A stretch of 64,000 bases of DNA from Candidatus Micrarchaeota archaeon (GTDB taxonomy: Archaea; Micrarchaeota; Micrarchaeia; Norongarragalinales; SBBD01), in NCBI GenBank assembly GCA_041305345.1, contig JBFYLP010000002.1, forward strand, positions 151,480 to 215,479. The letters run 5' to 3'. A model generated the notes under the pieces. That model searched no databases. It was given only the letters and a program-made list of their open reading frames with translations, and was not told the DNA's origin. Below, piece after piece: positions 1 through 64,000 of this stretch. Both the position numbers and the translations under genes were made by a program. Positions within the stretch are counted from its first letter, which is position 1; every line of letters begins with the position of its first letter.

Positions 1-189
1 TTCGCGGGCTTGCTGCTCCTTGCGGGAACGGCTTTGGTGTTCATCTTGCAAACCGCGGCCTTCGCAAAGAAAATATGGGGCTCAAGAAGCGGAATTGCCC
101 TTTTTACAGCCGCCATGGTGTTCCTATTCCTGCTGTCCTGGCTGGCCCTGCTGTACCCCAAATACCTCAGGGTGCTTGGCATTGGTTGA
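1..189 (+). CDS. C-terminal fragment of a membrane protein (5' end outside window)
   Basis: Frame 1 is open from nt 1 to a TGA at 187-189. Translation FAGLLLLAGTALVFILQTAAFAKKIWGSRSGIALFTAAMVFLFLLSWLALLYPKY is hydrophobic and TM-like. ORFs 20..253 and 75..272 overlap it in other frames and look spurious. Confidence 0.3.
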   Translation, partial: FAGLLLLAGTALVFILQTAAFAKKIWGSRSGIALFTAAMVFLFLLSWLALLYPKYLRVLGIG

Positions 190-268
190 TGGATTGCGGT
201 TGCGGGATTGCATTTGCATCGGGGGTGCGGGCGCCATTGGTTTTTGCGATTAATCGGCAACTTGGTTT

Positions 269-1195
269 TTGATTCGTGAAAGGGGGATGCGATTGCAAAA
301 AAATTCAGCGTATTTTTACCTTTTCCTGACAATATTGTCCTGGTCGGCGATACCTGCAATCTCCAGGATTGCCCTTGAGGAGGTCGACAATTACCAGCTG
401 CTGCTGTATACGAGCCTGGTAGGAGTGGTTGCGCTTTTTTGCCTCAATGCGTTCCGGGGAAAAATCCGCTTATTGAAGGGATATGGCATTGCAGATTACC
501 TGAAAATGGGCTTGATGGGGGCGCTTGGGATTTTCCTTTACCACATATTCCTCTTCTACGGCTATGGGAATGCTCCGGCAGGCCAGGCGAACGTATTCAA
601 TTACCTTTGGCCGGTGTTCATAGTGATTTTTTCCGTGCCAATCCTGAAGGAAAGGGTGGAGAAGTGGACGGTCGTTGCGGTGGCAATCTGTTTTTTGGGG
701 GCCCTGGTTGCATTCACCGGCGGGCAGGGGTTCGCGGGCGCTTATGCAGCAGGATACGCCTCGGCTGCAATTGCAGCGGTGTGTTATGGCCTGTTTTCGG
801 TCCTGGGGAAAAAAATGAAATACGACAAGGAGGCGAGCATGCTCATTTATTACGTTGCTGCGCTCGCCTTGGCCATTCCTGCAACAATTGCCTTTTCAAG
901 CTTGGTTGTGCCGAAAAATGCATCCACGCTCATCTCAATACTCGTTCTGGGGGGGATGACAAACTCAATTGCGTTCGTATTCTGGTTCAAGGCGCTTGAG
1001 AGGGGCAATACGCATATCGTTGCCAACCTCGCGTACGCGATTCCCCTGCTGGCAATGGTTTGGACGTACTTCCTGAACGCCGAGCAGTTTTCAGCGAACT
1101 CGGTGCTGGGCCTGATGCTGATAATCCTAGGGATAGCTATCCAATCAATTTGGGCAAAAAAAGGGAAGGAGCGGGGAGGGCCTTTGCCAAAATGA
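269..1195 (+). CDS. EamA/DMT-superfamily transporter (10-TM drug/metabolite exporter family)
   Basis: 308 aa, ~10 hydrophobic helices in two repeated halves, gly-rich loops typical of EamA. True start may be the internal Met at ~287. Confidence 0.7.
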   Translation: MIRERGMRLQKNSAYFYLFLTILSWSAIPAISRIALEEVDNYQLLLYTSLVGVVALFCLNAFRGKIRLLKGYGIADYLKMGLMGALGIFLYHIFLFYGYGNAPAGQANVFNYLWPVFIVIFSVPILKERVEKWTVVAVAICFLGALVAFTGGQGFAGAYAAGYASAAIAAVCYGLFSVLGKKMKYDKEASMLIYYVAALALAIPATIAFSSLVVPKNASTLISILVLGGMTNSIAFVFWFKALERGNTHIVANLAYAIPLLAMVWTYFLNAEQFSANSVLGLMLIILGIAIQSIWAKKGKERGGPLPK

Positions 1196-1342
1196 AGATT
1201 ACGGTAAGCGGCTGGCAGTCCTTTTATGATGGCGCAGGGCAAAATGCGCCCATAGCCAAGGGCGGTTCAGGGAGGGGAAGCAATTAAAAATCGGATTTCC
1301 CTGTTAATTGCGCAAGATTCAGCTTTAGGGGGGAGGCGGGAG

Positions 1343-2425
1343 ATGGGCAAGCTCAATAAGGAAATATACCTGCAGTTCACACGGCCATTCAACTTGTATT
1401 TGGCCGAGTTCTGGCGCTCGCCCCTGCTCGTTCCAAACGTGAAAAAATTCCTTGGAAAGGGGCTTTCGGACCAGATCTGCTATTCCGATGGGAAGACGCA
1501 ATATTATTACAGGCTTGTCTTGGAGATGCAGCTTTTGAAGAAGCACGTGCTCTCCTTGAACCCGAAGGATGCCGTATTTTCGGAGGAGAACAGCAAAACC
1601 TTCAGGGAACGCGTAGGGCGGATGCGGAAGCTGATGGAGCATAGCTTCGAAGAGGACGAAATCCGGCCAATATATCGGAAAGCGAAAAAAACATTCGAGG
1701 AGCTTTATCCATATTATTATTTCAGCTATTTCATCGGGGGGCCCTGGGCTTTTGAATACAGGGCAAAATGGGGGAAGGATGCAAAGAGGGCGCTCCATCT
1801 TCAGTACGAAAACCGGGTATGCTCCGAGGGGCTGCTAAAGCAGTTCTCGAATTTCATCGAACTGCTTTGCATACACAAATTGGGGGATTTTGCAGCTGAA
1901 ATTGATACGACATCCTTGAGGTTTGGGGAGGTGGAGGATTTGCTCCTGCGGGCAAGGGTTCCTAGCAGGAAGCTCGTCAAGCTTAGGGAAAACGGGTATG
2001 TTTACGCGAAGGGCAGGCTGTACCTGAGCGACGATCTCCTCTCAGTCATTCGCAAACACGGCTACTCTTACGAACCCAAGGAGGCAGGAAAAGTTGAGGA
2101 GTTTGTCGGGGAGGTCGTATGCAAGGCCGGGAAGGCACTAGGGAAGGTGAGGCTCATATTCAAGGAAGATGATCTTGGGGCTTTTAGGAAGGGCGAAATA
2201 TTGGTTGCGCCGATGACTCAGCCCATCTATATGCCCGCAATGAGAAAAGCAGCTGCAATCGTGACGGATGAGGGCGAAATCACCTCCCACGCGGCGATTG
2301 CTTGCAGGGAGCTTAGGAAACCGTGCCTAATTGGCACAAATTCCGCAAGCCTGCTTCTCAAGGATGGCGACCTGCTAGAGGTTGACACCGAAAAGGGGGT
2401 TGCGCGCAAGGTCCACAAGAGATGA
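1343..2425 (+). CDS. PEP-utilizing-enzyme mobile (swivel phospho-His) domain protein with uncharacterized N-terminal domain
   Basis: C-terminus GEILVAPMTQPIYMPAMRKAAAIVTDEGEITSHAAIACRELRKPCLIGT matches the PEP-utilizers swivel domain, including the conserved His in TSHAAI. The N-terminal ~280 aa has no ATP-grasp motifs. Confidence 0.7.
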   Translation: MGKLNKEIYLQFTRPFNLYLAEFWRSPLLVPNVKKFLGKGLSDQICYSDGKTQYYYRLVLEMQLLKKHVLSLNPKDAVFSEENSKTFRERVGRMRKLMEHSFEEDEIRPIYRKAKKTFEELYPYYYFSYFIGGPWAFEYRAKWGKDAKRALHLQYENRVCSEGLLKQFSNFIELLCIHKLGDFAAEIDTTSLRFGEVEDLLLRARVPSRKLVKLRENGYVYAKGRLYLSDDLLSVIRKHGYSYEPKEAGKVEEFVGEVVCKAGKALGKVRLIFKEDDLGAFRKGEILVAPMTQPIYMPAMRKAAAIVTDEGEITSHAAIACRELRKPCLIGTNSASLLLKDGDLLEVDTEKGVARKVHKR

Positions 2426-2521
2426 GCGTTAGTTGGGGCTGAGGATGCGGGAATGGGGAATTTTGGGATATTGCCATACGGGAGGAAAGAACGCTTTTGA
2501 GCATTCAGCCGGGTTAGCAGC

Positions 2522-3091
2522 TCAGTTCGCTTTTTCGTTGAGGATGATTTTCTTCGTCATTCCAAACGGGTAGGTTTTAACGACCTTCTTGTCCTCAAGC
2601 CTTTGCAGCACCCGAAAGGTCTTGACTGCCGAAAAACCCGTGCTCAAGGCAAGCTGCTTTTGCGTCGCCTCCCCTCTTTGCCTTACCAGCTGGTCGTACA
2701 TTGCCTTTTCATCGCCGGTAAGCAATGTCGAAATGGTGAAACTCCTAGTTTCCTTGCGGTCCTTTTCCCGCAGGTATTTCATCAGCACGTAGCCGTTTAC
2801 CAGGAACGCTACGCCTGTAAGTAGCAAGCCAAGTGCCTGGATCGAGAGGACCTGTGAAAGGCCCATTTCCGGCGGCCGCTCCCTTCCAAAGAAGGGCCGC
2901 GTGGCATTATCCTGGATGAAGGGGGGGTTTGCTGCGGTTGCATTGAAGCCGCGTTCATTGTTGCCAGGGAATATGGGGATTATCTCATTGCGCCAAATTG
3001 CAAAATACGTGAAGGTCAAATAGGTCATTACAAGGAAGCCGCCGTATATCAGGGAGAAGTATGCAAGCCAGCGCAATTCCTTCATATTCAT
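2522..3091 (-). CDS. membrane-anchored winged-helix transcriptional regulator (MarR/TrmB-like C-terminal HTH)
   Basis: 189 aa. Two N-terminal TM helices, then a C-terminal segment KQLALSTGFSAVKTFRVLQRLEDKKVVKTYPFG resembling a wHTH. Divergent from the ABC operon at 3210. Confidence 0.45.
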   Translation of the reverse strand: MNMKELRWLAYFSLIYGGFLVMTYLTFTYFAIWRNEIIPIFPGNNERGFNATAANPPFIQDNATRPFFGRERPPEMGLSQVLSIQALGLLLTGVAFLVNGYVLMKYLREKDRKETRSFTISTLLTGDEKAMYDQLVRQRGEATQKQLALSTGFSAVKTFRVLQRLEDKKVVKTYPFGMTKKIILNEKAN

Positions 3092-3130
3092 TTCACCTTA
3101 TTACATTTTGACCCGAAATCATTTCAATTC

Positions 3131-3160
3131 ATTACTTATTACAGGTTATTACAGGTTAAT
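3131..3160. promoter_or_regulatory. tandem direct repeat TTACAGGTTA x2 (plus partial third copy) in the divergent intergenic region
   Basis: TTACAGGTTA at 3139-3148 and 3149-3158, preceded by ATTACTTA. Lies between the divergent regulator (2522..3091) and the ABC operon start (3210). Candidate operator. Confidence 0.3.
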
Positions 3161-3209
3161 AATATAGGTAGTTACTTTAATATATTTGTTCCCATTTGGT
3201 CGGGCTTAG

Positions 3210-3956
3210 GTGAATGAATTGCGGGAAAAGGAAAAAAAGGCGGTGCTCGAATTCGAGGATGTGGTGAAAGAGTACCGGATAGGCGACAAGACGCTAAGCG
3301 TGCTGAAGGGGCTCACATTCACCGTAAGGCAGGGCGAATTCACCGTAATAATGGGGCCTTCAGGAAGCGGAAAAAGCACGATGCTGCAACTAATGGGCTG
3401 CCTGGACAAACCCACAACGGGCAAGGTGCGGATTGATGGGGAGGATGCCACGGTTGCAGGCTCAAACAGGCTTGCGGAGATACGGAGGGATAAAATTGGC
3501 TTCGTATTCCAGGCATTCAACCTGCTTCCCAATTTCAGCGCCCTATATAATGTGGAGCTCGCGATGTCAATAAAGGAAATGCCGCATGGTGCGCGGGCGG
3601 ATAGGGCAAAACGGCTTCTTGAGCAGGTGGGCCTTGCGCATAGGGAAGGCCACAAGCCGCCGATGCTATCGGGAGGGGAAAAGCAAAGGGTCGCAATAGC
3701 GCGGGCGCTTGCAAACAATCCCGCATTCCTGCTGGCTGATGAGCCAACGGGCAACTTGGATTCCAAGTCCGGGGAAGAGATAATGAAATTGATCGTGAGC
3801 CTTTGGAAGGAGCACGGCACGACGATCGTAATGGTGACCCACGAGCCGATGGTTGCCCAATACGGCCAGAGGATACTGCATCTGATGGACGGCACGATTG
3901 ACAGGGAGGAAAAGCCCGCAGAAATTTTGAAAAAGTATGATTTGAAGACGAAATAG
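3210..3956 (+). CDS. ABC transporter ATP-binding protein, MacB/LolD-type
   Basis: Walker A GPSGSGKST, ABC signature LSGGEKQRVAIARAL, Walker B LLADEPTGNLD, H-loop VTHE. GTG start. Confidence 0.9.
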   Translation: MNELREKEKKAVLEFEDVVKEYRIGDKTLSVLKGLTFTVRQGEFTVIMGPSGSGKSTMLQLMGCLDKPTTGKVRIDGEDATVAGSNRLAEIRRDKIGFVFQAFNLLPNFSALYNVELAMSIKEMPHGARADRAKRLLEQVGLAHREGHKPPMLSGGEKQRVAIARALANNPAFLLADEPTGNLDSKSGEEIMKLIVSLWKEHGTTIVMVTHEPMVAQYGQRILHLMDGTIDREEKPAEILKKYDLKTK

Positions 3957-3965
3957 GTGGTTGGT

Positions 3966-5300
3966 ATGAAGGAAGGAATGGTTTTTGTGTGTTTGCTGTT
4001 GTTATTGGGAAGCGCACCTGCGGTTACCTATAACCTCACTAATGCAGGGTATTACCCCACAGCTGATTTCGAGGTGAAGAACCTTGTACAGATGCCCGAT
4101 CGGGTTTATCCAGGCGACCAGGTAAGGCTGCAATTTACCGTTGAGAATAAAAGGGCGGGCGGATCGATTTCGGCCCAATTGACGGCATTGGTGCCCTTCC
4201 TTGGGGACAAATTGACATACCTTTTAGGCTCGATGGCGCAGGGCGCCTCCAAATCGGTGAATGTTGATTTTGAGGTGCCTACAGGCACAAAGCCGGGCAG
4301 CTATGAGATATTCCTTTTCGTGGTAGACGATATGAGATCGCAAACACAGGTGGGCGGCATACCGCTCGTGATAAATGAGCCGCAGCAAGGCAGCGTGCTT
4401 GTTGCAAAAATCAACCCCGTCGGGGATGCATTTGCAGGCGATTCCAGGAAGATTGCAGTTGAAATGGAAAATTACGGAAGCCTCGCAGCAACGGATGTGG
4501 TCGTGCAGATGCAATACAGCACGTCGAATTCGATTTGGCCAATTGAGAACGACCGGATGTACATAGCCTCGATCCCAGCGAATGGCAGGGCGGAAGTCGA
4601 GTTCGACATAGGCATAAGCGCTAGCGCAACGCCCGCCTACTACCCCGTCACGCTCGTGATTAATTACAAGATGGACAAGCTCGGGCAGACTGCAATCACG
4701 CAGACTGCATCGCTCAAGGTCCTGGCAAAAACCAATCTCCTCATTACATCGGCCGGGGCAACTGCATCGTCGGATTCAACGGGGGGAAGTACGCTTGCAA
4801 TAACCATTGCAAACACGGGGGATACTGCGGTTAGGAGCGTTTATGCGATTGCATCCTCGGATGATTTTTCAATTTCGGGAATACCAGACCAATTCATAGG
4901 CACGCTGAATCAGGATGACTCCTCCTCGATGTCAGTGGCAATCACCCCCAAGCGCACAGGGATGCCCGCTAACCCCAGCGCTGCGCCCGGCACGGGATTC
5001 CAGCAAGGCACGCCCACTGGCGGAAAGGTGAACATAAAGGTAACATACAAGGATGCGATGAACATCGAGCACACCCAGATCCAATCAATTCAGGTAAGTG
5101 CCGGTGCAGCCTCATCTGCAGGAACAACCGGAGTTGGAAGCACCCAGCGATTTGGCAGGCAGCAGCAGGGCTTTAGGATATTCGGGATTGATTGGTGGAT
5201 GATTGCTGGTGCGATTGTGCTCCTGGTTGGCGCATTCTTCGGATACAAATGGATGAAGAGGAAGGAGCACAAGAACGAAATAATTGTAAAGGGAAGGTAG
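3966..5300 (+). CDS. secreted COG1361-like (S-layer-domain/CARDB-like beta-sandwich) protein with C-terminal TM anchor, ABC-associated
   Basis: Signal peptide MKEGMVFVCLLLLLGSAPA, repeated beta-rich segments, Thr/Ser/Gly-rich linker, C-terminal TM WWMIAGAIVLLVGAFFGYKWMKRK. Sits between the ABC ATPase and the FtsX permease, as is typical of archaeal COG1361 proteins. Paralog of 56825..58378. Confidence 0.6.
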   Translation: MKEGMVFVCLLLLLGSAPAVTYNLTNAGYYPTADFEVKNLVQMPDRVYPGDQVRLQFTVENKRAGGSISAQLTALVPFLGDKLTYLLGSMAQGASKSVNVDFEVPTGTKPGSYEIFLFVVDDMRSQTQVGGIPLVINEPQQGSVLVAKINPVGDAFAGDSRKIAVEMENYGSLAATDVVVQMQYSTSNSIWPIENDRMYIASIPANGRAEVEFDIGISASATPAYYPVTLVINYKMDKLGQTAITQTASLKVLAKTNLLITSAGATASSDSTGGSTLAITIANTGDTAVRSVYAIASSDDFSISGIPDQFIGTLNQDDSSSMSVAITPKRTGMPANPSAAPGTGFQQGTPTGGKVNIKVTYKDAMNIEHTQIQSIQVSAGAASSAGTTGVGSTQRFGRQQQGFRIFGIDWWMIAGAIVLLVGAFFGYKWMKRKEHKNEIIVKGR

Positions 5301-5323
5301 GCCGGTGCGGGAATGGGGCGCAA

Positions 5324-6619
5324 ATGACAATGAAGTTGATGGATGTAGCGGCAATGTCGCTTGCTAACATGAGGGGAAGGAAGCTGCGATCCTGGCTTAC
5401 GGTGCTTGGGATCGTCATAGCAGTTGCATCCATAATCGTATTGCTCTCCCTCGCGTTCGGAGTGGAGCAGCAGGTATCCTCAAGGCTCAACCAGCTCGGG
5501 AATGACATAATTCAGATAACTCCGGGCAATTCGCAGGCAACGCGCGGCTCTGGAGGCGGCTTTGCAATAGCAGTTGGCGGAGGGGGGGGCCCGCCTGGGG
5601 GAGGGATGCCGGGCGGGGGCGCACCTGGAGGGAGCAGGGGCGAATTCAGTTTTAGCAATTCGGAGGGAAAGCTCACGTTCACGGATGCTGAAAGGCTCAA
5701 AATCGTTGAGGGCGTGCTGGCTGTTGACCCAAGGCTTACGGGAAGGCTACGGTCCACATTCAAGAATTACAATGCAACCCTCCAAATAATCGGCATTGAC
5801 CCCTCTGGCTTTAGGCAGATCAATACGGCCCCAATTTACCTGGGGAAAATGCTGAATGATAATGACAAGTACTCGGTAGTCCTCGGGTACAATGTTTGGG
5901 CACGGACATTCGGCGGCCTTCCGATGGTCAATAGGCAGATAAAAATCGGGGATTCGTATTATACGGTTGTAGGAATAATCAACTCGTCTTCGGGATCCTT
6001 TGTGACATCCGATTCCGCGGTTTATATGCACATTGACACCGCGAAAAGGGTTTTGAATGAAAGCACCAGCCTGACCCAGATGTACATCAAGGTAAGGCCG
6101 GGCCAAAACACCGACACGGTCGCAGCCAGGCTAGAGAATAAGCTCATTGAATTGCACCGCGTAACGAAGGCCAAGGAGGACTTCACAATAACAACTGCCT
6201 CCTTCATCCAATCAACCGCATCTGCAGTGACGGAAACGCTCACGTTGTTCCTTGCTGGGATTGCCGCAATTTCCTTGCTCGTTGGCGCAATCGGGGTTGC
6301 GAATACGATGTTTATGAGCGTCCTCGAGCGGACGAAGGAAATTGGGGTGCTGAAGGCATTGGGGATGAAGGATGCGGAAATCACGGCCGAATTCCTAATT
6401 GAAGCCGGGCTGATTGGGCTGGCAGGCGGCGCTTTTGGGATCGTGCTCAGCCTGGTGGCAATTTTCGTGCTCTCGCTTTTCAAGGTGACTGCAATTGCAA
6501 GGCCCGAGCTTCTTGTCGGTGCATTGCTTTTTTCGGGCATCATTGGGATTGTTTCAGGCGTATTGCCCGCAAGGAATGCAGCGAAATTGCAGCCTGTCGA
6601 GGCATTGCGTTACGAATGA
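5324..6619 (+). CDS. ABC transporter permease, FtsX/MacB family
   Basis: N-terminal MKLMDVAAMSLANMRGRKLRSWLTVLGIVIAV, large extracytoplasmic domain with a Gly/Pro-rich linker, C-terminal FtsX 3-TM bundle ending LQPVEALRYE. The ORF table starts at 5192 but the in-frame Met at 5324 matches family N-termini. Confidence 0.85.
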   Translation: MTMKLMDVAAMSLANMRGRKLRSWLTVLGIVIAVASIIVLLSLAFGVEQQVSSRLNQLGNDIIQITPGNSQATRGSGGGFAIAVGGGGGPPGGGMPGGGAPGGSRGEFSFSNSEGKLTFTDAERLKIVEGVLAVDPRLTGRLRSTFKNYNATLQIIGIDPSGFRQINTAPIYLGKMLNDNDKYSVVLGYNVWARTFGGLPMVNRQIKIGDSYYTVVGIINSSSGSFVTSDSAVYMHIDTAKRVLNESTSLTQMYIKVRPGQNTDTVAARLENKLIELHRVTKAKEDFTITTASFIQSTASAVTETLTLFLAGIAAISLLVGAIGVANTMFMSVLERTKEIGVLKALGMKDAEITAEFLIEAGLIGLAGGAFGIVLSLVAIFVLSLFKVTAIARPELLVGALLFSGIIGIVSGVLPARNAAKLQPVEALRYE

Positions 6620-6622
6620 TGG

Positions 6623-7063
6623 GTGGACGGAATGGCGGATAATTCATTGGCAGGATACGTTTTGCTATTGGCATTGTTTGCGGCGCTCTTCTTGATGGGA
6701 TGCACAACGGATCAGGATGCGCAAACGGGCCCGCAGGCTGAATTTAGGCAGAAAGGCCAGCAGGCCGGGAATCCGGATGGCCAACGCCCGCCCGGAAGGG
6801 GAGGCAATTTCAGCAATGGCGAGGATTTTCCAAGGAACGGCAATGGGTCGTTTGGGAACTTGACTGAGGAACAAAGGAAGCTGATGATGGAGCAAAGGCA
6901 GCAGGCATTGATTGGGGCGTGTAAAGGGAAAGCGCAGGAAGATTCCTGCACAATTGCCGACCAGCGGGGCAGCAGGGAAGGGACGTGCAAAATTGCCGAA
7001 GGCCAGCTCATCTGCAATTTGCCAATGCCAAGCAACATTCCAGGGCGCACGCCGCCTAACTGA
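6623..7063 (+). CDS. small secreted lipoprotein-like protein, Gly/Gln-rich with C-terminal Cys cluster
   Basis: Hydrophobic N-terminus with lipobox-like LFLMGC, low-complexity G/Q/N-rich middle, Cys residues at the C-terminus (CKGK..C..C..C). Confidence 0.4.
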   Translation: MDGMADNSLAGYVLLLALFAALFLMGCTTDQDAQTGPQAEFRQKGQQAGNPDGQRPPGRGGNFSNGEDFPRNGNGSFGNLTEEQRKLMMEQRQQALIGACKGKAQEDSCTIADQRGSREGTCKIAEGQLICNLPMPSNIPGRTPPN

Positions 7064-8078
7064 TCTCGCAAAGGCCCCCCGTTTCCGTGCACTTGAATTT
7101 TGCGCCGGGCTTGCAGGCAGTCCAGCAATCGCCGTTGCATAGCAATTCCGATGGTTTGCACTTGGTTTCCTCCAATCCGTATTCCCTTCGGATTTCGAGG
7201 TATTGCGAGTAAGCGGAGGCAACCTCACGCTTATCAGCGCCTTTCAGGATCCTTCGCAGCTCCAAGTAGATCGAGGCATCCTTTGCCTCCTTTTCGGAGG
7301 GATATTGATTGCCCCTGCTGACCCGTATGACTGAAGTGAGCGAGGTTAGCTTGCCTGCACCGATGTAATCCCCCTCCGAATCGCTAATCATTGTCGGGGA
7401 TGTGCTTTCAACAAAGCAGTAGCCGCCGGAACCTGGCAATGCCCCGGATGTGCATTCCAAGCCAACAGCCTCGTGCTTTTCATTGTCGTATTCAAGCATC
7501 GCAACCCCGAATCCCAATTTGGCAAGCAGCAAGGCAAGCAGCCTCGCCTTCTCCGCGCACACCCCCTTGTTGTAAAAAAGGACCTGGTAGGGGTGCTTGC
7601 TGTTTGGAAGGTTCCTATCGTATGCATCCTTATCGTAAGGGATGTTTTGCACGAGCGAGATTGCAGCCCTTGCAAGCCTTGCATTTTCCCAATCCGGATG
7701 CCTCGCCTTCAAATCGATAAGCAATTGCCCAACGAACTCCTGCTGCACTGGCTCGTTGATCACCTGATTGACGACATTTTGCGCAATGGTTTCCTGAGTT
7801 GGCTTTTCATCCTCATCATACCAGTAGGTAAAGCTATCCAAACCGCTCAAATGATCATTTACGCCGCCATAAACCCGAAAATCGAGCACCTCCCTTTCCC
7901 CATCCAGGTAGAATTGGAATTTTTGGATTTTCGGTGAGGTCATAAGGGATTGGGGATCGAGCGTAGGCGAGGGCGAAGGGAAGGGTTGTGCTGCTGGAAA
8001 TTGGAAGGCGGGCATATGCTCGTATGCATAATAGCCTGCTGCAGCCAAAATGAGCAGAAGAAATGGCAGTTTATTCAT
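7056..8078 (-). CDS. secreted transglutaminase-like (papain-fold) domain protein
   Basis: Signal peptide MNKLPFLLLILAAAGYYA. Motif NKGVCAEKARLLALLLAKLGFGVAMLEYDNEKHEAVGLEC resembles the transglutaminase-like core Cys...His. C-terminal Cys-rich tail. Confidence 0.4.
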   Translation of the reverse strand: MNKLPFLLLILAAAGYYAYEHMPAFQFPAAQPFPSPSPTLDPQSLMTSPKIQKFQFYLDGEREVLDFRVYGGVNDHLSGLDSFTYWYDEDEKPTQETIAQNVVNQVINEPVQQEFVGQLLIDLKARHPDWENARLARAAISLVQNIPYDKDAYDRNLPNSKHPYQVLFYNKGVCAEKARLLALLLAKLGFGVAMLEYDNEKHEAVGLECTSGALPGSGGYCFVESTSPTMISDSEGDYIGAGKLTSLTSVIRVSRGNQYPSEKEAKDASIYLELRRILKGADKREVASAYSQYLEIRREYGLEETKCKPSELLCNGDCWTACKPGAKFKCTETGGLCEIS

Positions 8079-8139
8079 ATGGTAAGAATTCCGGCTGGCG
8101 TTTTAATAGATTGCATTGCCGGCATTTTAATGGAACAGA

Positions 8140-11100
8140 TCATTCGCCCTTTAACTCCTGCCTGATCTGCCTGATCACTCCCTCGGAATCAGACCACCAA
8201 TCCCGCGTCCCCACCCGGAAAATCTTCCATCCGCGCGACTCCAGCAAGTTTTGCCTGTAAACATCCCGCTCCTTCGCATCAAGAAGGCCGGAATAGTTGT
8301 GCCGGTCTATCTCCACTCCTAGGGCATAATGTTGCCTGCCCTCCTTGCCCAAAATTGCAAGATCAAGGCCGTAATTGCTATACCCGACGTCCTTTCTTAC
8401 CTCGAGACCCGCTTTTTGCAGCTGGAAAAAGAGCTCCCCTGCGATTTCGCTTTTTTGGGTTGGCTCCGATATGGCCGATTTTTCAAAAGCGGCGCCCCCA
8501 AGGCCCTTCAACACGCGGGCGATTTCCTCCGGGTCATTTTCAAAGACTGCCTTGGCGTACTCAAGGTATTTCCTTAGGAATTTTCCGCCGATGTTCGATT
8601 CCTCAGTGATTCGAAGCTGAAGGGGATCAATGGAAGTCACAATAACCACTTTCTCGCGAGCCCTTGAAACCGCCACATTAAGCCGGCGCTCGCCGCCCTC
8701 CATAGAAAGGGTGCCGAATTGCGTGAGCACCTTCCCATCCTCCATTGAAGGCGCATAGCCGATGGAGAAGATGATCATGTCGCGCTCATCGCCCTGAACG
8801 TTCTCGATGTTCTTCACGAAAAGGGACTGCAGTTCCTCGTTCTCAACGCGTTCAAGCTCGCGCTTGTAATGCTGGTAGAACTTGTAATCGGATAATGCCC
8901 TTTTCTCTAGGAGGTTCAAGATAAGGTCTGCCTGGGCGGAGTTGAAGGTGACAACGCCAATGGAAGGAGGATTTTGCTTGGAAATGGCATGTGCAATGAG
9001 TTCAACTACCTGCTCGGCCTCAGTTCGGTTCCTTCTTTTCTCCCAAAGGCCCCTTACCTTCACCCACTCAATTGCAGCTGATTTCTTTTGAAGATCAGGG
9101 GAAGTGGTCGTCTGGATCTTGCCGGAATAGAATGCATGATTGGAGAACGCAATCAGCTCCTCCCTTTTCGAGCGGTAATGCCAATTGAGCAGGAGCTCGG
9201 GGTAGCGCCGCTTTGCCAGCTGCAGGAAGCTCTTGATGCCAGAGATCTCCTTCAATTCGGAGGTTGGGAGCGAATCATCATCCTCCCCGGAATCATCCAA
9301 ATCAAGGTGCGAGGAGAATAAATCAAACGGCGGCAGCTGCTTTTCATCTCCTGCGACGCATACGGATTTGCTGCGGTAGAGCGCGGGGATTGCGTGCTCA
9401 AGCGTGCACTGGGAGGCTTCGTCGAAAATCACCGCATCAAACAGCCCTTCCTTGAGGGGGAAGATCGCTGAGACGGTTTCGGGCGAGCAAAGCCAAACGG
9501 GAAAGATGTCCATCATCCCCTTCTGGGAGAATTCGCGTAGCATTTTCCTAAGCGACCAGGGGTGCTTCAACTTTTCCGACTGGAATTTGATCTCCTTCAG
9601 GTTGGAATAGCGCTGCGATGAGAGGAATTCGTGCCATCTCCTCTTGCACTCCTGGCGTGCCTTCAATTTGCGTTTCTCAAGAAGGGTGCGCACCTCTAAA
9701 CGGTAACGGCCGTAGGTCGTGGAGTCCAATTTCTTCAGCACCGGAAGGCCGCTTTCGGCATCAGCAATCCATTTCGAGTAGAAGGAGTGCCTTAGGATGG
9801 AAATGGTAAGGGCGCAGTTTTTCTCGCGGGAAAGGATGTTTTGCCCAAGTTCCAAAAGCCCCCTTTCCTTGCTTCCAAGGTCATCAATCATCCTCTGGTA
9901 AACGCTGCCCTTTTGCTTGTTTCGAAGCGATTCCTGTAGCTGCATTAGCAGGTGCTGCGAATCCTCTGAACCCTCCGAAGCGAGCGAGGTTAGTTCGGAA
10001 TCGACATCCGATTCCAGGATGGACCCAAGCTCAAGGGCCTCGTTCCGGAAGATTTCCATCAGCTTGTTGTACTCGGCCATCCTCTCGATTGCCTTGAAGG
10101 TTTTTGAAGTGAACCGGAGGCTCTCGCCGGAAAGCTCCCGCATCAGGTATTCGAAGGGCAATTTGGTTTCCTTGTTTGCCTCCCGAAGGTTCTCCAGGAA
10201 TTTGTTCGTTTTACGCCATTCGCCATTGGTGAATTTCAGGAAGGATTTGGAGTTGTGGGGATGCCGCCGTATTTTCTGCTCCAGTTCCATTGATTTGGGG
10301 AACGCGCATCCCTGATCCTTCAGGGAAAGTGCAAGCCACTCCGGAGAATTGAAGATTTCAGAAAGCTTTTCATTGAGCCGGAGAAGCTCCCTTAGCCTGA
10401 TTTCCGCCTGCCTAGCTTTTTCATCGGTTAAGGATGAAAGGTTGCCGTTCTGAAGGGATTTGAAAGCGCCATTTCCATCCTTCCTAAGAAGCGGGAGTAT
10501 CTCGGAAATCCGTTCCATTGCATCGGAAAATTCCTGGAAGGTGAACGCATTTTCAAGACCTTCGAGGCCCTCGGTGCGGAGGAGGGGCTCCTTGTCAAGC
10601 AAGTAGAGCTGCCCAAGCGTTGCCCCGCATCCAAGCTTCCTTCCTATCCCCTGATGGTATTGGAGGATCTGGGATAGGATCTCCTCCGAACGGCCGCCCT
10701 TGTCGTCCACAGTGACTTCCGGAAGCGCATCCATTGAATTGAAATCGTCGATGACTTTCGAGGCCTTTGAAAAAATGTGCGACCGGTCCTTGTTGTAATC
10801 GTGGACAAGCGCAACCATATCACCCAAACCTATCGCTGCAAGGCGATGGTACACCACATCAAGCGCTGCGCGCTTTTCGCAGACAAGCAGGACCTTTTTC
10901 CCCTTTGTAACCGAGTCCGCAATGATGTTTACGATGAGCTGGGATTTGCCGGTGCCGGGAGGGCCGTGAACCGCTATCCCGCCAAGTTTTTCAAGCGAAA
11001 GAAGGGCGCGTTCCTGCGACCCGTCCACATCGGTCACAAAGAAGGATTTCCTCCCGTGGTCCTCGGGCCTTAGCCATTCCCCCTTGTCCTGCGGCTCGCC

Positions 11101-11940
11101 GTTGAAGAAATCGAAAAGGACCCCTTCCCTTGGCGGGTTGCGTATGAGCTCGTCGTAATCCGCGAGCAATGTGCTTGAGGTTTGCGGGAATAGGCCAAGG
11201 ATTGCGTGCTTGCGCACCTTGATGCCTGTGCCCCTGATTTTCGTGGATTTGGGCTCATATTGGGAAACACCCTCCTCGAGCGCGTATTTGTTGTCGAATT
11301 TCAGCCCCAGCTCCTCGCACTTGGCGATGGCTGCCTGAAGGTAACCCTCCTTGCCCTCCTCTATTTCGAAATCGTAATTCGGGTCGAACTTGATGCGGTT
11401 GAATTTCTGGTAGGCGATGATGAATGTCTTGTTCAGGATGGGCTCGCGATCCTTGTCGGGAATCGCCGTGAACTCGAGCTTCTTGTAGTCCTTCCTGATG
11501 ACAACGGGAAAGAGCAGGAGGGGGCACTTGTAATGCGTACCGTCCCCGAATTCGCCCTCGACGAAGGGGTAACCGATGTAAACATCGTAATTGCCCGTTT
11601 CCTTTTCTATGAAATCCGCCTCGCGCTGCAGGTGCGAGAGCCTGTAGGATGCGGTCATGTCGTCCTCATCGGGCGTAATCACCCGCACAAGGCGCAGGGG
11701 CTTCCTTGCAACTATTTTGTCCGCGAGCCTCTGCGCCTCCTCCTTGTTTTCATTGAACAACTCGTGCAAATCAAAATGCATCCTCATGTTCAGGCGCGAT
11801 AGGTGGAGGGAGCGGTTGGCCTTGCTGACATCGGTTAGCTGGTCGCGCAGGACTTCGAGCACCTTTGGGACTAAAACCTTTTGGTGCGCATCCGGGTCTG
11901 AAAGCGTGTCCATTAGCTTTGTGTATTCGGTTTCCATCAA
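8140..11940 (-). CDS. DUF4011 / SF1 (Upf1-like, AAA_11+AAA_12) helicase fused to C-terminal Vsr/DUF559 PD-(D/E)xK nuclease-like domain (Hhe-like)
   Basis: 1266 aa. Walker A GPPGTGKSQ, Walker B FDAVIFDEASQ, motifs VCVAGDEKQLPP, VVTFNSAQ, NVQGDERD, LNVAVSRAREKVVIVTS. C-terminus DLAILGKEGRQHYALGVEIDRHNYSG...ERDVYRQNLLESRGWKIFRVGTRDWW is a Vsr/DUF559-like REase fold. Confidence 0.85.
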   Translation of the reverse strand: MMETEYTKLMDTLSDPDAHQKVLVPKVLEVLRDQLTDVSKANRSLHLSRLNMRMHFDLHELFNENKEEAQRLADKIVARKPLRLVRVITPDEDDMTASYRLSHLQREADFIEKETGNYDVYIGYPFVEGEFGDGTHYKCPLLLFPVVIRKDYKKLEFTAIPDKDREPILNKTFIIAYQKFNRIKFDPNYDFEIEEGKEGYLQAAIAKCEELGLKFDNKYALEEGVSQYEPKSTKIRGTGIKVRKHAILGLFPQTSSTLLADYDELIRNPPREGVLFDFFNGEPQDKGEWLRPEDHGRKSFFVTDVDGSQERALLSLEKLGGIAVHGPPGTGKSQLIVNIIADSVTKGKKVLLVCEKRAALDVVYHRLAAIGLGDMVALVHDYNKDRSHIFSKASKVIDDFNSMDALPEVTVDDKGGRSEEILSQILQYHQGIGRKLGCGATLGQLYLLDKEPLLRTEGLEGLENAFTFQEFSDAMERISEILPLLRKDGNGAFKSLQNGNLSSLTDEKARQAEIRLRELLRLNEKLSEIFNSPEWLALSLKDQGCAFPKSMELEQKIRRHPHNSKSFLKFTNGEWRKTNKFLENLREANKETKLPFEYLMRELSGESLRFTSKTFKAIERMAEYNKLMEIFRNEALELGSILESDVDSELTSLASEGSEDSQHLLMQLQESLRNKQKGSVYQRMIDDLGSKERGLLELGQNILSREKNCALTISILRHSFYSKWIADAESGLPVLKKLDSTTYGRYRLEVRTLLEKRKLKARQECKRRWHEFLSSQRYSNLKEIKFQSEKLKHPWSLRKMLREFSQKGMMDIFPVWLCSPETVSAIFPLKEGLFDAVIFDEASQCTLEHAIPALYRSKSVCVAGDEKQLPPFDLFSSHLDLDDSGEDDDSLPTSELKEISGIKSFLQLAKRRYPELLLNWHYRSKREELIAFSNHAFYSGKIQTTTSPDLQKKSAAIEWVKVRGLWEKRRNRTEAEQVVELIAHAISKQNPPSIGVVTFNSAQADLILNLLEKRALSDYKFYQHYKRELERVENEELQSLFVKNIENVQGDERDMIIFSIGYAPSMEDGKVLTQFGTLSMEGGERRLNVAVSRAREKVVIVTSIDPLQLRITEESNIGGKFLRKYLEYAKAVFENDPEEIARVLKGLGGAAFEKSAISEPTQKSEIAGELFFQLQKAGLEVRKDVGYSNYGLDLAILGKEGRQHYALGVEIDRHNYSGLLDAKERDVYRQNLLESRGWKIFRVGTRDWWSDSEGVIRQIRQELKGE

Positions 11941-12110
11941 ATGCCCACTTTGGAAGGATTGGCGAAGAAAGATTAAAAAGGAATGGTTTTAATGTGAAAA
12001 TGGGAGGGGGGGAATGGGCCGTGAATCAGGAATTTTCCAGGCCCGCGGGCGCTTATGGCAAGGCTGGTTGACAGGCGCCTAGGCAAATACTTAAATATGG
12101 GCTCAAATTA

Positions 12111-12548
12111 ATGGGTAAAGGTGATTCAATGATTGGCGGTTCTCCCGATTTGTTGACTTGGCTTGCGCTTGGCATCTGGTTCGCGCTCTTTAGCTGGCTT
12201 GGCACTTCCGCCCTCCTTGACAGGTGGGCACGCGTGAAGGGGTTTGAAAAGCTCATCAAGAGGGAAAGCCAGAAGGTCACCATGCTCTCCGTGCTTAATT
12301 CGTTCGTGGAAGCATTCTTCATCTTCCTGCTTTTCACGCTCACAGCGCCACTATACCTGGGCCAGGGGGCGGTCGTAAGCTTCTGGCTTTTCTATGCGCT
12401 TCTTGGCGTCATCGTGCAAATCCCAATCAGGGTGAGCCTTGCACTGACGATGAATTTGCCTGAAAAATTCCTGCTAGGGGAGGTAGTAGGCGGCATCTTC
12501 AAATACATAATCGGCGGGCTGATAATGGTCACATTGTCGCCCCTTTGA
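12111..12548 (+). CDS. small polytopic membrane protein, unknown function
   Basis: 145 aa with 4 predicted TM helices. Confidence 0.4.
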   Translation: MGKGDSMIGGSPDLLTWLALGIWFALFSWLGTSALLDRWARVKGFEKLIKRESQKVTMLSVLNSFVEAFFIFLLFTLTAPLYLGQGAVVSFWLFYALLGVIVQIPIRVSLALTMNLPEKFLLGEVVGGIFKYIIGGLIMVTLSPL

Positions 12549-12580
12549 TTTTTCTTTTTTTTAAATTTTTTTTAAGCCCT
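12549..12580 (+). terminator. oligo-T tract (archaeal-type terminator candidate)
   Basis: GATTTTTCTTTTTTTTAAATTTTTTTTAAG immediately after the stop of 12111..12548. Confidence 0.3.
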
Positions 12581-12620
12581 CCAATGGAAGGAATAAAAAT
12601 GGGCGTTCCCTTATTCCCAT

Positions 12621-13169
12621 ATGCTTGAAGGAAGGGATTACGCTAAATTGATCAACAAGAATAGGAAGAAGGGGATCCGCCTAAAATTAAAGCGCACCCG
12701 ATGGAAACTCCCATCCTGGAAGCGGACGCTTGCTTACACGGGAGCGGCGCTGCTGCTCCCCTTCTCACTTCGGACCGATTTGCTCGAGCACTTTGCCAAG
12801 CTAAGGGCAACACATCCGTTGGATCCGGGAAAGGGATTCACCATCCAAATCTCGCAGGAGCAGGAAAAAAAGCTGAAGGAAATGGCATCGCAATACGAGA
12901 TTCCGCCCGCAATGGCCGCGTTTGCCCTTTCGATGCATCCTGATTCGGTGAATCAGTTCCTTGCGGAAATAAGGCAAAGGTTTGATACTGCATCAAAGGA
13001 ACATTACTACTACTATGGGAAAGAGAGGATCATTCCGCCCGTGAACACATCAAGGCATCTCGAACGGTTGGCGGAAATGCTCGAGGATATGAAGGGCCCA
13101 AATCGGATCGAGCACGAATTCCTTAGGGGGCAGCTTAAAATCCAACGCAGGCTTGCTGAGCGCAAGTGA
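12621..13169 (+). CDS. hypothetical protein (basic N-terminus)
   Basis: 182-aa ORF with no recognisable motifs. Ends 1 nt before the alaS stop on the other strand. Confidence 0.3.
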   Translation: MLEGRDYAKLINKNRKKGIRLKLKRTRWKLPSWKRTLAYTGAALLLPFSLRTDLLEHFAKLRATHPLDPGKGFTIQISQEQEKKLKEMASQYEIPPAMAAFALSMHPDSVNQFLAEIRQRFDTASKEHYYYYGKERIIPPVNTSRHLERLAEMLEDMKGPNRIEHEFLRGQLKIQRRLAERK

Positions 13170-13170
13170 A

Positions 13171-15831
13171 TCAGAGGATCCTTCCCCTTGCAAAGCTTTT
13201 ATTGCCGCCGCCCGCCGCCTTCTTTTTCTCAAGCAGTTTCTGTGCGTCCTCCCAGCTCTTGTCATTCGTGGCAGCGACTACGAAATTTTCATTGTTGATG
13301 AGCACGACTGCCAGCGAATCTCGTTGCGCGATCTTAAGCGCCAACTTTTCAAGCAGGGGCGGGGAGAGATCGACCTTTGCATCAATCAGCTTCCTGCCCT
13401 CGGTTTTTGCCTCGTTCACCAATTTGTGCGCAAGTGCATCCGCAACATCCTCGTGCGCCTTCTCGATCTGCTTGCCGCGCTCCTTCCATTCCCCGAAGAA
13501 GCGTTTTACCGTGCTTGGAAGCTGGTCTTCTTGAACCCGCAATTCGTCGGATGCCCTCCTTAACAGCTCTTCCCTTTCCTGGATCCATTTAAGCGCCCGC
13601 TCACCCGCCTTATACCGTATCCGTACAACCCCGTCCTGCACCTGCTCGCAGCCAACAATCTTGATGATTCCAACCTGGCCCGATGAGTCGCAATGTAGGC
13701 CGCCGCACGCCTCCACGTCCACGCCCTCGTATTCAACCACCCGAAGGACGTTCCCTATCGCGCCGCCTCCCTGGTAAAGCCTAAAGCCGAACTTCTTCTC
13801 TGCTTCCCCACGATCCATGAATTTGACGATTACCTTCACGTTGTCAAGTACGTGCCTGTTTGCAATCAGCTCGATCCTGCTCAATTCGGCTGCGGAGGGC
13901 TTCTCATAATGCGTAATGTCCAAATGCGCCTCGCCCTCATCCTTCTTCGCGCCTGCCTGCCAGATGTGCTTCCCTAGGACTTCCCTGCAGCTTGCAATCA
14001 TTATATGGGTTGAGGAATGGTGCCTCCTTAGGGACCAGCGCCTCTCCAGGTCAACTTCAACGGAATAAGATTTTTTCTCCTCTAATTTATCTGGAAAATC
14101 AACGGAATGGAGCACCACATCGCCCATTTTCTGCGCATCCTTGACGTTCGCCTCCCCAATTTTGCCGTAATCCGCAACCTGGCCCCCGCCTTCGGGATAG
14201 ATGATCGTGCGGTCCAATGCCACTTTATTGCCGAAAATAGCCAATACTTTTGCCTTGCTCACCAGCTTATTCGCATCCTCATAATATTCCAATTTCGTTT
14301 TTGGCAATTTGGCGAATTTAGGATCGTCAAGGAGGGCCTCCTTTTTGGGCCTTGCCTCCATTATGTGCCCTTCGGTCACCTTCCGGTAATAATCAGCCGG
14401 GATCTGGGCGCTTATCTTCAAATCTGCTGCGACTTTCTCCAGGATTTCCGGGGTTACGCCGTGTGATTCGTACAGAAGCTGGAGCCTGCTAGCATCAAGG
14501 GCGCCTTTGCGCAATATATCCTCAGCCATCTTGCCCGCCTTGACCCGGGTTTCGGCGTACTTTTGCCTCTCGATCTCAAGGATCTTCTGGATTCCGGGCA
14601 GGTTTTCGGAGAGCTCCGGGAATAGGGGCTTGTATGCTGCTGCCTGCAGTTTCATTATGTCGAAAAGACTGAAGGCAAACCCGTACTCTTCCATGAAGCC
14701 AAATGCACGCCGAAGCAATATGCGCAGATTATAGCCGCCTGCAGCGTTCGATGGAAGCGCGCCGTCGGAAAGGGCGAAGAGCACGGACCGGGAATGGTCG
14801 GCAATGGCATATATCGCCTGGAGGGGAGCAATGGTTTTCTCCAGCTCACTTAGGCTTATGCCCAGATTGCTTGCGATTCTTTGCTTCTCATCCCCAAGGG
14901 AATGCACCTCCTCTATGTTCAATTTGGATGCGAGGCGGGAATACTTGGAAAACAGCTCGCCTTCAACCTTAAGCCCGCCCTTCTTCTTCATGAAATCGAT
15001 CTCGTCGGGAAAGACCGAATCGTACGCGGTAGGGGTCTTGTTGTGGAACCAAAGGAGCCGCTCGAAGCCCCAGCCAACGTCGATGACCCGGGTATCCAGC
15101 TCCTCGAATTTTCCGTTTTCCAAGGCACGGAATTGCATGAAGACGCTGTTCACAAGCTCAAGCCCGCCGGAAAAGCTCTCAATGGAAGGCCCAAAAGCGC
15201 TGAAATCGGGCATATGCCAAAGGTCCTCCCCGTAAGTGATGTTGGTTTTTGGGATTTTCAAAACATCGGTCAAAAATTTGTAATTGTAACCGATGCATTC
15301 ATCCTTCCAATAACCGCCAGGTTTGCCCTTTTCCTTGAATGCGTGCTGGCCAGCCATCATGAAGCTGCTAAAGTGCCTTCCGGTCACCCCGACGTTTGCA
15401 ATGTCGACGAACCGCAGGCATATCTGGGGGACCATAAGAGGATTTGCGGGGTATTCGAATGCCACCTTGCCATTCTCGAGGCGCTGGAAATCAACGATGC
15501 TTGCGATCGTGAAATAAAGATCGTCCCTCCACCTGCTTATCACGGGGTACCTTGGCAATATTTCGTGGCCGTTCCTCTTCCAGAAATCGGAGAATTTCTT
15601 CCAGAATTGGGAATAGGTAAGTTGCTCGCCTACCGGGCCGCCCTTCCCGAAGAAATCGTATTCATTATGAGCCGAATCGCCGCAATTGTCGGTTTCGGAT
15701 ATCGACCAGAAAGACTTGCCGCAAAAGGTGCACTTCCTCCTTGCAAAGCCCTCCTTCCGGAAGAGCTCGACCTCGTAGTGCTTCTTGTAATCATTATTGA
15801 ATTCGGCAACAAAATACTTTTTCGACAGCAT
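13171..15831 (-). CDS. alaS: alanyl-tRNA synthetase, archaeal type
   Basis: 886 aa. Class II aaRS core, editing-domain HxxxH (HSSTHIM) and CGGLHC motifs, C-terminal DHHA1-like region. N-terminus MLSKKYFVAEF is typical of archaeal AlaRS. Confidence 0.95.
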   Translation of the reverse strand: MLSKKYFVAEFNNDYKKHYEVELFRKEGFARRKCTFCGKSFWSISETDNCGDSAHNEYDFFGKGGPVGEQLTYSQFWKKFSDFWKRNGHEILPRYPVISRWRDDLYFTIASIVDFQRLENGKVAFEYPANPLMVPQICLRFVDIANVGVTGRHFSSFMMAGQHAFKEKGKPGGYWKDECIGYNYKFLTDVLKIPKTNITYGEDLWHMPDFSAFGPSIESFSGGLELVNSVFMQFRALENGKFEELDTRVIDVGWGFERLLWFHNKTPTAYDSVFPDEIDFMKKKGGLKVEGELFSKYSRLASKLNIEEVHSLGDEKQRIASNLGISLSELEKTIAPLQAIYAIADHSRSVLFALSDGALPSNAAGGYNLRILLRRAFGFMEEYGFAFSLFDIMKLQAAAYKPLFPELSENLPGIQKILEIERQKYAETRVKAGKMAEDILRKGALDASRLQLLYESHGVTPEILEKVAADLKISAQIPADYYRKVTEGHIMEARPKKEALLDDPKFAKLPKTKLEYYEDANKLVSKAKVLAIFGNKVALDRTIIYPEGGGQVADYGKIGEANVKDAQKMGDVVLHSVDFPDKLEEKKSYSVEVDLERRWSLRRHHSSTHIMIASCREVLGKHIWQAGAKKDEGEAHLDITHYEKPSAAELSRIELIANRHVLDNVKVIVKFMDRGEAEKKFGFRLYQGGGAIGNVLRVVEYEGVDVEACGGLHCDSSGQVGIIKIVGCEQVQDGVVRIRYKAGERALKWIQEREELLRRASDELRVQEDQLPSTVKRFFGEWKERGKQIEKAHEDVADALAHKLVNEAKTEGRKLIDAKVDLSPPLLEKLALKIAQRDSLAVVLINNENFVVAATNDKSWEDAQKLLEKKKAAGGGNKSFARGRIL

Positions 15832-15842
15832 TACATTTCGCC

Positions 15843-17330
15843 TTATTTTTTCCGCTTTCGCGTATTTCCTTGATCTTTAATCATTTGAATGAGGATTTTC
15901 TTCGTTTCTTCCGTGCGAGCCTTCAGGATTAGTTTCTCTGAAAGCGGTACTTGCTTTCTTGAACGCAATATATTCAAGGAATGCTGGATTCCGGGATCGG
16001 GTTTGGTTCCTATGCCTACAAATCTTTTGTTAAGCTTAATTTGCCTTATATAGGGCAATACCCCCGGATCAACCCTCGCTAAAAAATCCAATAGGGAATA
16101 ATTTATAGGGATTGGATGTGTCCTGCCGTTATATACGATTTCGGAAAGGTTGGATAAATTCGAAATTTTTTCGTTCAACTTCTTCCTCAGGCGCACTTCG
16201 TCCAAGGATCCCTTTCCGTACTCGCTTAACACATCCGCTTTCAATCTGAAAGCCAGCTTCAGCGGGATTCCCTTATAAAGATGATGAGGGCTCAGGGCCT
16301 CGTTTTGAAGGTGAATGGTTTCATTTACAATTTGGATTTCGAGAGGCATGCGCTTGCCTCCGATTTTGCCGACCTGCACGTAGGTTGCCCTGAAGCCGGT
16401 TTTTGTCGGCTGGGTTATCAGCCTCTTGGTGAACGCTACGCCAGGATATTTTCTTTCGAGGTATTCAAGTATTGCAGCCTTGGCATTGTCGTAGTGTGCT
16501 AAGCCATTTTCAGCGACTCCATCAGGCGCCACAATAGTGAATCGATGGAGGTCGCTTAAACGGTAAATTTTTTTTTCCAGGTCTGAAAGGTTCATCTTGC
16601 CTAAGGACTGTGCTAGATGGGGTATGTTTGGGCAGCATTTTTCAAGGGTGCTGTAGGTGCCCTTATCGTCCTCTAAAATCAACGCGCGAATTCCCTTTTG
16701 TTCTAATTCATTCCGGATTTCTTCCGTAGTCACCCTATATCTGGTTTTAAACCTCCTCTTTACGATATCGATGGTTTTTTTTGATATTTCGGGTTGAAGC
16801 TCCTTGAACGATTCATCCCTCAGGATGCCTGCAAAATGGGGGTCTAGGGTGTGAATGTCATCAGCGTGATACTTAAGAATCTCGCTAGCAATTTCCTTTT
16901 TCCTTTGAGGGGTAGTTGCAGGATCCTTAAGCCTCGCGAGTTTATCCAGGCCTACAAGGAGGGCAACCTTTGTATCAACTGCATACGACTCATAGAATTT
17001 TTTTAGGATGGCAGGGGTCAATAAATCATACCTGCCAATGGTCGGTACATTGTTGAAAAGGCTAATTAGCTGATGGGTTTTATCGTGCAGCTCATAGCCT
17101 TTATCCAGCGCCTCCAACTGCAGGTCAGCCCAATCTAACCTTTGGCCTGTGGCATGATGTATGCCATGAAAGGTGATGGCATCCTGCAGTATTTTATCAT
17201 TGGGAAAGATCGCCTTGGCAAGCATCCGGGAAAGGAGGTAATGCGGCTGGTAATGTTCTGGATGGAGCTTCCTTAGCAAATTATCTATATTTTCTTCGTG
17301 TGCTTTTTCCGTTAGCTCCGCTTTAGGCAT
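15843..17330 (-). CDS. RelA/SpoT-domain nucleotidyltransferase protein (alarmone-synthetase-like) with N-terminal His-rich (HD-like?) region
   Basis: Segment LSDLHRFTIVAPDG...GFRATYVQVGKIGGKRMPLEIQIVNETIHLQNEALSPHHLYKG matches the RelA_SpoT synthetase fold (GYQSLHTTV...EIQIRT...HW.YK). Start taken at MPKAELTEK; the ORF table begins at 17456. Confidence 0.45.
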   Translation of the reverse strand: MPKAELTEKAHEENIDNLLRKLHPEHYQPHYLLSRMLAKAIFPNDKILQDAITFHGIHHATGQRLDWADLQLEALDKGYELHDKTHQLISLFNNVPTIGRYDLLTPAILKKFYESYAVDTKVALLVGLDKLARLKDPATTPQRKKEIASEILKYHADDIHTLDPHFAGILRDESFKELQPEISKKTIDIVKRRFKTRYRVTTEEIRNELEQKGIRALILEDDKGTYSTLEKCCPNIPHLAQSLGKMNLSDLEKKIYRLSDLHRFTIVAPDGVAENGLAHYDNAKAAILEYLERKYPGVAFTKRLITQPTKTGFRATYVQVGKIGGKRMPLEIQIVNETIHLQNEALSPHHLYKGIPLKLAFRLKADVLSEYGKGSLDEVRLRKKLNEKISNLSNLSEIVYNGRTHPIPINYSLLDFLARVDPGVLPYIRQIKLNKRFVGIGTKPDPGIQHSLNILRSRKQVPLSEKLILKARTEETKKILIQMIKDQGNTRKRKK

Positions 17331-17456
17331 AATAATAATACAAAACAGATGGTTTATTATTGATTCTGCTGCAAGGGGAATTATAATTTGAACACGTGCT
17401 CCATGTCCCTTGCACTTCTGGGGGAAATAGCCCCCTGGCGCATAGCCCCGCCACAT

Positions 17457-18587
17457 CTAGAGTTTGAACACGTAATCCATGTCGCCGTATTTTTCGAGCA
17501 GTTTTTCAAGGCCAATCCGCCTGCCGGTGCCAAGCCCGATTTCGGAAAGCCAATTGGGCATCAGGCGGTATAGACGGTGGAGGAGGTAGTGCAATTTCAG
17601 GGTTTCGCCGTGCTGCGACCTCCAGGCGGTTTCGTAATCAGGAAGCGTACCCTTAAGCAGAAAATTCGCAGCTTCCCTTGCCGCGACTTTCGCGCATTTC
17701 GCACCGAAATTAACTCCCCCGCCGCTCGTTGCCTTAACCTGGCCGGCTGCATCCCCCGCAAGGAATGCATAAGAGTCCCCAAAGCGTTTCTGAGTTACAT
17801 TTCGGGCCTTAAGGGGGATCATGTGGTAGAATTCAAATGTCTTTTGGCCGTGTTCCAGGATAGGAGCCAGATTGGCATCGAGGAAGGCGGCTTTCCTTGC
17901 AGCCTCGATCCCTTGGATGTCGCTTGTTGCAACACCGATCCTTATTTTTTCCTCTGAAAGGGGAATGGTCCACGCGAAAAAATTGCGGTATTTTTTATTG
18001 TCCAGAATCAGATCGACAACATCCTTCTCCGGCACATCGGCCTTCGTGAATTCCGCCTGGTAGGCGATCACGCAGTCGGATAGCTTGATCGAAGGAAAGC
18101 CAAGTTTCCTGGCGGTTATTGAGGAGTTGCCATCGCAGCCGACCAGCACTTTCGTTGAAAAAAGAGCGCCGTCGGTTGAGATTGCTGAGATTTTCCCATT
18201 CGTCTTAAAATCCCCAATCCGGGTATTCAAATGGAGGTTAACACCCTCGGAAACCGCCTCGTCGGCAGCACGTTCATCAAATGACTGCCTGGAAAGGACA
18301 ACCGCCTGCACTTCACTGCGCCTAACACGAAGCTGCTCGCTTCCAACTATGATCCTTGCGCCACGTATCTCATTCAATATTAAGTCGCGGTAGTTCACGC
18401 CGGTGTAATCCATTCCGTGTTTCGAGAAGATGCCGCCGCATTTTCCGAACTTGCCAACCTTAGAATCCTCCTCGAGCAAATCAACATCGATGCCCCTCCT
18501 GGCAAGCTCCCTCGAGGTAATGCTCCCAACTGCGCTCGCTCCGATGACTACCGCATTATCGCCCATGGCCAATTCGCCTTCAAGCAA
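17457..18587 (-). CDS. geranylgeranyl reductase family FAD-dependent oxidoreductase (digeranylgeranylglycerophospholipid reductase-like)
   Basis: N-terminal Rossmann motif AVVIGASAVGSITSRELARRGIDVDLLEE and overall GGR-family architecture. Likely true start at the internal Met (MGDNAVVIG). Confidence 0.8.
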   Translation of the reverse strand: MLEGELAMGDNAVVIGASAVGSITSRELARRGIDVDLLEEDSKVGKFGKCGGIFSKHGMDYTGVNYRDLILNEIRGARIIVGSEQLRVRRSEVQAVVLSRQSFDERAADEAVSEGVNLHLNTRIGDFKTNGKISAISTDGALFSTKVLVGCDGNSSITARKLGFPSIKLSDCVIAYQAEFTKADVPEKDVVDLILDNKKYRNFFAWTIPLSEEKIRIGVATSDIQGIEAARKAAFLDANLAPILEHGQKTFEFYHMIPLKARNVTQKRFGDSYAFLAGDAAGQVKATSGGGVNFGAKCAKVAAREAANFLLKGTLPDYETAWRSQHGETLKLHYLLHRLYRLMPNWLSEIGLGTGRRIGLEKLLEKYGDMDYVFKL

Positions 18588-18650
18588 ATCAATAAGTTTA
18601 AAATACTCGATATGCTATTGGTAGTAAATTGGCTATCCAGGGTTAAAAAT

Positions 18651-18941
18651 ATGGCGGATTTAATTTCGGGTTTGCAGCTGATCGTAGGGTTGGCACTTTT
18701 CCTCGCATCGGGGTATTTCATTTCCCTCGTGTTCTTCAGGAAGGATGAAGCGGACCTCATTGAGCGGGCGCTTTACAGCCTGACATTTTCCATATCCATT
18801 CCGGGCCTTGTAATTTTCTTCCTGAATTTCATCTTCAGGATGCCAATCAATGCGCTTACAACCTATGTGGTATTCATCCTGCTAATAGTCGCAAGTTATG
18901 CCTACGGCCAAAAGAACGCCGGTGCAAGGCGCAAGGGCTAA
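18651..18941 (+). CDS. small membrane protein (3 TM)
   Basis: Start placed at MADLISGLQ (ATG 18651) to avoid antisense overlap with the reductase gene. Hydrophobic 96-aa product. Confidence 0.35.
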   Translation: MADLISGLQLIVGLALFLASGYFISLVFFRKDEADLIERALYSLTFSISIPGLVIFFLNFIFRMPINALTTYVVFILLIVASYAYGQKNAGARRKG

Positions 18942-18945
18942 ACCA

Positions 18946-19857
18946 ATGAGAATCGGATCATTCCTGATGCTGATGTCGTTCATTAACGTGCAATTGCTAG
19001 CCATAGTTGTTGGCTGGCTATTCATCATTGCAGGCCTTACCGTAACCGAGGATCCTAGCGACGTTGGGAATTCAGCCGTGTTCATGTTTTCCATCCTTGC
19101 TGCTGCGGTTGTTATTTACTATGTGCTGAAATACTACAAGGGCAAATTGCTGTTTTACCTTTTGGAATTGGGCCTCATCTTCACCGCGTTCACCCTGTTT
19201 TGCGGGATATTCCCATTCCAAGAGATCGCTTTTGGCACTGATGGAATGAAATTTCTGCTCGAATGCGGCAAGGGTCTTTTCTGCATCAACATCCCCCTCA
19301 TAATCGGATTGGCTGCGGTCGTCCTGCGCGTATTCTTCTCCTCCTACCGCAACATTTTCCTGATGTTTGCAACCGCAATCGTGGGCGCTCTGCTCGGGGC
19401 GTCATTGGACGTGATGCCAGCGGCTCTGCTCGCGATGGGACTGGCTGTTTATGACGTAATCGCGGTTTTCTACACGAAGCATATGGTAACTCTTGCAAAG
19501 GAGCTTGGGGAAAGGGAAGCTGGGTTTAGCATCGTGTTTCCCTCAGACTACAAGAGCAAGGTTGTGGTGCCGAGGGGGAAGGAGAAGAAGTTCAGGCAAT
19601 TCTATAAGAAGGTGCAGATGGAAGCGGTCGAGCTCGGAACGGGCGATCTGGCAATTCCCGCGATGCTGGCGGTTTCCGCATTGAAAATATCTTTCTGGCA
19701 CGGGATGGCTGCAATGCTTGGGGGAACCATTGGCATTTCGCTGCTTTTCTATTTCATCGAGAAGAAGAAGGGATTTTGGCCCGCGCTGCCGCCAATTGTC
19801 TTCTTTGCGCTGCTGCTCCTGCTGATTTACAACTACCTGCCCTTCAGGCTTCCTTAA
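18946..19857 (+). CDS. presenilin/signal-peptide-peptidase-like intramembrane aspartyl protease (A22 family)
   Basis: Polytopic. Motifs in canonical order: YD (LAVYDVIAVF), GxGD (LGTGDLAIPAML), PAL (FWPALPPIVFF). Confidence 0.6.
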   Translation: MRIGSFLMLMSFINVQLLAIVVGWLFIIAGLTVTEDPSDVGNSAVFMFSILAAAVVIYYVLKYYKGKLLFYLLELGLIFTAFTLFCGIFPFQEIAFGTDGMKFLLECGKGLFCINIPLIIGLAAVVLRVFFSSYRNIFLMFATAIVGALLGASLDVMPAALLAMGLAVYDVIAVFYTKHMVTLAKELGEREAGFSIVFPSDYKSKVVVPRGKEKKFRQFYKKVQMEAVELGTGDLAIPAMLAVSALKISFWHGMAAMLGGTIGISLLFYFIEKKKGFWPALPPIVFFALLLLLIYNYLPFRLP

Positions 19858-19951
19858 AAAAAATGGGGAAAGTTGGCGGACGTAATCGTATGCATAAAGC
19901 TACAAATCGCACTAGTTTGGCAATTTAGGATTTGCACTTAAAAAAAGGGTT

Positions 19952-20767
19952 TCATTCTCTTGCCTTTTTGAATGCAATGCCCATATTGTCCGCCAGATCG
20001 TCCGCATCGTAGGAGGCCCCGCGCTCTTTTTTCAGCAGGTCGCCCGTAAACCCGTTAAGGAAGGCTGCTGCCCTTGCTGCAAGGAAGAGGTTGTTCTTGC
20101 AAGCTAGCGCCGCGGTGAGGCCAGCAAGGGTATCGCCAGTGCCGCCCTTGGTCATCCCCTCATTTCCGGAGGAATTTAAAAATACTGCCTTGCCATCGGA
20201 GATCAAATCGCCCTCCGGATGCTTGAATAGGATCACGCAATTGTATTTCCTGGCCATCGCAAGGACTGAATGGGGGTTGCCGTGCTTTCCGAAGAGGGAA
20301 TAGAATTCTATGACGTGCGGGGTTATGCAAACGTTCCAATTCAGGTGCTTTTTATCGAGGAGGTGGAGGGCGCCCGCATCAAGCACGAATTTCCGATGCC
20401 TGCCATGTTTTTTCAGAAGTGAGTTGAGCAGCCTCCTGTTTTCCGGCGTCAATTCGAGCCCATTCCCGATGAGGACGCAGTTGGAGCTGCTGATGTGCGA
20501 TTCCAATTCCTTCCTTTCGATCGCAATGAAGGTGCACTTGCCTGCCTTGAGGAATTGGAGCAGCTTGAGGTTGTTTTTCTCAGGTGAATGGAAATAAACG
20601 AGGTCTGCAAAGCGGGATGCGGCCTTGATTGCAAGAAGGGGGGCGCCGTGGTATTTTTTCGAGCCGCCGATGACAGTGAGTACCCCGTTTTGGCCCTTGT
20701 GCGACCCCTCCTGCGGGACGTAGAGCTTCCCAAGGATGTTGGCCGCGACGTTTTCGGTTTTCATCAT
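19952..20767 (-). CDS. ADP-dependent NAD(P)H-hydrate dehydratase (YjeF C-terminal/carbohydrate-kinase-like)
   Basis: Motifs GSHKGQNGVLTVIGGSKKYHGAPLLA and GGTGDTLAGLTAALA. Confidence 0.85.
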   Translation of the reverse strand: MMKTENVAANILGKLYVPQEGSHKGQNGVLTVIGGSKKYHGAPLLAIKAASRFADLVYFHSPEKNNLKLLQFLKAGKCTFIAIERKELESHISSSNCVLIGNGLELTPENRRLLNSLLKKHGRHRKFVLDAGALHLLDKKHLNWNVCITPHVIEFYSLFGKHGNPHSVLAMARKYNCVILFKHPEGDLISDGKAVFLNSSGNEGMTKGGTGDTLAGLTAALACKNNLFLAARAAAFLNGFTGDLLKKERGASYDADDLADNMGIAFKKARE

Positions 20768-20954
20768 TATTGGAACGATTAGGCGGTTAATTAATTTGCC
20801 GTTTTATCGGGCATATGGAAAGAATAATCAGGCATTGAATCAGCAGCAGCCGCAGCATCCTGCGTGCTTCTTGCCCTTCTTTTGCTTCTTTTCAGCAGCT
20901 TTTTTCTTCATTTTTTTCACCTCCTCAGATCATTGCTTAATTTGATTGTGATCG

Positions 20955-21701
20955 CTACCAGGGCTCAACGTGGATCATTTCGGGCAAAAAACCAACCTGG
21001 GGAAGAATCGCTTTTACATCATCCACCATTTTCGGGTTGCCGCATATGAAAACGTCCGTTTCGAAGGGCGCTTCAAATTGGTATGTTGGGAAGAAATCGT
21101 GGAAAATGGAAACCCTTCCGCCCCAGTCATCACGGCCCACATCGGTAATGGTTGGCTCCAGCTTGAAATTGGGGAATTTCCCCGCCCATTCCTCAAGTTC
21201 CTCCCGGAAAAGGTAAACATCGGGGTTCTTGAATCCGAAAAACAATGAGATTGGAATTTTTGAGCCATCATTGAGAAGTGCACGTATGTGGCTGATTAGG
21301 GGCGCTATGCCAGTGCCGGTGCATACGAACATCAGCCTTTTTGGGGAGGGAACCATAGTGAAAACACCAAACGGCCCCCTCACGTTGATGGTTTTTCCGA
21401 TTTGGCAGCATTCCTTCAAATGGTGGGTGAAGCCGGGCGTATCAAGCAGGCGGATCGAGAATTCCAAAATGCCTTTTTGGAAAGGCGCGGATGCGATCGA
21501 ATAGGAAGACCATTTCAGCAGGCCCGGGTTCCCCCTCAAGGGAAAATCATCCAGTGCCAGCTGGCAGAACTGGCCGGGCTTGTATGGGAAATCAATGCCC
21601 TCGGGGATTTTGAGCACGTATATGCGCGAATGGGGTTCGGGCGATGCGCCCTTGTCCACGTAGGTCCGAATTGACTGCACCTGCGCCTTGAATTCGAGCA
21701 T
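20955..21701 (-). CDS. FNR-like FAD/NAD(P)-binding oxidoreductase (hydrogenase gamma-subunit-like / ferredoxin-NADP reductase family), lacks C-terminal Fe-S Cys cluster
   Basis: FAD-binding beta-barrel RIYVLKIPEGIDFPYKPGQFCQLAL and NAD(P)-binding MFVCTGTGIAPL. Start taken at MLEFKAQV (ATG 21701). Confidence 0.6.
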   Translation of the reverse strand: MLEFKAQVQSIRTYVDKGASPEPHSRIYVLKIPEGIDFPYKPGQFCQLALDDFPLRGNPGLLKWSSYSIASAPFQKGILEFSIRLLDTPGFTHHLKECCQIGKTINVRGPFGVFTMVPSPKRLMFVCTGTGIAPLISHIRALLNDGSKIPISLFFGFKNPDVYLFREELEEWAGKFPNFKLEPTITDVGRDDWGGRVSIFHDFFPTYQFEAPFETDVFICGNPKMVDDVKAILPQVGFLPEMIHVEPW

Positions 21702-21771
21702 GTCTTGATCCCGTTGATTACTCCGCGATCCTTTAAAAAAGATCGTTGGGGTGCATATATCCGGTATTTTG

Positions 21772-22158
21772 GTGAAAATAAAAAAAATCCTCGTATTCGG
21801 CAACCCGCTTGTTCCGGAAGACAGCACGCCCTTACGAATATTGCCAGAGCTGAGGAAGGCATTTCCTGATTTGGAGTTCAAGGAGCTCGATGCTGCGGAA
21901 CAAGTTGAGGACGAGGGGAGGGAATTGGCAATAATAGATTCGGTTTCCGGAATTGGGAAAATCGAGATGATCGAGGATTTGGATTCGATAAGGATGCAGA
22001 AAATCTACACGATGCACGACTTTGATTTGGGGATCACATTGAAGCTGCTAAAGAGGATGGGAAAAATCGACTCAGTGCTGATATTTGGGGTTCCGCTGAA
22101 ATATCCGGCGAGGAAGGCTCTTGCCGAATTGCAGGAAATCATCTCCCGACATACCTGA
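21772..22158 (+). CDS. [NiFe]-hydrogenase maturation endopeptidase (HycI/HyaD/FrhD-like)
   Basis: KILVFGNPLVPEDSTPLRILPEL...IDSVSGIGKIEMIEDL...YTMHDFDLGITLKLL fits the maturation-protease pattern with conserved Glu, Asp and His. TATA-like TTTAAAAAAG sits ~30 nt upstream of a GTG start at 21772. The ORF table starts at 21751. Confidence 0.6.
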   Translation: MKIKKILVFGNPLVPEDSTPLRILPELRKAFPDLEFKELDAAEQVEDEGRELAIIDSVSGIGKIEMIEDLDSIRMQKIYTMHDFDLGITLKLLKRMGKIDSVLIFGVPLKYPARKALAELQEIISRHT

Positions 22159-22885
22159 TTTCCTGGCCGTCAATTTTCTGCGCAAAAATGCCTCCCGAAC
22201 GCCTCATAGGTTCAGAAGGCGGCCTTATGAAGGAAACCCGGAGGAGGCGGTAGGCGATGAGGAGAATTATCAGCCCGAGGGCGATGTAAACGTAATTCAA
22301 TTCCCTTGAAACCACCCGGATGGCTCCCTGGCCTTCGAGAAGGGAGAGCACATCGAAGTACGCGCGGTTTCCACGGATCTCGCCGCCTTCTGCCTCGATG
22401 ATTTCGCCGGGCATCTCAACGACATAGGTCATTTTGACGCCCGAACTCCTCATTCTTGCCGATATCATTGATAGCGCTGGGTCGTCAAACCTGCGGTTCT
22501 GGCCGAATTGTGACGTGACAGATGATGAGCTTTGCATGCCGCTCGAGTTGAAATCCGGGAAATGGGAGATATCGGCCTCATACCTTGCGATTGGAAAACC
22601 GTTGTCGCTGCGGAAAGAATAGGAATTCTCGCCTGGAAGGAAATTTGCGCCGATTTTGAGAATACCTTTCTCGAATGAGCAGCTAATTCCGGGCGCAACC
22701 TCATCGCACGCCTCCTGAAGTTCCCTCTGGTCGATGGAGCCTGCTGTTTTTGAGAGCAAAGTGGTGTTCACTTCCTGGATGATGTATGATGAGCCGCTGC
22801 GGTCGAAAGTTTGCGTGTATTTCACGTCAACGCAGCCGGTTAGGAGCAGCAAAAGCAGAAGCAAAGCCGCAAGCTGGGAGTTCAT
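22139..22885 (-). CDS. lipoprotein-like secreted protein with C-terminal TM anchor
   Basis: Signal/lipobox LAALLLLLLLLTGC, Ser-rich region, C-terminal TM YVYIALGLIILLIAYRLL. Confidence 0.4.
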   Translation of the reverse strand: MNSQLAALLLLLLLLTGCVDVKYTQTFDRSGSSYIIQEVNTTLLSKTAGSIDQRELQEACDEVAPGISCSFEKGILKIGANFLPGENSYSFRSDNGFPIARYEADISHFPDFNSSGMQSSSSVTSQFGQNRRFDDPALSMISARMRSSGVKMTYVVEMPGEIIEAEGGEIRGNRAYFDVLSLLEGQGAIRVVSRELNYVYIALGLIILLIAYRLLRVSFIRPPSEPMRRSGGIFAQKIDGQEIRYVGR

Positions 22886-22956
22886 GCATAAGAAAAATCG
22901 GGGCGTAATTTAAATGTTCGCTTGCGAGGGATCGGCAATTCGGCCGGTAAAAAAAA

Positions 22957-24234
22957 TCATTTCCACTTGACCTTGAGGAAATGCGTCGCGCAGCTCATGC
23001 AGGGATCGTATGCGCGGATGAGCTTTTCGATCTCGAATTCGATCTCCTCCCGGGGCTTGTGAAGATTCTGTTCCACGAGCTGCTTGATGTCAAAGCCCAT
23101 ATTGACCTGGTTCTGGGCTGTTGGGATCACGAGCTCAACTTCCCGGATTTTTCCGTACTCATCGACATCCACGTGGTAATAAAGCGTGCCCCGCGGCGCC
23201 TCGATTGCAGCAACGCCAACACCCGCCTGGGGTTTTACCTGCACGGGGGACTCCGGCTTGAAATCCGTCGTTTCCAAAAGCTCAACTGCGTGGTCTATGC
23301 CGTGCAATGTTTCTATTGCCTGCGCCAAATTGTTCTTGTACACATCGTTTGTTGGAAAGAGGGAAATGAAGCCTGCCGCATCCCTTTTCGTATCCTTATG
23401 CAAGGAATTCTTCTTCAGATTCATTCTTGGAAGGGAGCCCACCATATACTCCTTCCCGCGGAATTGGAAGCCAACCGATGTGGAATACGGGATAACTACC
23501 CTTTGGAGGTGCCATAAATAATGCGATTTTTGGACTGGAATGCCCTCGGAGTTGATGATCTCATCGCCCAGGTAGCTGAAATCGGAATTGCCCGAGGACA
23601 CGTACCGGGTGTCCCGCTTCAATGAGAAATCGCAGTCCTTGTAGATCTGCATAAGGTCGAAAAGATGCTCCCTTGCGGCTTTCAATTCCAAAATCACCTG
23701 CCGGGTTTTTTCCTTATCCGGGATCTGGGCGTGGCCCCCGACGATGGGGAAGGGCGCGTGAACCGCCTTTCCGGCAACGACCTTGCTTAGGTTGTTCCCA
23801 GCTGCCTTCACCTGGAACGCCTGGTCCACAAGGTCGTGGTGGTCTTCGACGAAATCAAGAATGGAATCCTTCTTGAAGACGTCCGGAAGTGAAAAGAGAT
23901 AGAGATGCATTGCGTGGTCCCGTACATACATCCCATAGGCGGTAAGTTTCCGCAATATGCGTGTTTGCTCCGAGGGGACGACCTTCAGCGCATCCTCCAC
24001 GGCCTCGACGCAGCATAGGAGGTGTGCAATGCTGCAAGTGCCGCATATCCGAGAAACGAGCTGGGGGACGTTCAATGCGGGCTTCCCCCGAACAGCCTGC
24101 GAATAGAAGCGCTTGTTCTCCGTGATCTTGAGCTCCACATCCTCGACTTCGTCATTTCGAACTTTCAGGCTTAGCGCTGCGTGGCCCTCTATCTTGCTTA
24201 TCGCCTCCAGATTGATGTCGAAATCCTGGTGCAT
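22957..24234 (-). CDS. [NiFe]-hydrogenase large subunit (group 3-like cytoplasmic type)
   Basis: N-terminal RICGTCSIAH and C-terminal DPCMSCATH nickel-binding CxxC motifs. 425 aa. Confidence 0.85.
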   Translation of the reverse strand: MHQDFDINLEAISKIEGHAALSLKVRNDEVEDVELKITENKRFYSQAVRGKPALNVPQLVSRICGTCSIAHLLCCVEAVEDALKVVPSEQTRILRKLTAYGMYVRDHAMHLYLFSLPDVFKKDSILDFVEDHHDLVDQAFQVKAAGNNLSKVVAGKAVHAPFPIVGGHAQIPDKEKTRQVILELKAAREHLFDLMQIYKDCDFSLKRDTRYVSSGNSDFSYLGDEIINSEGIPVQKSHYLWHLQRVVIPYSTSVGFQFRGKEYMVGSLPRMNLKKNSLHKDTKRDAAGFISLFPTNDVYKNNLAQAIETLHGIDHAVELLETTDFKPESPVQVKPQAGVGVAAIEAPRGTLYYHVDVDEYGKIREVELVIPTAQNQVNMGFDIKQLVEQNLHKPREEIEFEIEKLIRAYDPCMSCATHFLKVKWK

Positions 24235-24297
24235 GCAATCACATCCTTTTTTTATGCCAGCTTTCCTGCACGATAAATTGGGTTGTAAAAACCCGCC

Positions 24298-24783
24298 TCA
24301 TTTGCCCGTAATCCCAAATTCAGCCAAGTACTTGTTCAGCACCTGCAGGAACCTTTCCTCATCCATTGGGCAGCCCGGAACCTGGTCATCAACAGGAATG
24401 ACCTGCGGGATGGAAAGAACCTTCTCAAGCAGGTGGAATTTGTCGACGAGGAATTGCACCTCCTTCCTGGTCTCGTCATTGAAGAAGTTGCGCTGGCCTG
24501 CTGGAAGCCCCGAGCAGGCACAGCTGCCAATCGTGACCACTTTTTTGGAGTTCGCGCGTATTTCAAGCACCTTCTGCTTGTCCTTTTCCGTTGAAACCGC
24601 ACCCTCTATGAATGCAACGTCGATATCCGAAAGCTCGTTCTTGTTCTTAAGGATGCGCGCGTACCGAAAATCGATCAGCTGCGACCATTCCTTGTAATGA
24701 TCGTTCATCATCTCGACGAGAATTATGGATGAATCCTCGCAGCAGCTAAAGGAGAAAAGCCCGACTTTCAATTTATTCGCCAT
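24298..24783 (-). CDS. [NiFe]-hydrogenase small subunit (short, group 3/4 type; NuoB-like fold)
   Basis: 161 aa with proximal-cluster Cys pattern FSFSCCEDS...GSCACSGLPAG...VPGCP. Confidence 0.75.
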   Translation of the reverse strand: MANKLKVGLFSFSCCEDSSIILVEMMNDHYKEWSQLIDFRYARILKNKNELSDIDVAFIEGAVSTEKDKQKVLEIRANSKKVVTIGSCACSGLPAGQRNFFNDETRKEVQFLVDKFHLLEKVLSIPQVIPVDDQVPGCPMDEERFLQVLNKYLAEFGITGK

Positions 24784-24887
24784 TGCGCATTCCCGAAAAA
24801 TATTTTTTGAATTTACATTGGAATCATTTATAGCGCATCCTTTTTAATCGTTGTTGAATTAAGCTTGGGTGGGGGTCCCTGTTTTTA

Positions 24888-25838
24888 GTGGTGGTCATGA
24901 TGAATGAGGACAAAGGAATATTGCTTGCGTTCATAACGGCGCTTGTTAGCGGCATATCGGTTTTCATCAACGGCTTCACGGTTAAGGGGTTCGATCCCGT
25001 TGTCTTCACGGCGCTGAAGGCCGCGTGCGTTGCATTGGCACTGCTATCTGCAGCCGCCCTTGTAGGCAGGGCGAAGGAACTATCGCGCTTATCGGTCAAC
25101 CAGTGGAAATGGCTAGTCGTAATTGGGCTCGTTGGCGGAAGCATCCCATTCCTGCTCTTCTTCCAGGGGCTAAGCCTCATTGCACCACTGAAGGGATCTT
25201 TCCTTTTCCGCCTTCTATTCATTTTTTCCGCGGTATTCGCCTTTTTCGTCCTACGGGAAAAGCCTTCGCGGAAAGCGGCACTCGGAGCGGGAATTGTCCT
25301 TGCGGGCAACGTGCTGCTATTGGGCAATGAAGGGATCTTTCCGTTAGGGATTGGGGAAATGCTTGTTTTGGCTGCAACCGCCATCTGGGCATTCGAATAT
25401 GTGCTCTCCAAATGGGCAATGGAAAATAGGGGAATTGAGCCCCAAATCCTCGCATTCGGAAGGATGTTCTTCGGTGGGGCCGCCATATTCGGCTATGTGG
25501 CAGCTACCGGCAAGCTCGCAGGAATTGCATCGCTCTCTTTAGTCCATTGGCAATGGGTACTAATCACTTCCGCATTCCTCCTCCTGTTTGTGACCAGTTG
25601 GTATGCGGGGCTCAGGCACGCCAAAGCCTCAACTGCAACTGCAATATTGACCCTGGGCGGGCCCATAACAGCCGCCCTGAATTTCCTTTTCCTTGGAAAG
25701 GCGCCCACATTATTCGAAGGCGTGGGGCTCCTCCTGATCACAGCTGGAATTGCTGCAATCGTTGGAATTTCCCAGATCGCAAAACTGCCGGCAACTGCTG
25801 CAATCGAACTTGGGAAATTCCTTAGGAGGGCGGGCTAG
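24888..25838 (+). CDS. EamA/DMT-superfamily transporter
   Basis: 316 aa, 10 TM, duplicated EamA halves. Confidence 0.75.
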   Translation: MVVMMNEDKGILLAFITALVSGISVFINGFTVKGFDPVVFTALKAACVALALLSAAALVGRAKELSRLSVNQWKWLVVIGLVGGSIPFLLFFQGLSLIAPLKGSFLFRLLFIFSAVFAFFVLREKPSRKAALGAGIVLAGNVLLLGNEGIFPLGIGEMLVLAATAIWAFEYVLSKWAMENRGIEPQILAFGRMFFGGAAIFGYVAATGKLAGIASLSLVHWQWVLITSAFLLLFVTSWYAGLRHAKASTATAILTLGGPITAALNFLFLGKAPTLFEGVGLLLITAGIAAIVGISQIAKLPATAAIELGKFLRRAG

Positions 25839-25871
25839 GAGTTGAAGGGTTAATTCATCTAGGGGATCGCA

Positions 25872-26612
25872 GTGGAAGGAGTCGAATTGGCCGCAAGGTT
25901 TGCGAGCGTAACCAATCGTTTGAAATATTGCGGGTCCGCTGAGTTCCAATCGGTGTTTGGCAAATACCTAGCCGATAAGAGCGCGGCAAACACTGGAAGG
26001 CTCAAAGCCGCGATTGGAAAATTCGAGGCGCATTACCCCTATTTGAAGCTCATTGCAAAGGCTAATGGAAGGAAACCGTTTGATTACCCCGTGGTGGAGG
26101 CGCTTTGGCTTGGGAATGGGCTGCTTGAGAAGGTGACGAGGAAGCAAATGCAGCAAATGATATTGGGGGGGCTTACAGGAAAAGGTAAAATGGATTTGGA
26201 AAGGGCAAGGAGGAAGGCGGATGGGATTCCTGAAGGTGCCCTTCCGCATCATTCGTTCCATGTTTATTATATCAGGTTCATTACGGGTAGGGTCGAATGG
26301 AACCTTCGGAACGCGGATAGGTGCAGGGTTCCGTGGGGCTATGTCCGCGAGGTGGACGGCGAAGCTGCATTGGTCGAATATACGCCAATCATCCGCAGGG
26401 ATGGCAACCTGGTTTTCTCCGCGCCAATTGTGAAACGGGTGGCATTGGGCCTTGGCGGGATCGGTTTTGGGAATATGCCAAAGAAAGGGGATACGGTGGC
26501 GTTCCATTGGGATGCAGCGATAAAAAAACTGACGGCAAGGGAGGAAGCGAACCTAAGGAAATATACGCTAATCAATATGGTGGCTTTGAATGAGGGCAGG
26601 AAGGGAATCTGA
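25872..26612 (+). CDS. hypothetical protein
   Basis: 246-aa ORF with good coding appearance and no recognisable motif. Confidence 0.35.
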   Translation: MEGVELAARFASVTNRLKYCGSAEFQSVFGKYLADKSAANTGRLKAAIGKFEAHYPYLKLIAKANGRKPFDYPVVEALWLGNGLLEKVTRKQMQQMILGGLTGKGKMDLERARRKADGIPEGALPHHSFHVYYIRFITGRVEWNLRNADRCRVPWGYVREVDGEAALVEYTPIIRRDGNLVFSAPIVKRVALGLGGIGFGNMPKKGDTVAFHWDAAIKKLTAREEANLRKYTLINMVALNEGRKGI

Positions 26613-26673
26613 GAAACATTATGCCGACCGTGTTCATTAAACCTTAACCTATTAATAGGGGGAAAGGTAAAGA

Positions 26674-27648
26674 GTGGGAGAACAGATAAAATCCGACACT
26701 TTCCCACACCCTTGTGATTTAATGGTCCTTTGCATAATTGGTCTTGTCGTATTCGGAATACTGGGCATATTCAGCGCGAAGTACCGCAGCCTTGCAAAGG
26801 AGGCGTTCGGATGCGTCTGGAACATGGCAAGGCTAAGACCCTGCCAGGGCACGCTTGAGGACCGAATAAGGAGGGAAATCCTCTCGAAGGCGTTCCGCGT
26901 CCATCCAACGCTCGCAAAATACGTCAACAGGTATTTTGGATTGCTCTCCTGGCTGTTCGTGGCGGCTTTCTTCCTCTCGGTTTTCCTTGCAGGCCAGGGC
27001 ATCTATAATTATGCGGTCTACGGCAACTGCAACGGGCCGCAGGGAGGATTTTGCATATTCGACCCACTCAACAGCGGACAGCAAGCAAATGAATGCGTCC
27101 TGCCGGGTGCGAGCACAACTAATTTACGCAAACCAATTGATCTGGGCCATCATTTGCAAGGGCCTGCGGATGCAAAAGTAATGCTGATAGAAATCGGCTG
27201 CTACACTTGCCCGTTCACAAAAATGGCGCAGCCTGCAGTAACCTCGGCATTGAAGAAATACGAAGGGAAAATCAGATTTGCATTCCTGCCATTCCCGCTG
27301 CCAAACCACGCGTACAGCACCGAATCTGGCGAGGCAGCAGAATGTGCCAACGAACAGGGCAAGTATTGGGAATACCATAATGCGCTTTTTGAGAGGCAAG
27401 GGGAGGTCCGCGATGGAGGAATGCCGGAATTGAAGCAGATTGCAAAGTCCGTTGGTTTGGATGTAATGCAATTTGATGCGTGCCTCGATACGGGAAAATA
27501 CAAGGCGCACGTACAGAATGATTTCCAGTACGGAATCTCAATTGGGGTTTACGGCACTCCGACGTTCTTCATCAACGGGCAGGCCTTTGTTGAGCCCCTT
27601 ACGGAGCAGAAGCTGAGTTCATTGATCGAGGCAGAATTGAACAAATAG
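26674..27648 (+). CDS. membrane-anchored DsbA-like thioredoxin-fold oxidoreductase with N-terminal Cys-rich 2-TM module
   Basis: C-terminal domain has CxxC (IGCYTCPF), KIRFAFLPFPL and GTPTFFINGQ (DsbA cis-Pro region). N-terminus has 2 TM helices and Cys pairs CVWNMARLRPC and CNGPQGGFC. Confidence 0.6.
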   Translation: MGEQIKSDTFPHPCDLMVLCIIGLVVFGILGIFSAKYRSLAKEAFGCVWNMARLRPCQGTLEDRIRREILSKAFRVHPTLAKYVNRYFGLLSWLFVAAFFLSVFLAGQGIYNYAVYGNCNGPQGGFCIFDPLNSGQQANECVLPGASTTNLRKPIDLGHHLQGPADAKVMLIEIGCYTCPFTKMAQPAVTSALKKYEGKIRFAFLPFPLPNHAYSTESGEAAECANEQGKYWEYHNALFERQGEVRDGGMPELKQIAKSVGLDVMQFDACLDTGKYKAHVQNDFQYGISIGVYGTPTFFINGQAFVEPLTEQKLSSLIEAELNK

Positions 27649-27737
27649 GAAAAAATTGCCGGTCATACCTCGTTGTGCGATCGCTCTTGCTCCCACATCG
27701 AAACCATTGGGGGGTTGCACCAACAAATCAGCCTCCT

Positions 27738-28196
27738 CTACCTACGCCTATTATACAATCGCATATGTTCTTTCATGATGCACTTATCCATCACAACAAG
27801 CAGCCCTGCCTCCAAGGCAAGCTTGGCGGCTTCCTGATTGGCGATGCCCTCCTGCACCCATACCGCCTTGGCACGGATCTTTATTGCACTGATGACGATG
27901 TCAAGCACGAATTCGGGCTTCCGGAAAATTACCGCCACATCGACGGCAAGCGGGATTTTTTCAAGCGATTCGTAGGCGTATTTCCCGTGCCATTCCAAAA
28001 GCTTGGGGTTGACCGCGATGATTTCGAAGCCGTTTTTCTGCAAATAATCCGCAACGATGTAGCTTGGCTTCTCCTCGTCATCCGAAAGCCCAACTACCGC
28101 AATGCGCCTGGAATCCATCAGTATTTTCCTAATTGAAGCATCCTCGTCCATTCCACTCGTGAAATAAGAATTTGCTTCGGTTTTTAAGCTTTTCAT
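27738..28196 (-). CDS. CoA-binding domain protein (YccU/YneT family)
   Basis: RRIAVVGLSDDEEKPSYIVADYLQKNGFEIIAVNP matches the CoA_binding_2 N-terminus. Confidence 0.7.
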   Translation of the reverse strand: MKSLKTEANSYFTSGMDEDASIRKILMDSRRIAVVGLSDDEEKPSYIVADYLQKNGFEIIAVNPKLLEWHGKYAYESLEKIPLAVDVAVIFRKPEFVLDIVISAIKIRAKAVWVQEGIANQEAAKLALEAGLLVVMDKCIMKEHMRLYNRRR

Positions 28197-28229
28197 TGGA
28201 TAAACTCACTATTCCAGAAAGGTGAGAGG

Positions 28230-29432
28230 ATGGATTATAGGGGAATGTTCCAGAAGCTGATAATTGCGCTACTAGTCGTGGTCGTCGCATATGGCGCATA
28301 TATGGTATTCAGCTCCGCGATGGCGGGGCCGCAGGCAGGCGCAACGCCTAGTCCGGGGATCCTGATCTCGACAGTAACCCCCCAGGCGAGCATTGAGCCT
28401 CCGCAGCTGCAGCTCACGATGATAACAGCCCCCGCTTGCGAGGATTGCTTTGCTATTGATGCGTTCGCGTACGTTTTGCAAGAGCAGGGCGCTGAGTTAA
28501 AAATTGAAAAATTCGCCTATGATTCGGATGAAGGCAAAAAGATTGTCAAGGAATACAATATCACGAAGGCGCCCACGATAATTTTCTCTGGCGAGATCGA
28601 CCGGGTAGAGGAATTGGAGGGGCTGCTCAATGTGGCCGGCACCAAGGTAGGCGACAAATGGGTGCTCAGGGACATTTCCCCGCCATATTTGGATGTTGAA
28701 TCGGGCAAAATCGTGGGAAGGGTATCCATCAAGACTATTTACACGGACGACTGCGAAAGTTGCAACACGGCAACCGTGCCGATAAGCAGCGCCGCCGTAA
28801 ATTACTCCGCTTTGGGGGATGCGTTCAGGCAGATTGGGGTTGGGGTAAGCGAGGACGTAAGAGTCCCTGCGAATTCAATCGAGGGCATCAATATAATTGG
28901 GAAATACGGCCTGACAAGGCTGCCGGCAATCATCCTATCGGAAGACATCGAGGCCTACCCGGAGCTTGCTAGGGCGATGGACAATGTAGGTTACAAGGCG
29001 GAAGATGGCAATTACGTGATCAGGATGCTAAACCCGCCTTTTTACAACATCACGAGCGGGGAGGAGGAAGGCTTGTTGACAATCGTTTATATCAAGGCCG
29101 GAAATTACTGCCCCGATTGCTACGATTACAGGATCCACACGAGCGAACTTGCAGGGATGGGCGTCATTGCGGCCGAATCCTACTACTATGATTTTGATTC
29201 TTCAATTGGGAAAAACTACACGCAGAATTTCAACATCACCAAAATCCCAACAGTGCTGATTTCGCCCGAGATAATCAAATACCCCGCGTTCATGCTCATA
29301 TACAACCAGCTAGGGAGGATCCTTCCAAGCGGCTGGTTCCTATTCGACAAGTTCGAGGTGCTTGAAGGGGGGACATATTTCGACATCCCGTCGAACAAAT
29401 CAGTCACGGTGGCAATCCAGCCTGCTGCGTGA
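28230..29432 (+). CDS. secreted/membrane-anchored protein with two thioredoxin-like domains (CEDC and CPDC; PDO-like)
   Basis: N-terminal signal anchor. Two repeats, each with CxxC followed by an 'ITK(A/I)PT' thioredoxin cis-Pro region (CEDC...NITKAPTIIF, CPDC...NITKIPTVLI). Extra CESC. Confidence 0.55.
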   Translation: MDYRGMFQKLIIALLVVVVAYGAYMVFSSAMAGPQAGATPSPGILISTVTPQASIEPPQLQLTMITAPACEDCFAIDAFAYVLQEQGAELKIEKFAYDSDEGKKIVKEYNITKAPTIIFSGEIDRVEELEGLLNVAGTKVGDKWVLRDISPPYLDVESGKIVGRVSIKTIYTDDCESCNTATVPISSAAVNYSALGDAFRQIGVGVSEDVRVPANSIEGINIIGKYGLTRLPAIILSEDIEAYPELARAMDNVGYKAEDGNYVIRMLNPPFYNITSGEEEGLLTIVYIKAGNYCPDCYDYRIHTSELAGMGVIAAESYYYDFDSSIGKNYTQNFNITKIPTVLISPEIIKYPAFMLIYNQLGRILPSGWFLFDKFEVLEGGTYFDIPSNKSVTVAIQPAA

Positions 29433-29496
29433 ACTCTTTTTTTTCCTTTTTCCACTTTCAGGAGTTTTTTAATACCTCCCCGCCTATCTTCAGATA

Positions 29497-30225
29497 ATGG
29501 AACGGCACCGATTCTGGGAATTGGATCTTGCAAGGGCAGCAGCAGCAATCGGGATGATCGCATACAACTGGGCGTTTGCCCTGAATTATTTCGGAAGGGC
29601 TGATTTTGACCTCAATTCAGGCGCCCTGTGGGCACTTGGAAGAATGGTCGCATTTGGTTTCGTGTTCATTGCAGGCGTGTCGATGGCAATCAGCTTCGAA
29701 AATGCATCCCGTAAATTGAAACCCAGCGCCCTAAGGAGGAAATACCTTAAATCCGGCCTGAAAATATTCTTATTTGGGGTTTGCATAACAATCGCCACGT
29801 ATTTATTTGATCCGAAGGCCACCATCTGGTTTGGCGTGCTCCATCTTATCGGGATCAGTGCATTGCTGGCATACCCCCTCCTAAAAAATCAGGTGAAAAC
29901 ATCAACATTGATCCTTCTTTCGATCCCAATTCTGGTGGCCGGGTCTTACCTGCAGAATTTCTCGTTCGATTCCCCCGTCCTCCTCTGGCTGGGGCTTTGG
30001 CCTTCTGGCTGGTACACGTTCGATTATTTCCCCCTTCTTCCGTGGGCGGGAATTTTCTTTTTGGGGATTGCAATGGGAATGAAATTGCTCCGGCATCACG
30101 CAATGCATAACTATCCTGCCAAGCCGTCTCCTCTTTTGTACACGGCCCTCTTATTTGGCAGGAACACCCTGGCAATTTATTTGATCCACCAGCCATTGCT
30201 GCTCGCTTTCATCCTTATTTCCTAA
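29497..30225 (+). CDS. DUF1624-like polytopic membrane protein (heparan-alpha-glucosaminide N-acetyltransferase-like acyltransferase family)
   Basis: N-terminal RFWELDLARAAAAIGMIAYN motif and 7-8 TM helices. Confidence 0.45.
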   Translation: MERHRFWELDLARAAAAIGMIAYNWAFALNYFGRADFDLNSGALWALGRMVAFGFVFIAGVSMAISFENASRKLKPSALRRKYLKSGLKIFLFGVCITIATYLFDPKATIWFGVLHLIGISALLAYPLLKNQVKTSTLILLSIPILVAGSYLQNFSFDSPVLLWLGLWPSGWYTFDYFPLLPWAGIFFLGIAMGMKLLRHHAMHNYPAKPSPLLYTALLFGRNTLAIYLIHQPLLLAFILIS

Positions 30226-30680
30226 TTTTTGCGAGGGATATAGCCGCCGGTGCTTCTTTTACCCGAAAGCTGGGGGATGGGCTTTCCATCAGGTGTTTTT
30301 TTTGGCCTCCCCAGGAATTCATCAAGCGCGTCAGCTGATTTGTCGGAAAGGGCGTGCTCGATCCTGCACGCCTCAATTTCAAGGTCCTTCATCCCAAATA
30401 CCTTGATTCCGCAGGTAATGATAAGCCGGTGCTTCCGCACGATTTTTCTTGCCTCATTCCTTCCCCTCCCCGTGAGCGTCGCTTCGCCATAGCGCTTGTG
30501 GTTGACAAGACCATCGCCTTTAAGCTTGTCAAGCATTTCCGAAACGCTAGGTGGCGCCACGTGCAAAATCCTTGATACGACAGTGATACGGCCACGCTTT
30601 CCGCCTTCTTCGAGCTCGTAGAGGGTCTTGAGGTACATTTCCTTCTGTTCGTTGCCCATTTGCATCCAAAATCTAATCAT
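30222..30680 (-). CDS. DtxR/MntR-family metal-dependent transcriptional repressor
   Basis: EMYLKTLYELEE..RITVVSRILHVAPPSVSEMLDKLKGDGLV...LTGRG...RKHRLI and a C-terminal metal-site region. Confidence 0.8.
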   Translation of the reverse strand: MIRFWMQMGNEQKEMYLKTLYELEEGGKRGRITVVSRILHVAPPSVSEMLDKLKGDGLVNHKRYGEATLTGRGRNEARKIVRKHRLIITCGIKVFGMKDLEIEACRIEHALSDKSADALDEFLGRPKKTPDGKPIPQLSGKRSTGGYIPRKN

Positions 30681-30737
30681 TAAGGGGATTATTAAACCAG
30701 GGGCAGTATTTGGAGCGCTTATAAAGCATCGGAAGGC

Positions 30738-31682
30738 TCATTTCCAATCCGTCGAACCTCCCTTCCCGCCGGTCAGGTAATTGTAAGCAGAAAGTGCTGC
30801 TTTCGCGCCCTCGCCAGCGGATATGATGGTTTGCTTATACGGAACAAGTGTGATGTCCCCTGCAGCGAATATTCCCGGTGTCGACGTGCGGTTGGCGAGG
30901 TCTATGATGATTTCCTTCCTCTCGTTAAGCCCAACCAATCCCTTGAGGAAATCGGTCTTCACTTCGTGGCCGATCTCGATGAATACGCCGTCAACGGGCA
31001 TCTCCCGAGCCTCGCCGGATTTCATTTTTACCAGTATGGAGGATACTTTCCTCTCGCCCCTGATTTCCTGCACCAGTGCATCAAGCAGGATTTCCACGTT
31101 GGGAGCGCTTCGCACCTTGTCCAGGGTAATCGGATCGGCACGGAACTCCTCCCTTCGATGGATGAGATAAACCTTGCTTGCAATCGTGCTCAATTCGAGC
31201 GCGCCCTCGACTGCGGCGTTCCCTCCGCCGACCACCGCGGTTACCTTCCCCTTGTAGAAGGGCGCATCGCAGGTGGTGCAGGTTGAAACGCCCCTTCCGA
31301 AGAACTTATCCTCGCCCGGTATACCAAGCGTTTTTGGCATCGCACCTGAAGCCAAAATTATTGCTTTCGCCTCATATGCGCCCCCATTTTCAGTCGTGAC
31401 CCCAAACATCGCTCCTTCCTTCTTCTCTATTCCCACGACTTTCTCATAAATCATTTCCGTGCCAAAAGCCTTTGCCTCCTCCGCAAACTTCCTCATCAGT
31501 TCCGGCCCCGACTGCGCGCCAGCACCAGGGTAGTTTTCAATGTGATTTGTGAGGTTGGTCTGTCCGCCAATATCTACCGTAATGGCCGCGTTCCTAAGCT
31601 TCTTCCTGCTGCAATAGATGCCTGCAGTGAGCCCCGCTGCACCGCCGCCGATGATTATCACGTCATAGATCGATTCCGCCAT
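30738..31682 (-). CDS. trxB: thioredoxin-disulfide reductase
   Basis: FAD motif VIIIGGGAAGLTAGIY, redox-active CTTCD, NAD(P) motif VVGGGNAAVEGALEL. Confidence 0.85.
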   Translation of the reverse strand: MAESIYDVIIIGGGAAGLTAGIYCSRKKLRNAAITVDIGGQTNLTNHIENYPGAGAQSGPELMRKFAEEAKAFGTEMIYEKVVGIEKKEGAMFGVTTENGGAYEAKAIILASGAMPKTLGIPGEDKFFGRGVSTCTTCDAPFYKGKVTAVVGGGNAAVEGALELSTIASKVYLIHRREEFRADPITLDKVRSAPNVEILLDALVQEIRGERKVSSILVKMKSGEAREMPVDGVFIEIGHEVKTDFLKGLVGLNERKEIIIDLANRTSTPGIFAAGDITLVPYKQTIISAGEGAKAALSAYNYLTGGKGGSTDWK

Positions 31683-31698
31683 AGTTACACGCCTCTAA

Positions 31699-31831
31699 CG
31701 CCGGGAGGGAGATTCGAACTCCCGAATCCTTGCGGAAACCAGCTTACTTATTGATTAGGAAATTATTATTCCCTGGGTTGAATTCCCCATCCTACTCAAG
31801 GCTGGCGCATTAACCACTCTGCCACCCCGGC
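31699..31831 (-). tRNA. tRNA-Ser (anticodon UGA inferred) with ~50-nt intron at canonical 37/38; no encoded CCA
   Basis: Minus-strand read GCCGGGG-UG-GCA(D-stem)/UGC, anticodon stem CCAGC...GCUGG interrupted after CUUGAG, class-II variable arm UCCGCAAGGA, T-arm GGGAG-UUCGAAU-CUCCC, acceptor 3' UCCCGGC + discriminator G. Folded by hand. Confidence 0.65.
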
Positions 31832-31891
31832 AAACACGAATAATTTGATGCCCCTGATTAAAAAATACTCGTTAAACTGGTTAGACCAACG

Positions 31892-31900
31892 CTTAAATAT
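31892..31900 (+). promoter_or_regulatory. TATA-like box (TTAAATATT) ~30 nt upstream of tRNA-Arg 5' end
   Basis: Archaeal TATA consensus-like, placed at the expected distance. Confidence 0.35.
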
Positions 31901-31927
31901 TGAAACGGGCAAATAATGCTGCTCATT

Positions 31928-32072
31928 TGGGCCCATAGCTCAACCAGGATAGAGCGACTGGTTCCGATCTTTGCTTTGATCGGGAGTCGATGCTTCGATC
32001 TTGGAAGAGGCCCGGTGTCTCTTCCCAAAGGAAAACACCAGTAGGTTGCGGGTTCAAATCCCGTTGGGCCCG
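31928..32072 (+). tRNA. tRNA-Arg (anticodon CCG inferred) with ~69-nt intron at canonical 37/38
   Basis: GGGCCCA-UA-GCUC/GAGC D-arm, anticodon stem ACUGG...CCAGU separated by 76 nt (UUCCGA | intron | A), T-arm GCGGG-UUCAAAU-CCCGU, acceptor UGGGCCC + discriminator G. Confidence 0.65.
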
Positions 32073-32178
32073 CTAATTGCTTTAAGTTCTTGGCGGCATA
32101 ACCCTTAGGATATTTATTTGAAAGAAATTTTTTCGGAAAGGACACCGATACAGACTTGATTGACATCGCCATTTTCCC

Positions 32179-32637
32179 TCAATACCTCCTTCCCTCACGG
32201 ATGATCACGAATGTCTCAGTGTTTACGACCCCTTCAAACTCGCGCATCTGGCTTATTATGAGCTCCTCCAGCTTATCAATCGATGGAACGTATGCCTTCA
32301 GGATTAGATCCGCACGCCCGGTCACATCCGCAACGAAATCAACATACGGATTTGACATTATCTTGCGCGTTAAGGCCCTCCTTTTTTCCGTATTAAGCTG
32401 GCTGTTGTCCAGCCGGACGAAAATCAGGACTCCAAGCGGTGTGCCTGCCTTCTTGTTGTCCACACGGATGGTCTCACCTAAAATTACCCCGTTTTTCCTC
32501 ATCTGCCTGATACGGTGAAAAACCGTGCTAGGAGGAACTTGGAGACGTTTGGCAAGCTGCTTGTAGGATTGGGAAGCATCCTCGCGCAGAGTTTGGAGTA
32601 GCTCCAAATCAAGTTCATCCAAAAAATATCGATCCAT
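32179..32637 (-). CDS. Lrp/AsnC-family transcriptional regulator
   Basis: LDELDLELLQTLREDASQSYKQLAKRLQVPPSTVFHRIRQMRKNGVI HTH plus a C-terminal RAM domain. Confidence 0.85.
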   Translation of the reverse strand: MDRYFLDELDLELLQTLREDASQSYKQLAKRLQVPPSTVFHRIRQMRKNGVILGETIRVDNKKAGTPLGVLIFVRLDNSQLNTEKRRALTRKIMSNPYVDFVADVTGRADLILKAYVPSIDKLEELIISQMREFEGVVNTETFVIIREGRRY

Positions 32638-32753
32638 ATTGAATATTATCCAAAATAAAGGTTAATAATTGTACGTTTTTAGACAATATCCCAACAAAAT
32701 ATGCAAAAATATATATTAGGGGGTTATCAGAAAGACATGGGGGTGGGAACGAC

Positions 32754-35700
32754 ATGCGAATTCCTTACGAGAGGGCATTTCTGATTTTTGCGTTTTTACT
32801 ATGTGCACCCGCGCTTGTTTTGGCAAAAATGCCAGATAAAGGAATCACGATAGCAGGCGAACTATCAGAGGCAGTGGAAATGCCCACTTCCGCAAATGAG
32901 GTAAAAACACCCATAAATGCGCTTCCGGAACATAAACTTTCAGGCGGGGTGTGCGGCGGGTATATTCCCTGCAGCTGCGGAGATACGGTAATTGCCAATG
33001 CCCTTCTTTCGGGCGACCTGCTCGATTGCCCCGGCATCGGCCTGTATGTGAATACGTCATACGTTACGATAAATTGCAACGGCCATACGATAAGCGGAAG
33101 CGGCGAGCAGGGGATCAGGATTGAAGGTGCGAGCAGCACATCCATCTATGGCTGCGCAATATCCCATTTCACAGTCGGAGTTGAAACGTTTGATTCCAAC
33201 AGGATAACATTGCAGTACAACCAATTCTCGCACAATAATTACGGAATCCTAATTCGGGGAGGGGAATACCATAACATTGGCAATAACGAGTTCACGATAA
33301 TGGACGGCGGCATGAACATCGGCATGGAACTGTATGGACCAACCCATAGCAACTTTCATGGAAACGTCCTAAGGAACATACCGGGATGGGGCATCCGCGC
33401 ATTCGATGGGAGCTATAATCATTTCAATAACAACATATTCGTCCACGTATGGAATGAGGCGATGGATTCGGAATGTTATTCCAAGGAAGGGGATAAATAC
33501 GGCGAACCCAACTATTGGATGGGAAACACCTGGTCGTCTTACCATTACATCGAATATGATGAAGACAATCATGCCTATTACTCAAGCAATGAGGGATACC
33601 CTTATTATTACTCGATACCCGGCGAAAAGGGATCGAAGGACTATAGCCCGAGGCAGTACGCGCCTTCCTATACGACATATTTCTCAATGAATAAGGCGGG
33701 CCCCACCACTGTTTGCGGAAACATCCGGTCGTATGACAACTTCTTTGGAAGGTACGTAACACAAGATAACATCGACTACGGTGCATATGTGATTATGAAT
33801 ACGGGAGATCAAATACCCCCGCAGGCACAAGCAACGTACCTAAGCGGCGGCATCTGGAGCTATTGCATCGATTTTTCCTCAAATTATGTCCCTAACGGCT
33901 CGTATCCAATAGAGGTGTACATTAACGACGCGGCCCCCAAGGTCCAATATTACTCCGTCACGAACACGCAGGTTACTCTTGGCGGATATGTCACCACAGT
34001 TGACGGCAACCCGATACCTGGCGCTCAAGTGTTCCTATTTCGGAAAACAAATTTGAATGTGCCCGTTGCGAGCGTCACGGCCTTCGATGGCCATTTCCAG
34101 TTTGAGGAGGTTATTCCGGGAACGTACTTCCTGCTTGCAGCGGATGGCGCGTTCCTGAACGCATCCAAAGTATCCGTGCAAGTGACAGGGCTTGCGTTAG
34201 AAGTTGCCCAGAACCTTACCCTTATTGCTTTGACGGACACATATAGGGCGCTTTCGCCAATGGTAAGGGACCTGCACATCAACGCCCTCAACATGGATTT
34301 CGATGTCACCCGCATTGCGAACTCGGTTACGCAGCAATTTAAGGATGATCTCGATCCCGACCCCGCCATGACATCGGCGGAAACGCTAATCGACGTCTTT
34401 TCGCCCATCGTGAGCGTAAACACGAAATGGAGGAATTTAGGCAAGCTTGGCAAATATTTCGAAACCGGAAGCATCGAGGTGCTTGGAAAAGCAATAAATA
34501 AAATTGCAAATGCCTGGGATTTTGAGTTAATGGTGCTAAATGGCATCTCGTCTGCGGAGATGGTATTGCTGCAAAACCTGATGGTCCAGCTGCAGGATGA
34601 CATACTGAATAAAAATCCCACAAATTTCTTTTTCTCGCCTTATTACCAGCAGATGCTTTATAGGCACGACATAGTCAAGACGTCATTCGACGCGCAGCTT
34701 GACAATCTGATCGACCCGGATTTCTCCAGGGAAAAAGCGCACGATTTCGTGAACCAGCAGAAATTGTCCGATAAGAAGATTCGGGAATTCGGGATGCAGG
34801 GGCATTATTTTGTTATCCCCGGCGGCACGGTCAACAGAATAAGGATGGGCGGAATCCAACAAGACTATGATTACCTTTCAATGAAGCTGCAGGCGTACGG
34901 CGTTGGGGATATGACCACTAGTGTTGGGTCGCTTACTGCAAACATCGGCTCGGTTTTTTTAATCCGGGCTAAAATGTTCAAGGCGGCGAAGATAACGGAA
35001 GGGGTGGGCTTCGCATTGGATGCGTCCGACGTAATTGCAACATTCCAGACGGCGAAGGCGGGAATGGAAGCGATGCTCTATTATTCGGAATCGGTACCGA
35101 GGGGATGGGCAAAGGACCTTGCAGCCGTTAATTCGCAGTTGAACGAGTCAGTAAGGTTCCTGACAAATGAGGCGAAAATGCCAAGATACCTTCACAGGGA
35201 TAATATTTACGTGGCGGAAATCGAATGGATCGACAAGGCTTGCGATTCCCAGGAGGAAGATATCTGCACATATAACGTGAATTCGTTTGGGAATTCTACG
35301 GAATATGCGGAAATCAGTTTCAATGTTGAAAATTATGTTGAGGATGCGGATATAACCATCGTGCCCACAATCACCATAACGGATAACCCGGATGCGGATA
35401 CCCTATTCATGCTCACTCCGCAGCGGATGGTTCTGGCCCAGGGGCATGGCACAACAGTCGATTACGACCTTCCCCTAAGTTACCTCGGGGCGGGAAAGAA
35501 ACAGTATTTGAGGCTCGATATCTACTATGCCGGGCTGTACAACGACTATATCGACATGACTTTTATGGTGAGGGATCCTATGCTCGAGGATAGGGACTTC
35601 AAAGCGGGAAGGGCATCAAGCAAGGGTAGGCATTCCCTCGGTTTTAGTCTCGACGAGCATATGATGAATTACACCTATATTCACAATGTAACGAATGGCA

Positions 35701-36890
35701 CGGCATCTACGGTAATAAGGAGCTATTCGGGAGCGTTTGGAATATCTGATCTCCATATTTACGACGAGGTTGGGAATCACGTGGGGTATGACTATGAAGC
35801 AGGCGGAGTAGTCTACGGAATTCCTGCAAAATGGTCAAGGAGCCCGATATCCGAAACAATAGAAATACCCGAAACGGGGGGCAAGGGCTATACGATAATG
35901 GTCGAGCTGCGCGATTTCGTCCCGGGCTACGGGGTCAAACATACTTTGGAGATCGAGGATTTGGCGGGAGTGGAGGAAGCTAGCGTGCTCGTAATGTCAG
36001 GGAAAATAAGCAGGTTTGCGGCTGCGGGAGGCGAAATTGAGCTTAATGCGATGGCTTACGAGGCAACGGGCCTCAGGCCTGCAGAGGGAGTTAGTGCGAC
36101 AATAAGCGACCTGAATGATAGCGAAGGCAACAGCCTTCAGCGGCTTTCACCGGACACCCATATATTCAGGCTTGGCGCAGGGGAACAATACCATTACGCC
36201 TTTATTTACAATATCAACGATAGTACGGAATTGGGAACGTACATAGGCACGCTGAACACCACTTTTGGCAACAGTTCGTCAATACAGGAGGTTGAATTGC
36301 ATATTGCCGGGATATGGGATGCGGACTTATCGATGCAAACGCCAAATCAGACCATTGGAATAAATGAAACCGCTACCCTAAGCATCCTGCTAGCTAATTC
36401 GGGGGGGCAACCTGTAAAAGGGGCGTTATTGAACGCGTTCACCAGCGATGAGGGGATTTTGAATATCGAACCGGGAATCCTAAAAACGGATGAATACGGA
36501 AGGTGCGAAGCGCAGATCACCGGGATCGCAGCTGGCAATGCGGTAATCAATTTAATGGATCTGGGGAACGCACATGACGAGTTGAACATCACAATCATCG
36601 AATCCTACGTCTGCGGAGATGCAAATGATGATGAAATCGTGAATATTCTGGATATCCTCTACTTAATTGATTATAAATTCAGGGGAGGGCCGGCGCCTAT
36701 TCCGGTTCTTTCCGGCGATGTGAACCTCGACGGCCTTGTAAACGTGCTCGATATCATCTACCTGATTGATTTTAAATTCAAGAATGGGCCAGCACCCTGC
36801 AGTGCCTCCTCCAGCGGAGGTGAGATGCAGATGAGTTATGAGCAGGTGGTGGAAGAGCTAAATTCCGCTTATAAGCCACCAAACCGATAA
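32754..36890 (+). CDS. 1378-aa secreted multidomain surface protein: right-handed beta-helix (PbH1-like) repeats, carboxypeptidase-regulatory-like domain, Big_2-like Ig domain, C-terminal type-I dockerin
   Basis: Signal peptide. NCNGHTISGSGEQGIRIEGASSTSIYGCAIS...NNYGILIRGGEYHNIGNN are beta-helix repeats. GYVTTVDGNPIPGAQVFLF...FDGHFQFEEVIPGTYFL is CarbopepD_reg-like. Two dockerin Ca-loops, DANDDEIVNILD...LYLIDYKF and DVNLDGLVNVLD...IYLIDFKF. Confidence 0.8.
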   Translation: MRIPYERAFLIFAFLLCAPALVLAKMPDKGITIAGELSEAVEMPTSANEVKTPINALPEHKLSGGVCGGYIPCSCGDTVIANALLSGDLLDCPGIGLYVNTSYVTINCNGHTISGSGEQGIRIEGASSTSIYGCAISHFTVGVETFDSNRITLQYNQFSHNNYGILIRGGEYHNIGNNEFTIMDGGMNIGMELYGPTHSNFHGNVLRNIPGWGIRAFDGSYNHFNNNIFVHVWNEAMDSECYSKEGDKYGEPNYWMGNTWSSYHYIEYDEDNHAYYSSNEGYPYYYSIPGEKGSKDYSPRQYAPSYTTYFSMNKAGPTTVCGNIRSYDNFFGRYVTQDNIDYGAYVIMNTGDQIPPQAQATYLSGGIWSYCIDFSSNYVPNGSYPIEVYINDAAPKVQYYSVTNTQVTLGGYVTTVDGNPIPGAQVFLFRKTNLNVPVASVTAFDGHFQFEEVIPGTYFLLAADGAFLNASKVSVQVTGLALEVAQNLTLIALTDTYRALSPMVRDLHINALNMDFDVTRIANSVTQQFKDDLDPDPAMTSAETLIDVFSPIVSVNTKWRNLGKLGKYFETGSIEVLGKAINKIANAWDFELMVLNGISSAEMVLLQNLMVQLQDDILNKNPTNFFFSPYYQQMLYRHDIVKTSFDAQLDNLIDPDFSREKAHDFVNQQKLSDKKIREFGMQGHYFVIPGGTVNRIRMGGIQQDYDYLSMKLQAYGVGDMTTSVGSLTANIGSVFLIRAKMFKAAKITEGVGFALDASDVIATFQTAKAGMEAMLYYSESVPRGWAKDLAAVNSQLNESVRFLTNEAKMPRYLHRDNIYVAEIEWIDKACDSQEEDICTYNVNSFGNSTEYAEISFNVENYVEDADITIVPTITITDNPDADTLFMLTPQRMVLAQGHGTTVDYDLPLSYLGAGKKQYLRLDIYYAGLYNDYIDMTFMVRDPMLEDRDFKAGRASSKGRHSLGFSLDEHMMNYTYIHNVTNGTASTVIRSYSGAFGISDLHIYDEVGNHVGYDYEAGGVVYGIPAKWSRSPISETIEIPETGGKGYTIMVELRDFVPGYGVKHTLEIEDLAGVEEASVLVMSGKISRFAAAGGEIELNAMAYEATGLRPAEGVSATISDLNDSEGNSLQRLSPDTHIFRLGAGEQYHYAFIYNINDSTELGTYIGTLNTTFGNSSSIQEVELHIAGIWDADLSMQTPNQTIGINETATLSILLANSGGQPVKGALLNAFTSDEGILNIEPGILKTDEYGRCEAQITGIAAGNAVINLMDLGNAHDELNITIIESYVCGDANDDEIVNILDILYLIDYKFRGGPAPIPVLSGDVNLDGLVNVLDIIYLIDFKFKNGPAPCSASSSGGEMQMSYEQVVEELNSAYKPPNR

Positions 36891-37058
36891 CCGCCTATTT
36901 TCCCAAAGCGAGCGGGGCTGCAGCCGGATTTGGGAAAATCAAGCGCACACGCGGATTGACGGATAAGGCAAGCAAAACAAACCCAATAATAACCCCCTGT
37001 CCCGGATTTTTCTTGATCAATTGAATTGTAGAAATTAAAAAACGGCAAAATCCGGAAT

Positions 37059-39095
37059 TTGCAGATAAGAAAATTATTCTGGCGGATTGTGGGCGGTCGA
37101 AAAAAAACCGTTTTTAAGCTTTTATACCTTATCCTTCCGATACGAATGATATTGCTTGCATTGTTTATCCTCACATCAATTCTGGTGGGGTATGCCCTGA
37201 CTGCTAAACTGCGGATTTTCGAGAGTGTCTTTGAAAGGTCTGCTGCTGCGGTGATAACAGGATTGTCCATATCGACACTTGTGTGCTTTGCAATCTCATT
37301 TGCGCTTAATTCGTTGTCCGATTCCTCAATCCTTTTAACGATCATTGCGAACATTTCAGCCGTGATCGTCCTCGTTAGGTACTTTGAGGTCAGGCTGGAT
37401 GAGCAGGTGCCTTTTCTTAGGGGAAAAATCGGCCTGCCGGAATATTCCGTTGCTGGAGTCTTCCTCCTACTCGCATATTTCAATTTCCTATCCCTCTATA
37501 CGGATGGGAACGGCAACGTCTGGGGAATTTCAAATACCTGGGCGGATTATGCGTTCCACGCGGGGATCATAAATTCTTTCGCGCTAAGGGACAATTTCCC
37601 GCCCATCTACCCGAATCTCGAGGGCGCGCAGATGCGCTATCCTTTCATCGTGGACTTCCTTTCCGCAATATTCGTCAAGGGCGGTGTTTCGCTGATAAAT
37701 TCGATGGTCATACCGAACCTGCTGCTGCTGTTCTGCCTGGTGGTGCTGGTGTTTGCGTTCCTGAAGAGGTTCACGAACTCAAGGGAACTTGCGGCGCTTG
37801 CGATGCTATTGTTTTTCCTCAATGGGAATTTGGGGTTCGTGCAGTTCTTCAATGATTACGGATCCGCGCCGGACAAGGCGGCATTCCTTGCGAAGCTGCC
37901 AAAAGCGTATTCATACCTTTCGGCACCGGCGGATAACCTGCAATTCATGAATCTGTCCTACTCGATTTTCATACCCCAAAGGGCGGCACTTATGGGCTTC
38001 CCGGTGGTGATGCTGGTGCTCATCTTGCTGCTAAGAATTCAAAGGAACGAGGCTTGGAGATGGGAGTACTTCCTTGCGGGGGTCCTTGCTGGATTGCTGC
38101 CGCTGATCCACGCAAGCTCTTTTGCAATTGCTGCAATTGCGTGCTGCTGGATTTTCCTCATCACGATCGTGAAGAAGCGAAGGATCGACAATAAGTGGCT
38201 GCTGTTCGCACTTCCATTCATACTGCTTGCAGTGCCCCAGCTTATTTTCATAAACGAACAGGGGAGGACGCCGGATTTCCTTGGTTTGCAGGTCGGATGG
38301 ATGAGCAAAGCGGGTGATTACGGGGATTTCATTCGGTTCTGGATCAACAATGTAGGGGTGATCCTGATTCTGGGGATGCTGGGCCTTGTGCTCCTAAGGC
38401 GGGAGCAAATCGCTTTCATGCTCCCGTTCCTAGCGCTCTTTGCTGCAGCCAACCTTATCAGGTTCCAGCCGTGGGAATGGGACAACATGAAGGTGTTCCT
38501 TTATTGGTTCCTCTTCAATTGCATTGCTGCGGCGTATTTCGTGAAGGCGATTTATGAGGGCGCAAGCGCATTTCCCAATGAGAGCAAATACCAAAGCCAG
38601 TATGGAAGGAATGCGTCTAGATTTTTCGGAGCCGCAGTGGTTTTCCTCGTATTATTTTTCTGCACATTTTCGGGCCTGCTTACGTTTGCCTATTGGAACA
38701 CGAGCGGCGCGATGCTCTGGAGCGTGGAGGACCAGAAGGTGGCAAAATTCATTTCGGAAAATACCATGAAGGATGCGGTTTTCCTGACTGCCGGGAAGCA
38801 CAACCACATCGCATACACCCTCGCAGGAAGGCAGATACTAGCGGGATACGATGGCCACCTATGGTCGCACGGTTTGGACTATTCGGAGCAGGCAAGCGAT
38901 GCTAGGCAAATCTATGCTACGGCTGATTCGAACCTCATTGAAAAATGGGGCATTGATTACGTCTATATTGGGCCGCAGGAAGTGAACGAGGAATGGCACG
39001 CGAATGTGAATGCATTTGCGAACAGCGCAAATTTCGAAGGGATTTATGAGAACAGGGTCAATTCGGTTGCGATTTTCAAATACGTCGGGAAATAG
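37059..39095 (+). CDS. polytopic membrane protein, putative GT-C-fold glycosyltransferase (PMT/ArnT/YfhO-like) with C-terminal extracytoplasmic domain
   Basis: 678 aa, >10 TM helices, then a soluble C-terminal ~170-aa domain (ISENTMKDAVFLTAG...YENRVNSVAIFKYV) homologous to the domain in 40531..41067. Confidence 0.45.
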   Translation: MQIRKLFWRIVGGRKKTVFKLLYLILPIRMILLALFILTSILVGYALTAKLRIFESVFERSAAAVITGLSISTLVCFAISFALNSLSDSSILLTIIANISAVIVLVRYFEVRLDEQVPFLRGKIGLPEYSVAGVFLLLAYFNFLSLYTDGNGNVWGISNTWADYAFHAGIINSFALRDNFPPIYPNLEGAQMRYPFIVDFLSAIFVKGGVSLINSMVIPNLLLLFCLVVLVFAFLKRFTNSRELAALAMLLFFLNGNLGFVQFFNDYGSAPDKAAFLAKLPKAYSYLSAPADNLQFMNLSYSIFIPQRAALMGFPVVMLVLILLLRIQRNEAWRWEYFLAGVLAGLLPLIHASSFAIAAIACCWIFLITIVKKRRIDNKWLLFALPFILLAVPQLIFINEQGRTPDFLGLQVGWMSKAGDYGDFIRFWINNVGVILILGMLGLVLLRREQIAFMLPFLALFAAANLIRFQPWEWDNMKVFLYWFLFNCIAAAYFVKAIYEGASAFPNESKYQSQYGRNASRFFGAAVVFLVLFFCTFSGLLTFAYWNTSGAMLWSVEDQKVAKFISENTMKDAVFLTAGKHNHIAYTLAGRQILAGYDGHLWSHGLDYSEQASDARQIYATADSNLIEKWGIDYVYIGPQEVNEEWHANVNAFANSANFEGIYENRVNSVAIFKYVGK

Positions 39096-39136
39096 GAAGA
39101 GAGGATGTGTTTGGCAATTTGCTAATTCGGCCCGTT

Positions 39137-40534
39137 CTACTCTTCCCTCTGCTTGTCGTGGAGATGCCTTAGGAATTCGTAGAGTGAAGTGGTGCCAAGC
39201 GCTGCAAGGAGTATTAAGGGCTGCTGGAGATAGACGAGGAAGCGGTCCATGAATACGCGTGGGCCCGGAATGGGGCCAAATGCGTCGTTTTTTACTGCAA
39301 GGAACCCTGCTGCAAACAGCGCGAATAGGAACAGGAAAGCGGTCTTCTCCGATTGCGTAAAGATCCTAGGGCCGTCAAAGAGCACCCGGGAAATTACTAC
39401 TCCTGCGAAGCCTGCAATTATGGAAATTACCATTATTTCTGACCCGGCGAACATTGGCATTGGGATCGATATCAGCGGCTGCGAACCATGGAAGGAAAAG
39501 TTATTGAGCACGAGGTAGGTGAGGAACGCCCCGGCGAGGAATGTAAGGAAGGTGCGTAGGCCCATCGCGTAAGTTTCGCTGATTCGGGGCAGATCCTCGA
39601 CCATCCGCTTGAAGAAATATGAAAAAACAACAAGGAGGCCGGCAAGGGAGAAGGCAACGACGAGTAGACCCGTCTTTAGGATGTAGGAATCCATGCTGAC
39701 GACGTTTCCCTCGTGGTTCTTGAACTGCGCAAGCTCGAATACGTTGAAATGGCCTATCATCACGAACTGCCAAACCAGATATGCAATTACAGCAAGGAAG
39801 GAGGATGCAACAGCTAGCTGGAGCACATCTGAATGGGCCTTTATGTCAAAGGATTTGCCAACCCAAACCCTCCAAACCATATGCAGGATGATGAACATTG
39901 CGTATGCGCCAAAACCTGCAACCAGGAACGCTGCGGCCTCCTGATGCGTCATCGTAACGATGAAGGATAGGAGAAGCGCGAGATCCCAGCGCTTGATGAA
40001 GAATGCGTGGAATGCAACTGGAAGCAGGATGAGGCCCATTGCCTGCGGGAGCGGCCTTACCGTATAAATGAGCAGTTCTCCTGGGAGCACTGAGAGGAAA
40101 GCGGCAAACACTCCGACGGATCCGTTGAAAAGCCTTTTCCCCAGGACGTAAAAACCAAGGGGCACCATCACCGAAAATAAAAGCACAAGGAACCGGCTCG
40201 CAAGGTCAAGCGACATTCCCGTAAGAAGGACAACGACGGCGAGAAGGATGCGGTAGGCGGGGATGTACAGGTTGGGCACACCTCCTCCATAGGAATAGTC
40301 TATTAGCGGGTAAGTTTCATGCTCGACAACGTGCCTTGCGCTTGCAACGTGGATCATCGTGTTGCCGTAGGTTGGCATATGCCATTCACGGAGCACCATC
40401 CAGTGGGTGTGGAGGGAGAGGATGATTGCAAATAAAAGCAGGAATGCTCCCTTGTGCGCAATTATGTATTTGAGCCCCGTTTTTGCATAATCAATGGGCT
40501 GCTTTTTTTGCGTCTCTCCTAGCATAAGAATCAC
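39137..40534 (-). CDS. polytopic membrane protein (GT-C-like / DUF2079-like), possibly translationally coupled to 40531..41067
   Basis: 465 aa, ~12 TM helices. 4-nt overlap with the upstream ORF on the same strand. Confidence 0.45.
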   Translation of the reverse strand: MILMLGETQKKQPIDYAKTGLKYIIAHKGAFLLLFAIILSLHTHWMVLREWHMPTYGNTMIHVASARHVVEHETYPLIDYSYGGGVPNLYIPAYRILLAVVVLLTGMSLDLASRFLVLLFSVMVPLGFYVLGKRLFNGSVGVFAAFLSVLPGELLIYTVRPLPQAMGLILLPVAFHAFFIKRWDLALLLSFIVTMTHQEAAAFLVAGFGAYAMFIILHMVWRVWVGKSFDIKAHSDVLQLAVASSFLAVIAYLVWQFVMIGHFNVFELAQFKNHEGNVVSMDSYILKTGLLVVAFSLAGLLVVFSYFFKRMVEDLPRISETYAMGLRTFLTFLAGAFLTYLVLNNFSFHGSQPLISIPMPMFAGSEIMVISIIAGFAGVVISRVLFDGPRIFTQSEKTAFLFLFALFAAGFLAVKNDAFGPIPGPRVFMDRFLVYLQQPLILLAALGTTSLYEFLRHLHDKQREE

Positions 40535-41067
40535 TTGACCCGATAAATCTCCATATCCCCTTCATCATACACCAGTTCAAAATATTGCGCGTTCCTAAGG
40601 GTGCTCCTCTCGACGGGCATCCATTCGAAGCCGGCGAACACTTGCCGGTTGGGTGCGAGCACGTACGCTGCGGAATACTTTTTTGCTATTTCGTATGCGC
40701 GCTTCGCATCCGTGGTTTTATAGAATTCGTTTATTTCGCCCATCCGCTCAACCACGTTGGGCACGATCGCCCAATCGCCGCCCTCGGTGCCCTCGCGCAG
40801 GGTTTCGCCCATCATATGCTCGCCTCCGAAGATGTCCGTAACGAATACTTCCCTTTCGGGCGTATTTTCCCTGATCCATTCCATCGTTCGCTCCTCCTCC
40901 TGCGTAATTACCGGCGACATCCACGCATCCGCCTGCCCTTTCGCCTTGTTCATGTCCTCGTTGTAATAAAATGCAATGCCCCCCGCTACTGCGAGGGAAA
41001 TGAGGTAGAATAGGAGAAGGATGCCGGTCCTTATGGGCGCACTAAGCAACAAATTGGCCATATCCAC
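40531..41067 (-). CDS. membrane-anchored protein with extracytoplasmic domain paralogous to C-terminal domain of 37059..39095
   Basis: N-terminal TM, then EWIRENTPEREVFVTDIFGGEHM...AQYFELVYDEGDMEIYRVK, which aligns with the C-terminus of the 678-aa protein. Confidence 0.45.
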   Translation of the reverse strand: MDMANLLLSAPIRTGILLLFYLISLAVAGGIAFYYNEDMNKAKGQADAWMSPVITQEEERTMEWIRENTPEREVFVTDIFGGEHMMGETLREGTEGGDWAIVPNVVERMGEINEFYKTTDAKRAYEIAKKYSAAYVLAPNRQVFAGFEWMPVERSTLRNAQYFELVYDEGDMEIYRVK

Positions 41068-41124
41068 AAACCCCCTTTCGCAATACTACCCCGCCAACCA
41101 TTAAAAAGCTTATTTTGGTGTTAG

Positions 41125-41679
41125 TTGGGGTGGATCCAAATGCGGCTTTTCCTCGCAATTGAGCTTCCGGAAGGGATTAGGGCGTGTCTGGGGAAGGTTC
41201 TAAAGGATCTGCGGAAGATGGGGCTGGAGGCATCCACCACGAAGGAAGAACAGCTGCACGTCACCTTGCTTTTTCTTGGCGATGTTGGTTATGAGGAGAA
41301 AAAAGGCATATTAGAAAATTGCCGTAGGATCGAATTCCCAAAGTTCGAAATTGCCATCCGCTCCCTTGGTTTCTTCCCTGATGAAAGAAGGATGCGGGTA
41401 TTATGGGCGGGCGCAAAAACCGCGAAAGGCGAATTGGAGGCGCTGCATTTTGAGGTGTGCAGGGCCCTTGGCAGGAAACCCGAGCAGGATTTCACGGGCC
41501 ACGTCACGCTGGCAAGAATAAAGGGGAAAAGGAATATTGGAGAATTAGTGAAAATGAAGGCGGGAAGACAAAATGAGGCTTTTGGGCAATTTATGCCGCA
41601 GCATTTCGTGCTGATGGAAAGCATCCTTACCCCCCACGGAGCGGAATATTCGGTTGTGGAAAGGTTTGGATTGAAATAG
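41125..41679 (+). CDS. thpR: RNA 2',3'-cyclic phosphodiesterase / 2'-5' RNA ligase (2H phosphoesterase, LigT/ThpR)
   Basis: Two HxT/S motifs: HVTLLFLG and HVTLARIK. Confidence 0.8.
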   Translation: MGWIQMRLFLAIELPEGIRACLGKVLKDLRKMGLEASTTKEEQLHVTLLFLGDVGYEEKKGILENCRRIEFPKFEIAIRSLGFFPDERRMRVLWAGAKTAKGELEALHFEVCRALGRKPEQDFTGHVTLARIKGKRNIGELVKMKAGRQNEAFGQFMPQHFVLMESILTPHGAEYSVVERFGLK

Positions 41680-41741
41680 GGTAAATGCGGGAATTTGGCG
41701 CAGGATGTGAAAGAAAATTGTGTGCATAAGTTGGGGATAAA

Positions 41742-42428
41742 ATGAATATAGCGATGCGGCTTTTCCGGCAGCTCTATTCCAAATTCGGCCCCCAGGGCTG
41801 GTGGCCAATTTATGATGGAAGGAGCAGAAGGATCGAATACCACAGGGGTAAAATGGCCCAATTGAATGAGGCCCAAATGCTTGAGATCGCAATCGGCGCC
41901 ATCCTTGCGCAGAACACGAATTGGGGGAATGCGGAAAATGCCGTTTTGGAACTGATAAAAAGGAAAAAAATGGATGTTGGGAAAATTTCAGGTATGAGTG
42001 AATCGGATTTGGGAAGAATCATCAAGTCAAGCGGGTATTTCAGGCAGAAGGCTTACAGGCTGAAAATGTTCTGTAAATATATTGTGGGGAAATATGGCGG
42101 CATTATTGGTAAAATGTATGACAACAAGGGAACTAGCGAATTGAGGTCCGAACTGCTCTTACTGCACGGCATCGGGCCGGAAACTGCCGACTCGATAATT
42201 CTGTATTCGGCGCAGAAACCCTCATTTGTGGTGGATGCGTACACTTTCAGGTTGAATGATAAGCTAAGGTTGGTGAAGCTGAAAGAGAAAAATCACCACA
42301 AGCGGTATGACGAGCTGAAAAAGTTTTTCGAGGACAGCCTGCCTCCCGATGTGCTTCTTTTTCAGGAATATCACGCGCTGATTGTGGAATGGGGAAAGCG
42401 GCGGCAGAAAGCAAGGGTTAAAAATTAG
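41742..42428 (+). CDS. HhH-GPD superfamily base-excision DNA glycosylase (endonuclease III-related)
   Basis: AILAQNTNWGNAENA...LLLLHGIGPETADSIILYS...VVDAYTFRL is the helix-hairpin-helix Gly/Pro-Asp signature. Confidence 0.7.
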   Translation: MNIAMRLFRQLYSKFGPQGWWPIYDGRSRRIEYHRGKMAQLNEAQMLEIAIGAILAQNTNWGNAENAVLELIKRKKMDVGKISGMSESDLGRIIKSSGYFRQKAYRLKMFCKYIVGKYGGIIGKMYDNKGTSELRSELLLLHGIGPETADSIILYSAQKPSFVVDAYTFRLNDKLRLVKLKEKNHHKRYDELKKFFEDSLPPDVLLFQEYHALIVEWGKRRQKARVKN

Positions 42429-42575
42429 GGGAAATAAAAGGGATAAGCCGGTTTTTCCCTAATTTCCCAATGGCCTTTCTTTTTTTAGGGGGCTTTTTTC
42501 ATTGGGGGAACCGGAAGGAGCATTGCTCTTTACGGCCGTGAAGAACTGCCGGTTCTTCCCGGATATAAAAGGTTT

Positions 42576-42794
42576 GCAGGGGTGGCGGAATCCGGTAACG
42601 CGCTAGACTCGAGATCTAGTTGGCCGCAAGGTCAGTATGGGTTCAAACCGCCTTGCTTTCTTTTAGAAAAAGAAAGCGATGGCGCCGCAAAGAAAACTAG
42701 GTTTGATTCGCGAATCAAAATGGTTCTTTGGCGCGGAGCCAACGCACCTTTCTTCTGAAGAAAGGGGCAAGGCGTGAAAATCCCATCCCCTGCG
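42576..42794 (+). tRNA. tRNA-Ser(CGA)-like gene interrupted in the T-loop by ~130 nt (candidate T-loop intron or split tRNA); exon 1 ~42576-42647, exon 2 ~42779-42794
   Basis: Exon 1: acceptor GCAGGGG, D-arm GCG/CGC with 11-nt loop containing GG, anticodon arm CUAGA-CUCGAGA-UCUAG (anticodon CGA), class-II variable arm GGCCGCAAGGUC, T-stem 5' AUGGG + UUCAAA. Exon 2: ...AAAAU-CCCAU (T-stem 3', 5/5 complementary) + CCCCUGC (acceptor 3', 7/7 complementary) + discriminator G at 42782-42794. Confidence 0.45.
42730..42794 (+). repeat. repeat copy R1 (~65 nt) carrying hairpin CCTTTCTTC-TGA-GAAGAAAGG and the tRNA 3'-exon-like end CCCATCCCCTGCG
   Basis: Direct repeat with R2. Conserved GGCG(C)GGAGCC...GGGGCAAGGC...CCATCCCCTGCG. 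Followed by an oligo-T run. Confidence 0.5.
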
Positions 42795-42814
42795 TTTTTT
42801 TATTTTGTTTTTTT

Positions 42815-42875
42815 GGCGGCGGAGCCTACGCCACCTTTTTGTTAAAAAGGGGGCAAGGCAAGACCATCCCCTGCG
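42815..42875 (+). repeat. repeat copy R2 (~61 nt), degenerate duplicate of R1 with compensatory hairpin CCTTTTT-GTT-AAAAAGG
   Basis: Same ends as R1. The hairpin stem is preserved by covarying changes. T-stem-like ACCAT gives 4/5 complementarity. Confidence 0.5.
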
Positions 42876-43047
42876 TTTCGTTCATTGAACATAATAAGGG
42901 ATATTTTGACATAGTTTAGCCGAATTGGGCTGATTTTTGCTTATTTTTTGTTTTCGGGCCGTATTTTCGTTCATTTTGCCGGAGTTTTTCGAATAAGAGA
43001 ATATTTATATATACCAAATAGCACTTAGCTATAACGTGGGGGGGAAC

Positions 43048-43341
43048 ATGGATGCTGAAATAGGGCTAGTTTACCAATTCGTAATGGTAGCAGCAGCCAT
43101 TTGGTTATTCGTCCATCTCACGTTTGGATTTGGAACGATTAGGGAAGCAATATTTCTTGGATTCCTGGGAATCATGATGCTCTTCCTGATGGAAGGTGCA
43201 AGCAGAATCGTTTTTTCAGTGGTTTTCATCGCAGGCGGGCTGCTAGCAATGCGGGCCTATAAGGTCGATATGAGGGCGGGAGCGATGTTCGTCCTTTGCG
43301 TTGCTGCAATCAGCCAATTCATGTTTCCCTTTGCCGAATGA
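43048..43341 (+). CDS. small 3-4-TM membrane protein, paralog A of a tandem triplicated family
   Basis: VAAAIWLFVHLTFGF...IAGGLLAMRAYKVD...VAAISQFMFPF resembles the two downstream ORFs. TATA-like ATTTATATATA lies ~40 nt upstream. Confidence 0.45.
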   Translation: MDAEIGLVYQFVMVAAAIWLFVHLTFGFGTIREAIFLGFLGIMMLFLMEGASRIVFSVVFIAGGLLAMRAYKVDMRAGAMFVLCVAAISQFMFPFAE

Positions 43342-43460
43342 TATGAATAAAATGCAAGTGACATCCATGGACAAAATAATGGTCCTGGCCCGCGGACCGA
43401 TTTTTGAATTGGGCGAGCCGTATTCCGGGGCGGCATGCTTCTTTGTTTGATGTGGTCGAT

Positions 43461-43781
43461 ATGCAAGTTACGTACCTTGGCGACATGGTTTACAGCTCGG
43501 ATTTCCTCTTCGCCCTCCTCATATTGACCATTGCAATCTGGCTCGTATTGAAGTTCCTATTCAATTTCGATTCGATGAACCACGCGCTGGTGTTTGCGAT
43601 CCTCGCGATGGTGATGCTGCCCTTCATTTTCACAGCTACGCAGATTTGGACTTCATTTTTCGTGGTTCTCATACTCGGAGGACTTGCGATATCGCAGGCA
43701 TACAAATGGCCAATAGGAACAAGCATCCTTATGTGCTTCATCGCATTGATCGCGGCTTCGATTCTGCTTCCCGCGCTTTAG
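43461..43781 (+). CDS. small membrane protein, paralog B
   Basis: LLILTIAIWLVLKFLFNFDSMNHALVFAILAMVMLPFIFTA...LGGLAISQAYKW...IALIAASILLPAL is clearly homologous to paralog C. Start taken at MQVTYLGD. Confidence 0.45.
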   Translation: MQVTYLGDMVYSSDFLFALLILTIAIWLVLKFLFNFDSMNHALVFAILAMVMLPFIFTATQIWTSFFVVLILGGLAISQAYKWPIGTSILMCFIALIAASILLPAL

Positions 43782-43790
43782 GTGGAATGA

Positions 43791-44114
43791 ATGGACGCGT
43801 ATTACCTCTCGGAGATTTTCTTCAACCAGGGATTCCTCCTAGGCTACATTTTCCTCACGATGCTCATATGGATTTTCCTTAGGACCGGGTTCGACTATGA
43901 CAATTTCGGCCAGGCGGCAATCATCGCATTGGTGGGGATAATTTTCATGCCTTCGATTGTAGCGGCAATGAGCCAAAGCGGCTCCGCATTCCTTTTAATC
44001 CTGCTCCTTTTAGGCTTGGCAATATCGAGCTCGTATGGCTGGAACCTGTCGGCAACGATGCTGATATTGGTGCTCGCTGTTTATTCAGCTGCGATGATTT
44101 TGCCTCGGCTTTAA
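43791..44114 (+). CDS. small membrane protein, paralog C
   Basis: IFLTMLIWIFLRTGFDYDNFGQAAIIALVGIIFMPSIVAA...LGLAISSSYGWN...LAVYSAAMILPRL. Confidence 0.45.
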   Translation: MDAYYLSEIFFNQGFLLGYIFLTMLIWIFLRTGFDYDNFGQAAIIALVGIIFMPSIVAAMSQSGSAFLLILLLLGLAISSSYGWNLSATMLILVLAVYSAAMILPRL

Positions 44115-44252
44115 GGGGATGTTGAAGCCAAATCGTAGGTGCGGAATTGCCCAAAAAAGGCAGGAAACCAACCATTTTTCCAAAAAGGAGGCAGAACAAT
44201 AGGCTTTTTAAGCTATTCTGGAATAAAAAATAACTCTCTGGAAGGGATGCAT

Positions 44253-44378
44253 ATGTACAAATGTGGAAGGTGCGGGAAGGAATTCAGCGAGCTTGAGTTC
44301 ACAAGATGCGTTTCTTGCGACAACAAGATCTTGTATAAGGTCACTCCGCCAATCGTGCACAAGGTGAATGCAGATTAG
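44253..44378 (+). CDS. rpoP: DNA-directed RNA polymerase subunit P (RpoP/Rpb12-like zinc ribbon)
   Basis: MYKCGRCGKEFSELEFTRCVSCDNKILYKVTPP has the CxxC...CxxC spacing and flanking residues typical of archaeal RpoP. A-rich TATA-like element sits ~28 nt upstream. Confidence 0.6.
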   Translation: MYKCGRCGKEFSELEFTRCVSCDNKILYKVTPPIVHKVNAD

Positions 44379-44475
44379 TTTATCGATTGGGGAGGATTCG
44401 GAAAAGAGCGATTGCCAAGTGGCTTTTTTCTTCAAGAACTAGGGCATATTGCGCTTATTTGATTGAAGTGGGATT

Positions 44476-45444
44476 ATGGGAGACAAGGGACCCCGCAGGG
44501 GATCGGTTGCGTACTGGCACAGGAAGCGTGCATCGAGCCTAGTCCCAAGGGTGCGCGCGTGGGCAGGAGGCGGCAAGGGCTTGCAGGGCTTCCTTGCATA
44601 CAAGGCGGGGATGGGCCAGGTAATGATGATCGAGGATTCGGAATCGCCTTTCAAAAACCAGGAGGTTGTGAAGGCAGCAACCGTACTCGAGGTTCCGCCG
44701 GTTTACGTTTATGCCGTCACTGCATATGAAAATTCGGAAACGGGCCTTAGAAAAATTGCAGAGATACCTGCATTCAATGCCCCAAAGCAGCTGAAACGCA
44801 CGCTTACCCTTGCGAAAAAATCAAAGATGAAGCTGGAGGAGCTCAAGGCCGGGGCGCTAGCTGATGTGCGCGTGATCGTTTCTGCGCAGCCCTGGAAAGC
44901 CGACCTGAAGAAGACGCCCGAGGTGGCGGAGATTGGGATTGCCGGAAAGGATGCCAGTGAAAAGCTTGCGTATGCAAAGGAGGTCCTTGGGAGGGAACTT
45001 GTGGCATCGGACGTATTCGTCGATGGCGATTTCGTGGATGTTATTGCCGTTACTAAAGGGAAAGGCTGGCAGGGAATAGTGAAAAGATTCGGTGTTGCTT
45101 TGGGGCCAAGGAAGGCAACACAGAGGAGAAGGCACGGCGGCTCAATTGGGCCCGAAACGCAGGCAAAGGTCATGTACACCATTCCACGCGCAGGCCAGAT
45201 GGGTTTCCATAGGAGGACCGATTCCAACAAGCGCATATTGCAAATCGGGGATCCTTCAATAGTCAAGGGAATTGCGCCGGCAGCTGGCTTCGAGGGATAC
45301 GGCGTCGTAAAGGCCGAGTTCCTGCTGGTAGAGGGCAGTGTTCCCGGGCCGGAGAAAAGGGCAATGATCGTAAGGAAGAATTTCGAAGGGAAGGCTGCGA
45401 AGAAGCCCGATGTCCGGAAGTTGCTCTTCAATGCGAAGGAGTGA
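44476..45444 (+). CDS. rpl3: 50S ribosomal protein uL3
   Basis: MGDKGPRRGSVAYWHRKRA... N-terminus plus conserved W/G-rich core. Standard position at the head of the operon. Confidence 0.95.
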   Translation: MGDKGPRRGSVAYWHRKRASSLVPRVRAWAGGGKGLQGFLAYKAGMGQVMMIEDSESPFKNQEVVKAATVLEVPPVYVYAVTAYENSETGLRKIAEIPAFNAPKQLKRTLTLAKKSKMKLEELKAGALADVRVIVSAQPWKADLKKTPEVAEIGIAGKDASEKLAYAKEVLGRELVASDVFVDGDFVDVIAVTKGKGWQGIVKRFGVALGPRKATQRRRHGGSIGPETQAKVMYTIPRAGQMGFHRRTDSNKRILQIGDPSIVKGIAPAAGFEGYGVVKAEFLLVEGSVPGPEKRAMIVRKNFEGKAAKKPDVRKLLFNAKE

Positions 45445-45492
45445 ACTCGTGCAATCCGCTGAATTGGGTTGCAATTATAATTCATAGGAAAG

Positions 45493-46305
45493 TTGGTAAA
45501 AATGCAGGCAAAGGTTTTTGATCTGGAAGGAAAGGAATTGAGGCAGGTAGGCCTCCCGCCCCAGTTCGATTGCGAGCTAAGGCCGGATTTGGTTAGGCGC
45601 GCGTTCCTATCCGAGAGGAGCTACTTCCTGCAGCCAAAGGGCGTATACCCCCGCGCAGGCCTTGAGAATACCGCGGAATACTACGGAAGGAGGCACGCTT
45701 GGAGGCAAACGATCAACACCGGAAGGAGCAGGCTGCCAAGGGAAAAGCTTCCCGGCGGAAGGAGCGGAAGGGTGCTTAGGGTTCCGCACGCGGTGAAGGG
45801 AAGGAGGGCACATCCGCCAAAGCCGCAAACGCGAATAATTGAGAGGATCAACCTGAAGGAAAAATTCTTTGCAATAAGAAGCGCAATTGCCGCAACGGCA
45901 AAATCGGAAATGGTGGCAGCAAGGGGCCACATCCTCGATGGTGCGGTGATTCCTTGCATCGTCGATAATTCTTTGGAGGGAGTAAAGAAGGCGAAGGCTG
46001 CGCGTGAGATACTTGGGAAATTGGGCGTAGGGAAGGACCTTGAACGTGCTGCGGTTCGGAGGAAGATGAGGAGCGGAAGGGCAAGGCTTCGGAAGGGAGG
46101 GTACATAACCCCAAAAAGCGTCCTGATCGTTGTTGGGAAGGATGAGGGCATATGGAAGGCGGCACGCAACATTCCCGGAGTCGACGTGTGCATCGTTGGA
46201 AAATTGACAGCTGAGCTGCTAGCTCCTGGCGGGAATGCTGGAAGGCTGACGATATGGACCGAGGGAGCGGTCCAAAAAATGCAGGCCGAAGGCCTATATA
46301 TGTGA
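45493..46305 (+). CDS. rpl4: 50S ribosomal protein uL4
   Basis: KVFDLEGKELRQVGLP...FLSERSYFLQPKGV is the uL4 pattern. Operon position. Confidence 0.9.
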   Translation: MVKMQAKVFDLEGKELRQVGLPPQFDCELRPDLVRRAFLSERSYFLQPKGVYPRAGLENTAEYYGRRHAWRQTINTGRSRLPREKLPGGRSGRVLRVPHAVKGRRAHPPKPQTRIIERINLKEKFFAIRSAIAATAKSEMVAARGHILDGAVIPCIVDNSLEGVKKAKAAREILGKLGVGKDLERAAVRRKMRSGRARLRKGGYITPKSVLIVVGKDEGIWKAARNIPGVDVCIVGKLTAELLAPGGNAGRLTIWTEGAVQKMQAEGLYM

Positions 46306-46310
46306 TAAGA

Positions 46311-46559
46311 ATGGCAATACTTTACGCTTTGACAACCGAAAAATCAGTGGCAATGATCGAGAAGGAGAACAAGCTCACGTTCATCGTGGAGCGCTCGGAT
46401 ACGAAGAAGACGGTGGCGGCGGACCTGCTTAAGAATTTCAATGAAAAGGTAAGGGAGGTCCGGATGATCAACGCTTTCTCCGGAAAGAAGAAGGCGATTG
46501 TAAAGTTTGAAAGGAAGGGTGCGGCACCCGACGTGGCTGCAAAACTGAAACTCATCTAA
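46311..46559 (+). CDS. rpl23: 50S ribosomal protein uL23
   Basis: MAILYALTTEKSVAMIEKENKLTFIVERSDTKKTV... Operon position. The ORF table starts at 46254 inside uL4. Confidence 0.9.
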   Translation: MAILYALTTEKSVAMIEKENKLTFIVERSDTKKTVAADLLKNFNEKVREVRMINAFSGKKKAIVKFERKGAAPDVAAKLKLI

Positions 46560-46568
46560 GTGATTTTA

Positions 46569-47318
46569 ATGGGAACTCATCTGGTCGTTCAAAAAAGGGG
46601 GCGCGGAGGCCCGGCATACAGGGCGCCCACCCACAGGTACGTATCCGATGCGAAATACCCAAGGATGAAGGCGGAGAAGATGCGCGCGGAAGTAATTGGA
46701 TTCGTGCAGGATCCCTCGAAGGACGTATTGCTTGCAAGGCTTTTGCTCGATGACAAGAGGAACGCCTACATTATTGCAGCCGAGGGCCTAAGGAGGGGGC
46801 ACATCATCGAATTTGGGAAGGGCGCGGCAATCAACATCGGCAACATCACAACCCTAGAAAACGTGCCGGATTCCTCGGTTGCATACAACGTCGAGCTCCA
46901 GCCATTCGATGGCGGAAGGCTTGCAAGGGCGGGGGGGGCATTCGTATCCGTTGTATCGCACGACGAGGATACCGGGCTTGTGGAAGTGCAGCTTCCATCA
47001 AAGAAGACGGTAATGCTAGACAAGGATTGCTTTGCCACTTTGGGAATTGCCAGCGGCGGGGGAAGGACGGAAAAACCGCTGAAAAAGGCGGGCACAGCAT
47101 TCTACAAATGGCATTCCAGGAACAAGTACTGGCCAATTGTAAGAGGAGGCGCAATGAGCGCGTACGACCATCCTCACGGAGGCAAGAGCTTCGGGAAGAG
47201 CTCGATGGTAAGGCGCGGAACCCCTGCTGGCAAATATGTCGGGCACCGCGCAGCAAGCAGGACCGGCAGGAGGGTGGGCAAGGAGGACAAGGCTAAGGAA
47301 ACCGGGAAGAAGCAATAA
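46569..47318 (+). CDS. rpl2: 50S ribosomal protein uL2
   Basis: MGTHLVVQKRGRGGPAYRAPTHRY...HPHGGGEG-like GAMSAYDHPHGGKSFGK. Confidence 0.95.
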   Translation: MGTHLVVQKRGRGGPAYRAPTHRYVSDAKYPRMKAEKMRAEVIGFVQDPSKDVLLARLLLDDKRNAYIIAAEGLRRGHIIEFGKGAAINIGNITTLENVPDSSVAYNVELQPFDGGRLARAGGAFVSVVSHDEDTGLVEVQLPSKKTVMLDKDCFATLGIASGGGRTEKPLKKAGTAFYKWHSRNKYWPIVRGGAMSAYDHPHGGKSFGKSSMVRRGTPAGKYVGHRAASRTGRRVGKEDKAKETGKKQ

Positions 47319-47329
47319 TGGTGAAATGA

Positions 47330-47713
47330 ATGGTCAAGAAATTCCTTTTCAAGGGGCTAGAATCCGAGGAGCTAAAAAGGCTCCCCTTGGATAAATTCAT
47401 CCCGCTGATACCAACCAAGATGCGCCGGAGCATCAGGCGGATGGCAACAAAGATGAAGAAGTTCATAACAAAGCTTAGGACAAGCGACCCAAAAAAGCCC
47501 ATAAGGACGCAAATGAGGGAAATGGTCGTCATCCCCGAAATGATCGATCGGCAATTCCAGGTGCATAACGGGAAGGACTACATGATCGTTGTCGTGACGC
47601 CGCAGATGCTTGGGAAGCGTCTTGGCGATTTTTCCATTCCAATCAAGCTGGTCAAGCATTCCGGACCTGGAATCGGCGCAACAAGGGGTTCGAAGTCAGT
47701 TGAACTTAAGTGA
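47330..47713 (+). CDS. rps19: 30S ribosomal protein uS19
   Basis: HNGKDYMIVVVTPQMLGKRLGDFSIPIKLVKHSGPGIGATRGS. Confidence 0.95.
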   Translation: MVKKFLFKGLESEELKRLPLDKFIPLIPTKMRRSIRRMATKMKKFITKLRTSDPKKPIRTQMREMVVIPEMIDRQFQVHNGKDYMIVVVTPQMLGKRLGDFSIPIKLVKHSGPGIGATRGSKSVELK

Positions 47714-47719
47714 GTACCT

Positions 47720-48271
47720 ATGGGTTTGTATAAATTTTCTTTCAAAGTGAAGGACGAGAGGGAGGTTGCAAGGGCGCAGGCGTACGACATGGACGCAAGC
47801 TACAAGGACCTATCCAACGTGCTGGCCGCAATCAAGGGGAAGACAGTTGGGAAAGCCGAGGCGGTCCTCAACGATTGCATAAAGATGAAAAAGGCAATCC
47901 CGTACCGGAAATTCAACAAGCACCTTGGCCATAGGGGCGAGCTTGGCGGCAGGAAGGGCAGGTATCCAAGGAAGGAGGCAAAGATCGCATTGACGCTGCT
48001 CAAAAGCGCGGAAGGGAATGCGAATTTCAAGGGGCTCGATGCTAGCGTGCTCATTGTAAGGCAGGCTGCGGCATACAAGCAGAATGTGATGAGGAGGTAC
48101 AGGCAGCATTTCGGTTCTTCGATCACGCTCGGATACGGGAAGCAGGCGATCTGGGCAAATTACGAGACGTGCCGCGCGGAAATCGTGCTGGCAAAGGGAA
48201 GCGCTCGGGACCTTGCAAGGATGGCAAAGGCCCAAGGGAAAGAGAAGCAGAAAACCAAGACAAAGAAATGA
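47720..48271 (+). CDS. rpl22: 50S ribosomal protein uL22
   Basis: uL22 fold pattern plus a K-rich C-terminal tail. Operon position. Confidence 0.9.
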   Translation: MGLYKFSFKVKDEREVARAQAYDMDASYKDLSNVLAAIKGKTVGKAEAVLNDCIKMKKAIPYRKFNKHLGHRGELGGRKGRYPRKEAKIALTLLKSAEGNANFKGLDASVLIVRQAAAYKQNVMRRYRQHFGSSITLGYGKQAIWANYETCRAEIVLAKGSARDLARMAKAQGKEKQKTKTKK

Positions 48272-48298
48272 TCTTTTTTGCATTGAGAGGTAGATACG

Positions 48299-49183
48299 GT
48301 GGCAACTGAAAAGAAATTCCTGGCAAAATCGCTAAACGACCTCCTGATAAAGGGGTACCTGGAAGGCGAGCTGAAGAATGCTGGCGTCTCAAGCATCGTG
48401 ATACAAAAGACCCCCCTGGCAACAAGGATTGCAATCAGGGTGAAGAAGCCCTCGCTCGTGATTGGGAAGAAGGGCGCAACCGTAAAGAACATCACCGAGA
48501 AGTTGGAAAAGGATTTCGGGATCGATAATCCCCAGCTGGACATCATCGAGGTCGAGAATGCAAGCCTGGATGCGAAATTGGTCGCCGAAAGGATCTCAAG
48601 GCAGATCGAGATCGAAGGCAACATCAAGCAGATAATGCGCATGAACCTAAGGGACGTGATTGAGGCCGGGGGCGTGGGAGTCGAGATCCAGGTTTCCGGC
48701 AAGGTCGTTGGAAAAGGCGGGAAGGCAAAGGCAATACGGGTTCGCAGCGGCTTTCTTAAGAAGGCGGGCGACCTGCTAAAATTGATCGACAAGGGAACCA
48801 GCACCGCATACCTGAAGGCAGGTGCAATTGGGGTAACGGTGAAGATCGTAAGGCCGGGCACGGTATTTCCCGATGCAATAAGCATCGACTACGCGAGCCT
48901 TGCAACTACCAAATTCGAGGAGCCAACAGGCGAGAAAACGGAAGAGCAGAAGGCACTGGATGAGGCCGAGAGGAAATTGAGGGAGAAGATCGAGCAGGCA
49001 AAACGGGAGGCAAAGGAGAAGGCGCAGAAAAGGAAGAAGTTCACAAGGCCTATCAAGAAGAAACCGGCCTATGAAGCGGAGAACCTGATCAAGAGTGCGG
49101 AAGTGGGCGAAAATCTGCAAAAGAAAGCGGCTAGCACTGCGCCCGCGCAACCTGCTGAGTCAACCCCCGCAGAAGGTAAATGA
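48299..49183 (+). CDS. rps3: 30S ribosomal protein uS3
   Basis: KH domain IAIRVKKPSLVIGKKGATVKNITEKLEK, uS3 C-domain, K/E-rich C-terminal extension. GTG start. Confidence 0.95.
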   Translation: MATEKKFLAKSLNDLLIKGYLEGELKNAGVSSIVIQKTPLATRIAIRVKKPSLVIGKKGATVKNITEKLEKDFGIDNPQLDIIEVENASLDAKLVAERISRQIEIEGNIKQIMRMNLRDVIEAGGVGVEIQVSGKVVGKGGKAKAIRVRSGFLKKAGDLLKLIDKGTSTAYLKAGAIGVTVKIVRPGTVFPDAISIDYASLATTKFEEPTGEKTEEQKALDEAERKLREKIEQAKREAKEKAQKRKKFTRPIKKKPAYEAENLIKSAEVGENLQKKAASTAPAQPAESTPAEGK

Positions 49184-49215
49184 AAGCAATATTTTAGTTA
49201 CACCATCGTGATGTT

Positions 49216-49419
49216 ATGGCAATAATTAAGAAGAATGAACTAAAGCAGATGAGCGTGGAGGACCTCAAGAACAAGCTCAAAGAGGTCGAGATCTCTTTCA
49301 TTGAGGAGAGGGCCAACATCAAGTCCGGAAAACGGCAAAAGCAGATCAAGTACAAGCCCCTGCGGAAACTGAGAGCGCGCATAAAGACGCTGCTTTCCCA
49401 GAAGGGGGTTAGGCTTTAA
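49216..49419 (+). CDS. rpl29: 50S ribosomal protein uL29
   Basis: MAIIKKNELKQMSVEDLKNKLKEVEISFIEERANIKSG. Confidence 0.9.
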   Translation: MAIIKKNELKQMSVEDLKNKLKEVEISFIEERANIKSGKRQKQIKYKPLRKLRARIKTLLSQKGVRL

Positions 49420-49487
49420 GGACGGCAACCAAAACTATTTAAATCGGCAGGCCTTAAGGAAGGTACGATTCAAAGAGGAACGAACTG

Positions 49488-49793
49488 ATGTCTGCAATCT
49501 GTCAGATTTGTGGCTTGCCTAAAGAGATCTGCGCATGCCAAACCATAGGAAAGGAATCCGTTGCCCAAATCAGGGTATATACCACCAAATCCCGCTACCA
49601 AAAGCTTGTCACCATAGTGGAGGGTTTGAAGGGCGGGGAGCTTGCCAGCGCTACCAAGGAACTTAAGCATAAGCTTGCGTGCGGCGGTACTCAAAAGGAG
49701 GGCCTCATCGTCCTGCAGGGCAACCACAAGGAGAAAACGGTCGAATACCTAATTAAACTGGGGTACCAAAGGGACATCATAAAGGTTGGCTGA
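49488..49793 (+). CDS. translation initiation factor aSUI1 (eIF1 homolog)
   Basis: N-terminal zinc-ribbon-like CQICGLPKEICAC plus SUI1 core IRVYTTKSRYQKLVTIVEGL...KLACGGT. Confidence 0.85.
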   Translation: MSAICQICGLPKEICACQTIGKESVAQIRVYTTKSRYQKLVTIVEGLKGGELASATKELKHKLACGGTQKEGLIVLQGNHKEKTVEYLIKLGYQRDIIKVG

Positions 49794-49807
49794 TTTTTTC
49801 CCCAAAA

Positions 49808-51334
49808 CTATTTCTTCCTAATCAAGCCCTTAGTTGCATCGACATCAACCAGGTCCCCATCCTTGAGCGCCTTCGTTGCAATTTTTGTGCCGATGACGCA
49901 GGGAATCTTCATCTCCCTGCTTACGATCGCTGCATGGCAGGTGACACCGCCCTCATCCGTGATTATCGCAGCCGCCTTTTTCATCGCAGGCACGATGTTC
50001 GGGTTGGTTGCCATCGAAACCAGGATGTCGCCCTTGTTCATTTTGGGCATATCCCCCGCCTTCCCGATTATTTTCACTATGCCGGAAGCATGGCCCGGGT
50101 ATGCGGGCGTGCCCTTCAATTCCTTCAAATCAGCCGATACCTCCTCAAAAACGACCAGTTTGGAATATTTTTCAGCTTCCGCCCCATCCAAAATCCTAAT
50201 GCCATCATCGAAAGGCAAAATCACATTATGCTTGATGCGTGAATTCAGCAATGGGACATTTGCGCTTCCGTTATTGAGCCATTCCCTCAGCTCAATATTG
50301 CTTGCATGCCTAACCTGCTTGGGAGAAAGCGAAAGCCGGAAGGCAAATTCCCTGAGTAGCCCATCACTATTCCTCGAGCCAATGAAAACCGTATCCTTTC
50401 GCAACCCCTTGAGGTAGGAGAATGAGCGCGCAACAAGCGCCCAGTGGTTGTGCTCTTTAAGGAAATGAAGTTTCTTACCTATTTCCGCCTGCTTATCCTT
50501 GATCTCTGCAGAATGCCGCAACAATACCTCTTTTTTCCGCCTTCCATCCGCTCCCTGCTTCAACTCGCTCCGAAGGAGGTCGCAGAAAAAGCGATCATCG
50601 GCAAGGTCGGGGCCGTCATAATGGAAATTGATCCAGTCGTACTTTCGAACTTGTTCCTCGAGCATTTTGCTTATCATCGGTAGTTTGTTCAATTTTGGGA
50701 TTATCGCATCCAATTCTCCGGAAAATACGCGTTTTGCCTCGGGCGATTTCTGGATTTTTTCGAGGATGCCATAAAAATCCACCTCCTGCTGCTGCATGAA
50801 GGACCTTTCAAGCGGGGTGCCAAGGATGCCAAATGCCTCGCCTGCGGAAATGTCGCAGTCGGATTCCTCGATTTTTTCCTCCAGGAATTTCATTATCCGA
50901 TCCGTAAGCAAAAAATGGCCGAAATCCGAGAGGTTGACGATGTCGCCCCAGGCGTTCATCCATTCCCATTTTTCAATCAGCGAATCGTACAAATCGCATA
51001 ATTGCATATCGGGAATCTTTTTCAAATCCGTTTCCCGCAATTTTTGTGAAAAGTCCCTGACCGCCCTGGCGGAACTTACCTGCCCTTCGTATGTTTTCCT
51101 TAGGAAAGCGGGTTCTTCAAGCATTTTCAGTATCTCTTTCCCAAGCCGATCCCACTTGGCCTCCCCGCCTTCGATTGCCGCGCAAAAATACCAATGCGTA
51201 TCGCGCATGTCGAGGAGGAGGGTGTCGTTGCTGATTCCAAGTATTTCCTTAAGCCGAAGAGCGCCTTTCAGGTAGCATATCCCGTGCACATACGGGGAGC
51301 CGTGGTCCTCTGCGAACTTCTTCCATTTCCTCAT
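49808..51334 (-). CDS. PEP-utilizing-enzyme mobile (swivel phospho-His) domain protein with ~420-aa uncharacterized N-terminal domain
   Basis: C-terminus GDILVSMATNPNIVPAMKKAAAIITDEGGVTCHAAIVSREMKIPCVIGT matches the PEP-utilizers domain, including the conserved His. No ATP-grasp in this protein. Confidence 0.7.
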   Translation of the reverse strand: MRKWKKFAEDHGSPYVHGICYLKGALRLKEILGISNDTLLLDMRDTHWYFCAAIEGGEAKWDRLGKEILKMLEEPAFLRKTYEGQVSSARAVRDFSQKLRETDLKKIPDMQLCDLYDSLIEKWEWMNAWGDIVNLSDFGHFLLTDRIMKFLEEKIEESDCDISAGEAFGILGTPLERSFMQQQEVDFYGILEKIQKSPEAKRVFSGELDAIIPKLNKLPMISKMLEEQVRKYDWINFHYDGPDLADDRFFCDLLRSELKQGADGRRKKEVLLRHSAEIKDKQAEIGKKLHFLKEHNHWALVARSFSYLKGLRKDTVFIGSRNSDGLLREFAFRLSLSPKQVRHASNIELREWLNNGSANVPLLNSRIKHNVILPFDDGIRILDGAEAEKYSKLVVFEEVSADLKELKGTPAYPGHASGIVKIIGKAGDMPKMNKGDILVSMATNPNIVPAMKKAAAIITDEGGVTCHAAIVSREMKIPCVIGTKIATKALKDGDLVDVDATKGLIRKK

Positions 51335-51538
51335 GTGTAAACCTCCCTACAAAGAAACCCATTACGGGCTTATAATTTTATGGAAACATCGGGATTCCAT
51401 CGGATGGCAGGTCCTTGCCAAATATCCCTCCAATCAACAGCAATCCGAAAACCATTTGTAGCAATTCCATTTCAACCCCCCCGTCATAATGATTATGGGG
51501 GAATCCGTATTAACGGATTTAGCCGGCATGTGCCGGTT

Positions 51539-52207
51539 TTAGATGTTCCCGGCAATTTGGCTAAAAACCTGTGAAAATACGCGGGCTTCCGCTTTCCGAA
51601 GGTGCTCCTGCAGGGTTGAGCGCGGAATCTTGAGCTTCCTTGCGAGCTCCTCAACAGAAATCTCCCTCGGGTAGGAGTAATAGCCGTATTTGAAGGCGGA
51701 ATCAATTGCGTGTTTCTGCAGGGCCGTGAGGTTGGTGAAGAGCGCAGGCGTGAAGAAATTCAGGGGCATCTGCTTTAATGAAAGCATCCCGATTTTGGCC
51801 TTCAGCCCGACTTTCCTTATGTTATGGTATAGCCTCGTCAGATGCGCCTTATCCATTGCAGCCAGCGTCCAATACTCCCAGCCGCCTTTTGCATAGATTG
51901 GCTTCAAGAAAAAGACCGTCTTGTCGAGGAGTAGGTGGTGGAATGAATAATTCGAGGGGACGCGGTAAAATATCTGGTCGTTTTCAACTTTTATGATTTG
52001 CATCCGCTCGTCATTCTTGGCAAGCCTTAGCAACTTTTCCTTTTCCTTCCCGTAGACCATGCACACCTTGAACATGTACTCGCGGCCATCCTCCTCGTAG
52101 GAATTGAGGTAATAGATAGAAATCGAGGCGTCGTACAGGCGCGTGAGCTCCAAAAGCGCCGATCCCTGGTGCCACACCTTGAATTCAGCGACCCACATGC
52201 GTTTCAA
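51539..52207 (-). CDS. HTH_10 (bacterio-opsin-activator-type HTH) domain transcriptional regulator
   Basis: C-terminal ISVEELARKLKIPRSTLQEHLRKAEARVFSQV is typical of archaeal HTH_10. Confidence 0.55.
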   Translation of the reverse strand: MKRMWVAEFKVWHQGSALLELTRLYDASISIYYLNSYEEDGREYMFKVCMVYGKEKEKLLRLAKNDERMQIIKVENDQIFYRVPSNYSFHHLLLDKTVFFLKPIYAKGGWEYWTLAAMDKAHLTRLYHNIRKVGLKAKIGMLSLKQMPLNFFTPALFTNLTALQKHAIDSAFKYGYYSYPREISVEELARKLKIPRSTLQEHLRKAEARVFSQVFSQIAGNI

Positions 52208-52337
52208 CCTCCATCGGAAAGGATCATCAAAATGCCTTGTTCATCCAAATAAATTCCGTACAAGCGAAATTAGCTAAACGGGGAAAGGTTCATTGATGGA
52301 ACGCGCGCGATCACAATTTGGAATGGCATTCCCAGTG

Positions 52338-52715
52338 TCATACTCTCCGGAAAAGTTTTACCACTGCCCTGGAAAGAGGCCCGGCATTATTCCGGAGGAG
52401 AGACCGATATTTGGCCCCCTTTTCGGTAAGGCAATATTGATCGACGATTTTTATATCGCCTTTTTGAGCCTTGGCCATTTCCGTAATTCCGGGAATGCCC
52501 AATTTGGAACCGATATGATTGACTTTCCTTGAGAATTCCTTGGATCGCATTGCCTTGAGCGTTTGGGCCCTAGTGGCAACCCTGCTTTTGTTGATGAGCC
52601 CCTTTTCAAGGAGGATATCGAGGGTTTCCCTAGGCGCATCACTCGTTCTCCATGCATCGGTCCGTAGGTTTTCCAACGCAACATATCTTGCCAATTTTTT
52701 TGGTGGAAGGCCCAT
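52338..52715 (-). CDS. hypothetical protein (possible DNA-binding, basic)
   Basis: 125-aa ORF, same strand and tightly spaced with flanking genes. No recognisable motif. Confidence 0.3.
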   Translation of the reverse strand: MGLPPKKLARYVALENLRTDAWRTSDAPRETLDILLEKGLINKSRVATRAQTLKAMRSKEFSRKVNHIGSKLGIPGITEMAKAQKGDIKIVDQYCLTEKGAKYRSLLRNNAGPLSRAVVKLFRRV

Positions 52716-52727
52716 TTTTCATGCACC

Positions 52728-53324
52728 CTACTGCAACCTATAACCGAGTTTTAATAGCTCCTTCTCGCACTGCTCCAGGCTCTGGAAATGCACCGTTTTC
52801 ATCCCGATGGTTGTGGCTCCAGCAAGGTTCTCGGCGGTGTCATCGACCATGACCGCATTTTTGGGGCTAACCCAAACGCGCCTGCAAATCTCGCGGTATG
52901 CCTGGCCGTCGGGTTTCTTCATCCCGATTATGCTTGAGGCGAATTCGAAATCAAACAACGTGGCAAGGCCAAACCGCCTTGAGAAGGGCTCGTGCGCCTC
53001 CCAGTTGTTGTTGGTGAACAGCACAACCTTATTGTTTTTCTTGAGGCGGCTTATCAGGTTGCGCATCCCCCTCCTTTCCTGGATGGTGCCTTTGTAGTAT
53101 TCATCGGCGTCGCCTGCAGTAAACACCCCGACGAAATCGAAAATCACCGCCTTTGGGAAGAAGATGAGTTTGAAATATGGGTAGATGAGCAGAACCAGCA
53201 GATAGGCGATCACAAGCCAAAGCGAGAGGTTGTTCAAATTGCTTATATCAACCCAATCCACAGCAAGGAACAGCACGTAGAGGATGGCCGTGAGCACGGT
53301 TGTCCAATAGTCGCTACGGAACAT
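52728..53324 (-). CDS. HAD-superfamily phosphatase with N-terminal membrane anchor
   Basis: N-terminal 2 TM. HAD motif I AVIFDFVGVFT (DxD-like D-F-V-G), motif III/IV K...VMVDDTAENL. Confidence 0.55.
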   Translation of the reverse strand: MFRSDYWTTVLTAILYVLFLAVDWVDISNLNNLSLWLVIAYLLVLLIYPYFKLIFFPKAVIFDFVGVFTAGDADEYYKGTIQERRGMRNLISRLKKNNKVVLFTNNNWEAHEPFSRRFGLATLFDFEFASSIIGMKKPDGQAYREICRRVWVSPKNAVMVDDTAENLAGATTIGMKTVHFQSLEQCEKELLKLGYRLQ

Positions 53325-53358
53325 GAGTAAAGCTTGAATTTGTGAGAATAAAAAAGTA

Positions 53359-54324
53359 TCAGATTGTCGTTATGGGCCGGCTCTGCACGATGTAGATTTT
53401 GCTGGCTTCAATCGCGAATTCGATGTCCTGCTGCTTGCCGTAATGCTTTTCTATGCCGATGCAGATTTTTGCGAGTGAAAGGATGCTTTTTCCATCCATT
53501 TTTTGCTTTGAGCGCTGGTTTACGGGCACCGGCACAGTTTTCGTTTCGATCTTTGCACCCTTCATCTGCTTGATAATCATCTTTTCCTGCTCATTGACCG
53601 CTATATCCGCGATGGAGAGGTCGGTTTTGTCAATTACGTAGTTGTCCGGGGTGACTGCACCGGAAACAACCGATTCCCCAAGTCCGAAAGCGGCCTCAAT
53701 TACCATTTGATTGCGGTCCTTTGTTACGGGATGCACGGTGAACACGACGCCCGCGACATCGGATTGGACCATTTTCTGCACAACAACAGCAACAGCAACC
53801 CGTTGATTCGAGAGCTTCTTCTCAATTCGGTAGAAAATCGCGCGGGGGGTGAAGAGGGAACTCCAACATAAGCGGATTGTCTCCAGAAGATTTTCCCTGG
53901 AGATGTTCATGTACGATTCTAGCTCTCCGGCCCACGAAGCGCTTGCTGCATCCTCCGCGGTGGCGGAAGAGCGCACTGCCACCAGTTTTGCATTTAGCCG
54001 TTCATATTCGGCAAGAACGGCTTTTTCAATTTCCTTGGAGATTTTCCCCTTTGAGACCAGCGTGCGTATCTGCTTTGAGGCCGCATCAATAGTCTGCGTT
54101 TTCTTGGGGTCGGCCTTCGAGAGGATGGAAGCGATTTTCGCATAAAAACCATTTTGCTTGATGAACGCCTCGAACGAATCCGTGAGGACAACAAAACCAG
54201 GCGGGACGGGAACCCCCGCATTATACATCTCACCAAGCTGCGCCCCTTTCCCTCCGGCAATGGAAACGCAGGATTTGTCCAGCCTCTTAAAAGGCAGCAC
54301 GAATTGCACCATATGGAAGAACAC
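53359..54324 (-). CDS. stand-alone PEP-synthase/PPDK N-terminal ATP-grasp (PPDK_N) domain protein
   Basis: SIAGGKGAQLGEMYNAGVPVPPGFVVLTDSF...VAVRSSATAEDA...QKMVQSDVAGVVFT...KIYIVQSRPITT is the PPDK_N signature. No swivel or TIM-barrel domain. Confidence 0.7.
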   Translation of the reverse strand: MFFHMVQFVLPFKRLDKSCVSIAGGKGAQLGEMYNAGVPVPPGFVVLTDSFEAFIKQNGFYAKIASILSKADPKKTQTIDAASKQIRTLVSKGKISKEIEKAVLAEYERLNAKLVAVRSSATAEDAASASWAGELESYMNISRENLLETIRLCWSSLFTPRAIFYRIEKKLSNQRVAVAVVVQKMVQSDVAGVVFTVHPVTKDRNQMVIEAAFGLGESVVSGAVTPDNYVIDKTDLSIADIAVNEQEKMIIKQMKGAKIETKTVPVPVNQRSKQKMDGKSILSLAKICIGIEKHYGKQQDIEFAIEASKIYIVQSRPITTI

Positions 54325-54420
54325 CCCCGATTAAAAATATCTGACGGAAGATAATCCGCCCATCTCTCGCCAAAACAGGAATTAATTCGGTTTTTCCTTG
54401 TATTTAAGGTTTGAGCCGCG

Positions 54421-55398
54421 CTATGCTGTTTCCTTTGGCAAATCTCCATCCGGGGAAGGCGGCTCGATTGTCAATTTGCCGTTATTGAAATGGGATTTCA
54501 GCTTGAATTGCCTCTCTATCTCGGCGCAGATTTCCTTCTCCTTCTTCCCTTCCTCAAGCATTTTTTTCGCAAACCGGATGACATTGTTGATGAGGTCGAA
54601 ATTCGAGTAGACGTAATTGCCGGCAGATTGGTTGACGCCGTAATCAATCTCCATCTTCTTCATCGCTTGCTGCTGCTGCTTCAGGGTGTTTTCCAATTTC
54701 TGCGCAGTACCGCTCGTTGTTTGTTCGGATGCCTGCGCTTCTGCGGCAATGACATCCTTTTGCTTCGATATCTCGAAATAATATTCATCGGCCATCTCGG
54801 AAATTGTGGTAAAGGCCTTCTCCTTAGCGTTCTCGAATTTTGAACTTGCAAAAGATGCAAAACCGATAGGGCGGTCGTCAGAATAATAAATTGTGGGCTG
54901 TTTTTTGGGCCTTTCAGGGAGCCTGTTTGGATTCGGAAGGGCAATGTAGGATTCGAGCCGCTTTATTGCCCGTTTGCCCGTCTGCTCCGCCTTGTATGGG
55001 GAAATGATGGTATAATCAGCGGAGGTAAGGATTAGGTTGCCCTTGGCAAACATCTCAAAAATTATGTGATACTCATCCACTTTCTGGAAGGTGAAAACGA
55101 GCAGCCGATCGTCGTTCTCCTGCTTTATTTCGGTGATTTTCGCATTCTCAAGGTGCTTGCGCAGCTGCATCACAAAGGATGAGGGCATTTCCGGGGATTC
55201 CTCGATGTACTTCGAGAGGTGCGCGCGAAGCCCCAGCTCAATGATGAGGTTGTATTCCTTATCGCCGCGGACCTTGAAGCGGAAGAGATTGGGTCGAAGC
55301 TCGAAAATCTTGTTTACGAAACCGCCTACCAACGGCTGGAGCTCCTCGACAAGGAAGGAATAGTCGAGATTGCTCATCTTTTGAACGGCCAGTGGCAT
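54421..55398 (-). CDS. NFACT-N domain protein (RqcH/NEMF/FbpA N-terminal homolog), short form
   Basis: MSNLDYSFLVEELQPLVGGFVNKIFELRPNLFRFKVRG...FVMQLRKHLENAKITEIKQENDDRLLVFTF resembles the NFACT-N consensus. Only 325 aa, so the HhH/NFACT-R/C-terminal parts are absent. Confidence 0.55.
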   Translation of the reverse strand: MPLAVQKMSNLDYSFLVEELQPLVGGFVNKIFELRPNLFRFKVRGDKEYNLIIELGLRAHLSKYIEESPEMPSSFVMQLRKHLENAKITEIKQENDDRLLVFTFQKVDEYHIIFEMFAKGNLILTSADYTIISPYKAEQTGKRAIKRLESYIALPNPNRLPERPKKQPTIYYSDDRPIGFASFASSKFENAKEKAFTTISEMADEYYFEISKQKDVIAAEAQASEQTTSGTAQKLENTLKQQQQAMKKMEIDYGVNQSAGNYVYSNFDLINNVIRFAKKMLEEGKKEKEICAEIERQFKLKSHFNNGKLTIEPPSPDGDLPKETA

Positions 55399-55519
55399 GG
55401 GATCACTCTTTGAAACGGAAGTATTAAACCAGGAAATTAAAAAGGTGCGCGGGTTATTAATTGTGGGCGGAATTCCTTCGAAGGGCGACTAGACCACAGC
55501 TTTATATATTAACCCATAC

Positions 55520-55539
55520 CTATATCGTAACCGATATAG
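55520..55539. promoter_or_regulatory. perfect inverted repeat CTATATCG-N4-CGATATAG overlapping the padR promoter region (candidate PadR operator); TATA-like TTTATATATT at 55501-55510
   Basis: Seen directly. The palindrome lies ~20 nt upstream of the padR start at 55557 and downstream of a TATA-like box. Confidence 0.35.
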
Positions 55540-55556
55540 AAGGTTGGCGATATGTC

Positions 55557-56078
55557 ATGATGGGCGAATGCGGCATTCGGGGCATGCTCGAGCTGTTCAT
55601 CCTTGTTGAATGCAAGGATAGGCCTTCCTCAGGGAAGGACTTGGTCGCGAAGGCCACGCTGCTATCCGATGGCACGTGGAAGCCTTCAGCAGGAAGCATA
55701 TACCCGCTATTGCAGAAAATGGAGAAGGGCGGGCTGATAAAGGCGTCCCTTAGGAAACAGGAAAAGGGGAGGCGCGAGATAGCATATGCGATCACCGGGA
55801 AGGGAAAGGCCGTCCTCGAGGCCGGCAAGGAAAAACTCGAAAGCAGCATGCATACCACTTTGACAGCCGTGAACCCGATCCTATTCCGGATCGCGCACGA
55901 ATTCGACGGGGAGCAATTGGAGGAGGCAAAGCGATTCTGGAAGGCGATGATGGACCTGCGGACGCTTATGATGGCCGAGCCCAGAAGGGAATTGAGGCAT
56001 AGGCGCTTCATAAGGTTGTTTAAAATGGCACAAAGGGAAATAGAATTGATGAAAACGGAACTGGGATTGGAAAAATGA
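55557..56078 (+). CDS. PadR-family transcriptional regulator
   Basis: GMLELFILVEC...SSGKDL...GSIYPLLQKMEKGGLI is the PadR wHTH signature. The ORF table begins at 55461 but Met 55557 fits the family. Confidence 0.7.
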   Translation: MMGECGIRGMLELFILVECKDRPSSGKDLVAKATLLSDGTWKPSAGSIYPLLQKMEKGGLIKASLRKQEKGRREIAYAITGKGKAVLEAGKEKLESSMHTTLTAVNPILFRIAHEFDGEQLEEAKRFWKAMMDLRTLMMAEPRRELRHRRFIRLFKMAQREIELMKTELGLEK

Positions 56079-56815
56079 CGTCGCATAAGGTCGTAATGAA
56101 ACTGGAGGGCGTATGCAAGACATACGGCGAGGGCGATGCGCAGGTTAAGGCGCTTTGCGGAGTGAACCTCGAATTCCGGGAGGGCGAGGTCGTCGCCATA
56201 ATGGGCCCTTCGGGAAGCGGGAAGAGCACGATGTTGCACATCCTCGGACTGCTGGATAGGCCAACCGAGGGAAAGCTTTACCTGGATGGGATCGAGACCT
56301 CGACATTGAATGACGACGAACTTGCGGTAATTAGGGGGAAGAAGATAGGCTTCGTATTCCAGTTTTTCTTCCTCATACCTTCCCTTACCGTACAGGAAAA
56401 CGTGGAGCTGCCGATGATGCTTCTTGGGATCGACGAGGTTGAGAGGGCAAGGCGGGCTAGGGAACTCCTTGAAAAGGTGGGGCTTGGCGACCGGATGCAC
56501 CACCTTCCATCAGAGCTATCGGGCGGGCAGAGGCAAAGGACCGCAATAGCAAGGGCGCTTGCAAATGATCCCTCAATAATAATGGCGGATGAGCCAACGG
56601 GAAACCTCGATTCCAAAACCGGCTCGGAAATAATGGCATTATTTGATGAATTGAACAAGAAGGATGGCCGCACAATAGTCTTTGTGACCCACGATCCCGA
56701 CCTGGTGCGCCATTCTGAGAGGGTAATACTACTAAGGGACGGCGCAATCGAGAAGGTGATTGGGGACGGAAAGCGCCTTCTGACCCATATGGGCAATATT
56801 CGTCTTAAAAAATAG
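56075..56815 (+). CDS. ABC transporter ATP-binding protein, MacB/LolD-type
   Basis: GPSGSGKST, LSGGQRQRTAIARAL, IMADEPTGNLD, VTHD. Confidence 0.9.
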   Translation: MTSHKVVMKLEGVCKTYGEGDAQVKALCGVNLEFREGEVVAIMGPSGSGKSTMLHILGLLDRPTEGKLYLDGIETSTLNDDELAVIRGKKIGFVFQFFFLIPSLTVQENVELPMMLLGIDEVERARRARELLEKVGLGDRMHHLPSELSGGQRQRTAIARALANDPSIIMADEPTGNLDSKTGSEIMALFDELNKKDGRTIVFVTHDPDLVRHSERVILLRDGAIEKVIGDGKRLLTHMGNIRLKK

Positions 56816-56824
56816 GTGGTTTGA

Positions 56825-58378
56825 ATGAACGGAAATGCTTTGGTAATTGCTTTTGGTATGTTTTTATTCTTGATCGCGCCACTGGTGAGCGCGGGAGTGC
56901 AGGTAACGACCTTCAGCATCACGCCAACGACCCTCAAGCCCGGAATGTCGGGCACCATCTCATTGACATTGAACAATCCCAGTGCAACGGAGTTCATCAC
57001 GGCCGCATACCTGAAAGCTCGGGCCAACGGCATAAATTTTGTCCCCGAAACCAAGATCGGGGACCTTGGTGCCGAGGGTACGACCATTGTCGCGATACCA
57101 TTCACAGTAGCGGAAAACACCAATCCGGGGGTCATTCCGGTTACCCTGGAGTTGTCATACACGAGCAGCGTAAGCGAAGGCGGGAACTATAAGTCCTTCT
57201 CTATCCCCCTCACGGTATCCGCCACCAACCTTCTGAAGGTCACCGATGTGGAAATCAGCCAGGACACAATTTTTCCCGGGGATTCATTCACAATTGATGC
57301 GGTCATCGAGGATTCCGGCGGCCCGATCAAGAATGCGGTCCTCAGCTATTCGGCAACCGCGGCATACACTTTCGAGGGGACGTCAAAACTGGACGTGGGA
57401 AACCTCGCAGCAGGGGAGAGGAAAAGCATCAGGATACCGGTAATAGCGGGCAACAGCATAACGGGAGGGTATTATTCAATCCCATTCACGATCACGTTCG
57501 ATGATGCGGTCACGGCGGGGAATGTGGACACGCTTTATTTCGGCCCGGTGACGGCGATCCAGGACACAGCAAAATTCGCGATCTCCGCGGAAGCCATTGA
57601 TGCAACGCCCGGCGGCAAGGGCATCTTCAGGATCGCAGTGGAAAATACGGGAACCAACGACCTTAGGAATTTCAAGATTGCACTGCCCCAGAGCGCCACA
57701 TTCTTTACGCCCCTGGATTTTGCGGAAAAAACAATTGATGTGATCAAATCGGGCGAAACAAAGACCATTGATTTCGACGTGGGGATCGGGACGAACATCG
57801 TGCCCCAGGTTTACCAGCTCCAGCTGACAACCACATACCAGACGAAAAGCGGGAGCCAGACAGCTGAAAAAACGGTTGGCGTGAAAATCGGCGGGGCACC
57901 TGATCTATCGGTTTACCTCAGCTCGAACCCGGCTGTGATTTCTAATGACAACAAAGTATATTCGATTTCAGTGCAGGTCGCAAATACCGGCAATTCCGCG
58001 GTCAGGGCGCTTTCGCTTAAGGCAGGCGCAAAGGAGCTTGAGATCCTTGGCGCAGCCGACTCCTTCATCGGGACCCTGAGCCTTGACGATTACAGCACGG
58101 TTCAATTCGATGCGGTCGTCGCTAAGGGGATTGCGCCTGGGAAGTACAGGATGGCAGTCGAACTCTCATACAAGGACTCGTATAACACGCCCCACATCGA
58201 GAACAAGTACGTGGAATACGACATCTATTCCCAGGAGGTGGCCCTGCTCGCCAGCAAGCAGAACGGGAACAACCCGATGGTGATGGTGGCTATTGGCATC
58301 GTCATCCTCATTGTCGCATACTTCGCGTACAAGCGTTTCTTCCGGAGCCAGATGAGCCAGAAGCTGAAATTGAAATGA
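56825..58378 (+). CDS. secreted COG1361-like beta-sandwich surface protein with C-terminal TM anchor (paralog of 3966..5300)
   Basis: Signal peptide, repeated beta-rich modules, C-terminal TM MVMVAIGIVILIVAYFAYKRFFR. Sits between the ABC ATPase and the FtsX permeases. Confidence 0.6.
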   Translation: MNGNALVIAFGMFLFLIAPLVSAGVQVTTFSITPTTLKPGMSGTISLTLNNPSATEFITAAYLKARANGINFVPETKIGDLGAEGTTIVAIPFTVAENTNPGVIPVTLELSYTSSVSEGGNYKSFSIPLTVSATNLLKVTDVEISQDTIFPGDSFTIDAVIEDSGGPIKNAVLSYSATAAYTFEGTSKLDVGNLAAGERKSIRIPVIAGNSITGGYYSIPFTITFDDAVTAGNVDTLYFGPVTAIQDTAKFAISAEAIDATPGGKGIFRIAVENTGTNDLRNFKIALPQSATFFTPLDFAEKTIDVIKSGETKTIDFDVGIGTNIVPQVYQLQLTTTYQTKSGSQTAEKTVGVKIGGAPDLSVYLSSNPAVISNDNKVYSISVQVANTGNSAVRALSLKAGAKELEILGAADSFIGTLSLDDYSTVQFDAVVAKGIAPGKYRMAVELSYKDSYNTPHIENKYVEYDIYSQEVALLASKQNGNNPMVMVAIGIVILIVAYFAYKRFFRSQMSQKLKLK

Positions 58379-58453
58379 GGACGGGCGGATCTTGCGGCTT
58401 CCCTTGCCGTCATTTCCAAAGTTGCGCCAAGCCCGCTTGGATGGCAGGATATT

Positions 58454-59659
58454 ATGGTTTCGAACGTCGATGTACTCGAATATTCGATTGCGAACATGCA
58501 GCACCGCCAGTTAAGGAGCTGGCTTACGGTGCTTGGCATCGTGATTGGGATCGCCTCCATTGTGCTGCTGGTTTCCATCGGGCAGGGCCTCGACAAGGAG
58601 ATAAAGAACCAATTGAGCTCAATTGGCACCAACTACATCATCATTCTTCCGGGGAGCCCGTATGAAAGCGGTGCGCAGTTCGGGCCGCCTACATTCAAAG
58701 GCGAGCTGTACCAGGCCGATGCCGACGCCATCCGCAGGCTTCCGGGGATGAAATCAGTCTCATCCGCGGTAGTAATCGGGGTTGCAAACCTCGAATACAA
58801 GGGCGAGAAGGCAAGCACCGTTGCGGTCGGCGCGGAGCCGTATGCGATGGAGGATTTCCTCACGATCGGGTATGAGAAAGGAAAATTCCTCGATGAAAGC
58901 GACATCGGAGGCGTCGTGCTTGGCAACAATGTTGCAAAAACTCTTTTTCCGGATGAAGTCGAGTATGGGAAGACAATAAAGATCAATGGAAGGGATTTCC
59001 GTGTGAAGGGCATCCTGAAGAAGGGCGGCTCGTTTAGCCAATTCGACAGTTTCGTGTTCATTGACCAGGGCGTTGCCAGGGAGCTTGGGAAGACTGTTGG
59101 AAGCAAGCGGATCGACCGAATTTTTTCGATCGCAACCTCCGCAGAAGAGGTGCCGGCCTTGGAACAGGGTATCATCAAGGAAATCTCAAAGAGGCACCGG
59201 CTGCCGGTTGAGAAGCGGGATTTCCAGACGACCACACCCCAGAGCATATCGGATTCCATAAGCCAGATCACGAGCCTTCTTTCAATTTTTTTGGGGCTGA
59301 TCGCCACGATTTCACTTATCGTAGGGATGGTGGGCATTGCAAACGCGATGTTCACATCGGTGCTCGAGCGCACAAGGGAGATTGGCATCCTGAAGGCGGT
59401 TGGCGCCAATGAACGCACGATCATAAAAATTTTCCTCTACGAATCCGGCCTGATAGGATTGGTTGGCGGGCTCATCGGGGTGCTTATTGGCGTTGGCTTG
59501 TCGATGCTCCTATCGAAAATCGGCGTTCCTTCCTCGGTCTCATTTGATTTCGTGCTGATATGCCTCATCGCGTCCTCCGTGGTGGGGCTGTTATCCGGCG
59601 CATTGCCGGCATTGAACGCATCAAAGCTCCAGCCTGTTGAGGCGCTAAGGTATGAGTGA
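58454..59659 (+). CDS. ABC transporter permease, FtsX/MacB family
   Basis: N-terminal RQLRSWLTVLGIVIGIAS, periplasmic domain, C-terminal 3-TM bundle ending LQPVEALRYE. Confidence 0.85.
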   Translation: MVSNVDVLEYSIANMQHRQLRSWLTVLGIVIGIASIVLLVSIGQGLDKEIKNQLSSIGTNYIIILPGSPYESGAQFGPPTFKGELYQADADAIRRLPGMKSVSSAVVIGVANLEYKGEKASTVAVGAEPYAMEDFLTIGYEKGKFLDESDIGGVVLGNNVAKTLFPDEVEYGKTIKINGRDFRVKGILKKGGSFSQFDSFVFIDQGVARELGKTVGSKRIDRIFSIATSAEEVPALEQGIIKEISKRHRLPVEKRDFQTTTPQSISDSISQITSLLSIFLGLIATISLIVGMVGIANAMFTSVLERTREIGILKAVGANERTIIKIFLYESGLIGLVGGLIGVLIGVGLSMLLSKIGVPSSVSFDFVLICLIASSVVGLLSGALPALNASKLQPVEALRYE

Positions 59660-59679
59660 CAATCAAGGTATGAAGGGTT

Positions 59680-60870
59680 ATGGATTTTGCTGAGAACATC
59701 CGTTATGCATTGATAGGATTGCGCTATAGGAAGCTGCGCAGCGTCCTTACTGTGCTCGGCGTAGTCATAGGAATTGCTGCAATCGTAATACTAATAGCAC
59801 TTGCGCAGGGGCTGGACAAAGCGGTGAGGGACCAGATAACCGGAATGGGAACGAATTACATCCAGGTGATGCCCGGCGCATCATTCGGGCTGACAAGCTT
59901 CTTTTCCCAAAGCGGCGCCCTATATGAGAGGGATACGGAATCGGTAAGGAATCTTGCCGGCGTCGAAGGTGCGACCTCCATCGTTTCCCCGGGTTTCGCA
60001 ACCCTGACATATAGAAACAGCTCCCTGACCTCCATCATTGCGGGGATAGAACCCGATGAAGTCAGGGGCTACTACGGGACATTCGGGATGGAAACAGGTG
60101 AGTGGCTAAGGGATGCCGACCGCTTCGGGGTTGTTATGGGCAATAATGTCGCGAAAACGGGCTTCAAGGATAAGGTGCAGGTTGGGAAGACGATTTACAT
60201 CAACGACCAGCCATTCAAGGTGAAGGGCATATTGAACCCTGCTGCTGCTGTTGATTCCGACATATATGTAACCATCGATGCAGCAAAGTCCTTCATTGCG
60301 GATACGGCGGAGGAGGGCAGGATTTATTCCCTTTTCATTATTACTCAAAAGGACCGTGAGGTCGCACCGATTGCAAGGCAGGTGGAAAGAGTGATAGCAA
60401 ACAACCACCGCGTCAGCCTTGATGACAAGGATTTCGCCCTGATAACGGCCGATAGCATCCTGGAATCAGTGGGCGTGATATTCCAGCTGCTTTCCGTGTT
60501 TCTTGGGATGGTCGCGGGGATTTCGCTTCTTGTCGGAAGCATCGGGATTGCAAATTCGATGTTCACATCGGTGATGGAAAGGACCAGGGAAATTGGGGTC
60601 CTGAAGGCCATAGGCGCAAGCAGCAACACCATCACCCACCTGTTCCTGATTGAGGCAGGAATGCTAGGCGGGCTGGGCGGGGCAATAGGGATCCTCCTTG
60701 GGGCTTTGATTGCAGAAGCGTTGAAATCGTTTGGGGCGCCCCTGCAGATATCCCTCGAATTGGTCGCATTCTCCCTTGTCATATCGCTTGTTGTAGGCAT
60801 ACTGTCGGGATACTTCCCGGCAAAGCACGCTGCAAGCCTCCAGCCTGTCGAGGCATTGAGGTACGAGTGA
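59680..60870 (+). CDS. ABC transporter permease, FtsX/MacB family (second paralog)
   Basis: RKLRSVLTVLGVVIGIAA...C-terminal ...LQPVEALRYE. Confidence 0.85.
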   Translation: MDFAENIRYALIGLRYRKLRSVLTVLGVVIGIAAIVILIALAQGLDKAVRDQITGMGTNYIQVMPGASFGLTSFFSQSGALYERDTESVRNLAGVEGATSIVSPGFATLTYRNSSLTSIIAGIEPDEVRGYYGTFGMETGEWLRDADRFGVVMGNNVAKTGFKDKVQVGKTIYINDQPFKVKGILNPAAAVDSDIYVTIDAAKSFIADTAEEGRIYSLFIITQKDREVAPIARQVERVIANNHRVSLDDKDFALITADSILESVGVIFQLLSVFLGMVAGISLLVGSIGIANSMFTSVMERTREIGVLKAIGASSNTITHLFLIEAGMLGGLGGAIGILLGALIAEALKSFGAPLQISLELVAFSLVISLVVGILSGYFPAKHAASLQPVEALRYE

Positions 60871-60948
60871 GGGCGGGCGCTTAAACCGGGAGTTAATATA
60901 CCAAAGGAATGATTTTATTCGGAGCAAGTTCCTTGATGTACGCTGCTT

Positions 60949-61950
60949 TTGTTGATTGAAATGGCAATAATCGTGACAAAAAGCCTGACGAGGAAGTTTG
61001 GCACCCTGACCGCTGTTGATGCCATTAACCTCGAAATCAGCGAAGGGGAGATCTTCGGATTGCTTGGCCCCAACGGTGCGGGAAAGACAACGGCCATATC
61101 AATGCTTTGCACGATACTAAGGCCCACGTCGGGAACGGCCTTCGTGAACGGCTTTGATATCGATATGCAGCAGGACAGGGTTAGGAAATCCATCGGCATA
61201 GTATTCCAGGACGGCAGCCTCGACGAGGAGCTGACGGCGATGGAAAACCTCGAATTGCACGGCAGATTGTATGGCATGGAGAAGGGAAAGATAAGCGAAA
61301 GGGCAGGCGAGGTGCTTGGGATCGTTGAACTGACGGATAGGAAGAACGACTTGGTGAAGACATTTTCCGGCGGGATGAGGAGGAGGCTCGAAATCGGCAG
61401 GGGGCTGATGCATTACCCGAAGGTGTTTTTCCTCGATGAGCCGACTATCGGCCTAGACCCCCAGACACGGGATCACATCTGGGAATACATCGTGAAGCTC
61501 AACAAGGAACAGGGCGTAACAATCGTACTTACGACTCACTATATGGACGAGGCGGAAAAACTGTGCAACCGCATTGCGATAATCGACCATGCAAAAATCA
61601 TACTGCTTGGGACGCCTGGTGAGCTGAAGGCTAAGCTTGATGGCAAGAGCGCAATCTCCATTGTGCCCGAAAAGGAACAGCTGGAAAAATTCAAATCATT
61701 GGTCGAGGGGCAGAAATTCGTGATTAAATTGCAGATGACCAAAACCAGCCTGAACCTTTCCGTGACGGACCAAAGGATTGCCTTCCCCCTCATCCTGGAT
61801 TTGGCAGCGAGGAACGGCATTAAAATCGAGAGCATCGAAACGCATATGCCCTCCTTGAACGACGTATTCATACATTTCACGGGCAGGGAGCTTAGGAGGG
61901 AGGAAGCTGAAGGCCAGGGGCCGATGATGCGCGCTAGAATGAGGCGGTAA
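60949..61950 (+). CDS. ABC-2-type exporter ATP-binding protein (DrrA/CcmA-like)
   Basis: GLLGPNGAGKTT, SGGMRRRLEIGRGL, FLDEPTIGLD, TTHYMDEAE. C-terminal accessory domain. Confidence 0.85.
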   Translation: MLIEMAIIVTKSLTRKFGTLTAVDAINLEISEGEIFGLLGPNGAGKTTAISMLCTILRPTSGTAFVNGFDIDMQQDRVRKSIGIVFQDGSLDEELTAMENLELHGRLYGMEKGKISERAGEVLGIVELTDRKNDLVKTFSGGMRRRLEIGRGLMHYPKVFFLDEPTIGLDPQTRDHIWEYIVKLNKEQGVTIVLTTHYMDEAEKLCNRIAIIDHAKIILLGTPGELKAKLDGKSAISIVPEKEQLEKFKSLVEGQKFVIKLQMTKTSLNLSVTDQRIAFPLILDLAARNGIKIESIETHMPSLNDVFIHFTGRELRREEAEGQGPMMRARMRR

Positions 61951-61952
61951 TC

Positions 61953-62711
61953 ATGACGATGATGCAGGAACTCAATGGCGTGAAGGCGATATGGCTGCGC
62001 GAGTTCATCCGGTTCAGGAGGCATAGATCGAGGATCGTAACATCCATTGTGCAGCCCTTGCTCTGGCTTTTCCTTTTTGGTGCGGGATTCAGCGCCATCG
62101 CGAATGTCGGGGATGGCATAAGCTACCAGGCCTACCTTTTCCCGGGCATCATCGGGATAACGGTGCTGTTCACGTCGATTTTTTTTGGCGTTTCCATTAT
62201 TTGGGACAGGCAGTTCGGATTCCTTAAGGAAATCCTGGTTGCTCCACTATCGAGGATAACGATATTTTTCGGAAAGGCGCTTGGCGGCACGACAACATCG
62301 ATGATTCAAGGCACCCTGATCCTTCTGATGGGCTTCGCGTTGGACCTTAACTTAACCCCTATGCACGTCATTGCGGTCCTGCCGGTGATGTTCCTGCTTT
62401 CCCTTACGATTGTTAGCATCGGGCTGACAATTGGCTCAATGATGGAAAGTTTCGAAGGGTTCAACCTGATCATGACGTTCCTCAATATGCCCATGTTTTT
62501 CCTGAGCGGGGCATTGTTCCCGGTTGATGATCTGCCAGCCTTCCTTAAACCCCTAAGCATCGTGAACCCGATGACTTACGCGGTGGATGCTTTCCGGGGC
62601 ATCATCCTTGGAATGAATGCCGCGGACGTCTGGTACGATGTGGGATTCCTGTTTGGGTTTTGCATCCTTTTCCTTTTTATGGGCGCCTTCGTATTCAGCA
62701 GGCGGAAATAG
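61953..62711 (+). CDS. ABC-2-type transporter permease
   Basis: 252 aa, 6 TM, ABC2_membrane-like. Directly follows the ATPase. Confidence 0.75.
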   Translation: MTMMQELNGVKAIWLREFIRFRRHRSRIVTSIVQPLLWLFLFGAGFSAIANVGDGISYQAYLFPGIIGITVLFTSIFFGVSIIWDRQFGFLKEILVAPLSRITIFFGKALGGTTTSMIQGTLILLMGFALDLNLTPMHVIAVLPVMFLLSLTIVSIGLTIGSMMESFEGFNLIMTFLNMPMFFLSGALFPVDDLPAFLKPLSIVNPMTYAVDAFRGIILGMNAADVWYDVGFLFGFCILFLFMGAFVFSRRK

Positions 62712-62718
62712 TGGTAAA

Positions 62719-63027
62719 ATGGTAACAGAATCGCAGGTTAGGAATGCATTGAAGAAATGCTATGATCCCGAGATAAGCATCAACATCGTTGATCTGGGGC
62801 TCGTGTATGAAGTGAAGGTTTCCCGGGGGGAGGCGCACATCAAATTCTCGCTCACATATCCGGGCTGCCCGCTTGAGCCGCAGATAAGGGAGCAGATAAT
62901 GGCGGAAGTTGGCAAATTAAGGGGAGTGAAACAGGTTATTGCGGAATTGGTTTGGGAGCCTGCGTGGAGCGAAAAAATGATGACGGATGATGGGAGGGAG
63001 GCGATTAAATATTTGCGCGGATTTTAA
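62719..63027 (+). CDS. DUF59/MIP18-family Fe-S cluster assembly protein (SufT/PaaD-like)
   Basis: LKKCYDPEISINIVDLGLVYEVKV...FSLTYPGCPLEPQIREQIMAEV...VWEPAWSEKMMTDDGREA matches the DUF59 consensus. Start at MVTESQ. Confidence 0.65.
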   Translation: MVTESQVRNALKKCYDPEISINIVDLGLVYEVKVSRGEAHIKFSLTYPGCPLEPQIREQIMAEVGKLRGVKQVIAELVWEPAWSEKMMTDDGREAIKYLRGF

Positions 63028-63066
63028 GATCGGGCCTGATCGGAAATTTTCAGGGGCACCATATCG

Positions 63067-64000
63067 CTATGCGTCCCCCTTGAGCCTATCGACCACGAAC
63101 TTTCTGCTCTGGACCTCCAAAAAAGGCAATAATTTGGGCCCGCGTTCCTTCCCGATGAAAACAAGGTATGCGGCCTTGAAGAAATCCTGGATGGTGATGG
63201 AATTGCGATCGCAAATTTTCCGAATCTCCTCCTGCTGCTTTTCCGGATCCCTCTCAGCGCTGAAAAAGCCGCCGAATTCAAAGAGCGCATTTTTTTGTGA
63301 TTTTGAGATTTTTTCGAACTCTGAACTCGCCCCTTCAACATTAAGAATGTGAACTTTGACATCGGCTGGCGCATATGAATCGACCCAATTGCTGCAAAGC
63401 AGCAATCGCTGCCTTGCCATTTTTTCCTCGGCTTCCGTTTCAATGTGGCCCATCCTCCTCAAAATTGCGATGCATTGTTCCTCCGTAAATAATTGCGCCA
63501 AATTGGCGCCAAACGAGTAGGAAATCCGGCGAGCATATTCCTTAGGCTTGTTTTCTACTGCGAGGTCGTACATCCTTTTGGTATTTTCCTCCCTATTCTC
63601 GGTGCGCTCCTGCTCCTGCCCGAAATAAACACGCTCTGCTGCGTCGAATTCATCCTCCAAAGCCCATATGCGCGAGAGCTCAAGGTCGCGCTGCTTTTCG
63701 GGCCTTTTTACGTAGAAGAAGGAGAACGCCTCCGGCTCCATGATTTTGAGCATGTCCTGAACGATATGCACATTGCCCCTGCTCGCGCTCATTTTTTCAT
63801 TGTTCACCGTGAAGAACTCGTACACGAACGGGATAGGCGGCTCCAGATGGTAAATCTGTTCCATGATGTCGACGCCCGACTTCCAGCTTCCCTCGTAGTG
63901 GTCCTTTCCAAATGGCTCATACGTGGTATGGAAGATGCCCCAGTTGGCGGGCCATTCGAAGCGCCATTGCAGCTTTCCCTCGCTCCAGTCTACCTCGCCC
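63067..64000 (-). CDS. lysK: lysyl-tRNA synthetase, class I (archaeal LysK), N-terminus outside window
   Basis: KMSASRGNV (KMSKS-type loop) plus an upstream in-frame extension to the window edge, EVDWSEGKLQWRFEWPANWGIFHTTYEPFGKDHYEGS, resembling the class I LysRS motif WPM/A.W...F.E.AGKDH. Confidence 0.65.
   Translation of the reverse strand, partial: GEVDWSEGKLQWRFEWPANWGIFHTTYEPFGKDHYEGSWKSGVDIMEQIYHLEPPIPFVYEFFTVNNEKMSASRGNVHIVQDMLKIMEPEAFSFFYVKRPEKQRDLELSRIWALEDEFDAAERVYFGQEQERTENREENTKRMYDLAVENKPKEYARRISYSFGANLAQLFTEEQCIAILRRMGHIETEAEEKMARQRLLLCSNWVDSYAPADVKVHILNVEGASSEFEKISKSQKNALFEFGGFFSAERDPEKQQEEIRKICDRNSITIQDFFKAAYLVFIGKERGPKLLPFLEVQSRKFVVDRLKGDA

Follow-up and report, generated by a model that had tools for sequence, protein, structure and literature searches.

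The locus raises the question of how a modular protein of 1378 aa that ends in a dockerin is held on the surface of an archaeon, and whether the membrane protein genes beside it are dedicated to this protein. The window analysed here is the whole 64-kb stretch of DNA, which is part of a contig of 297,668 bp. With a probability of roughly 60%, the ORF product is modular, evolves fast, is secreted and sits on the cell surface of a Micrarchaeota (DPANN) archaeon, tethered by its dockerin, and the adjacent trio of membrane protein genes is not dedicated to it.

Domain architecture of the secreted protein

The intact ORF at 32754..36890 (plus strand) is a complete gene encoding 1378 aa, and the ORF list, Pfam matches and homologues agree in assigning it to a secreted modular surface protein. 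Its sole hydrophobic segment by hydropathy is N-terminal (residues 5-28) and is consistent with a signal peptide (32754..32828, plus strand; residues ~1-25, MRIPYERAFLIFAFLLCAPALVLA before K at the presumed cleavage site); no second TM-like segment or membrane anchor of its own appeared in the hydropathy profile. The sequence-only reading of a secreted modular beta-helix protein with a signal peptide thus stands, as does the archaeal nature of the host, given the tRNAs with introns and the named close homologues, which all belong to Candidatus Micrarchaeota. The attribute "giant" has to be dropped, because in a relative a beta-helix protein exceeds 3484 aa and 1378 aa is not exceptional for the lineage. 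A tailspike or prophage origin was rejected due to the lack of any viral family in PHROGs and the presence of the signal peptide. Identity as an archaeal S-layer protein was also ruled out, since neither of the NCBIfam profiles TIGR01564 and TIGR01567, the S-layer criteria as in the Micrarchaeum harzensis SLP (bioRxiv 10.1101/2021.04.28.441871), matched the protein.

Residues 60-400 (32931..33953, plus strand) form a Cys-rich, capped, right-handed parallel beta-helix head according to Pfam and TIGR03804. Three profiles above their cut-offs bear out the PbH1-type beta-helix proposed earlier, namely Beta_helix (residues 96-232, 41.6 bits vs cut-off 25.9) and NosD (residues 103-263, 40.4 bits vs cut-off 23.6) of Pfam and the repeat TIGR03804 of NCBIfam (21.3 vs cut-off 19.45). 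The cut-off of the NosD equivalog TIGR04247 (NCBIfam) is 300 and the protein reaches 19.7, so that orthology to NosD is excluded. Among solved structures in the PDB, no match to the head was obtained by sequence or profile. Presumably, the head binds a glycan, or possibly cleaves one.

The right-handed beta-helix is the scaffold of many glycan-cleaving enzymes. A head acting as polysaccharide lyase, hydrolase or epimerase-like enzyme would make the protein a dockerin-displayed exo-enzyme that degrades host or environmental glycans in a minimally cellulosome-like manner. This would suit the conservation of the head, the most conserved part of the protein (60-61% identical to the orthologue in locus L001), and the giant NosD/beta-helix protein of a related Micrarchaeote, which also carries a GH25 lysozyme domain. 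However, Pfam and NCBIfam revealed no GH, PL, CE or CBM family in the 1378-aa protein, no solved enzyme was matched by sequence, and PbH1/NosD-like surface proteins of archaea in many cases bind without being catalytic. An enzymatic head is thus considered unlikely.

The head is followed by a transthyretin-like CarboxypepD_reg beta-sandwich (residues 408-478; 33975..34187, plus strand), which at 35.2 bits vs a Pfam cut-off of 32.3 substantiates the CarbopepD_reg-like domain suspected before. For the adjoining orphan region of ~500 residues (residues 480-974, roughly 480-975; 34191..35675, plus strand) no family could be assigned, and a search of 1.84 billion representative proteins returned the L001 protein as sole homologue, with 24% identity. 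AF2 secondary structure predicts ~335 all-alpha residues and then a beta-rich part. The model of residues 476-985, calculated from a two-sequence alignment, was used for secondary structure alone because it is unreliable (pLDDT 36, pTM 0.27).

Residues 975-1189 (35676..36320, plus strand) were delimited by means of protein homologues as a two-domain beta module of ~200 aa, in which the motif DLHxYD..GNHVG precedes a NEW3/CARDB-like sandwich. The module is common to ~19 other multi-domain surface proteins, of which the named ones come from Methanosarcinales MAGs. Members match NPCBM_assoc/GH123_N sandwiches and never Cohesin, and a hidden cohesin was discarded on these grounds; PDB profile and sequence searches with the PPC-like/NEW3 module remained without informative match. 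As to the next domain (residues 1192-1266; 36327..36551, plus strand), previously described as Big_2-like, the Ig-like character was retained and the family corrected to Big_1, at a Pfam score below the cut-off (27.3 vs 34.9 bits, E 4e-6).

From the N- to the C-terminus, the protein would thus consist of a Sec-type signal peptide, the Cys-capped beta-helix head, the transthyretin-like CarboxypepD_reg domain, ~335 orphan alpha-helical residues, three to four beta-sandwich spacer domains and a Cys-flanked, two-segment, Ca-binding type-I dockerin. The sole full-length homologue, P0002 of L001, is 34% identical and occurs in identical synteny. Outside the beta-helix, identity to P0002 amounts to 24-30% per domain, compared to 55-79% for the flanking genes. 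P0002 has no dockerin, which implies that the core function does not depend on tethering.

The dockerin and its putative partner

The C-terminal module (36612..36800, plus strand) was identified by Pfam, by dockerins of the PDB and by the dockerin of another Micrarchaeota beta-helix protein (locus L004), which is 53% identical to ours and indicates that dockerin tagging of beta-helix proteins recurs in the phylum. Dockerin_1 (PF00404) matches residues 1288-1338 with 28.1 bits (cut-off 22.9, E 2.4e-6), covering profile positions 2-53 of 57. Both Ca-binding loops of 12 residues each, DANDDEIVNILD (1289-1300) and DVNLDGLVNVLD (1322-1333), have D, N, D, N and D at positions 1, 3, 5, 9 and 12, i.e., the Ca-ligand positions are intact. 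Each loop is followed by the motif LYLID(Y/F)KF..GPAP, predicted to be helical from the sequence pattern, and the two segments are identical in 18 of 27 positions (67%). Cys1287 and Cys1349 bracket the module. Dockerins are also the sole informative PDB sequence matches of the whole protein (E 0.013-0.5). The two-repeat type-I dockerin recognised earlier is therefore profile-significant, and judged by its sequence the module is a genuine type-I dockerin. In the searchable literature on Micrarchaeota, no paper mentioning dockerins was found.

Among the scanned ORFs of the window, neither a Pfam Cohesin match at E <= 0.01 nor a scaffoldin was detected; of the stretches 44476-49183 and 56075-62711, with their ORFs for ribosomal proteins and ABC transporters, the scan covered 56825-58378. 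Cohesin is also absent from the precomputed Pfam lists of six Micrarchaeota loci. Due to these results, the cohesin partner of the dockerin is hypothetical. The cellulosome-like assembly that had been proposed for the protein is unsupported, as no catalytic CAZyme module could be detected in it and the scanned window ORFs yielded no cohesin or scaffoldin. The accompanying statement on the rarity and poor understanding of such systems in archaea goes too far: descriptions of non-cellulosomal dockerins and cohesins from archaea date back to 1999, and ANME archaea have them in abundance (PMC9012536). According to the same paper, the binding of archaeal dockerins to cohesins is specific, and the dockerins are present on surface proteins that are not cellulolytic. 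By analogy, the 1378-aa protein is most likely held by a non-covalent contact between its dockerin and a cohesin-bearing protein whose gene lies elsewhere, and a long stalk would then display the beta-helix head at its tip.

In canonical type-I dockerins, loop positions 10-11 are a Ser-Thr pair that contacts the cohesin. In our dockerin these positions are hydrophobic (IL/VL), as might be expected if it works without a cohesin, whether by stabilising or clasping the protein in a Ca-dependent manner, by binding a ligand other than a cohesin (glycan, S-layer or lipid) or by serving as a sorting tag at the C-terminus. "GGPAP"-type dockerins occur in many bacteria and archaea in which no cohesin is detectable, and in sequence our dockerin is most closely related to modules at the C-terminus of bacterial proteases, which are Cys-flanked as well and follow the pattern xxVNIxDxVYLIxYxFxGGPxP. 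The absence of Cohesin from the scanned window ORFs and the related loci points in the same direction, and dockerin-bearing archaea are often without scaffoldins (PMC9012536). On the other hand, the cohesin search was confined to 64 kb of the genome, and those archaeal dockerins that were tested bind their cognate cohesins (Haimovitz 2008, as reported in PMC9012536). A cohesin-free function is possible and, on balance, rather unlikely.

It is tempting to speculate that the dockerin might be an inter-species attachment device that plugs the beta-helix protein into a cohesin of the host envelope or captures a dockerin/cohesin network of the host. By analogy to its cultivated relatives, the Micrarchaeote is presumably an episymbiont. 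If so, the cohesin-dockerin pair would be a host-recognition determinant, and such a role would explain the presence of a dockerin in one lineage and its absence from the orthologue of the sister lineage. We regard this as quite improbable.

A variable slot upstream of the membrane protein genes

The left edge of the slot that contains the gene is marked by tRNA-Thr(TGT) with a 50-nt intron (31698..31832, minus strand; Rfam tRNA 45.3 bits, ARAGORN intron option), and tRNA-Arg(CCG) with a 69-nt intron follows at 31929..32073 (plus strand; Rfam tRNA 52.5 bits, ARAGORN -i). Next to these, and divergent from the gene of the 1378-aa protein, an Lrp/AsnC-family transcription regulator is encoded at 32179..32637 (minus strand), with the Pfam domains AsnC_trans_reg (50.9 bits), HTH_24 (46.1) and HTH_AsnC-type (40.2); no NCBIfam equivalog cut-off was reached. 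The adjacent divergent Lrp gene had been recognised correctly, its domains being an N-terminal HTH_AsnC and a C-terminal AsnC_trans_reg (RAM). With 78-79% identity to its L001 orthologue, it is the best-conserved gene of the neighbourhood.

In L005, as close a relative as L001, the order is PyrRedox, tRNA, tRNA and the trio, with neither the Lrp gene nor the gene of the large protein in between. The equivalent divergent tRNA pair is thus situated directly before the first gene of the trio (tRNAs were found in L005 and L003), and we consider the Lrp gene and its divergent neighbour a lineage-specific insert, which the variable slot between the tRNA-Thr/tRNA-Arg pair and the trio would hold. In the compared loci both genes were gained or lost together, which fits a regulator-target pair. 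GC and GC3 contents are 0.486/0.562 for the Lrp gene and 0.485/0.569 for the large gene. These values are only a little lower than those of the trio (GC3 0.62-0.67) and resemble those of LigT and HhH-GPD; a transfer signal is thus equivocal.

The divergent intergenic region of 116 bp (32638..32753) contains blocks identical to L001 in pairwise alignment, i.e., 32635-32653 (CATATTGAATATTATCCAA) and 32662-32673 (TTAATAATTGTA). Also identical in L001 are a TATA-like ATATATT at 32710-32716, located 38-44 nt before the ATG of the large gene, and an SD-like G-run at 32739-32746. Together these elements may make up a promoter for each of the two genes and possibly a site for Lrp.

The trio of membrane protein genes

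The first gene downstream (37146..39095, plus strand) codes for 649 aa. Translation most likely begins with the ATG at 37146, since this start is kept in four loci, and the gene has its own conserved TATA-like element, TTTTATA, ~25 nt upstream. Structure prediction and fold search confirm the GT-C membrane fold that had been assumed for this neighbour; its C-terminal globular domain resembles the one of AglB/PglB. At the curated cut-offs neither Pfam nor NCBIfam provided a family, and PDB sequence and profile searches with the 649-aa family were without informative match, so that fold comparison alone succeeded. Asp134 and His138 are invariant, the former in 43 sequences, and Asp170 is conserved in at least 90%; both invariant residues lie in the segment before Y165 and D170. 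In the model, D134 and D170 are located between helices 97-116 and 183-210, and the D134/H138 segment may be the first external loop. D134 is therein a candidate for the conserved acidic residue that GT-C enzymes have in the first extracytoplasmic loop, with a putative catalytic role. The family has a conserved QPW(E/D)WDN motif before the penultimate TM helix. An oligosaccharyltransferase of the STT3/AglB/PglB type was rejected, since the STT3 profile did not match and WWDYG is missing after the last TM segment. Compared to the GT-C superfamily (STT3/AglB/PglB, ArnT, AftA/AftD, DPY19, ALG12), the 649-aa protein thus has QPW(E/D)WDN instead.

The 465-aa product of 39137..40534 (minus strand) is a hydrophobic membrane protein by its sequence, with no obvious soluble domain, and probably constitutes one half of a split GT-C, the TM part, with weak evidence for its membership in GT-C. 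Its family is confined to Micrarchaeota, and two members are named "glycosyltransferase family 39" at NCBI. Single members match DUF6541 (2.5e-9), PMT_2 (1.9e-4) and Glyco_transf_22. The comparison with the 649-aa family by hhalign was non-significant (probability 3.6-14.6%), and no PDB profile match was obtained. The 178-aa protein (40531..41067, minus strand) has one N-terminal hydrophobic stretch and then a soluble domain, a paralogue of the one at the C-terminus of the 649-aa protein (BLASTP, 24% identity, E 2e-5); in addition it matches the C-termini of Pfam DUF6541 (1.4e-5) and of TIGR03662 (4e-6). As its reading frame and the start of the 465-aa gene have 4 bp in common, both genes are probably co-translated. 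Of the three polytopic GT-C-like proteins claimed to be encoded downstream, the 649-aa GT-C stands, whereas the 178-aa protein is not polytopic by its sequence and two of the genes are on the minus strand. The 649-aa gene is the sole downstream membrane gene on the same strand as the large gene, and the two others converge on it. The trio would then comprise one full-length GT-C glycosyltransferase and a probable split GT-C.

A more far-reaching proposal placed the large protein in a cellulosome-like assembly, glycosylated and anchored by the trio as a dedicated pathway and controlled as one unit by the divergent Lrp regulator. In its favour, the dockerin is real, the trio includes at least one genuine GT-C enzyme that would act on the outer membrane face, the gene order in L001 is identical and the Lrp gene co-occurs with the large gene. 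Furthermore, the sequence upstream of the GT-C gene was long enough in 16 loci, and in 5 of these the gene is directly preceded by a large ORF whose N-terminus is hydrophobic, i.e., a putative secreted protein, which leaves room for a loose substrate-enzyme association. However, 19 other DPANN loci (17 of Micrarchaeota and 2 of Undinarchaeota) have the trio as well, and a homologue of the large protein is present in only one of them, so that a dedicated pathway is unsupported. The slot is empty beside the trio of L005, and the proteins encoded upstream of the GT-C gene in other loci are mutually non-homologous. The GT-C gene has a conserved promoter-like element of its own, and the two other genes lie on the opposite strand. 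Nor does the protein show an enrichment of N-X-S/T sequons (16 observed vs 12 +/- 3.2 in shuffles). No GH, PL or CE module was found in it, and the scanned window ORFs provide neither cohesin nor scaffoldin. Comparative genomics of the loci largely refutes the dedicated-pathway model, which we consider very improbable. The trio would rather be core DPANN envelope machinery, at most glycosylating surface proteins in general.

Relation to known dockerin systems and implications

The kind of protein described here, a non-cellulosomal dockerin on an archaeal envelope protein, is already established. Comparable cases are the cohesin and dockerin proteins of Archaeoglobus fulgidus (Bayer 1999; Peer 2009, as cited in PMC9012536) and those of ANME-1 and ANME-2 (Chadwick 2022; PMC9012536). 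In common with them, a C-terminal, two-segment, Ca-binding type-I dockerin terminates a secreted, non-cellulolytic multi-domain envelope protein, and no multi-cohesin scaffoldin is evident among the scanned window ORFs. Differences are given by the Micrarchaeota (DPANN) host, the hypothetical state of the cohesin partner, the passenger, which is a beta-helix head with an orphan alpha region and not a substrate-binding protein or S-layer domain, and the Cys-flanked dockerin with its hydrophobic loop positions 10-11. Clostridial cellulosome enzymes such as C. thermocellum CelS/Cel48S (PDB 2mte, 1daq, 3ul4) share PF00404 with a duplicated 12-residue loop plus helix at the C-terminus, but our protein is without GH and CBM modules, lacks a scaffoldin among the scanned window ORFs and belongs to an archaeon with a reduced genome. 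A giant ORF of Omnitrophota contains nine non-cellulosomal dockerin domains, proposed as adhesin modules (PMC10066038). Like this ORF and the archaeal PbH1/NosD-like proteins, ours is a secreted, modular, beta-helix- and Ig-rich protein of a small-genome, probably host-associated organism; unlike the former it is much smaller and archaeal and has a single dockerin, and any role in adhesion would be hypothetical.

The locus itself adds little conceptually, since archaeal non-cellulosomal dockerins are established and the dedicated pathway dissolves. If functional, the dockerin would offer a testable handle on the assembly and attachment of DPANN surface proteins, as a module of ~60 residues that can be expressed alone and used as bait for the partner. 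A more durable by-product is the widespread, uncharacterised GT-C family with an AglB-like C-terminal domain, together with the DPANN-conserved split-GT-C-like pair, all of them candidate envelope glycosylation enzymes in organisms that are unable to make their own sugars.

Domain Architecture of the 1378-aa Protein

The gene at 32754..36890 (+) is an intact ORF encoding 1378 aa. According to hydropathy, residues 5-28 are the sole hydrophobic segment and the remainder is free of TM-like stretches; the protein, as proposed from the sequence alone, is therefore secreted by way of a cleavable signal peptide, and it lacks its own membrane anchor. The parallel beta-helix suggested for the N-terminal part was recovered by the Pfam families Beta_helix (residues 96-232, 41.6 bits, curated cut-off 25.9) and NosD (residues 103-263, 40.4 bits, curated cut-off 23.6) as well as by the NCBIfam repeat TIGR03804. 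Orthology to NosD itself was ruled out (NCBIfam, 19.7 bits at a cut-off of 300). The predicted CarbopepD_reg-like domain corresponds to CarboxypepD_reg (residues 408-478, 35.2 bits, curated cut-off 32.3). In case of the Ig domain described as Big_2-like, the best family is Big_1 (residues 1192-1266, 27.3 bits, below the curated cut-off of 34.9), and the domain is therefore referred to as Big_1-like.

The extreme C-terminus is occupied by a Dockerin_1 match (residues 1288-1338, 28.1 bits, E 2.4e-6, curated cut-off 22.9). Its two segments, DANDDEIVNILD (residues 1289-1300) and DVNLDGLVNVLD (residues 1322-1333), both have D/N at each of the five Ca-ligand positions (1, 3, 5, 9, and 12) and share 18 of 27 residues over loop plus helix. 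In a sequence search, clostridial type-I dockerins were the sole meaningful solved-structure matches (E at least 0.013). Judged by profile and motif, the two-repeat type-I dockerin of the sequence-only reading is real, but the analogy to cellulosomes drawn there does not hold. Two Cys residues, C1287 and C1349 (window 36612-36800), bracket the dockerin, and the same bracket occurs in the closest bacterial dockerin-like modules, P0003-P0005 (CGDCDN...GGPSPC), which suggests a disulfide clasp particular to a 'GGPAP' dockerin subtype.

Homologues and Divergence

Among 5.8 billion proteins a single full-length relative was found, P0002 of a Micrarchaeota MAG (locus L001), with 34% identity over 89% of the query. 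P0002 has neither a dockerin nor a Big_1 call and, after a Pro/Thr linker, terminates in a short tail that contains Cys. Identity to P0002 amounts to 60% in the beta-helix head, 30% in CarboxypepD_reg, 24% in the orphan region, and 30% in the beta module, and is below detection in the Big_1 region. Compared with the 55-79% identity of the flanking genes to their L001 counterparts, these values make the gene the fastest-evolving of its neighbourhood, with a conserved N-terminal head. A conserved head combined with a fast remainder is usual for exposed surface proteins that carry their functional tip away from the end by which they are attached.

Residues 485-1189 were queried by filter-free HMMER against 1.84 billion representative proteins. 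For residues ~485-975, P0002 was the sole relative in this set, and residues ~975-1187 form a ~200-aa module common to ~19 other multi-domain proteins. The named ones derive from Methanosarcinales MAGs; CARDB, PKD, NosD, Big_1, and CarboxypepD_reg accompany the module, and one protein, P0014, also carries a dockerin. The module opens with a DLHxYD..GNHVG motif, which we take to resemble PPC-type sandwiches, closes with a NEW3/GH123_N-like sandwich, and never matched Cohesin. Of the AF2 model of the orphan region (pLDDT 36), the secondary structure alone was used; it suggests ~335 helical residues followed by a beta-sandwich.

All source-named close homologues of the 1378-aa protein and of both neighbouring membrane proteins belong to Candidatus Micrarchaeota MAGs, and an archaeal-type ribosomal-protein cluster lies downstream within the window, so the assignment to an archaeon holds, and the DNA derives from a Micrarchaeote (DPANN). 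A second Micrarchaeote (L004) encodes a different, dockerin-terminated NosD/Beta_helix protein of 683 aa (L004 21302-21974, -, cut). Its dockerin is 53% identical to the one described here (E about 1e-16 to 1e-18), and the dockerin is therefore a mobile tag that recurs on beta-helix proteins of this phylum. In the related locus L005, LigT is directly followed by a cut ORF (14817-21887, +) whose product exceeds 3484 aa and carries NosD/Beta_helix and PKD domains together with a GH25 lysozyme domain.

Microsynteny of the Locus

A divergent tRNA pair, tRNA-Thr(TGT) with a 50-nt intron (31698-31832, -) and tRNA-Arg(CCG) with a 69-nt intron (31929-32073, +), borders a variable slot that is filled differently in related genomes. 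Both tRNAs were identified by Rfam (31699-31831 and 31929-32072), with spans far exceeding a standard tRNA, and by ARAGORN with the intron option, and were missed by default ARAGORN. In the window, the slot holds an Lrp/AsnC gene (32179..32637, -) and the gene of the 1378-aa protein, followed by a trio of genes for membrane-associated proteins of 649, 465, and 178 aa.

The context of relatives of the 649-aa protein was retrieved together with 79 loci from species-representative genomes, and all were searched with every part of the window locus. The trio was found in 17 distinct Micrarchaeota and 2 Undinarchaeota loci, often beside LigT, and a homologue of the 1378-aa protein in one of them (L001, the same as L011). 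The trio of L005 is as close to that of the window as the trio of L001 (53-69% identity), and the gene order there is thioredoxin-reductase-like gene, tRNA, tRNA, trio, with both the Lrp gene and the large gene absent. Three unrelated ORFs fill the slot in L006, a 953-aa PKD protein in L003, and a 360-380-aa polytopic protein in more distant Micrarchaeota. These slot contents argue that the Lrp gene and the large gene act as one insertion/deletion unit between the tRNA pair and a core gene set. Between the large gene and the GT-C gene, L001 has an intact gene for a small membrane protein of 105 aa (L001 6465-6782, -); the 41-codon ORF at 36895-37020 (-) of the window retains residual DNA similarity to it and is probably its decayed remnant.

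Within the 116 bp that separate the Lrp gene from the large gene, several blocks are identical to L001 though the coding sequences have diverged, namely 32635-32653, 32662-32673 with a subsequent T-run, the TATA-like ATATATT at 32710-32716, and an SD-like, G-rich run immediately 5' of the ATG of the large gene. They fit two divergent archaeal promoters, a putative one ~25-33 nt before the ATG of the Lrp gene, a distance suggestive of a leaderless mRNA, and a putative one ~40 nt upstream of the large gene; 32635-32653 and 32662-32680 are candidate sites for Lrp. For a possible regulator-target relation between the two genes, co-inheritance is the one line of evidence, and a modest one.

The 649-aa GT-C Protein

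Next after the large gene lies the gene of the 649-aa membrane protein (37146-39095, +). The ATG at 37146 is most likely its start, and the resulting length of 649 aa agrees with the public annotation P0025; four loci share this start, ATGATATTGCT, with a TATA-like TTTTATA ahead of it. On this family, all Pfam and NCBIfam models stay below their curated cut-offs, the sub-threshold profile matches being TgpA_N, DUF6798, DUF6541, and Dpy19, and sequence methods returned no PDB match. An excellent AF2 model built from a 43-sequence alignment (pLDDT 94.2, pTM 0.94) yielded GT-C proteins as all of the top 18 Foldseek matches (E 2e-8 to 1.6e-4). D134, H138, R279, and a QPW(E/D)WDNxK motif are conserved. 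The invariant Asp134 sits after helix 97-116 and ahead of the following TM helix, within a segment that we read from the model as the first external loop, the hallmark site of GT-C catalytic acids. At its C-terminus, the protein has a domain similar to that of AglB-S2. An STT3/AglB orthologue was ruled out due to the lack of an STT3 profile match and a misplaced motif, since QPW(E/D)WDN precedes the penultimate helix instead of following the last one.

With 252 relatives in species-representative genomes (loci L007-L085 were retrieved), the family includes members in Micrarchaeota, Undinarchaeota, Bathyarchaeia, Methanoperedens, Patescibacteria, Chloroflexota, and Dormibacterota. This distribution is relevant to the earlier proposal that the trio constitutes a dedicated glycosylation and anchoring pathway for the 1378-aa protein. 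A large same-strand ORF with a hydrophobic N-terminus does lie directly 5' of the GT-C gene in 5 of the 16 loci with enough upstream sequence, which favours a loose link, but these five ORFs are not homologous to one another, only one of the 19 trio loci contains a homologue of the 1378-aa protein, and the family extends across phyla far beyond any tie to it. N-glycosylation sequons are not enriched in the protein either (16 observed vs 12 +/- 3.2 expected), so that a dedicated pathway is highly improbable. The GT-C protein may well glycosylate envelope proteins in general, possibly including the 1378-aa protein.

The 178-aa/465-aa Pair

Both remaining trio genes lie on the minus strand, convergent with the GT-C gene. 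The 178-aa gene (40531..41067, -) comes first and overlaps the 465-aa gene (39137..40534, -) by 4 bp, and the pair is conserved in all 17 Micrarchaeota and 2 Undinarchaeota loci. As read from the sequence, a hydrophobic stretch at the N-terminus of the 178-aa product leads into a soluble domain, and the 465-aa product is a membrane protein, hydrophobic and devoid of any obvious soluble domain. All three neighbours had been described as GT-C-like; AF2 and Foldseek bear this out for the 649-aa protein. The soluble domain of the 178-aa product is paralogous to the C-terminal domain of the 649-aa GT-C (24% identity, E 2e-5), with further matches to the C-termini of DUF6541 and TIGR03662. The 465-aa family appears restricted to Micrarchaeota. 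Two of its members are named "glycosyltransferase family 39" by NCBI and single members match DUF6541, PMT_2, and Glyco_transf_22; its profile-profile comparison with the 649-aa family was not significant, and it has an invariant Asn (PTYGNTxIH) where the latter has the invariant Asp. The most economical reading is a putative split, order-swapped GT-C with the globular half encoded first and the TM half second.

Other Genes of the Window

In two clusters, 3210-6619 (+) and 56075-60870 (+), ABC ATPase and MacB/FtsX-type permease genes accompany a gene for a secreted protein with CARDB and NPCBM_assoc (NEW3) domains (3957-5300 in the first, 56825-58378 in the second); a PadR regulator gene lies ahead of the second cluster. 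The ORF at 8140-11940 (-) may be a defence or repair gene; its 1266-aa product is superfamily-1 helicase-like and combines DUF4011 and AAA_11/AAA_12 with a restriction-endonuclease-like MTES_1575 domain at the C-terminus. A FAD/NAD-binding oxidoreductase (20955-21881, -), a NiFe-hydrogenase large subunit (22957-24234, -), and a small-subunit-like Oxidored_q6 protein (24298-24783, -) make up a soluble-hydrogenase-like set (20955-24783, -) in a reduced DPANN genome. Three tandem small genes at 43036-44114 (+) encode similar hydrophobic proteins (101, 125, and 107 aa) with no family match; in both L001 and L004, a comparable set of 96-106-aa ORFs occupies the equivalent site, 5' of the gene for ribosomal protein L3. 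The components of a PEP/pyruvate-utilising enzyme occur as separate genes at 1343-2425 (+), 49808-51334 (-), and 53359-54324 (-), the last being PPDK_N alone, and two different proteins each end in the PEP-utilizers mobile domain.

Attachment of the Protein and Its Context

The 1378-aa protein combines anchorless secretion, a conserved beta-helix head, variable spacer domains, and a C-terminal dockerin, a description to which we assign a probability of roughly 0.6. Via the dockerin, the C-terminus would be plugged into an envelope protein that bears a cohesin and is encoded elsewhere, on the model of archaeal cohesin-dockerin pairs verified by experiment (PMC9012536). The beta-helix head would then face outward and bind, or possibly cut, glycan; an enzymatic head, which is compatible with cohesin-mediated tethering, is unlikely. 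A Pfam scan of the window, which is 64 kb of a 297,668-bp contig, covered the five genes considered here, the ten largest other ORFs, and ~35 further ORFs apart from those for ribosomal proteins and ABC transporters, and gave no Cohesin match at E <= 0.01. Precomputed Pfam lists for the genes of six Micrarchaeota loci contained no cohesin as well. We regard tethering via cohesin as tentative, at somewhat less than even odds, and a dockerin module that acts independently of cohesin as a less probable option.

Non-cellulosomal dockerins and cohesins in archaea were reported for A. fulgidus in 1999 and surveyed in 2009, as recounted in PMC9012536, and an extensive catalogue for ANME archaea dates from 2022 (PMC9012536). 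In a giant ORF of an ultra-small bacterium such dockerins were proposed as adhesin modules (PMC10066038), and a dockerin-domain protein of an epibiotic Saccharibacterium is among its essential envelope proteins and was speculated to target host glycans. Attachment of the dockerin described here to a cohesin of a host is quite unlikely. Micrarchaeota and dockerin were not found together in the searchable literature, and an archaeal DPANN dockerin is undescribed in the DPANN-plus-dockerin papers checked. The protein, with its orphan central region, is thus at best a first-in-phylum observation, and involves no new mechanism; the uncharacterised GT-C family and the putative split GT-C pair are, in our judgement, the more interesting by-products. 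Beta-helix surface proteins, some of them dockerin-tagged, seem to be a theme of Micrarchaeota.

What the first reader, a model, noticed from the sequence alone, without database searches (positions are those of the whole stretch)
42576..42794. tRNA-Ser(CGA)-like gene whose T-stem 3' strand and acceptor 3' strand lie ~140 nt downstream: candidate T-loop intron or split tRNA
At 42576-42647 all 5' elements of a class-II tRNA are present. These are acceptor GCAGGGG, a D-arm GCG/CGC with an 11-nt loop, an anticodon arm CUAGA/UCUAG with loop CUCGAGA (anticodon CGA, Ser), a variable-arm hairpin GGCCGCAAGGUC, and a T-stem 5' strand AUGGG followed by UUCAAA. Immediately downstream nothing pairs. At 42782-42794, however, the sequence CCCAU-CCCCUGC-G gives a perfect 5-bp T-stem partner, a perfect 7-bp acceptor partner and the Ser-type discriminator G. 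Both sides carry AAA at the junction, so splicing could regenerate a UUCAAAU T-loop. The ~130-nt intervening segment holds three hairpins and T-runs. A T-loop intron of this length, or a cis-encoded split tRNA, would be unusual. The two ordinary tRNAs in this window (Ser-UGA, Arg-CCG) have canonical-position introns, so the lineage uses the splicing endonuclease heavily. Caveat: a TATA-like GATATAAAAGG at 42562-42572 is too close to position 1 to be a normal tRNA promoter.
Basis: seen in the sequence. Interest (0 to 1): 0.75.

Follow-up and report, generated by a model that had tools for sequence, protein, structure and literature searches.

The report
tRNA-Ser gene with T-loop intron
This is a real serine tRNA gene of a tiny DPANN archaeon (Micrarchaeota), interrupted in its T-loop by a 133-base intron of the ordinary archaeal protein-spliced kind; such T-loop introns are already known in this lineage, so it is a long new example and not a new mechanism.

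Summary
Exon 1 is 42576-42647, the intron is 42648-42780 (133 nt) and exon 2 is 42781-42794. The junctions form a textbook strict bulge-helix-bulge motif: ATGGG-TTCA-[AA|C]-CGCCTTGC ... GCAAGGCG-TGAA-[AA|T]-CCCAT. That places the intron at tRNA position 59/60. Splicing gives an 86-nt tRNA-Ser(CGA) with T-loop UUCAAAU.

An unconstrained fold returns the cloverleaf plus this motif (z = -6.4). Seven syntenic orthologues in related Micrarchaeota genomes give the same 86-nt tRNA. They show compensatory changes in acceptor pairs that span the intron. It is therefore a functional cis-spliced gene, not a split tRNA and not a pseudogene.

Introns at 59/60 and 56/57 are documented in Micrarchaeota (ARMAN-2) and Thermoproteales, so I rate this a new member of a known kind.

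Two things go beyond the finding:
- This one orthologous gene carries introns at five positions (15/16, 28/29, 37/38, 56/57, 59/60) across eight genomes. One intron core is shared between position 28/29 and position 56/57.
- Conserved pseudo-3'-half units (an intron 3' part plus the tRNA 3' end) lie downstream in five genomes, including the window at 42807-42875. They point to duplication or integration at this locus.

The parts
42576..42647 (+). Exon 1 of tRNA-Ser(CGA). It holds the acceptor 5' strand, D arm, anticodon arm (CGA at 42610-42612), long variable arm, T-stem 5' strand ATGGG and T-loop nucleotides 54-59 (TTCAAA).
   Evidence: sequence; ARAGORN on the spliced form; Rfam tRNA model, 25.9 bits on this part; all pairs kept in orthologues.
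42642..42656 (+). 5' half of the bulge-helix-bulge motif: central-helix strand TTCA (42642-45), bulge AA|C (42646-48, cut after 42647), inner-helix strand CGCCTTGC (42649-56).
42648..42780 (+). 133-nt intron at tRNA position 59/60. It is an imperfect long palindrome containing hairpin TTTCTTTTAGAAAAAGAAAG (42657-76), a GC-rich segment CGATGGCGCCGC, hairpin TTTGATTCGCGAATCAAA and, at its 3' end, a conserved 'unit' (about 42727-42780). The longest T run is 4.
   Evidence: fold; homology to the 59/60 introns of L015 and L107; T runs; unit HMM hits 42724-42799 forward and 42694-42637 reverse.
42767..42781 (+). 3' half of the bulge-helix-bulge motif: inner-helix strand GCAAGGCG (42767-74), central-helix strand TGAA (42775-78), bulge AA|T (42779-81, cut after 42780).
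42781..42794 (+). Exon 2: T60, T-stem 3' strand CCCAT, acceptor 3' strand CCCCTGC, discriminator G73. CCA is not encoded.
   Evidence: Compensatory changes at acceptor pairs 3:70 and 5:68 in orthologues.
42795..42813 (+). T-rich tract TTTTTTTATTTTGTTTTTT directly after the discriminator. This is the likely archaeal transcription terminator of the tRNA gene (inferred).
   Evidence: first run of 5 or more T downstream of 42499.
42807..42875 (+). Pseudo-3' half ('unit 2'): T-run, GGCGGCGGAGCC..CGCCACC hairpin, CCTTTTTGTTAAAAAGG hairpin, GGGGGCAAGGC, then AAGA-CCATCCCCTGCG. It lacks the TGAA central-helix strand, the bulge and one T-stem base, so it cannot complete the tRNA.
   Evidence: second copy of CCATCCCCTGCG; alignment with units of L003, L019, L020, L107; 82-86% identity; colinear with unit C of L003; E = 2e-21.
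42561..42572 (+). TATA-like GGATATAAAAGG, 4-15 nt upstream of tRNA position 1. It is too close for a standard archaeal promoter. The real promoter is unresolved.
   Evidence: In relatives L017, L020, L107, L014 and L019 the A/T-rich boxes sit about 25-45 nt upstream.

Best explanation
Positions 42576-42794 are the single-copy, syntenic tRNA-Ser(CGA) gene of a Micrarchaeota (DPANN) archaeon. The gene is transcribed as one precursor of at least 219 nt.

In the precursor, the T-stem (ATGGG/CCCAT) extends into a 4-bp helix (UUCA/UGAA). That helix is flanked by two 3-nt bulges and followed by an 8-bp intron helix (CGCCUUGC/GCAAGGCG). This is a strict hBHBh' bulge-helix-bulge motif.

The archaeal tRNA splicing endonuclease cuts after the second nucleotide of each bulge, that is after 42647 and after 42780. 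This releases a 133-nt intron from position 59/60. An RNA ligase (RtcB in archaea) then joins the exons to give an 86-nt class II tRNA with T-loop UUCAAAU. CCA is added after transcription.

Shown here: the sequence elements, the splicing motif, the fold, the spliced tRNA, and conservation and covariation in orthologues.

Inferred: the cleavage and ligation themselves, the enzyme type (a broad-specificity endonuclease such as the epsilon2 type described for ARMAN-2), the terminator and the promoter.

The intron has no recognisable cargo. Its length comes from accreted hairpin modules. Its 3' third is one copy of a conserved 'unit' that also occurs as dead pseudo-3' halves downstream of this gene in several relatives.
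For: 1. Splicing motif. This junction pair ranks first in the scan: central helix 4/4, outer helix 5 bp, inner helix 8 Watson-Crick bp or 11 bp counting G-U pairs, bulges [AA|C] and [AA|T].
2. Fold. The unconstrained minimum-energy fold is the cloverleaf plus this motif, z = -6.4, and 0 of 200 shuffles fold as well.
3. Product. The spliced sequence is called tRNA-Ser(cga).
4. Chance. 0 of 20,000 shuffles give the 12-nt 3' partner.
5. Organism and synteny. The ribosomal protein L3 encoded in the window is closest to L3 of Micrarchaeota metagenome-assembled genomes. The gene order LigT, HhH-GPD, tRNA, three small membrane ORFs, Zn-ribbon, L3 operon is shared.
6. Orthologues. L015, L107, L003 (also seen in the second assembly L106), L014, L019, L020 and L017 all reduce to an 86-nt Ser(cga) tRNA. 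All cells are paired, with compensatory double changes at acceptor pairs 3:70 (A:U to U:A) and 5:68 (G:C to A:U), which link the 5' strand to the distal 3' strand, and at two variable-arm pairs.
7. Same intron elsewhere. L015 (77 nt) and L107 (153 nt) carry homologous introns at the same 59/60 site. Each has a strict motif whose inner helix covaries: GACTTG/CAAGTC, GCCTTG/CAGGGC, CGCCTTGC/GCAAGGCG.
8. Transcription unit. No run of 5 or more T lies inside the gene, and a T7 run starts at 42795.
9. Precedent. 59/60 introns occur in ARMAN-2, and its epsilon2 endonuclease cleaved a 59/60 intron in vitro (PMC3239211).
Against: No RNA data are available, so splicing is inferred.

No splicing endonuclease or RtcB gene was found among about 55 window ORFs scanned with Pfam. 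The window is 64 kb of a contig of about 298 kb, so this says little.

The only TATA-like box between the upstream T-runs and the gene sits 4-15 nt from position 1, too close for a normal archaeal promoter. How the precursor is transcribed is therefore unresolved.

I could not check the rest of the genome for a second tRNA-Ser(CGA).

Neither ARAGORN nor the Rfam gathering threshold detects the unspliced gene. That is expected for a 133-nt T-loop insertion.
Confidence: 0.9

Rival explanations
1. Decayed pseudogene or integration scar. On this reading the 5' part is a dead tRNA fragment and the downstream CCCATCCCCTGCG is a leftover attachment-site copy, with no functional link between them.
For: tRNA 3'-end copies do litter this locus: a second, clearly dead copy lies at 42807-42875. 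Further copies lie downstream of the orthologous gene in L003, L019, L020 and L107. The TATA-like box is misplaced.
Against: A perfect strict bulge-helix-bulge motif sits exactly where it restores a 7-nt T-loop. Acceptor pairs that span the intron show compensatory changes across orthologues, and every cell is paired. The same 59/60 intron has a covarying inner helix in L015 and L107. The gene occupies the syntenic place where L017, L019 and L020 have an uninterrupted T arm. The intron has no T-run, while a T7 run follows exon 2 directly.
Confidence: 0.05
2. Split tRNA. On this reading the 5' part (42576 to about 42660) and the 3' part (about 42727-42794) are transcribed separately and joined in trans through the complementary CGCCTTGC/GCAAGGCG leader and trailer, as in Nanoarchaeum equitans or Caldivirga maquilingensis.
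For: The long complementary helix next to the junction (8 Watson-Crick bp, 11 counting G-U) looks like the leader/trailer pairing of split tRNA halves. Free-standing 'units' (leader-like hairpins plus the tRNA 3' end, each preceded by a T-run) exist downstream of the gene in relatives.
Against: The two parts are 133 nt apart on the same strand. I saw no A/T-rich promoter-like box and no terminator between them (sequence). The copy of the unit inside the intron has lost the T-run that free units carry: it reads TTCTTTGGCG where free units read TTTTTTTGGCGG. The cis fold is strongly favoured. Three relatives have a continuous T arm and two have shorter or longer cis introns at the same site.
Confidence: 0.03
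3. Origin, model A. The intron's 3' unit and the downstream pseudo-3' halves are footprints of site-specific integration of a mobile element into the tRNA 3' end (right-arm plus core, attR-like copies). The present 59/60 intron would then be a domesticated remnant of such an insertion. This is the type of model proposed for Caldiarchaeum tRNA-Thr, with an attachment site that contains intron sequence.
For: 1. Units keep 80-88% identity between genomes whose L3 proteins are only 66-79% identical, while flanking intergenic DNA is not alignable.
2. Each unit ends at the tRNA 3' end.
3. Distal units are more decayed than proximal ones.
4. In L107 a unit is separated from the tRNA by about 650 nt carrying a glyoxalase/bleomycin-resistance family gene and T-arm debris, as expected for direct repeats flanking captured DNA.
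5. Unit C of L003 carries a different acceptor strand and an unsplit T-loop.
6. A published model of this type exists (PMC3293823).
Against: No integrase or recombinase gene lies near any of the loci. No viral, phage or plasmid record carries the unit. Most units are only 20-30 nt from the preceding copy, so nearly all element DNA would have had to be deleted each time, with similar end points.
Confidence: 0.3
4. Origin, model B. An ancestral 59/60 intron-containing gene underwent local tandem duplications of the segment 'intron 3' part plus exon 2 plus terminator', by slippage between T-runs. Lineages then kept different copies or lost the intron precisely, by deletion between the AAA repeats at the two bulges.
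For: 1. Units are homologous to the 3' part of the 59/60 introns plus exon 2 (L015 E = 1e-4, L107 E = 1.4e-5, window 1.9e-19).
2. Window and L003 are colinear such that the window's functional exon 2 aligns with the dead unit B of L003, and the window's unit 2 aligns with unit C of L003. L003's functional exon lies where the window has intron.
3. T-runs border every unit.
4. The AAA microhomology at both junctions would allow exact intron loss.
5. Unit cores carry the acceptor variant of their own genome: CCCCTGC in the window, CCCCAGC in L003, L019 and L020.
Against: It does not easily explain the high between-genome conservation of dead units. It does not explain the short and long unit types, each shared across genomes, or the 650-nt gene-bearing insert in L107. 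The L3 tree is too star-like to order the events.
Confidence: 0.35

Closest known systems
Non-canonical T-loop introns of Candidatus Micrarchaeum acidiphilum ARMAN-2: pre-tRNA-Cys(GCA) at 59/60, and pre-tRNA-Pro(GGG) at 53/54 plus 59/60. The ARMAN-2 epsilon2 splicing endonuclease cleaved the pre-tRNA-Cys(GCA) 59/60 intron in vitro (Fujishima et al. 2011, PMC3239211).
   Same: Same phylum (Micrarchaeota), same insertion site 59/60, and the same bulge-helix-bulge logic. The Pro(GGG) example is strict hBHBh', as here. More than half of the tRNA genes in that genome are disrupted.
   Different: The isoacceptor here is Ser(CGA). The intron is about ten times longer (133 nt against the 13 nt of the ARMAN-2 Cys intron). 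It is built of repeated hairpin modules, and dead 3'-half copies follow the gene. The endonuclease type of this organism was not determined.
Non-canonical and multiple tRNA introns of Thermoproteales, and 'intron transposition' (Sugahara et al. 2008; Fujishima et al. 2010; summarised in PMC4090602).
   Same: Introns occur at 56/57, 59/60 and other non-canonical sites. Related intron sequences are found at different positions. Here the 28/29 intron of L107 shares a 44-nt core with the 56/57 intron of L003 and L014.
   Different: This is a DPANN lineage, not Thermoproteota. The relocation here is seen within one orthologous gene across related genomes, not between different tRNA genes of one genome.
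Heterogeneity at the Caldiarchaeum subterraneum tRNA-Thr(GGU) locus: intron gain plus a displaced tRNA fragment, attributed to integration of a pNOB8-like element (Sugahara et al. 2012, PMC3293823).
   Same: An intron-polymorphic tRNA gene is accompanied by direct-repeat tRNA fragments. The idea that an attachment site carrying intron sequence can seed or move an intron applies to both.
   Different: There, a 5' fragment lies 1.8 kb upstream with a recombinase gene between. Here, 14-20-nt 3'-end copies with about 55 nt of conserved upstream hairpins lie in tight tandem with no recombinase. Only in L107 is there a gene-bearing insert.
Split and 'recently split' tRNA genes (Nanoarchaeum equitans, Caldivirga maquilingensis, Staphylothermus; Chan, Cozen and Lowe 2011, PMC3218864).
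   Same: A bulge-helix-bulge motif at the junction is stabilised by a long complementary helix next to the exon ends.
   Different: Here both exons are in one transcription unit 133 nt apart. Nothing requires trans-splicing.
Long functional intron of Haloferax volcanii tRNA-Trp, a C/D-box guide RNA (cited in PMC4090602).
   Same: A tRNA intron longer than 100 nt, removed by the bulge-helix-bulge pathway.
   Different: That intron is at the canonical 37/38 site and encodes C/D boxes. Reading the intron sequence, I saw no C box (RUGAUGA) in 42648-42780. No Rfam family scores significantly on it.

Membership tests
Archaeal bulge-helix-bulge tRNA intron (protein-spliced) | Two 3-nt bulges on opposite strands separated by a 4-bp helix, with cleavage after the second bulge nucleotide | tested here: met
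   TTCA/TGAA central helix with bulges AA|C and AA|T. Top hit of the motif scan. Reproduced by the unconstrained minimum-energy fold.
Archaeal bulge-helix-bulge tRNA intron (protein-spliced) | Flanking helices h (exon-exon) and h' (intron), i.e. the strict hBHBh' form | tested here: met
   h is the 5-bp T-stem ATGGG/CCCAT. h' is CGCCTTGC/GCAAGGCG, 8 Watson-Crick bp, or 11 with G-U. h' covaries in L015 and L107.
Archaeal bulge-helix-bulge tRNA intron (protein-spliced) | Removal restores a canonical tRNA | tested here: met
   86-nt product, ARAGORN tRNA-Ser(cga), 7-nt T-loop TTCAAAT. All 24 cloverleaf pairs are kept in 6 distinct orthologue sequences, 4 of them with compensatory changes.
Archaeal bulge-helix-bulge tRNA intron (protein-spliced) | Host encodes a splicing endonuclease able to act at non-canonical positions (epsilon2 or (alpha-beta)2 type) and an RtcB-type ligase | tested here: inconclusive
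   Neither family was found among about 55 ORFs of the 64-kb window. The rest of the genome is not available here. The epsilon2 enzyme is known from ARMAN-2 (PMC3239211).
Archaeal bulge-helix-bulge tRNA intron (protein-spliced) | Spliced mature RNA and excised (often circular) intron detectable | not testable with these tools
   No RNA data are available.
Split (trans-spliced) tRNA gene | The halves are separate transcription units, each with its own promoter and terminator, usually at distant loci | tested here: not met
   The halves are 133 nt apart on one strand with no run of 5 or more T between them. The cis fold has z = -6.4. Orthologues have a continuous T arm or cis introns.
tRNA pseudogene / attachment-site remnant | Loss of stem pairing or of essential loops; no constraint across relatives | tested here: not met
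   For 42576-42794, all stems are paired and compensatory changes are present. The feature IS met by the second copy at 42807-42875, which lacks the central-helix strand, the bulge and one T-stem base.
Integrated mobile element at a tRNA gene (attL/attR direct repeats) | Direct repeats of the tRNA 3' part flanking DNA that encodes an integrase or recombinase | tested here: not met
   The direct repeats are present, but only 12 nt of T-rich DNA (42795-42806) lie between exon 2 and unit 2 in the window. No integrase was found in the window or in relatives' loci. L107 has a 650-nt insert with a glyoxalase-family gene only.
C/D-box guide RNA housed in a tRNA intron | C box RUGAUGA and D box CUGA near the ends of the intron | tested here: not met
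   One CUGA and no C box are seen on reading 42648-42780 (sequence). No snoRNA family scores significantly on the intron in the Rfam E-value scan.

The most novel reading that the evidence does not exclude
This tRNA-Ser(CGA) locus may be a natural time series of intron birth, relocation, extension and loss at the DNA level.

On this reading the 59/60 intron is a palindromic, MITE-like or attachment-site-derived module. Its arm, together with the tRNA 3' end, is repeatedly copied or integrated downstream. Lineages then switch which 3' copy completes the tRNA. The window's functional exon 2 is positionally equivalent to a dead unit in L003. That switching would lengthen the intron, or shift it between 56/57 and 59/60. 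The same intron core has also moved between 28/29 and 56/57.

If true, this would give a concrete mechanism for the long-unexplained 'transposition' of archaeal bulge-helix-bulge introns.
Probability: 0.3. Interest if true: 0.65.

Novelty: new member of a known kind. Interest (0 to 1): 0.4.

Why it matters
For annotation, standard finders miss this gene: ARAGORN finds nothing and Rfam scores below threshold. The genome would therefore be scored as lacking tRNA-Ser(CGA). DPANN genomes are often called incomplete or tRNA-poor for exactly this reason.

For biology, the intron itself is a long example of a documented class. The comparative picture is more useful. Eight related genomes carry the same 86-nt tRNA. 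Across those genomes the gene is interrupted at five different positions. They share intron cores at different positions and carry conserved dead 3'-half units. How bulge-helix-bulge introns are gained, moved and lost at the DNA level is an open question. This locus is a compact data set for it, and for testing whether mobile-element integration at tRNA 3' ends is involved.

Tried and rejected
- ARAGORN on the raw window found no tRNA. With -i it finds only the two canonical-intron tRNAs.
- Rfam at gathering thresholds finds only those two tRNAs. An E-value scan of 42450-42950 gave a sub-threshold tRNA hit on the 5' part and only chance-level miRNA or sRNA hits on the intron.
- I first suspected an integrated provirus downstream, because of many small same-strand ORFs. 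Pfam shows it is the L3-L4-L23-L2-S19-L22-S3 ribosomal operon preceded by three small membrane proteins.
- I searched for a distant second attachment-site copy in the window. There is none; there is only the copy 13 nt downstream.
- IMG/VR scans with the unit junction (0 hits) and with two 15-16-nt unit blocks (27 and 58 hits) gave nothing real. All hits were seed-length chance matches when checked by BLAST.
- BLAST of the intron plus unit 2 against GenBank phages and PLSDB plasmids gave no match.
- Exact-protein look-ups of window proteins to recover the source contig mostly failed or gave only a 1.3-kb fragment.
- The HhH-GPD homologue P0005 led to a non-syntenic locus. L108 (60% L3 identity) has no tRNA-Ser at that place.
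- My first strict motif scan missed the relaxed motifs of L003 and L014, because it required an outer helix of at least 2 bp. They were resolved by hand and then confirmed.
- An attempt to see a decayed first exon 2 inside the window's intron gave only weak, non-significant similarity to L003. I do not claim it.
- An L3 neighbour-joining tree was too star-like to polarise intron gains and losses.
Full report
**1. What is in the sequence**

The elements, in order:
- acceptor 5' strand GCAGGGG
- a 3-bp D stem with an 11-nt loop
- anticodon arm CTAGA-CTCGAGA-TCTAG, with anticodon CGA at 42610-42612
- a long variable arm, TTGGCCGCAAGGTCAGT
- T-stem 5' strand ATGGG, followed by TTCAAA
- 133 nt further on, T-CCCAT-CCCCTGC-G.

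ARAGORN finds no tRNA in the raw window. Rfam at its gathering thresholds finds only two other tRNAs, at 31699-31831 (-) and 31929-32072 (+). On 42576-42657 alone the Rfam tRNA model scores 25.9 bits, just under its threshold of 29.

**2. Is it more than chance?**

I shuffled the 400 nt downstream of exon 1, preserving dinucleotides, 20,000 times. No shuffle contained a 12/12 partner for the T-stem plus acceptor strands, and five reached 11/12.

I wrote a scan for the archaeal splicing motif: a 4-bp helix flanked by two 3-nt bulges, with cuts after the second bulge nucleotide. Over 42500-42950 the best candidate is exon 1 ending at 42647 and exon 2 starting at 42781:

ATGGG-TTCA-[AA|C]-CGCCTTGC ... 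GCAAGGCG-TGAA-[AA|T]-CCCAT

The outer helix is 5 bp, the central helix 4/4, and the inner helix 8 Watson-Crick bp, or 11 counting G-U pairs. This is a strict hBHBh' motif, and it places the intron between tRNA positions 59 and 60.

An unconstrained RNAfold of the 219-nt precursor returns the complete cloverleaf plus exactly this motif. The energy is -91.1 kcal/mol against -67.0 +/- 3.8 for shuffles (z = -6.4). Joining the exons gives an 86-nt sequence that ARAGORN calls tRNA-Ser(cga), with a 7-nt T-loop TTCAAAT.

The intron contains no run of more than four T. A T7 run begins at 42795, directly after the discriminator base. That fits one transcription unit which reads through the intron and terminates after exon 2.

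**3. Whose gene is it?**

The ribosomal protein L3 encoded at 44476-45444 is 42-77% identical to L3 of Micrarchaeota (DPANN) metagenome-assembled genomes. Downstream of the tRNA lie three small paralogous membrane proteins, a Zn-ribbon protein and the L3-L4-L23-L2-S19-L22-S3 operon. Upstream lie an HhH-GPD glycosylase and a LigT-like 2H phosphoesterase. This is chromosomal DNA, not a provirus.

**4. Orthologues**

Through L3, a neighbouring membrane protein and a pattern from exon 1, I recovered the syntenic locus from seven other genomes:
- L015, GCA_043803465.1
- L107, GCA_053535475.1
- L003, also recovered as L013; a second assembly, L106, is identical over the tRNA and its units
- L014
- L019, GCA_043820675.1
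- L020
- L017, also recovered as L018, GCA_016212475.1.

In L002 the contig starts inside the tRNA 3' end.

After removal of their insertions, all seven reduce to an 86-nt tRNA-Ser(CGA). On the six distinct spliced sequences every one of the 24 cloverleaf pairs is a standard pair in every sequence. Four pairs show compensatory double changes. Two are in the acceptor stem: 3:70 A:U to U:A and 5:68 G:C to A:U. These two tie the 5' strand to the 3' strand that lies beyond the intron.

This rules out a pseudogene or a chance juxtaposition.

**5. The same gene, five intron positions**

The motif table (for the window) gives:

| Locus | Position | Length | Motif |
|---|---|---|---|
| window | 59/60 | 133 nt | strict |
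| L015 | 59/60 | 77 nt | strict; inner helix GACTTG/CAAGTC |
| L107 | 59/60 | 153 nt | strict; inner helix GCCTTG/CAGGGC |
| L107 | 28/29 | 82 nt | central helix 4/4, inner helix 6 bp |
| L107 | 37/38 | 20 nt | central helix 4/4, outer helix 3 bp |
| L003, L014 | 56/57 | 63 and 65 nt | relaxed; GGGT/GCYC, inner helix AGCC/GGCT |
| L003, L014 | 15/16 | 45 and 30 nt | relaxed |
| L019, L020 | 15/16 | 31 and 44 nt | relaxed; T arm continuous |
| L017 | 37/38 | 18 nt | central helix 3/4, outer helix 6 bp; T arm continuous |

The three 59/60 introns are homologous along much of their length. The 28/29 intron of L107 shares a 44-nt core, CTTTTTCTTTT..AAAGAAAAAG.CCCTT.G..GAAAAAGAAA, with the 56/57 intron of L003 and L014 (score 40-45; 0 of 1000 shuffles). 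So a related intron sits at different positions of the same gene in different genomes. This is the pattern called intron transposition in Thermoproteales (PMC4090602, citing Fujishima et al. 2010).

**6. Pseudo-3' halves**

Thirteen nucleotides after exon 2 the window has a second, defective copy of 'intron 3' part plus exon 2' at 42807-42875:

TTTTTTT-GGCGGCGGAGCCTACGCCACC-TTTTTGTTAAAAAGG-GGGCAAGGC-AAGA-CCATCCCCTGCG

It lacks the TGAA strand, the bulge and one T-stem base, so it cannot complete the tRNA.

The same unit recurs downstream of the orthologous gene. It has five parts: a T-run, a GGCGGCGGAGCC..CGCC hairpin, a CCTTTTT..AAAAAGG hairpin, GGGGCAAGGCG, and the tRNA 3' end.
- L003 has two copies.
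- L019 has one copy plus a shorter core copy.
- L020 has two to three copies.
- L107 has one copy. It sits about 650 nt away, beyond a glyoxalase/bleomycin-resistance family gene.
- L014, L015 and L017 have none.

Units are 80-88% identical between genomes whose L3 proteins are 66-79% identical. A unit HMM finds them only at this locus in about 250 kb of window plus loci. It also matches the 3' part of the 59/60 introns in the forward orientation and their 5' part in the reverse orientation. The intron is therefore a long imperfect palindrome made of two inverted unit-like arms.

A colinear alignment shows that the window's functional exon 2 corresponds to the dead unit B of L003, and the window's unit 2 to unit C of L003. 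L003's functional exon lies where the window has intron sequence.

**7. What the units mean**

Two origins fit, and I cannot decide between them.

- Model A, footprints of site-specific integration into the tRNA 3' end, as proposed for Caldiarchaeum (PMC3293823). In favour: the cross-genome conservation, the decay gradient from proximal to distal units, and the gene-bearing insert in L107.
- Model B, local tandem duplication between T-runs, followed by differential retention and exact intron loss through the AAA microhomology at the two bulges. In favour: the colinearity, and the fact that each unit core carries the acceptor variant of its own genome.

Against model A, no integrase is seen anywhere. 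No viral, phage or plasmid record carries the unit. The L3 tree is too star-like to polarise the events.

**8. Mechanism**

Shown here: a cis precursor that folds into cloverleaf plus strict bulge-helix-bulge motif; a spliced product that is a canonical class II tRNA-Ser(CGA); and purifying selection on pairing across the intron.

Inferred from established knowledge of archaeal tRNA splicing:
- The splicing endonuclease cuts at 42647/42648 and 42780/42781 and leaves 2',3'-cyclic phosphate and 5'-OH ends.
- RtcB ligates the exons.
- RNase P and a 3' nuclease trim the ends, and CCA is added.

A strict motif can in principle be cut by any archaeal EndA. The relaxed motifs in the relatives imply a broad-specificity enzyme, like the epsilon2 type of ARMAN-2. 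That enzyme cleaved a 59/60 intron in vitro (PMC3239211). No EndA or RtcB gene lies in the 64-kb window, which is uninformative.

The promoter is unresolved. The only TATA-like box between the upstream T-runs (42480-42499) and the gene is 4-15 nt from position 1. In several relatives A/T-rich boxes sit about 25-45 nt upstream.

**9. Comparison with what is known, and verdict**

T-loop introns at 59/60, with strict and relaxed motifs, are documented in Micrarchaeota (PMC3239211). Positions 56/57 and 59/60 are listed among the standard non-canonical positions (PMC4090602).

The finding is therefore a new, unusually long member of a known kind. It is not a split tRNA, not a pseudogene and not a new mechanism. 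Its practical importance is that standard annotation misses it.

The wider locus comparison is the part worth a specialist's time: five intron positions, a relocated intron core, tandem dead 3' halves and apparent switching of the 3' exon. Its mechanistic reading remains open.

Interest 0.4. The most novel reading not excluded is DNA-level intron mobility through palindromic or attachment-site-derived units, with 3'-exon switching: probability about 0.3, interest 0.65 if true.

Noticed in passing
window 42807-42875: A dead second copy of 'intron 3' part plus tRNA 3' end' lies 13 nt after the gene. The same conserved unit recurs downstream of the orthologous tRNA in L003 (3803-3882, 3896-3974), L019 (832-911), L020 (2042-2114 and further fragments) and L107 (1741-1813).
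   Followed up: yes
L107 804-1144; L003 3593-3786; L014 8317-8137 (-); L019 709-825; L020 1893-2022; L017 2692-2795: The orthologous tRNA-Ser(CGA) carries introns at 15/16, 28/29, 37/38, 56/57 or 59/60, depending on the genome. L107 has three introns at once. The L107 28/29 intron shares a 44-nt core with the 56/57 intron of L003 and L014.
   Followed up: yes
L107 1145-1740: A glyoxalase/bleomycin-resistance family gene (1249-1668) and T-arm-like debris (GGGTTCGAATGC, GGTTCGAATACCATACACAGCA) are inserted between the tRNA and its downstream unit. The other genomes have nothing at that place. This looks like DNA captured between direct repeats.
   Followed up: partly
window 42561-42572 and 42452-42499: The only TATA-like box upstream of the tRNA is 4-15 nt from position 1. 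Three T-runs (5-7 T) lie 77-124 nt upstream. The promoter and the leader of this tRNA are unclear. L015 has a similarly long T-run-containing upstream region.
   Followed up: partly
window 41125-41679 (+): A LigT-like 2H phosphoesterase / 2'-5' RNA ligase family gene sits two genes upstream of the heavily spliced tRNA. It is also present upstream of the tRNA in L015, L003 (seen in L013) and L019. The family acts on 2',3'-cyclic phosphate RNA ends, which splicing endonucleases produce. This may be coincidence.
   Followed up: no
window 31699-31831 (-) and 31929-32072 (+): Two divergently placed tRNAs carry long canonical-position introns: Arg(CCG) with 69 nt, and a class II tRNA with about 50 nt. 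ARAGORN -i labels the second Thr(tgt), but its stem CCAGC/GCTGG, loop CTTGAG(A) and long variable arm make it Ser(UGA).
   Followed up: partly
window 43036-44114 (+): Three tandem paralogous small membrane proteins (about 100-125 aa, no Pfam match) lie between the tRNA and the ribosomal-protein operon. They are conserved in all related loci and otherwise nearly absent from the 5.8-billion-protein database (2 hits).
   Followed up: partly
window 3210-6619 versus 56075-60870: Duplicated ABC-transporter modules (ABC_tran, CARDB/NPCBM_assoc protein, MacB_PCD/FtsX permease) lie about 53 kb apart, with 67-77% DNA identity in patches. There is a further tandem permease duplicate at 58454-60870.
   Followed up: no
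window 8140-11940 (-): A 1266-aa superfamily-1 helicase (AAA_11/AAA_12, DUF4011) is fused to a C-terminal MTES_1575 restriction-endonuclease-like domain.
   Followed up: no
window 32754-36890 (+): A 1378-aa secreted-type protein has beta-helix/NosD, CarboxypepD_reg and Big_1 domains and a C-terminal dockerin type I domain. A dockerin is unusual in an archaeon with a small genome. L020 has a protein of more than 3400 aa, with NosD/beta-helix, glycoside hydrolase family 25 and PKD domains, just upstream of its tRNA.
   Followed up: no

Follow-up and report, generated by a model that had tools for sequence, protein, structure and literature searches.

A tRNA-Ser(CGA) gene from an archaeon of the phylum Micrarchaeota (DPANN) occupies positions 42576-42794 of the 64-kb stretch of DNA analysed here (the window) and is interrupted by a 133-nt intron (42648-42780) at tRNA position 59/60. 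A T-rich spacer separates this gene from a second element, R2, which shares motifs and its terminal sequence with the 3' part of the gene, R1 (42730-42794). LigT-like and HhH-GPD genes, small ORFs and the L3 operon are the neighbours of the locus, which contains the following features.

42576..42647, + strand: 5' exon of tRNA-Ser(CGA), tRNA positions 1-59 (acceptor 5' strand, D arm, anticodon arm with CGA, long variable arm, T-stem 5' strand, T-loop TTCAAA)
42642..42645, + strand: 5' strand (TTCA) of the central helix of the bulge-helix-bulge (BHB), 4 bp with TGAA at 42775-42778, from the sequence and the MFE structure
42646-42648: 5' bulge of the BHB, AAC, 3 nt, predicted cut after 42647
42648..42780, + strand: intron, 133 nt, in the T-loop at tRNA position 59/60, near-palindromic about 42710/42711
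42649..42700, + strand: intron 5' arm, which repeats the R unit in inverted orientation, with the inner-helix strand CGCCTTGC, a side hairpin (42655-42677), the GC block GCGATGGCGCCGC and an A-rich run
42702..42719, + strand: apex hairpin of the intron, the 18-bp perfect palindrome TTTGATTCGCGAATCAAA
42730..42780, + strand: body of R1, the 3' arm of the intron, with GGCGCGGAGCC, a hairpin (42747-42765), GGGGCAAGGCG and TGAAAA
42775..42781, + strand: 3' side of the BHB, TGAA (42775-42778) and the 3-nt bulge AAT (42779-42781), predicted cut after 42780
42781..42794, + strand: 3' exon of tRNA-Ser(CGA), 14 nt: T60, CCCAT (T-stem 3' strand), CCCCTGC (acceptor 3' strand) and the discriminator G
42795..42814, + strand: T-rich spacer TTTTTTTATTTTGTTTTTTT between the tRNA and R2, 20 nt, of the oligo-T terminator type
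42815..42875, + strand: R2, with GGCGGCGGAGCC, the hairpin CCTTTTT-GTT-AAAAAGG (42834-42850), GGGGGCAAGGC, the linker AAGA and then ACCATCCCCTGCG

A tRNA-Ser(CGA) gene with a palindromic T-loop intron

With default settings, ARAGORN reports no tRNA in the whole 64-kb window, and the Rfam score of the gene is under the threshold, the tRNA model giving 25.9 bits over 42576-42657 for the 5' exon. Joining 42647 to 42781 in silico yields an 86-nt tRNA-Ser with the T-loop TTCAAAT, and this spliced product (42576-42647 plus 42781-42794) is recognised by ARAGORN as tRNA-Ser(cga), a canonical tRNA being left after removal of the intron. The same T-loop is found in the intronless orthologues (loci L024 and L025 of related species), which read GGGTTCAAATCCCAT across the junction, exactly as the spliced window gene does, and 56 nt of the 5' exon are identical to the orthologous genes.

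A strict hBHBh' motif is predicted in the pre-tRNA, where sequence and MFE fold show all the structural features of a BHB intron. The outer helix is the T stem (5 bp, ATGGG/CCCAT), the inner helix consists of 8 bp between CGCCTTGC (42649-42656) and GCAAGGCG (42767-42774), and the predicted cuts follow the second base of each bulge. The MFE fold is a cloverleaf plus the BHB, with z = -6.4, compared to z = -5.0 for the intron by itself. The intron is one long palindrome, with two side hairpins and the apex hairpin, because its 5' arm repeats, in inverted orientation, the unit that forms the R1 arm. The covariance model of the R unit scores 30.9 bits (E about 1e-6) against the minus strand of 42622-42697, an inverted-repeat search of the 5' arm supports the inverted copy, and minus-strand matches of the model are also present in L028 and L026.

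This gene model changes the meaning of several elements that had been described in an earlier, sequence-only reading of the same DNA. The palindrome at 42702-42719 and a further hairpin, perfect at 42655-42677, had been placed in a gene-free region; both are confirmed, but they belong to the intron of the tRNA-Ser(CGA) gene. R1, previously taken for one unit of a tandem repeat, is the 3' arm of the BHB intron together with the genuine 3' exon, and is neither a free-standing repeat nor a small RNA. The earlier observation that the repeats end in sequence of a tRNA 3' exon was correct.

In the orthologous genes of L026 and L028, an intron with BHB-compatible ends occupies the same 59/60 site, and covariation is seen in the inner helix (window, GCCTTG/CAAGGC; L026, GACTTG/CAAGTC; L028, GCCTTG/CAGGGC). 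The L002 orthologue has a relaxed BHB motif only, and L024 and L025 contain a complete tRNA-Ser(CGA) that has no T-loop intron and is still accompanied by an R2-type unit. The set of introns in this gene differs in nearly every species. Neither the downstream small ORF nor LigT led to further usable loci when searched for homologues, no exact record was found for the HhH-GPD protein, and a metagenome scan with the hairpin core returned a Hainich contig that is the same as L002, along with nine chance matches inside unrelated sequence.

Sequence and structure shared by R1 and R2

The motifs common to R1 and R2, GGCG(C)GGAGCC and GGGGCAAGGC, are present as originally described, as is the common end, which belongs to an exact 15-nt direct repeat, CCATCCCCTGCGTTT, at 42783-42797 and 42864-42878; the T-stem partner in R2 indeed pairs at 4 of 5 positions. 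The 12-mer CCATCCCCTGCG occurs exactly twice in 64 kb, at R1 and R2 alone. When one mismatch is allowed, there are 5 matches compared to 0.55 expected, and at least 5 matches were obtained in none of 100 shuffles. Two shorter shared motifs are, each alone, no rarer than chance, and the collinear co-occurrence of the shared motifs is unique within the window. In a scan of Rfam 15 up to E = 10, nothing credible was detected over R1 or R2, and the tRNA model alone matched, over the 5' exon only.

The hairpin of R1 is CCTTTCTT-CTG-AAGAAAGG, with 8 bp as RNA; its previous description as 9+3+9 with a TGA loop had counted overlapping bases. R1 and R2 by themselves differ by a single double-sided change (C-G to U-A) and in the length of the stem. 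Among 12 copies from 5 species, the claim that the hairpin is kept by compensatory change holds, with double-sided changes at 5 of the 9 pairs and 92.8% of the cells paired, counts that lean towards structure given that the alignment was fitted to the model and the copies are related. This level of covariation was reached in 0 of 500 shuffles, and slid controls were far lower. The RNAalifold consensus of the R unit is a rod, the same as the MFE rod in five units. The thermodynamic support for this fold is weak (z from -0.9 to -2.6), and its outer helices are invariant and accordingly contribute no covariation.

Conservation of R2-type units behind orthologous tRNA genes

R2-type units are present in only five species (the window, L002, L024, L025 and L028), in 1-3 copies per genome; the species tree is based on one protein. 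In L002, L024 and L025, they lie 14-26 nt behind tRNA-Ser(CGA), and in L028 about 600 nt behind it, beyond a 0.6-kb insert that contains a glyoxalase gene and T-arm-like tRNA fragments. By sequence comparison, R2 of the window (W_R2) is orthologous to the units that follow the orthologous tRNA in the other four species, two of which lack the T-loop intron. W_R2 is closer to the foreign units (84-91% identity) than to R1 of its own locus (76%), and GGCGGCGGAGCC is invariant across the 5 species.

The bodies of R2-type units are 77-91% identical between species, compared to 38-53% for the third codon positions of L3, the silent sites of which are saturated, and 67-73% for the whole L3 DNA. Under the silent-site rate, the identity of the R2-type bodies has a probability of 1e-6 to 1e-12. 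Because the unit is conserved beyond the saturated silent sites of L3, it is either under constraint or spreading between genomes, and the same figures rule out a neutral relic. The view of R2 as a slightly degraded, recent duplicate or relic therefore had the timing wrong, given that R2 has orthologues in other species and has diverged less than neutral DNA would. R2 probably has a role of its own. The extra copies within a genome (L002_Rb, L024_Rb and L024_Rc) are degenerate.

In every species, the last 12-19 nt of the R2-type unit are those of the resident tRNA 3' end. The resulting direct repeat is exact over 15 nt in the window and spans 14-19 nt in L002, L024, L025 and L028, and the 3' ends are concerted, with CCCCTGCG in both copies of the window and CCCCAGCG in both copies elsewhere. 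The repeat between the tRNA and the R unit extends 2-3 nt beyond the discriminator in the window, L002, L024 and L028; in L025, such an extension is found solely between the two downstream copies.

All R2-type units are preceded by T-rich spacers that end in T6-T8, and their hairpins carry T4-T7; in most of the intron-internal copies, the T runs are broken by C with a compensating G. Runs of T6 and T5 nevertheless occur inside the transcribed introns of L026 and L002, so that the T runs suggest a trend against transcription of R2-type units and no rule.

R2 as a possible replacement 3' half of this gene

The linker AAGA in R2 stands where R1 has GTGAAAAT, and the 4-bp helix and the bulge are absent. 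Because these elements are lost, R2 is unspliceable onto this 5' exon. Folds in which R2 replaced R1, or in which R1 was masked, gave no T stem plus BHB, and a role for R2 as a replacement 3' half was rejected on this ground. Within R2-type units, conservation is lowest in the BHB part, which is deleted in three of the six (W_R2, L024_Ra and L028_R), and R2 itself sits behind the oligo-T terminator. The proposal of the sequence-only reading that R2 might be an alternative 3' half is accordingly not supported.

Discussion

We favour, with a probability of about 0.6, the joint reading that the locus consists of an intron-bearing tRNA-Ser(CGA) gene and, in R2, an old, conserved, non-spliceable paralogue of its 3' part, which would be a constrained module that does not supply tRNA. 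That the module does not supply tRNA is our judgement, and a role as DNA, as a site of recombination or of other protein recognition, appears somewhat more likely than a role as expressed RNA. Under this model, the duplication that gave rise to R1 and R2 would be older than these species. Copy number would change by DNA-level duplication on the repeated 12-19 bp of the tRNA end, gene conversion would keep the repeated end identical to the resident tRNA, and one R2-type unit per genome would be under sequence constraint. The object of this constraint would be a hairpin-forming module of 60-68 nt, in which GGCGGCGGA may pair with the copied tRNA 3' end, GCC with GGC, and GCCACC with GGGGGC, with the T/A hairpin closing the predicted fold and the variable stretches forming putative loops.

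A bolder extension, which we regard as rather unlikely, sees in the R unit a module that arose from a palindromic T-loop intron, copies itself and carries the 3' exon along at duplication, the one well-kept solo arm in each genome being an undescribed functional element. If this were true, the loci would represent successive stages in the gain and loss of introns and the shedding of fragments by a tRNA gene, namely a gene that lacks the intron but has a solo arm behind it (L024, L025), one that combines the complete palindromic intron with a solo arm (the window), and decayed arms (L026, L028, L002). The well-kept solo arm could then be a hairpin RNA that mimics a tRNA end or a recombination site.

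Conservation through spread between species, in place of constraint, would be expected if R2-type units were what site-specific integration of the att type left at the 3' end of the tRNA, or if they were a small non-autonomous element whose insertion copies the 3' exon. Integration has been blamed for tRNA fragments adjoining tRNA genes in other archaea (PMC3293823, PMC3218864), a precedent that speaks for this explanation, as do the extension of the direct repeat 2-3 nt past the gene, the tandem arrays of 1-3 units with presence and absence varying among close relatives, the insert in L028, and the T runs, which suggest a unit not made for transcription. However, there is no integrase or mobile-element gene between or beside the repeats of the window, which are separated by a spacer of 20 nt, and inspection revealed no terminal inverted repeats in the R2-type unit. 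No match was found in 2.9 million viral contigs, 50,697 phage records and 72,556 plasmids: scans of the viral contigs with the R core, the tRNA body and two patterns spanning R gave nothing or only GC-rich chance matches, and BLAST of the phages and plasmids revealed no counterpart of the R unit and no matching attP. Comparison with related genomes, for which the sequence-only reading had rightly called, shows further copies of the repeat at this tRNA in related species, but none was detected away from the tRNA-Ser(CGA) locus in the 231 kb examined (the window and 17 loci). Furthermore, copies within a genome agree at the variable positions, at which the species differ, a pattern consistent with vertical descent and local duplication. 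Overall, integration strikes us as an improbable source of these units.

Several narrower proposals on the origin of the unit were rejected. A casposon-like insertion, with a 14-15-bp target duplication at the tRNA end, was dismissed given the lack of terminal inverted repeats on inspection. Against an ORB-like element of a replication origin (a dyad plus a G-string) speak the absence of an initiator gene from the neighbourhood and the position of the unit inside or behind a tRNA gene. A degenerate copy of a whole tRNA was discarded too, global alignment of R to the tRNA body being no better than for shuffles (z below 0). A block test for the D-arm-like GGCGGA and the variable-arm-like GCAAGG in R was marginal (p 0.03-0.18), which is a weak hint.

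We doubt that R2-type units encode small RNAs, or processed 3' trailers, that mimic a tRNA end. Such an RNA would be a hairpin of about 60-68 nt, the closing helix of which imitates an acceptor stem and the end of which is the tRNA-Ser discriminator, and maturation by RNase P, tRNase Z and the CCA-adding enzyme could make it a stable mimic of a tRNA end. The boundaries of conservation agree well with this possibility, beginning exactly at G1 after the T run and ending exactly at the discriminator, and so do the location of the variable stretches in loops of the predicted fold, the compensatory changes in the hairpin, the G-U compatibility of the outer-helix changes in L002_Rb, and the presence of one well-kept copy per genome with decaying extras. 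Every unit is, however, located directly behind T6-T8 and contains T4-T7, the fold z-scores are weak, and no Rfam family matches. On inspection, no TATA-like box was seen about -26 from G1, nor at a consistent distance across species on either strand.

Finally, we attach very little credence to R2 as an alternative or trans-spliced 3' half, for this 5' exon or for a tRNA-Ser 5' piece elsewhere (its partner would be a tRNA 5' part followed by GCCTTGCCCCC...GGCTCCGCCGCC): although the layout is suitable (T-loop, T-stem and acceptor 3' strand behind a GC-rich leader), R2 is 71-73% complementary to the intron 5' arm, and 3 of the 4 central pairs could form in L002_Ra, which keeps TGCA-AAT, and L025_Ra, with TTAA-AAT, the decay of the BHB part and the failure of R2 to form a BHB in silico stand against it, as do the retention of the unit in L024 and L025 beside a complete, intronless tRNA-Ser(CGA), the complete tRNA-Ser(UGA) of the window with its different acceptor stem, and the lack of any partial tRNA or complementary trailer in the window or the 17 loci (231 kb in total).

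Comparison with known systems

The closest parallel to the tRNA-Ser(CGA) gene is in ARMAN-2 (Candidatus Micrarchaeum acidiphilum), where BHB introns at position 59/60 of pre-tRNA-Cys(GCA) and pre-tRNA-Pro(GGG) are cut by the epsilon2 splicing endonuclease (PMC3239211). The two cases share the phylum, the insertion point in the T-loop and the strict hBHBh' motif, as in tRNA-Pro of ARMAN-2; cleavage of 59/60 introns has been published for ARMAN-2 only (PMC3239211), and splicing in the window is predicted. Both also have a highly disrupted set of tRNA genes of the kind that standard tRNA finders miss. Failure of such tools to detect genes like tRNA-Ser(CGA) implies that tRNA counts, and the completeness estimates that depend on them, are too low for DPANN genomes. 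In contrast to ARMAN-2, the intron of the window is 133 nt long and a near-perfect palindrome, the arms of which are inverted copies of one unit, and an additional copy of an arm with the 3' exon lies behind the gene. To our knowledge, such a copy is undescribed for ARMAN-2.

Split and tri-split tRNA genes are known from Nanoarchaeum equitans and Caldivirga maquilingensis, and recently split ones from Desulfurococcales (PMC3218864). The likeness consists in a 3' piece that follows a GC-rich leader complementary to the trailer of a 5' piece, and several 5' pieces could in principle share a single 3' piece. R2 differs in that it has no BHB junction and is located only 20 nt behind the gene from which it was copied, not at a distant locus; moreover, no separate 5' piece was found in the 231 kb examined, and the adjoining tRNA is complete.

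With att repeats, such as the 44-bp tRNA-Arg repeat of SSV1, the locus shares a direct repeat of a tRNA 3' end adjoining an intact gene. As in these repeats and in the model of intron gain and scattering of tRNA fragments proposed for Caldiarchaeum (PMC3293823), introns, fragments and inserted genes at the locus differ from one close relative to the next (L028). Unlike att repeats, the copies are 81-95 nt apart with nothing inserted except in L028, the sequence before the repeated end is conserved across species and homologous to an intron arm, and no virus or plasmid counterpart of the R unit was found in the collections searched. Models of how introns are gained or lost and of how fragments form in disrupted tRNA genes could be tested on the sequences of this locus.

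Families of related introns common to several tRNA genes of Thermoproteales were reportedly described by Fujishima et al. in 2010 and attributed to intron transposition. Here, too, related intron sequences occur at more than one place, which points to copying at the DNA or RNA level. In the present case, however, all copies are at one tRNA locus, and one of them is outside the gene, together with the 3' exon. This copy of an intron arm is conserved even though it lies outside the gene, and a 60-nt unit conserved beyond a ribosomal protein gene may be a new functional element of these small genomes.

A tRNA-Ser(CGA) gene with a T-loop intron

The region around R1 and R2, two tandem repeats of about 65 nt (42730-42794 and 42815-42875), had been taken for gene-free in the sequence-only reading but is best modelled as a tRNA-Ser(CGA) gene with an intron, to which we assign a probability of about 0.95. 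In order, 42576-42878 comprises GCAGGGG...ATGGGTTCAAA, 133 nt of strongly self-complementary sequence, TCCCATCCCCTGCG, a 20-nt T-rich spacer and R2. ARAGORN at default settings reported no tRNA in the whole 64-kb window, and the Rfam tRNA model covers only the first 82 nt of the gene (25.9 bits, below the threshold of 29). The fold of 42576-42794 (-91.1 kcal/mol, z = -6.4, equalled by 0 of 200 shuffles) is a cloverleaf with a long variable arm and anticodon CGA, in which the T stem is extended by a 4-bp helix, two 3-nt bulges and an 8-bp helix. This predicted geometry is that of the strict bulge-helix-bulge (BHB) motif of archaeal introns; joining 42647 to 42781 in silico yields 86 nt that ARAGORN calls tRNA-Ser(cga), and both the defining motif of an intron at position 59/60 and the predicted product tRNA were found.

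Elements of the predicted intron
42642-42645 (TTCA) with 42775-42778 (TGAA), plus strand, 4-bp helix of the BHB fold
42646-42648 (AAC) and 42779-42781 (AAT), plus strand, bulges of the fold
42649-42656 with 42767-42774, plus strand, inner helix of the fold
42655-42677, side hairpin of the intron 5' arm
42702-42719, 18-bp palindrome, intron apex

R1 is the 3' arm of this intron followed by the genuine tRNA 3' exon, which accounts for the exon-like terminus seen earlier, and the additional hairpin and 18-bp palindrome reported with it are present as the side hairpin and apex. The repeats themselves were correctly described save for one detail: the R1 hairpin, given as 9 bp with a TGA loop, has 8 bp as RNA (CCTTTCTT-CTG-AAGAAAGG). 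A covariance model built from R units (intron arm plus tRNA 3' end) matches 42622-42697 on the minus strand with 30.9 bits; the intron 5' arm thus repeats the unit in inverted orientation, and the predicted intron is a single long palindrome centred at 42710/42711.

Other features of the window
24334-24396, minus strand, weak sub-threshold match to C/D-box sRNA sR28 (20.9 bits, E = 0.35)
31699-31831, minus strand, complete tRNA-Ser(UGA) gene, intron of about 50 nt at 37/38, acceptor stem different from that of tRNA-Ser(CGA)
31929-32072, plus strand, tRNA-Arg(CCG) gene, intron of about 70 nt, back to back with tRNA-Ser(UGA)
41125-41679, plus strand, LigT-like 2',5' RNA ligase/cyclic phosphodiesterase gene (Pfam PF02834), about 900 nt upstream of tRNA-Ser(CGA)
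42422-42465, plus strand, inverted repeat AAATTAGGGGAAA/TTTTCCCTAATTT, overlapping the HhH-GPD stop codon (ORF end 42428) and extending past it
42475-42500, T-rich runs following this inverted repeat
43036-44114, plus strand, three consecutive small ORFs between the tRNA locus and the rpoP-L3 operon

ARAGORN defaults miss both additional tRNA genes; the program mislabels tRNA-Ser(UGA) as Thr(tgt), despite its long variable arm and its CT-TGA-G loop. The LigT-like gene also adjoins the orthologous tRNA in two relatives (L025, L026), and it may be no accident that an enzyme for RNA-end processing neighbours a heavily spliced tRNA gene. The small ORFs, matched in relatives by two or three ORFs of 84-107 aa, are fast-evolving (closest homologue found, 47% identical); 43036-43341, the one scanned, has no Pfam match.

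Variable interruptions in orthologous loci

Ribosomal protein L3 (44476-45444) assigns the window to Candidatus Micrarchaeota, and through L3 homologues we obtained the orthologous locus from seven further species. Among these and the window, L3 proteins are 68-79% identical and third codon positions 38-53%, that is, saturated. The tRNA-Ser(CGA) exons are nearly identical across loci; the interruptions differ in almost every species.

Introns of tRNA-Ser(CGA) by locus
Window: T-loop only
L026: T-loop only (76 nt)
L002: D-loop, and a short T-loop intron with a relaxed motif
L024, L025: D-loop only
L028: anticodon stem, 37/38 and T-loop (about 160 nt)
L022: 37/38 only
L001: contig begins within the last bases of the gene

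At the same 59/60 site, L026 and L028 carry T-loop introns compatible with a BHB, and their inner helices differ from that of the window by paired changes. Alignment to the exons of other species makes the L028 gene (803-1145) appear three-intron (anticodon stem, 37/38, 59/60). The D-loop introns (L002 2601-2642, L024 2909-2950, L025 1726-1754) share an identical position, are almost unrelated in sequence except for the ending ACGCA, and are conserved far less than the R2-type unit of the same locus. In L001, the closest relative (L3 77% identical), the contig starts with TCTGCGTTTTTT (1-20), within the tRNA-Ser 3' end or a repeat copy, and the repeat may have interrupted the assembly.

R2 as a probable old, non-spliceable paralogue

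R2 had been proposed as an alternative 3' half, which its layout resembles. The linker is AAGA in R2 versus GTGAAAAT in R1, and the 4-bp helix and bulge are therefore absent from R2. The T stem with R2 as partner has 4 of 5 pairs, as previously counted; in folding, T stem and BHB did not form when R2 replaced R1 or when R1 was held unpaired in a read-through transcript. R2 is thus predicted to be unable to serve the 5' exon 42576-42647, and a role as an alternative tRNA half is highly improbable.

Units of the R2 type, lying downstream of tRNA-Ser(CGA), occur in four of the relatives (two in L002, three in L024, one each in L025 and L028), a result of the comparison with homologous loci that the sequence-only reading had called for; L025 has an additional fragment ending in CATCCCCAGCG, and L024 and L025 carry such units without any T-loop intron. 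Alignment of the units shows a common order: a run of T6-T8; GGCGGCGGAGCC, which does not vary across five species; 2-3 bases that do vary; CGCCACC; a T/A hairpin whose loop is variable; GGGGGCAAGGC; 0-9 nt of linker; and the last 12-19 nt of the tRNA gene of the species concerned. Their bodies are 77-91% identical between species, with P = 1e-6 to 1e-12 under L3 silent-site identity, values somewhat inflated by T/A runs and by the alignment chosen; the 23-position GC block is identical but for one base. Because the window R2 is 84-91% identical to foreign units versus 76% to R1, and because identity exceeds the silent-site rate, the R1/R2 duplication predates these species, R2 is no recent copy in decay, contrary to its description as a slightly degraded duplicate or relic, and the unit is either selected or spreading between genomes. 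Additional within-genome copies (L002_Rb, L024_Rb, L024_Rc) are degenerate or interrupted, so that one well-kept unit remains per genome. Taken together, R2 is probably an ancient, constrained, non-spliceable paralogue.

The copied tRNA end follows the host gene. In the window, CCCCTGCG is found in the tRNA and in R2, and the acceptor stem begins GCAGGGG; in L002, L024, L025 and L028, CCCCAGCG is found in both and the acceptor is GCTGGGG. The repeat extends 2-3 nt past the discriminator in the window, L002, L024 and L028, and in L025 only between its two downstream copies. Because the end matches its own tRNA and the repeat exceeds the discriminator, DNA-level copying or gene conversion would be a better fit to these sequences than selection to keep the end paired with the acceptor 5' strand.

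Possible roles of R2-type units

A DNA-level module or a recombination-related role, including an integration scar or mobile element, is the likeliest of the named roles, although less likely than not. All R2-type units lie directly behind T6-T8 and have T4-T7 within the hairpin; in the certainly transcribed copies, T runs are mostly split by a C that has its matching G (TTCTTT and CCTTTCTT in R1, CTTTCTTTT in the intron 5' arm). The introns of L026 and L002 contain T6 and T5, respectively, so this is a tendency rather than a rule. No TATA-like box was found at a consistent distance on either strand of the R2-type units across species. Given the T runs and the lack of such a box, we lean, with low confidence, towards a DNA role or non-expression.

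In searches for a source or partner, no member of the R family turned up away from this locus on either strand of 231 kb, comprising the window and 17 loci, and no partial tRNA gene was found in the window. A metagenome scan returned solely the L002 contig; no real match came from four scans of viral contigs or from BLAST against collections of phages and plasmids. The R body resembles the D arm and the variable arm of the tRNA itself at best marginally.

The RNAalifold consensus of the units is a rod built from three pairings, GGCGGCGGA against UCCCCWGC from the copied tRNA end, GCC against GGC and GCCACC against GGGGGC, with the T/A hairpin at the tip; in five units the single-sequence minimum-energy fold is the same rod (z only -0.9 to -2.6), and all variable stretches fall within its loops. 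The outer helices never vary and are therefore uninformative for or against structure. The hairpin covariation noted previously stands as an observation, with double-sided changes at 5 of 9 pairs, intron arms included, and, for the whole structure, 92.8% of cells pairing, values matched by 0 of 500 shuffles and much lower in slid controls, in an alignment fitted to the model. A hairpin within a DNA palindrome would score likewise. An expressed hairpin RNA would be an unlikely role for R2; the remaining probability belongs to another role or none.

Comparison with known systems

Introns at 59/60 are documented in ARMAN-2, a member of the same phylum, together with an endonuclease that cuts them (PMC3239211), and tRNA-Ser(CGA) with its predicted intron would be an ordinary case of this Micrarchaeota type. 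We found no description in the literature of a solo intron arm with a copied 3' exon conserved across species. R2 resembles the 3' half of a split gene in layout but fails at the junction; like an integration scar, it repeats the tRNA end directly, but no element was found between or beside the repeats in the window and no attP counterpart in the viral, phage and plasmid collections. Of published schemes, the Caldiarchaeum model comes closest: tRNA fragments and introns are deposited by mobile DNA at a single variable locus (PMC3293823). In L028 (1249-1730), an inserted glyoxalase-family gene separates the tRNA from its R unit and is followed by T-arm-like fragments (GGGTTCGAAT...GGTTCGAATACCATACACAGCA), an arrangement that agrees with this model and suggests that the locus is a recombination hot spot.
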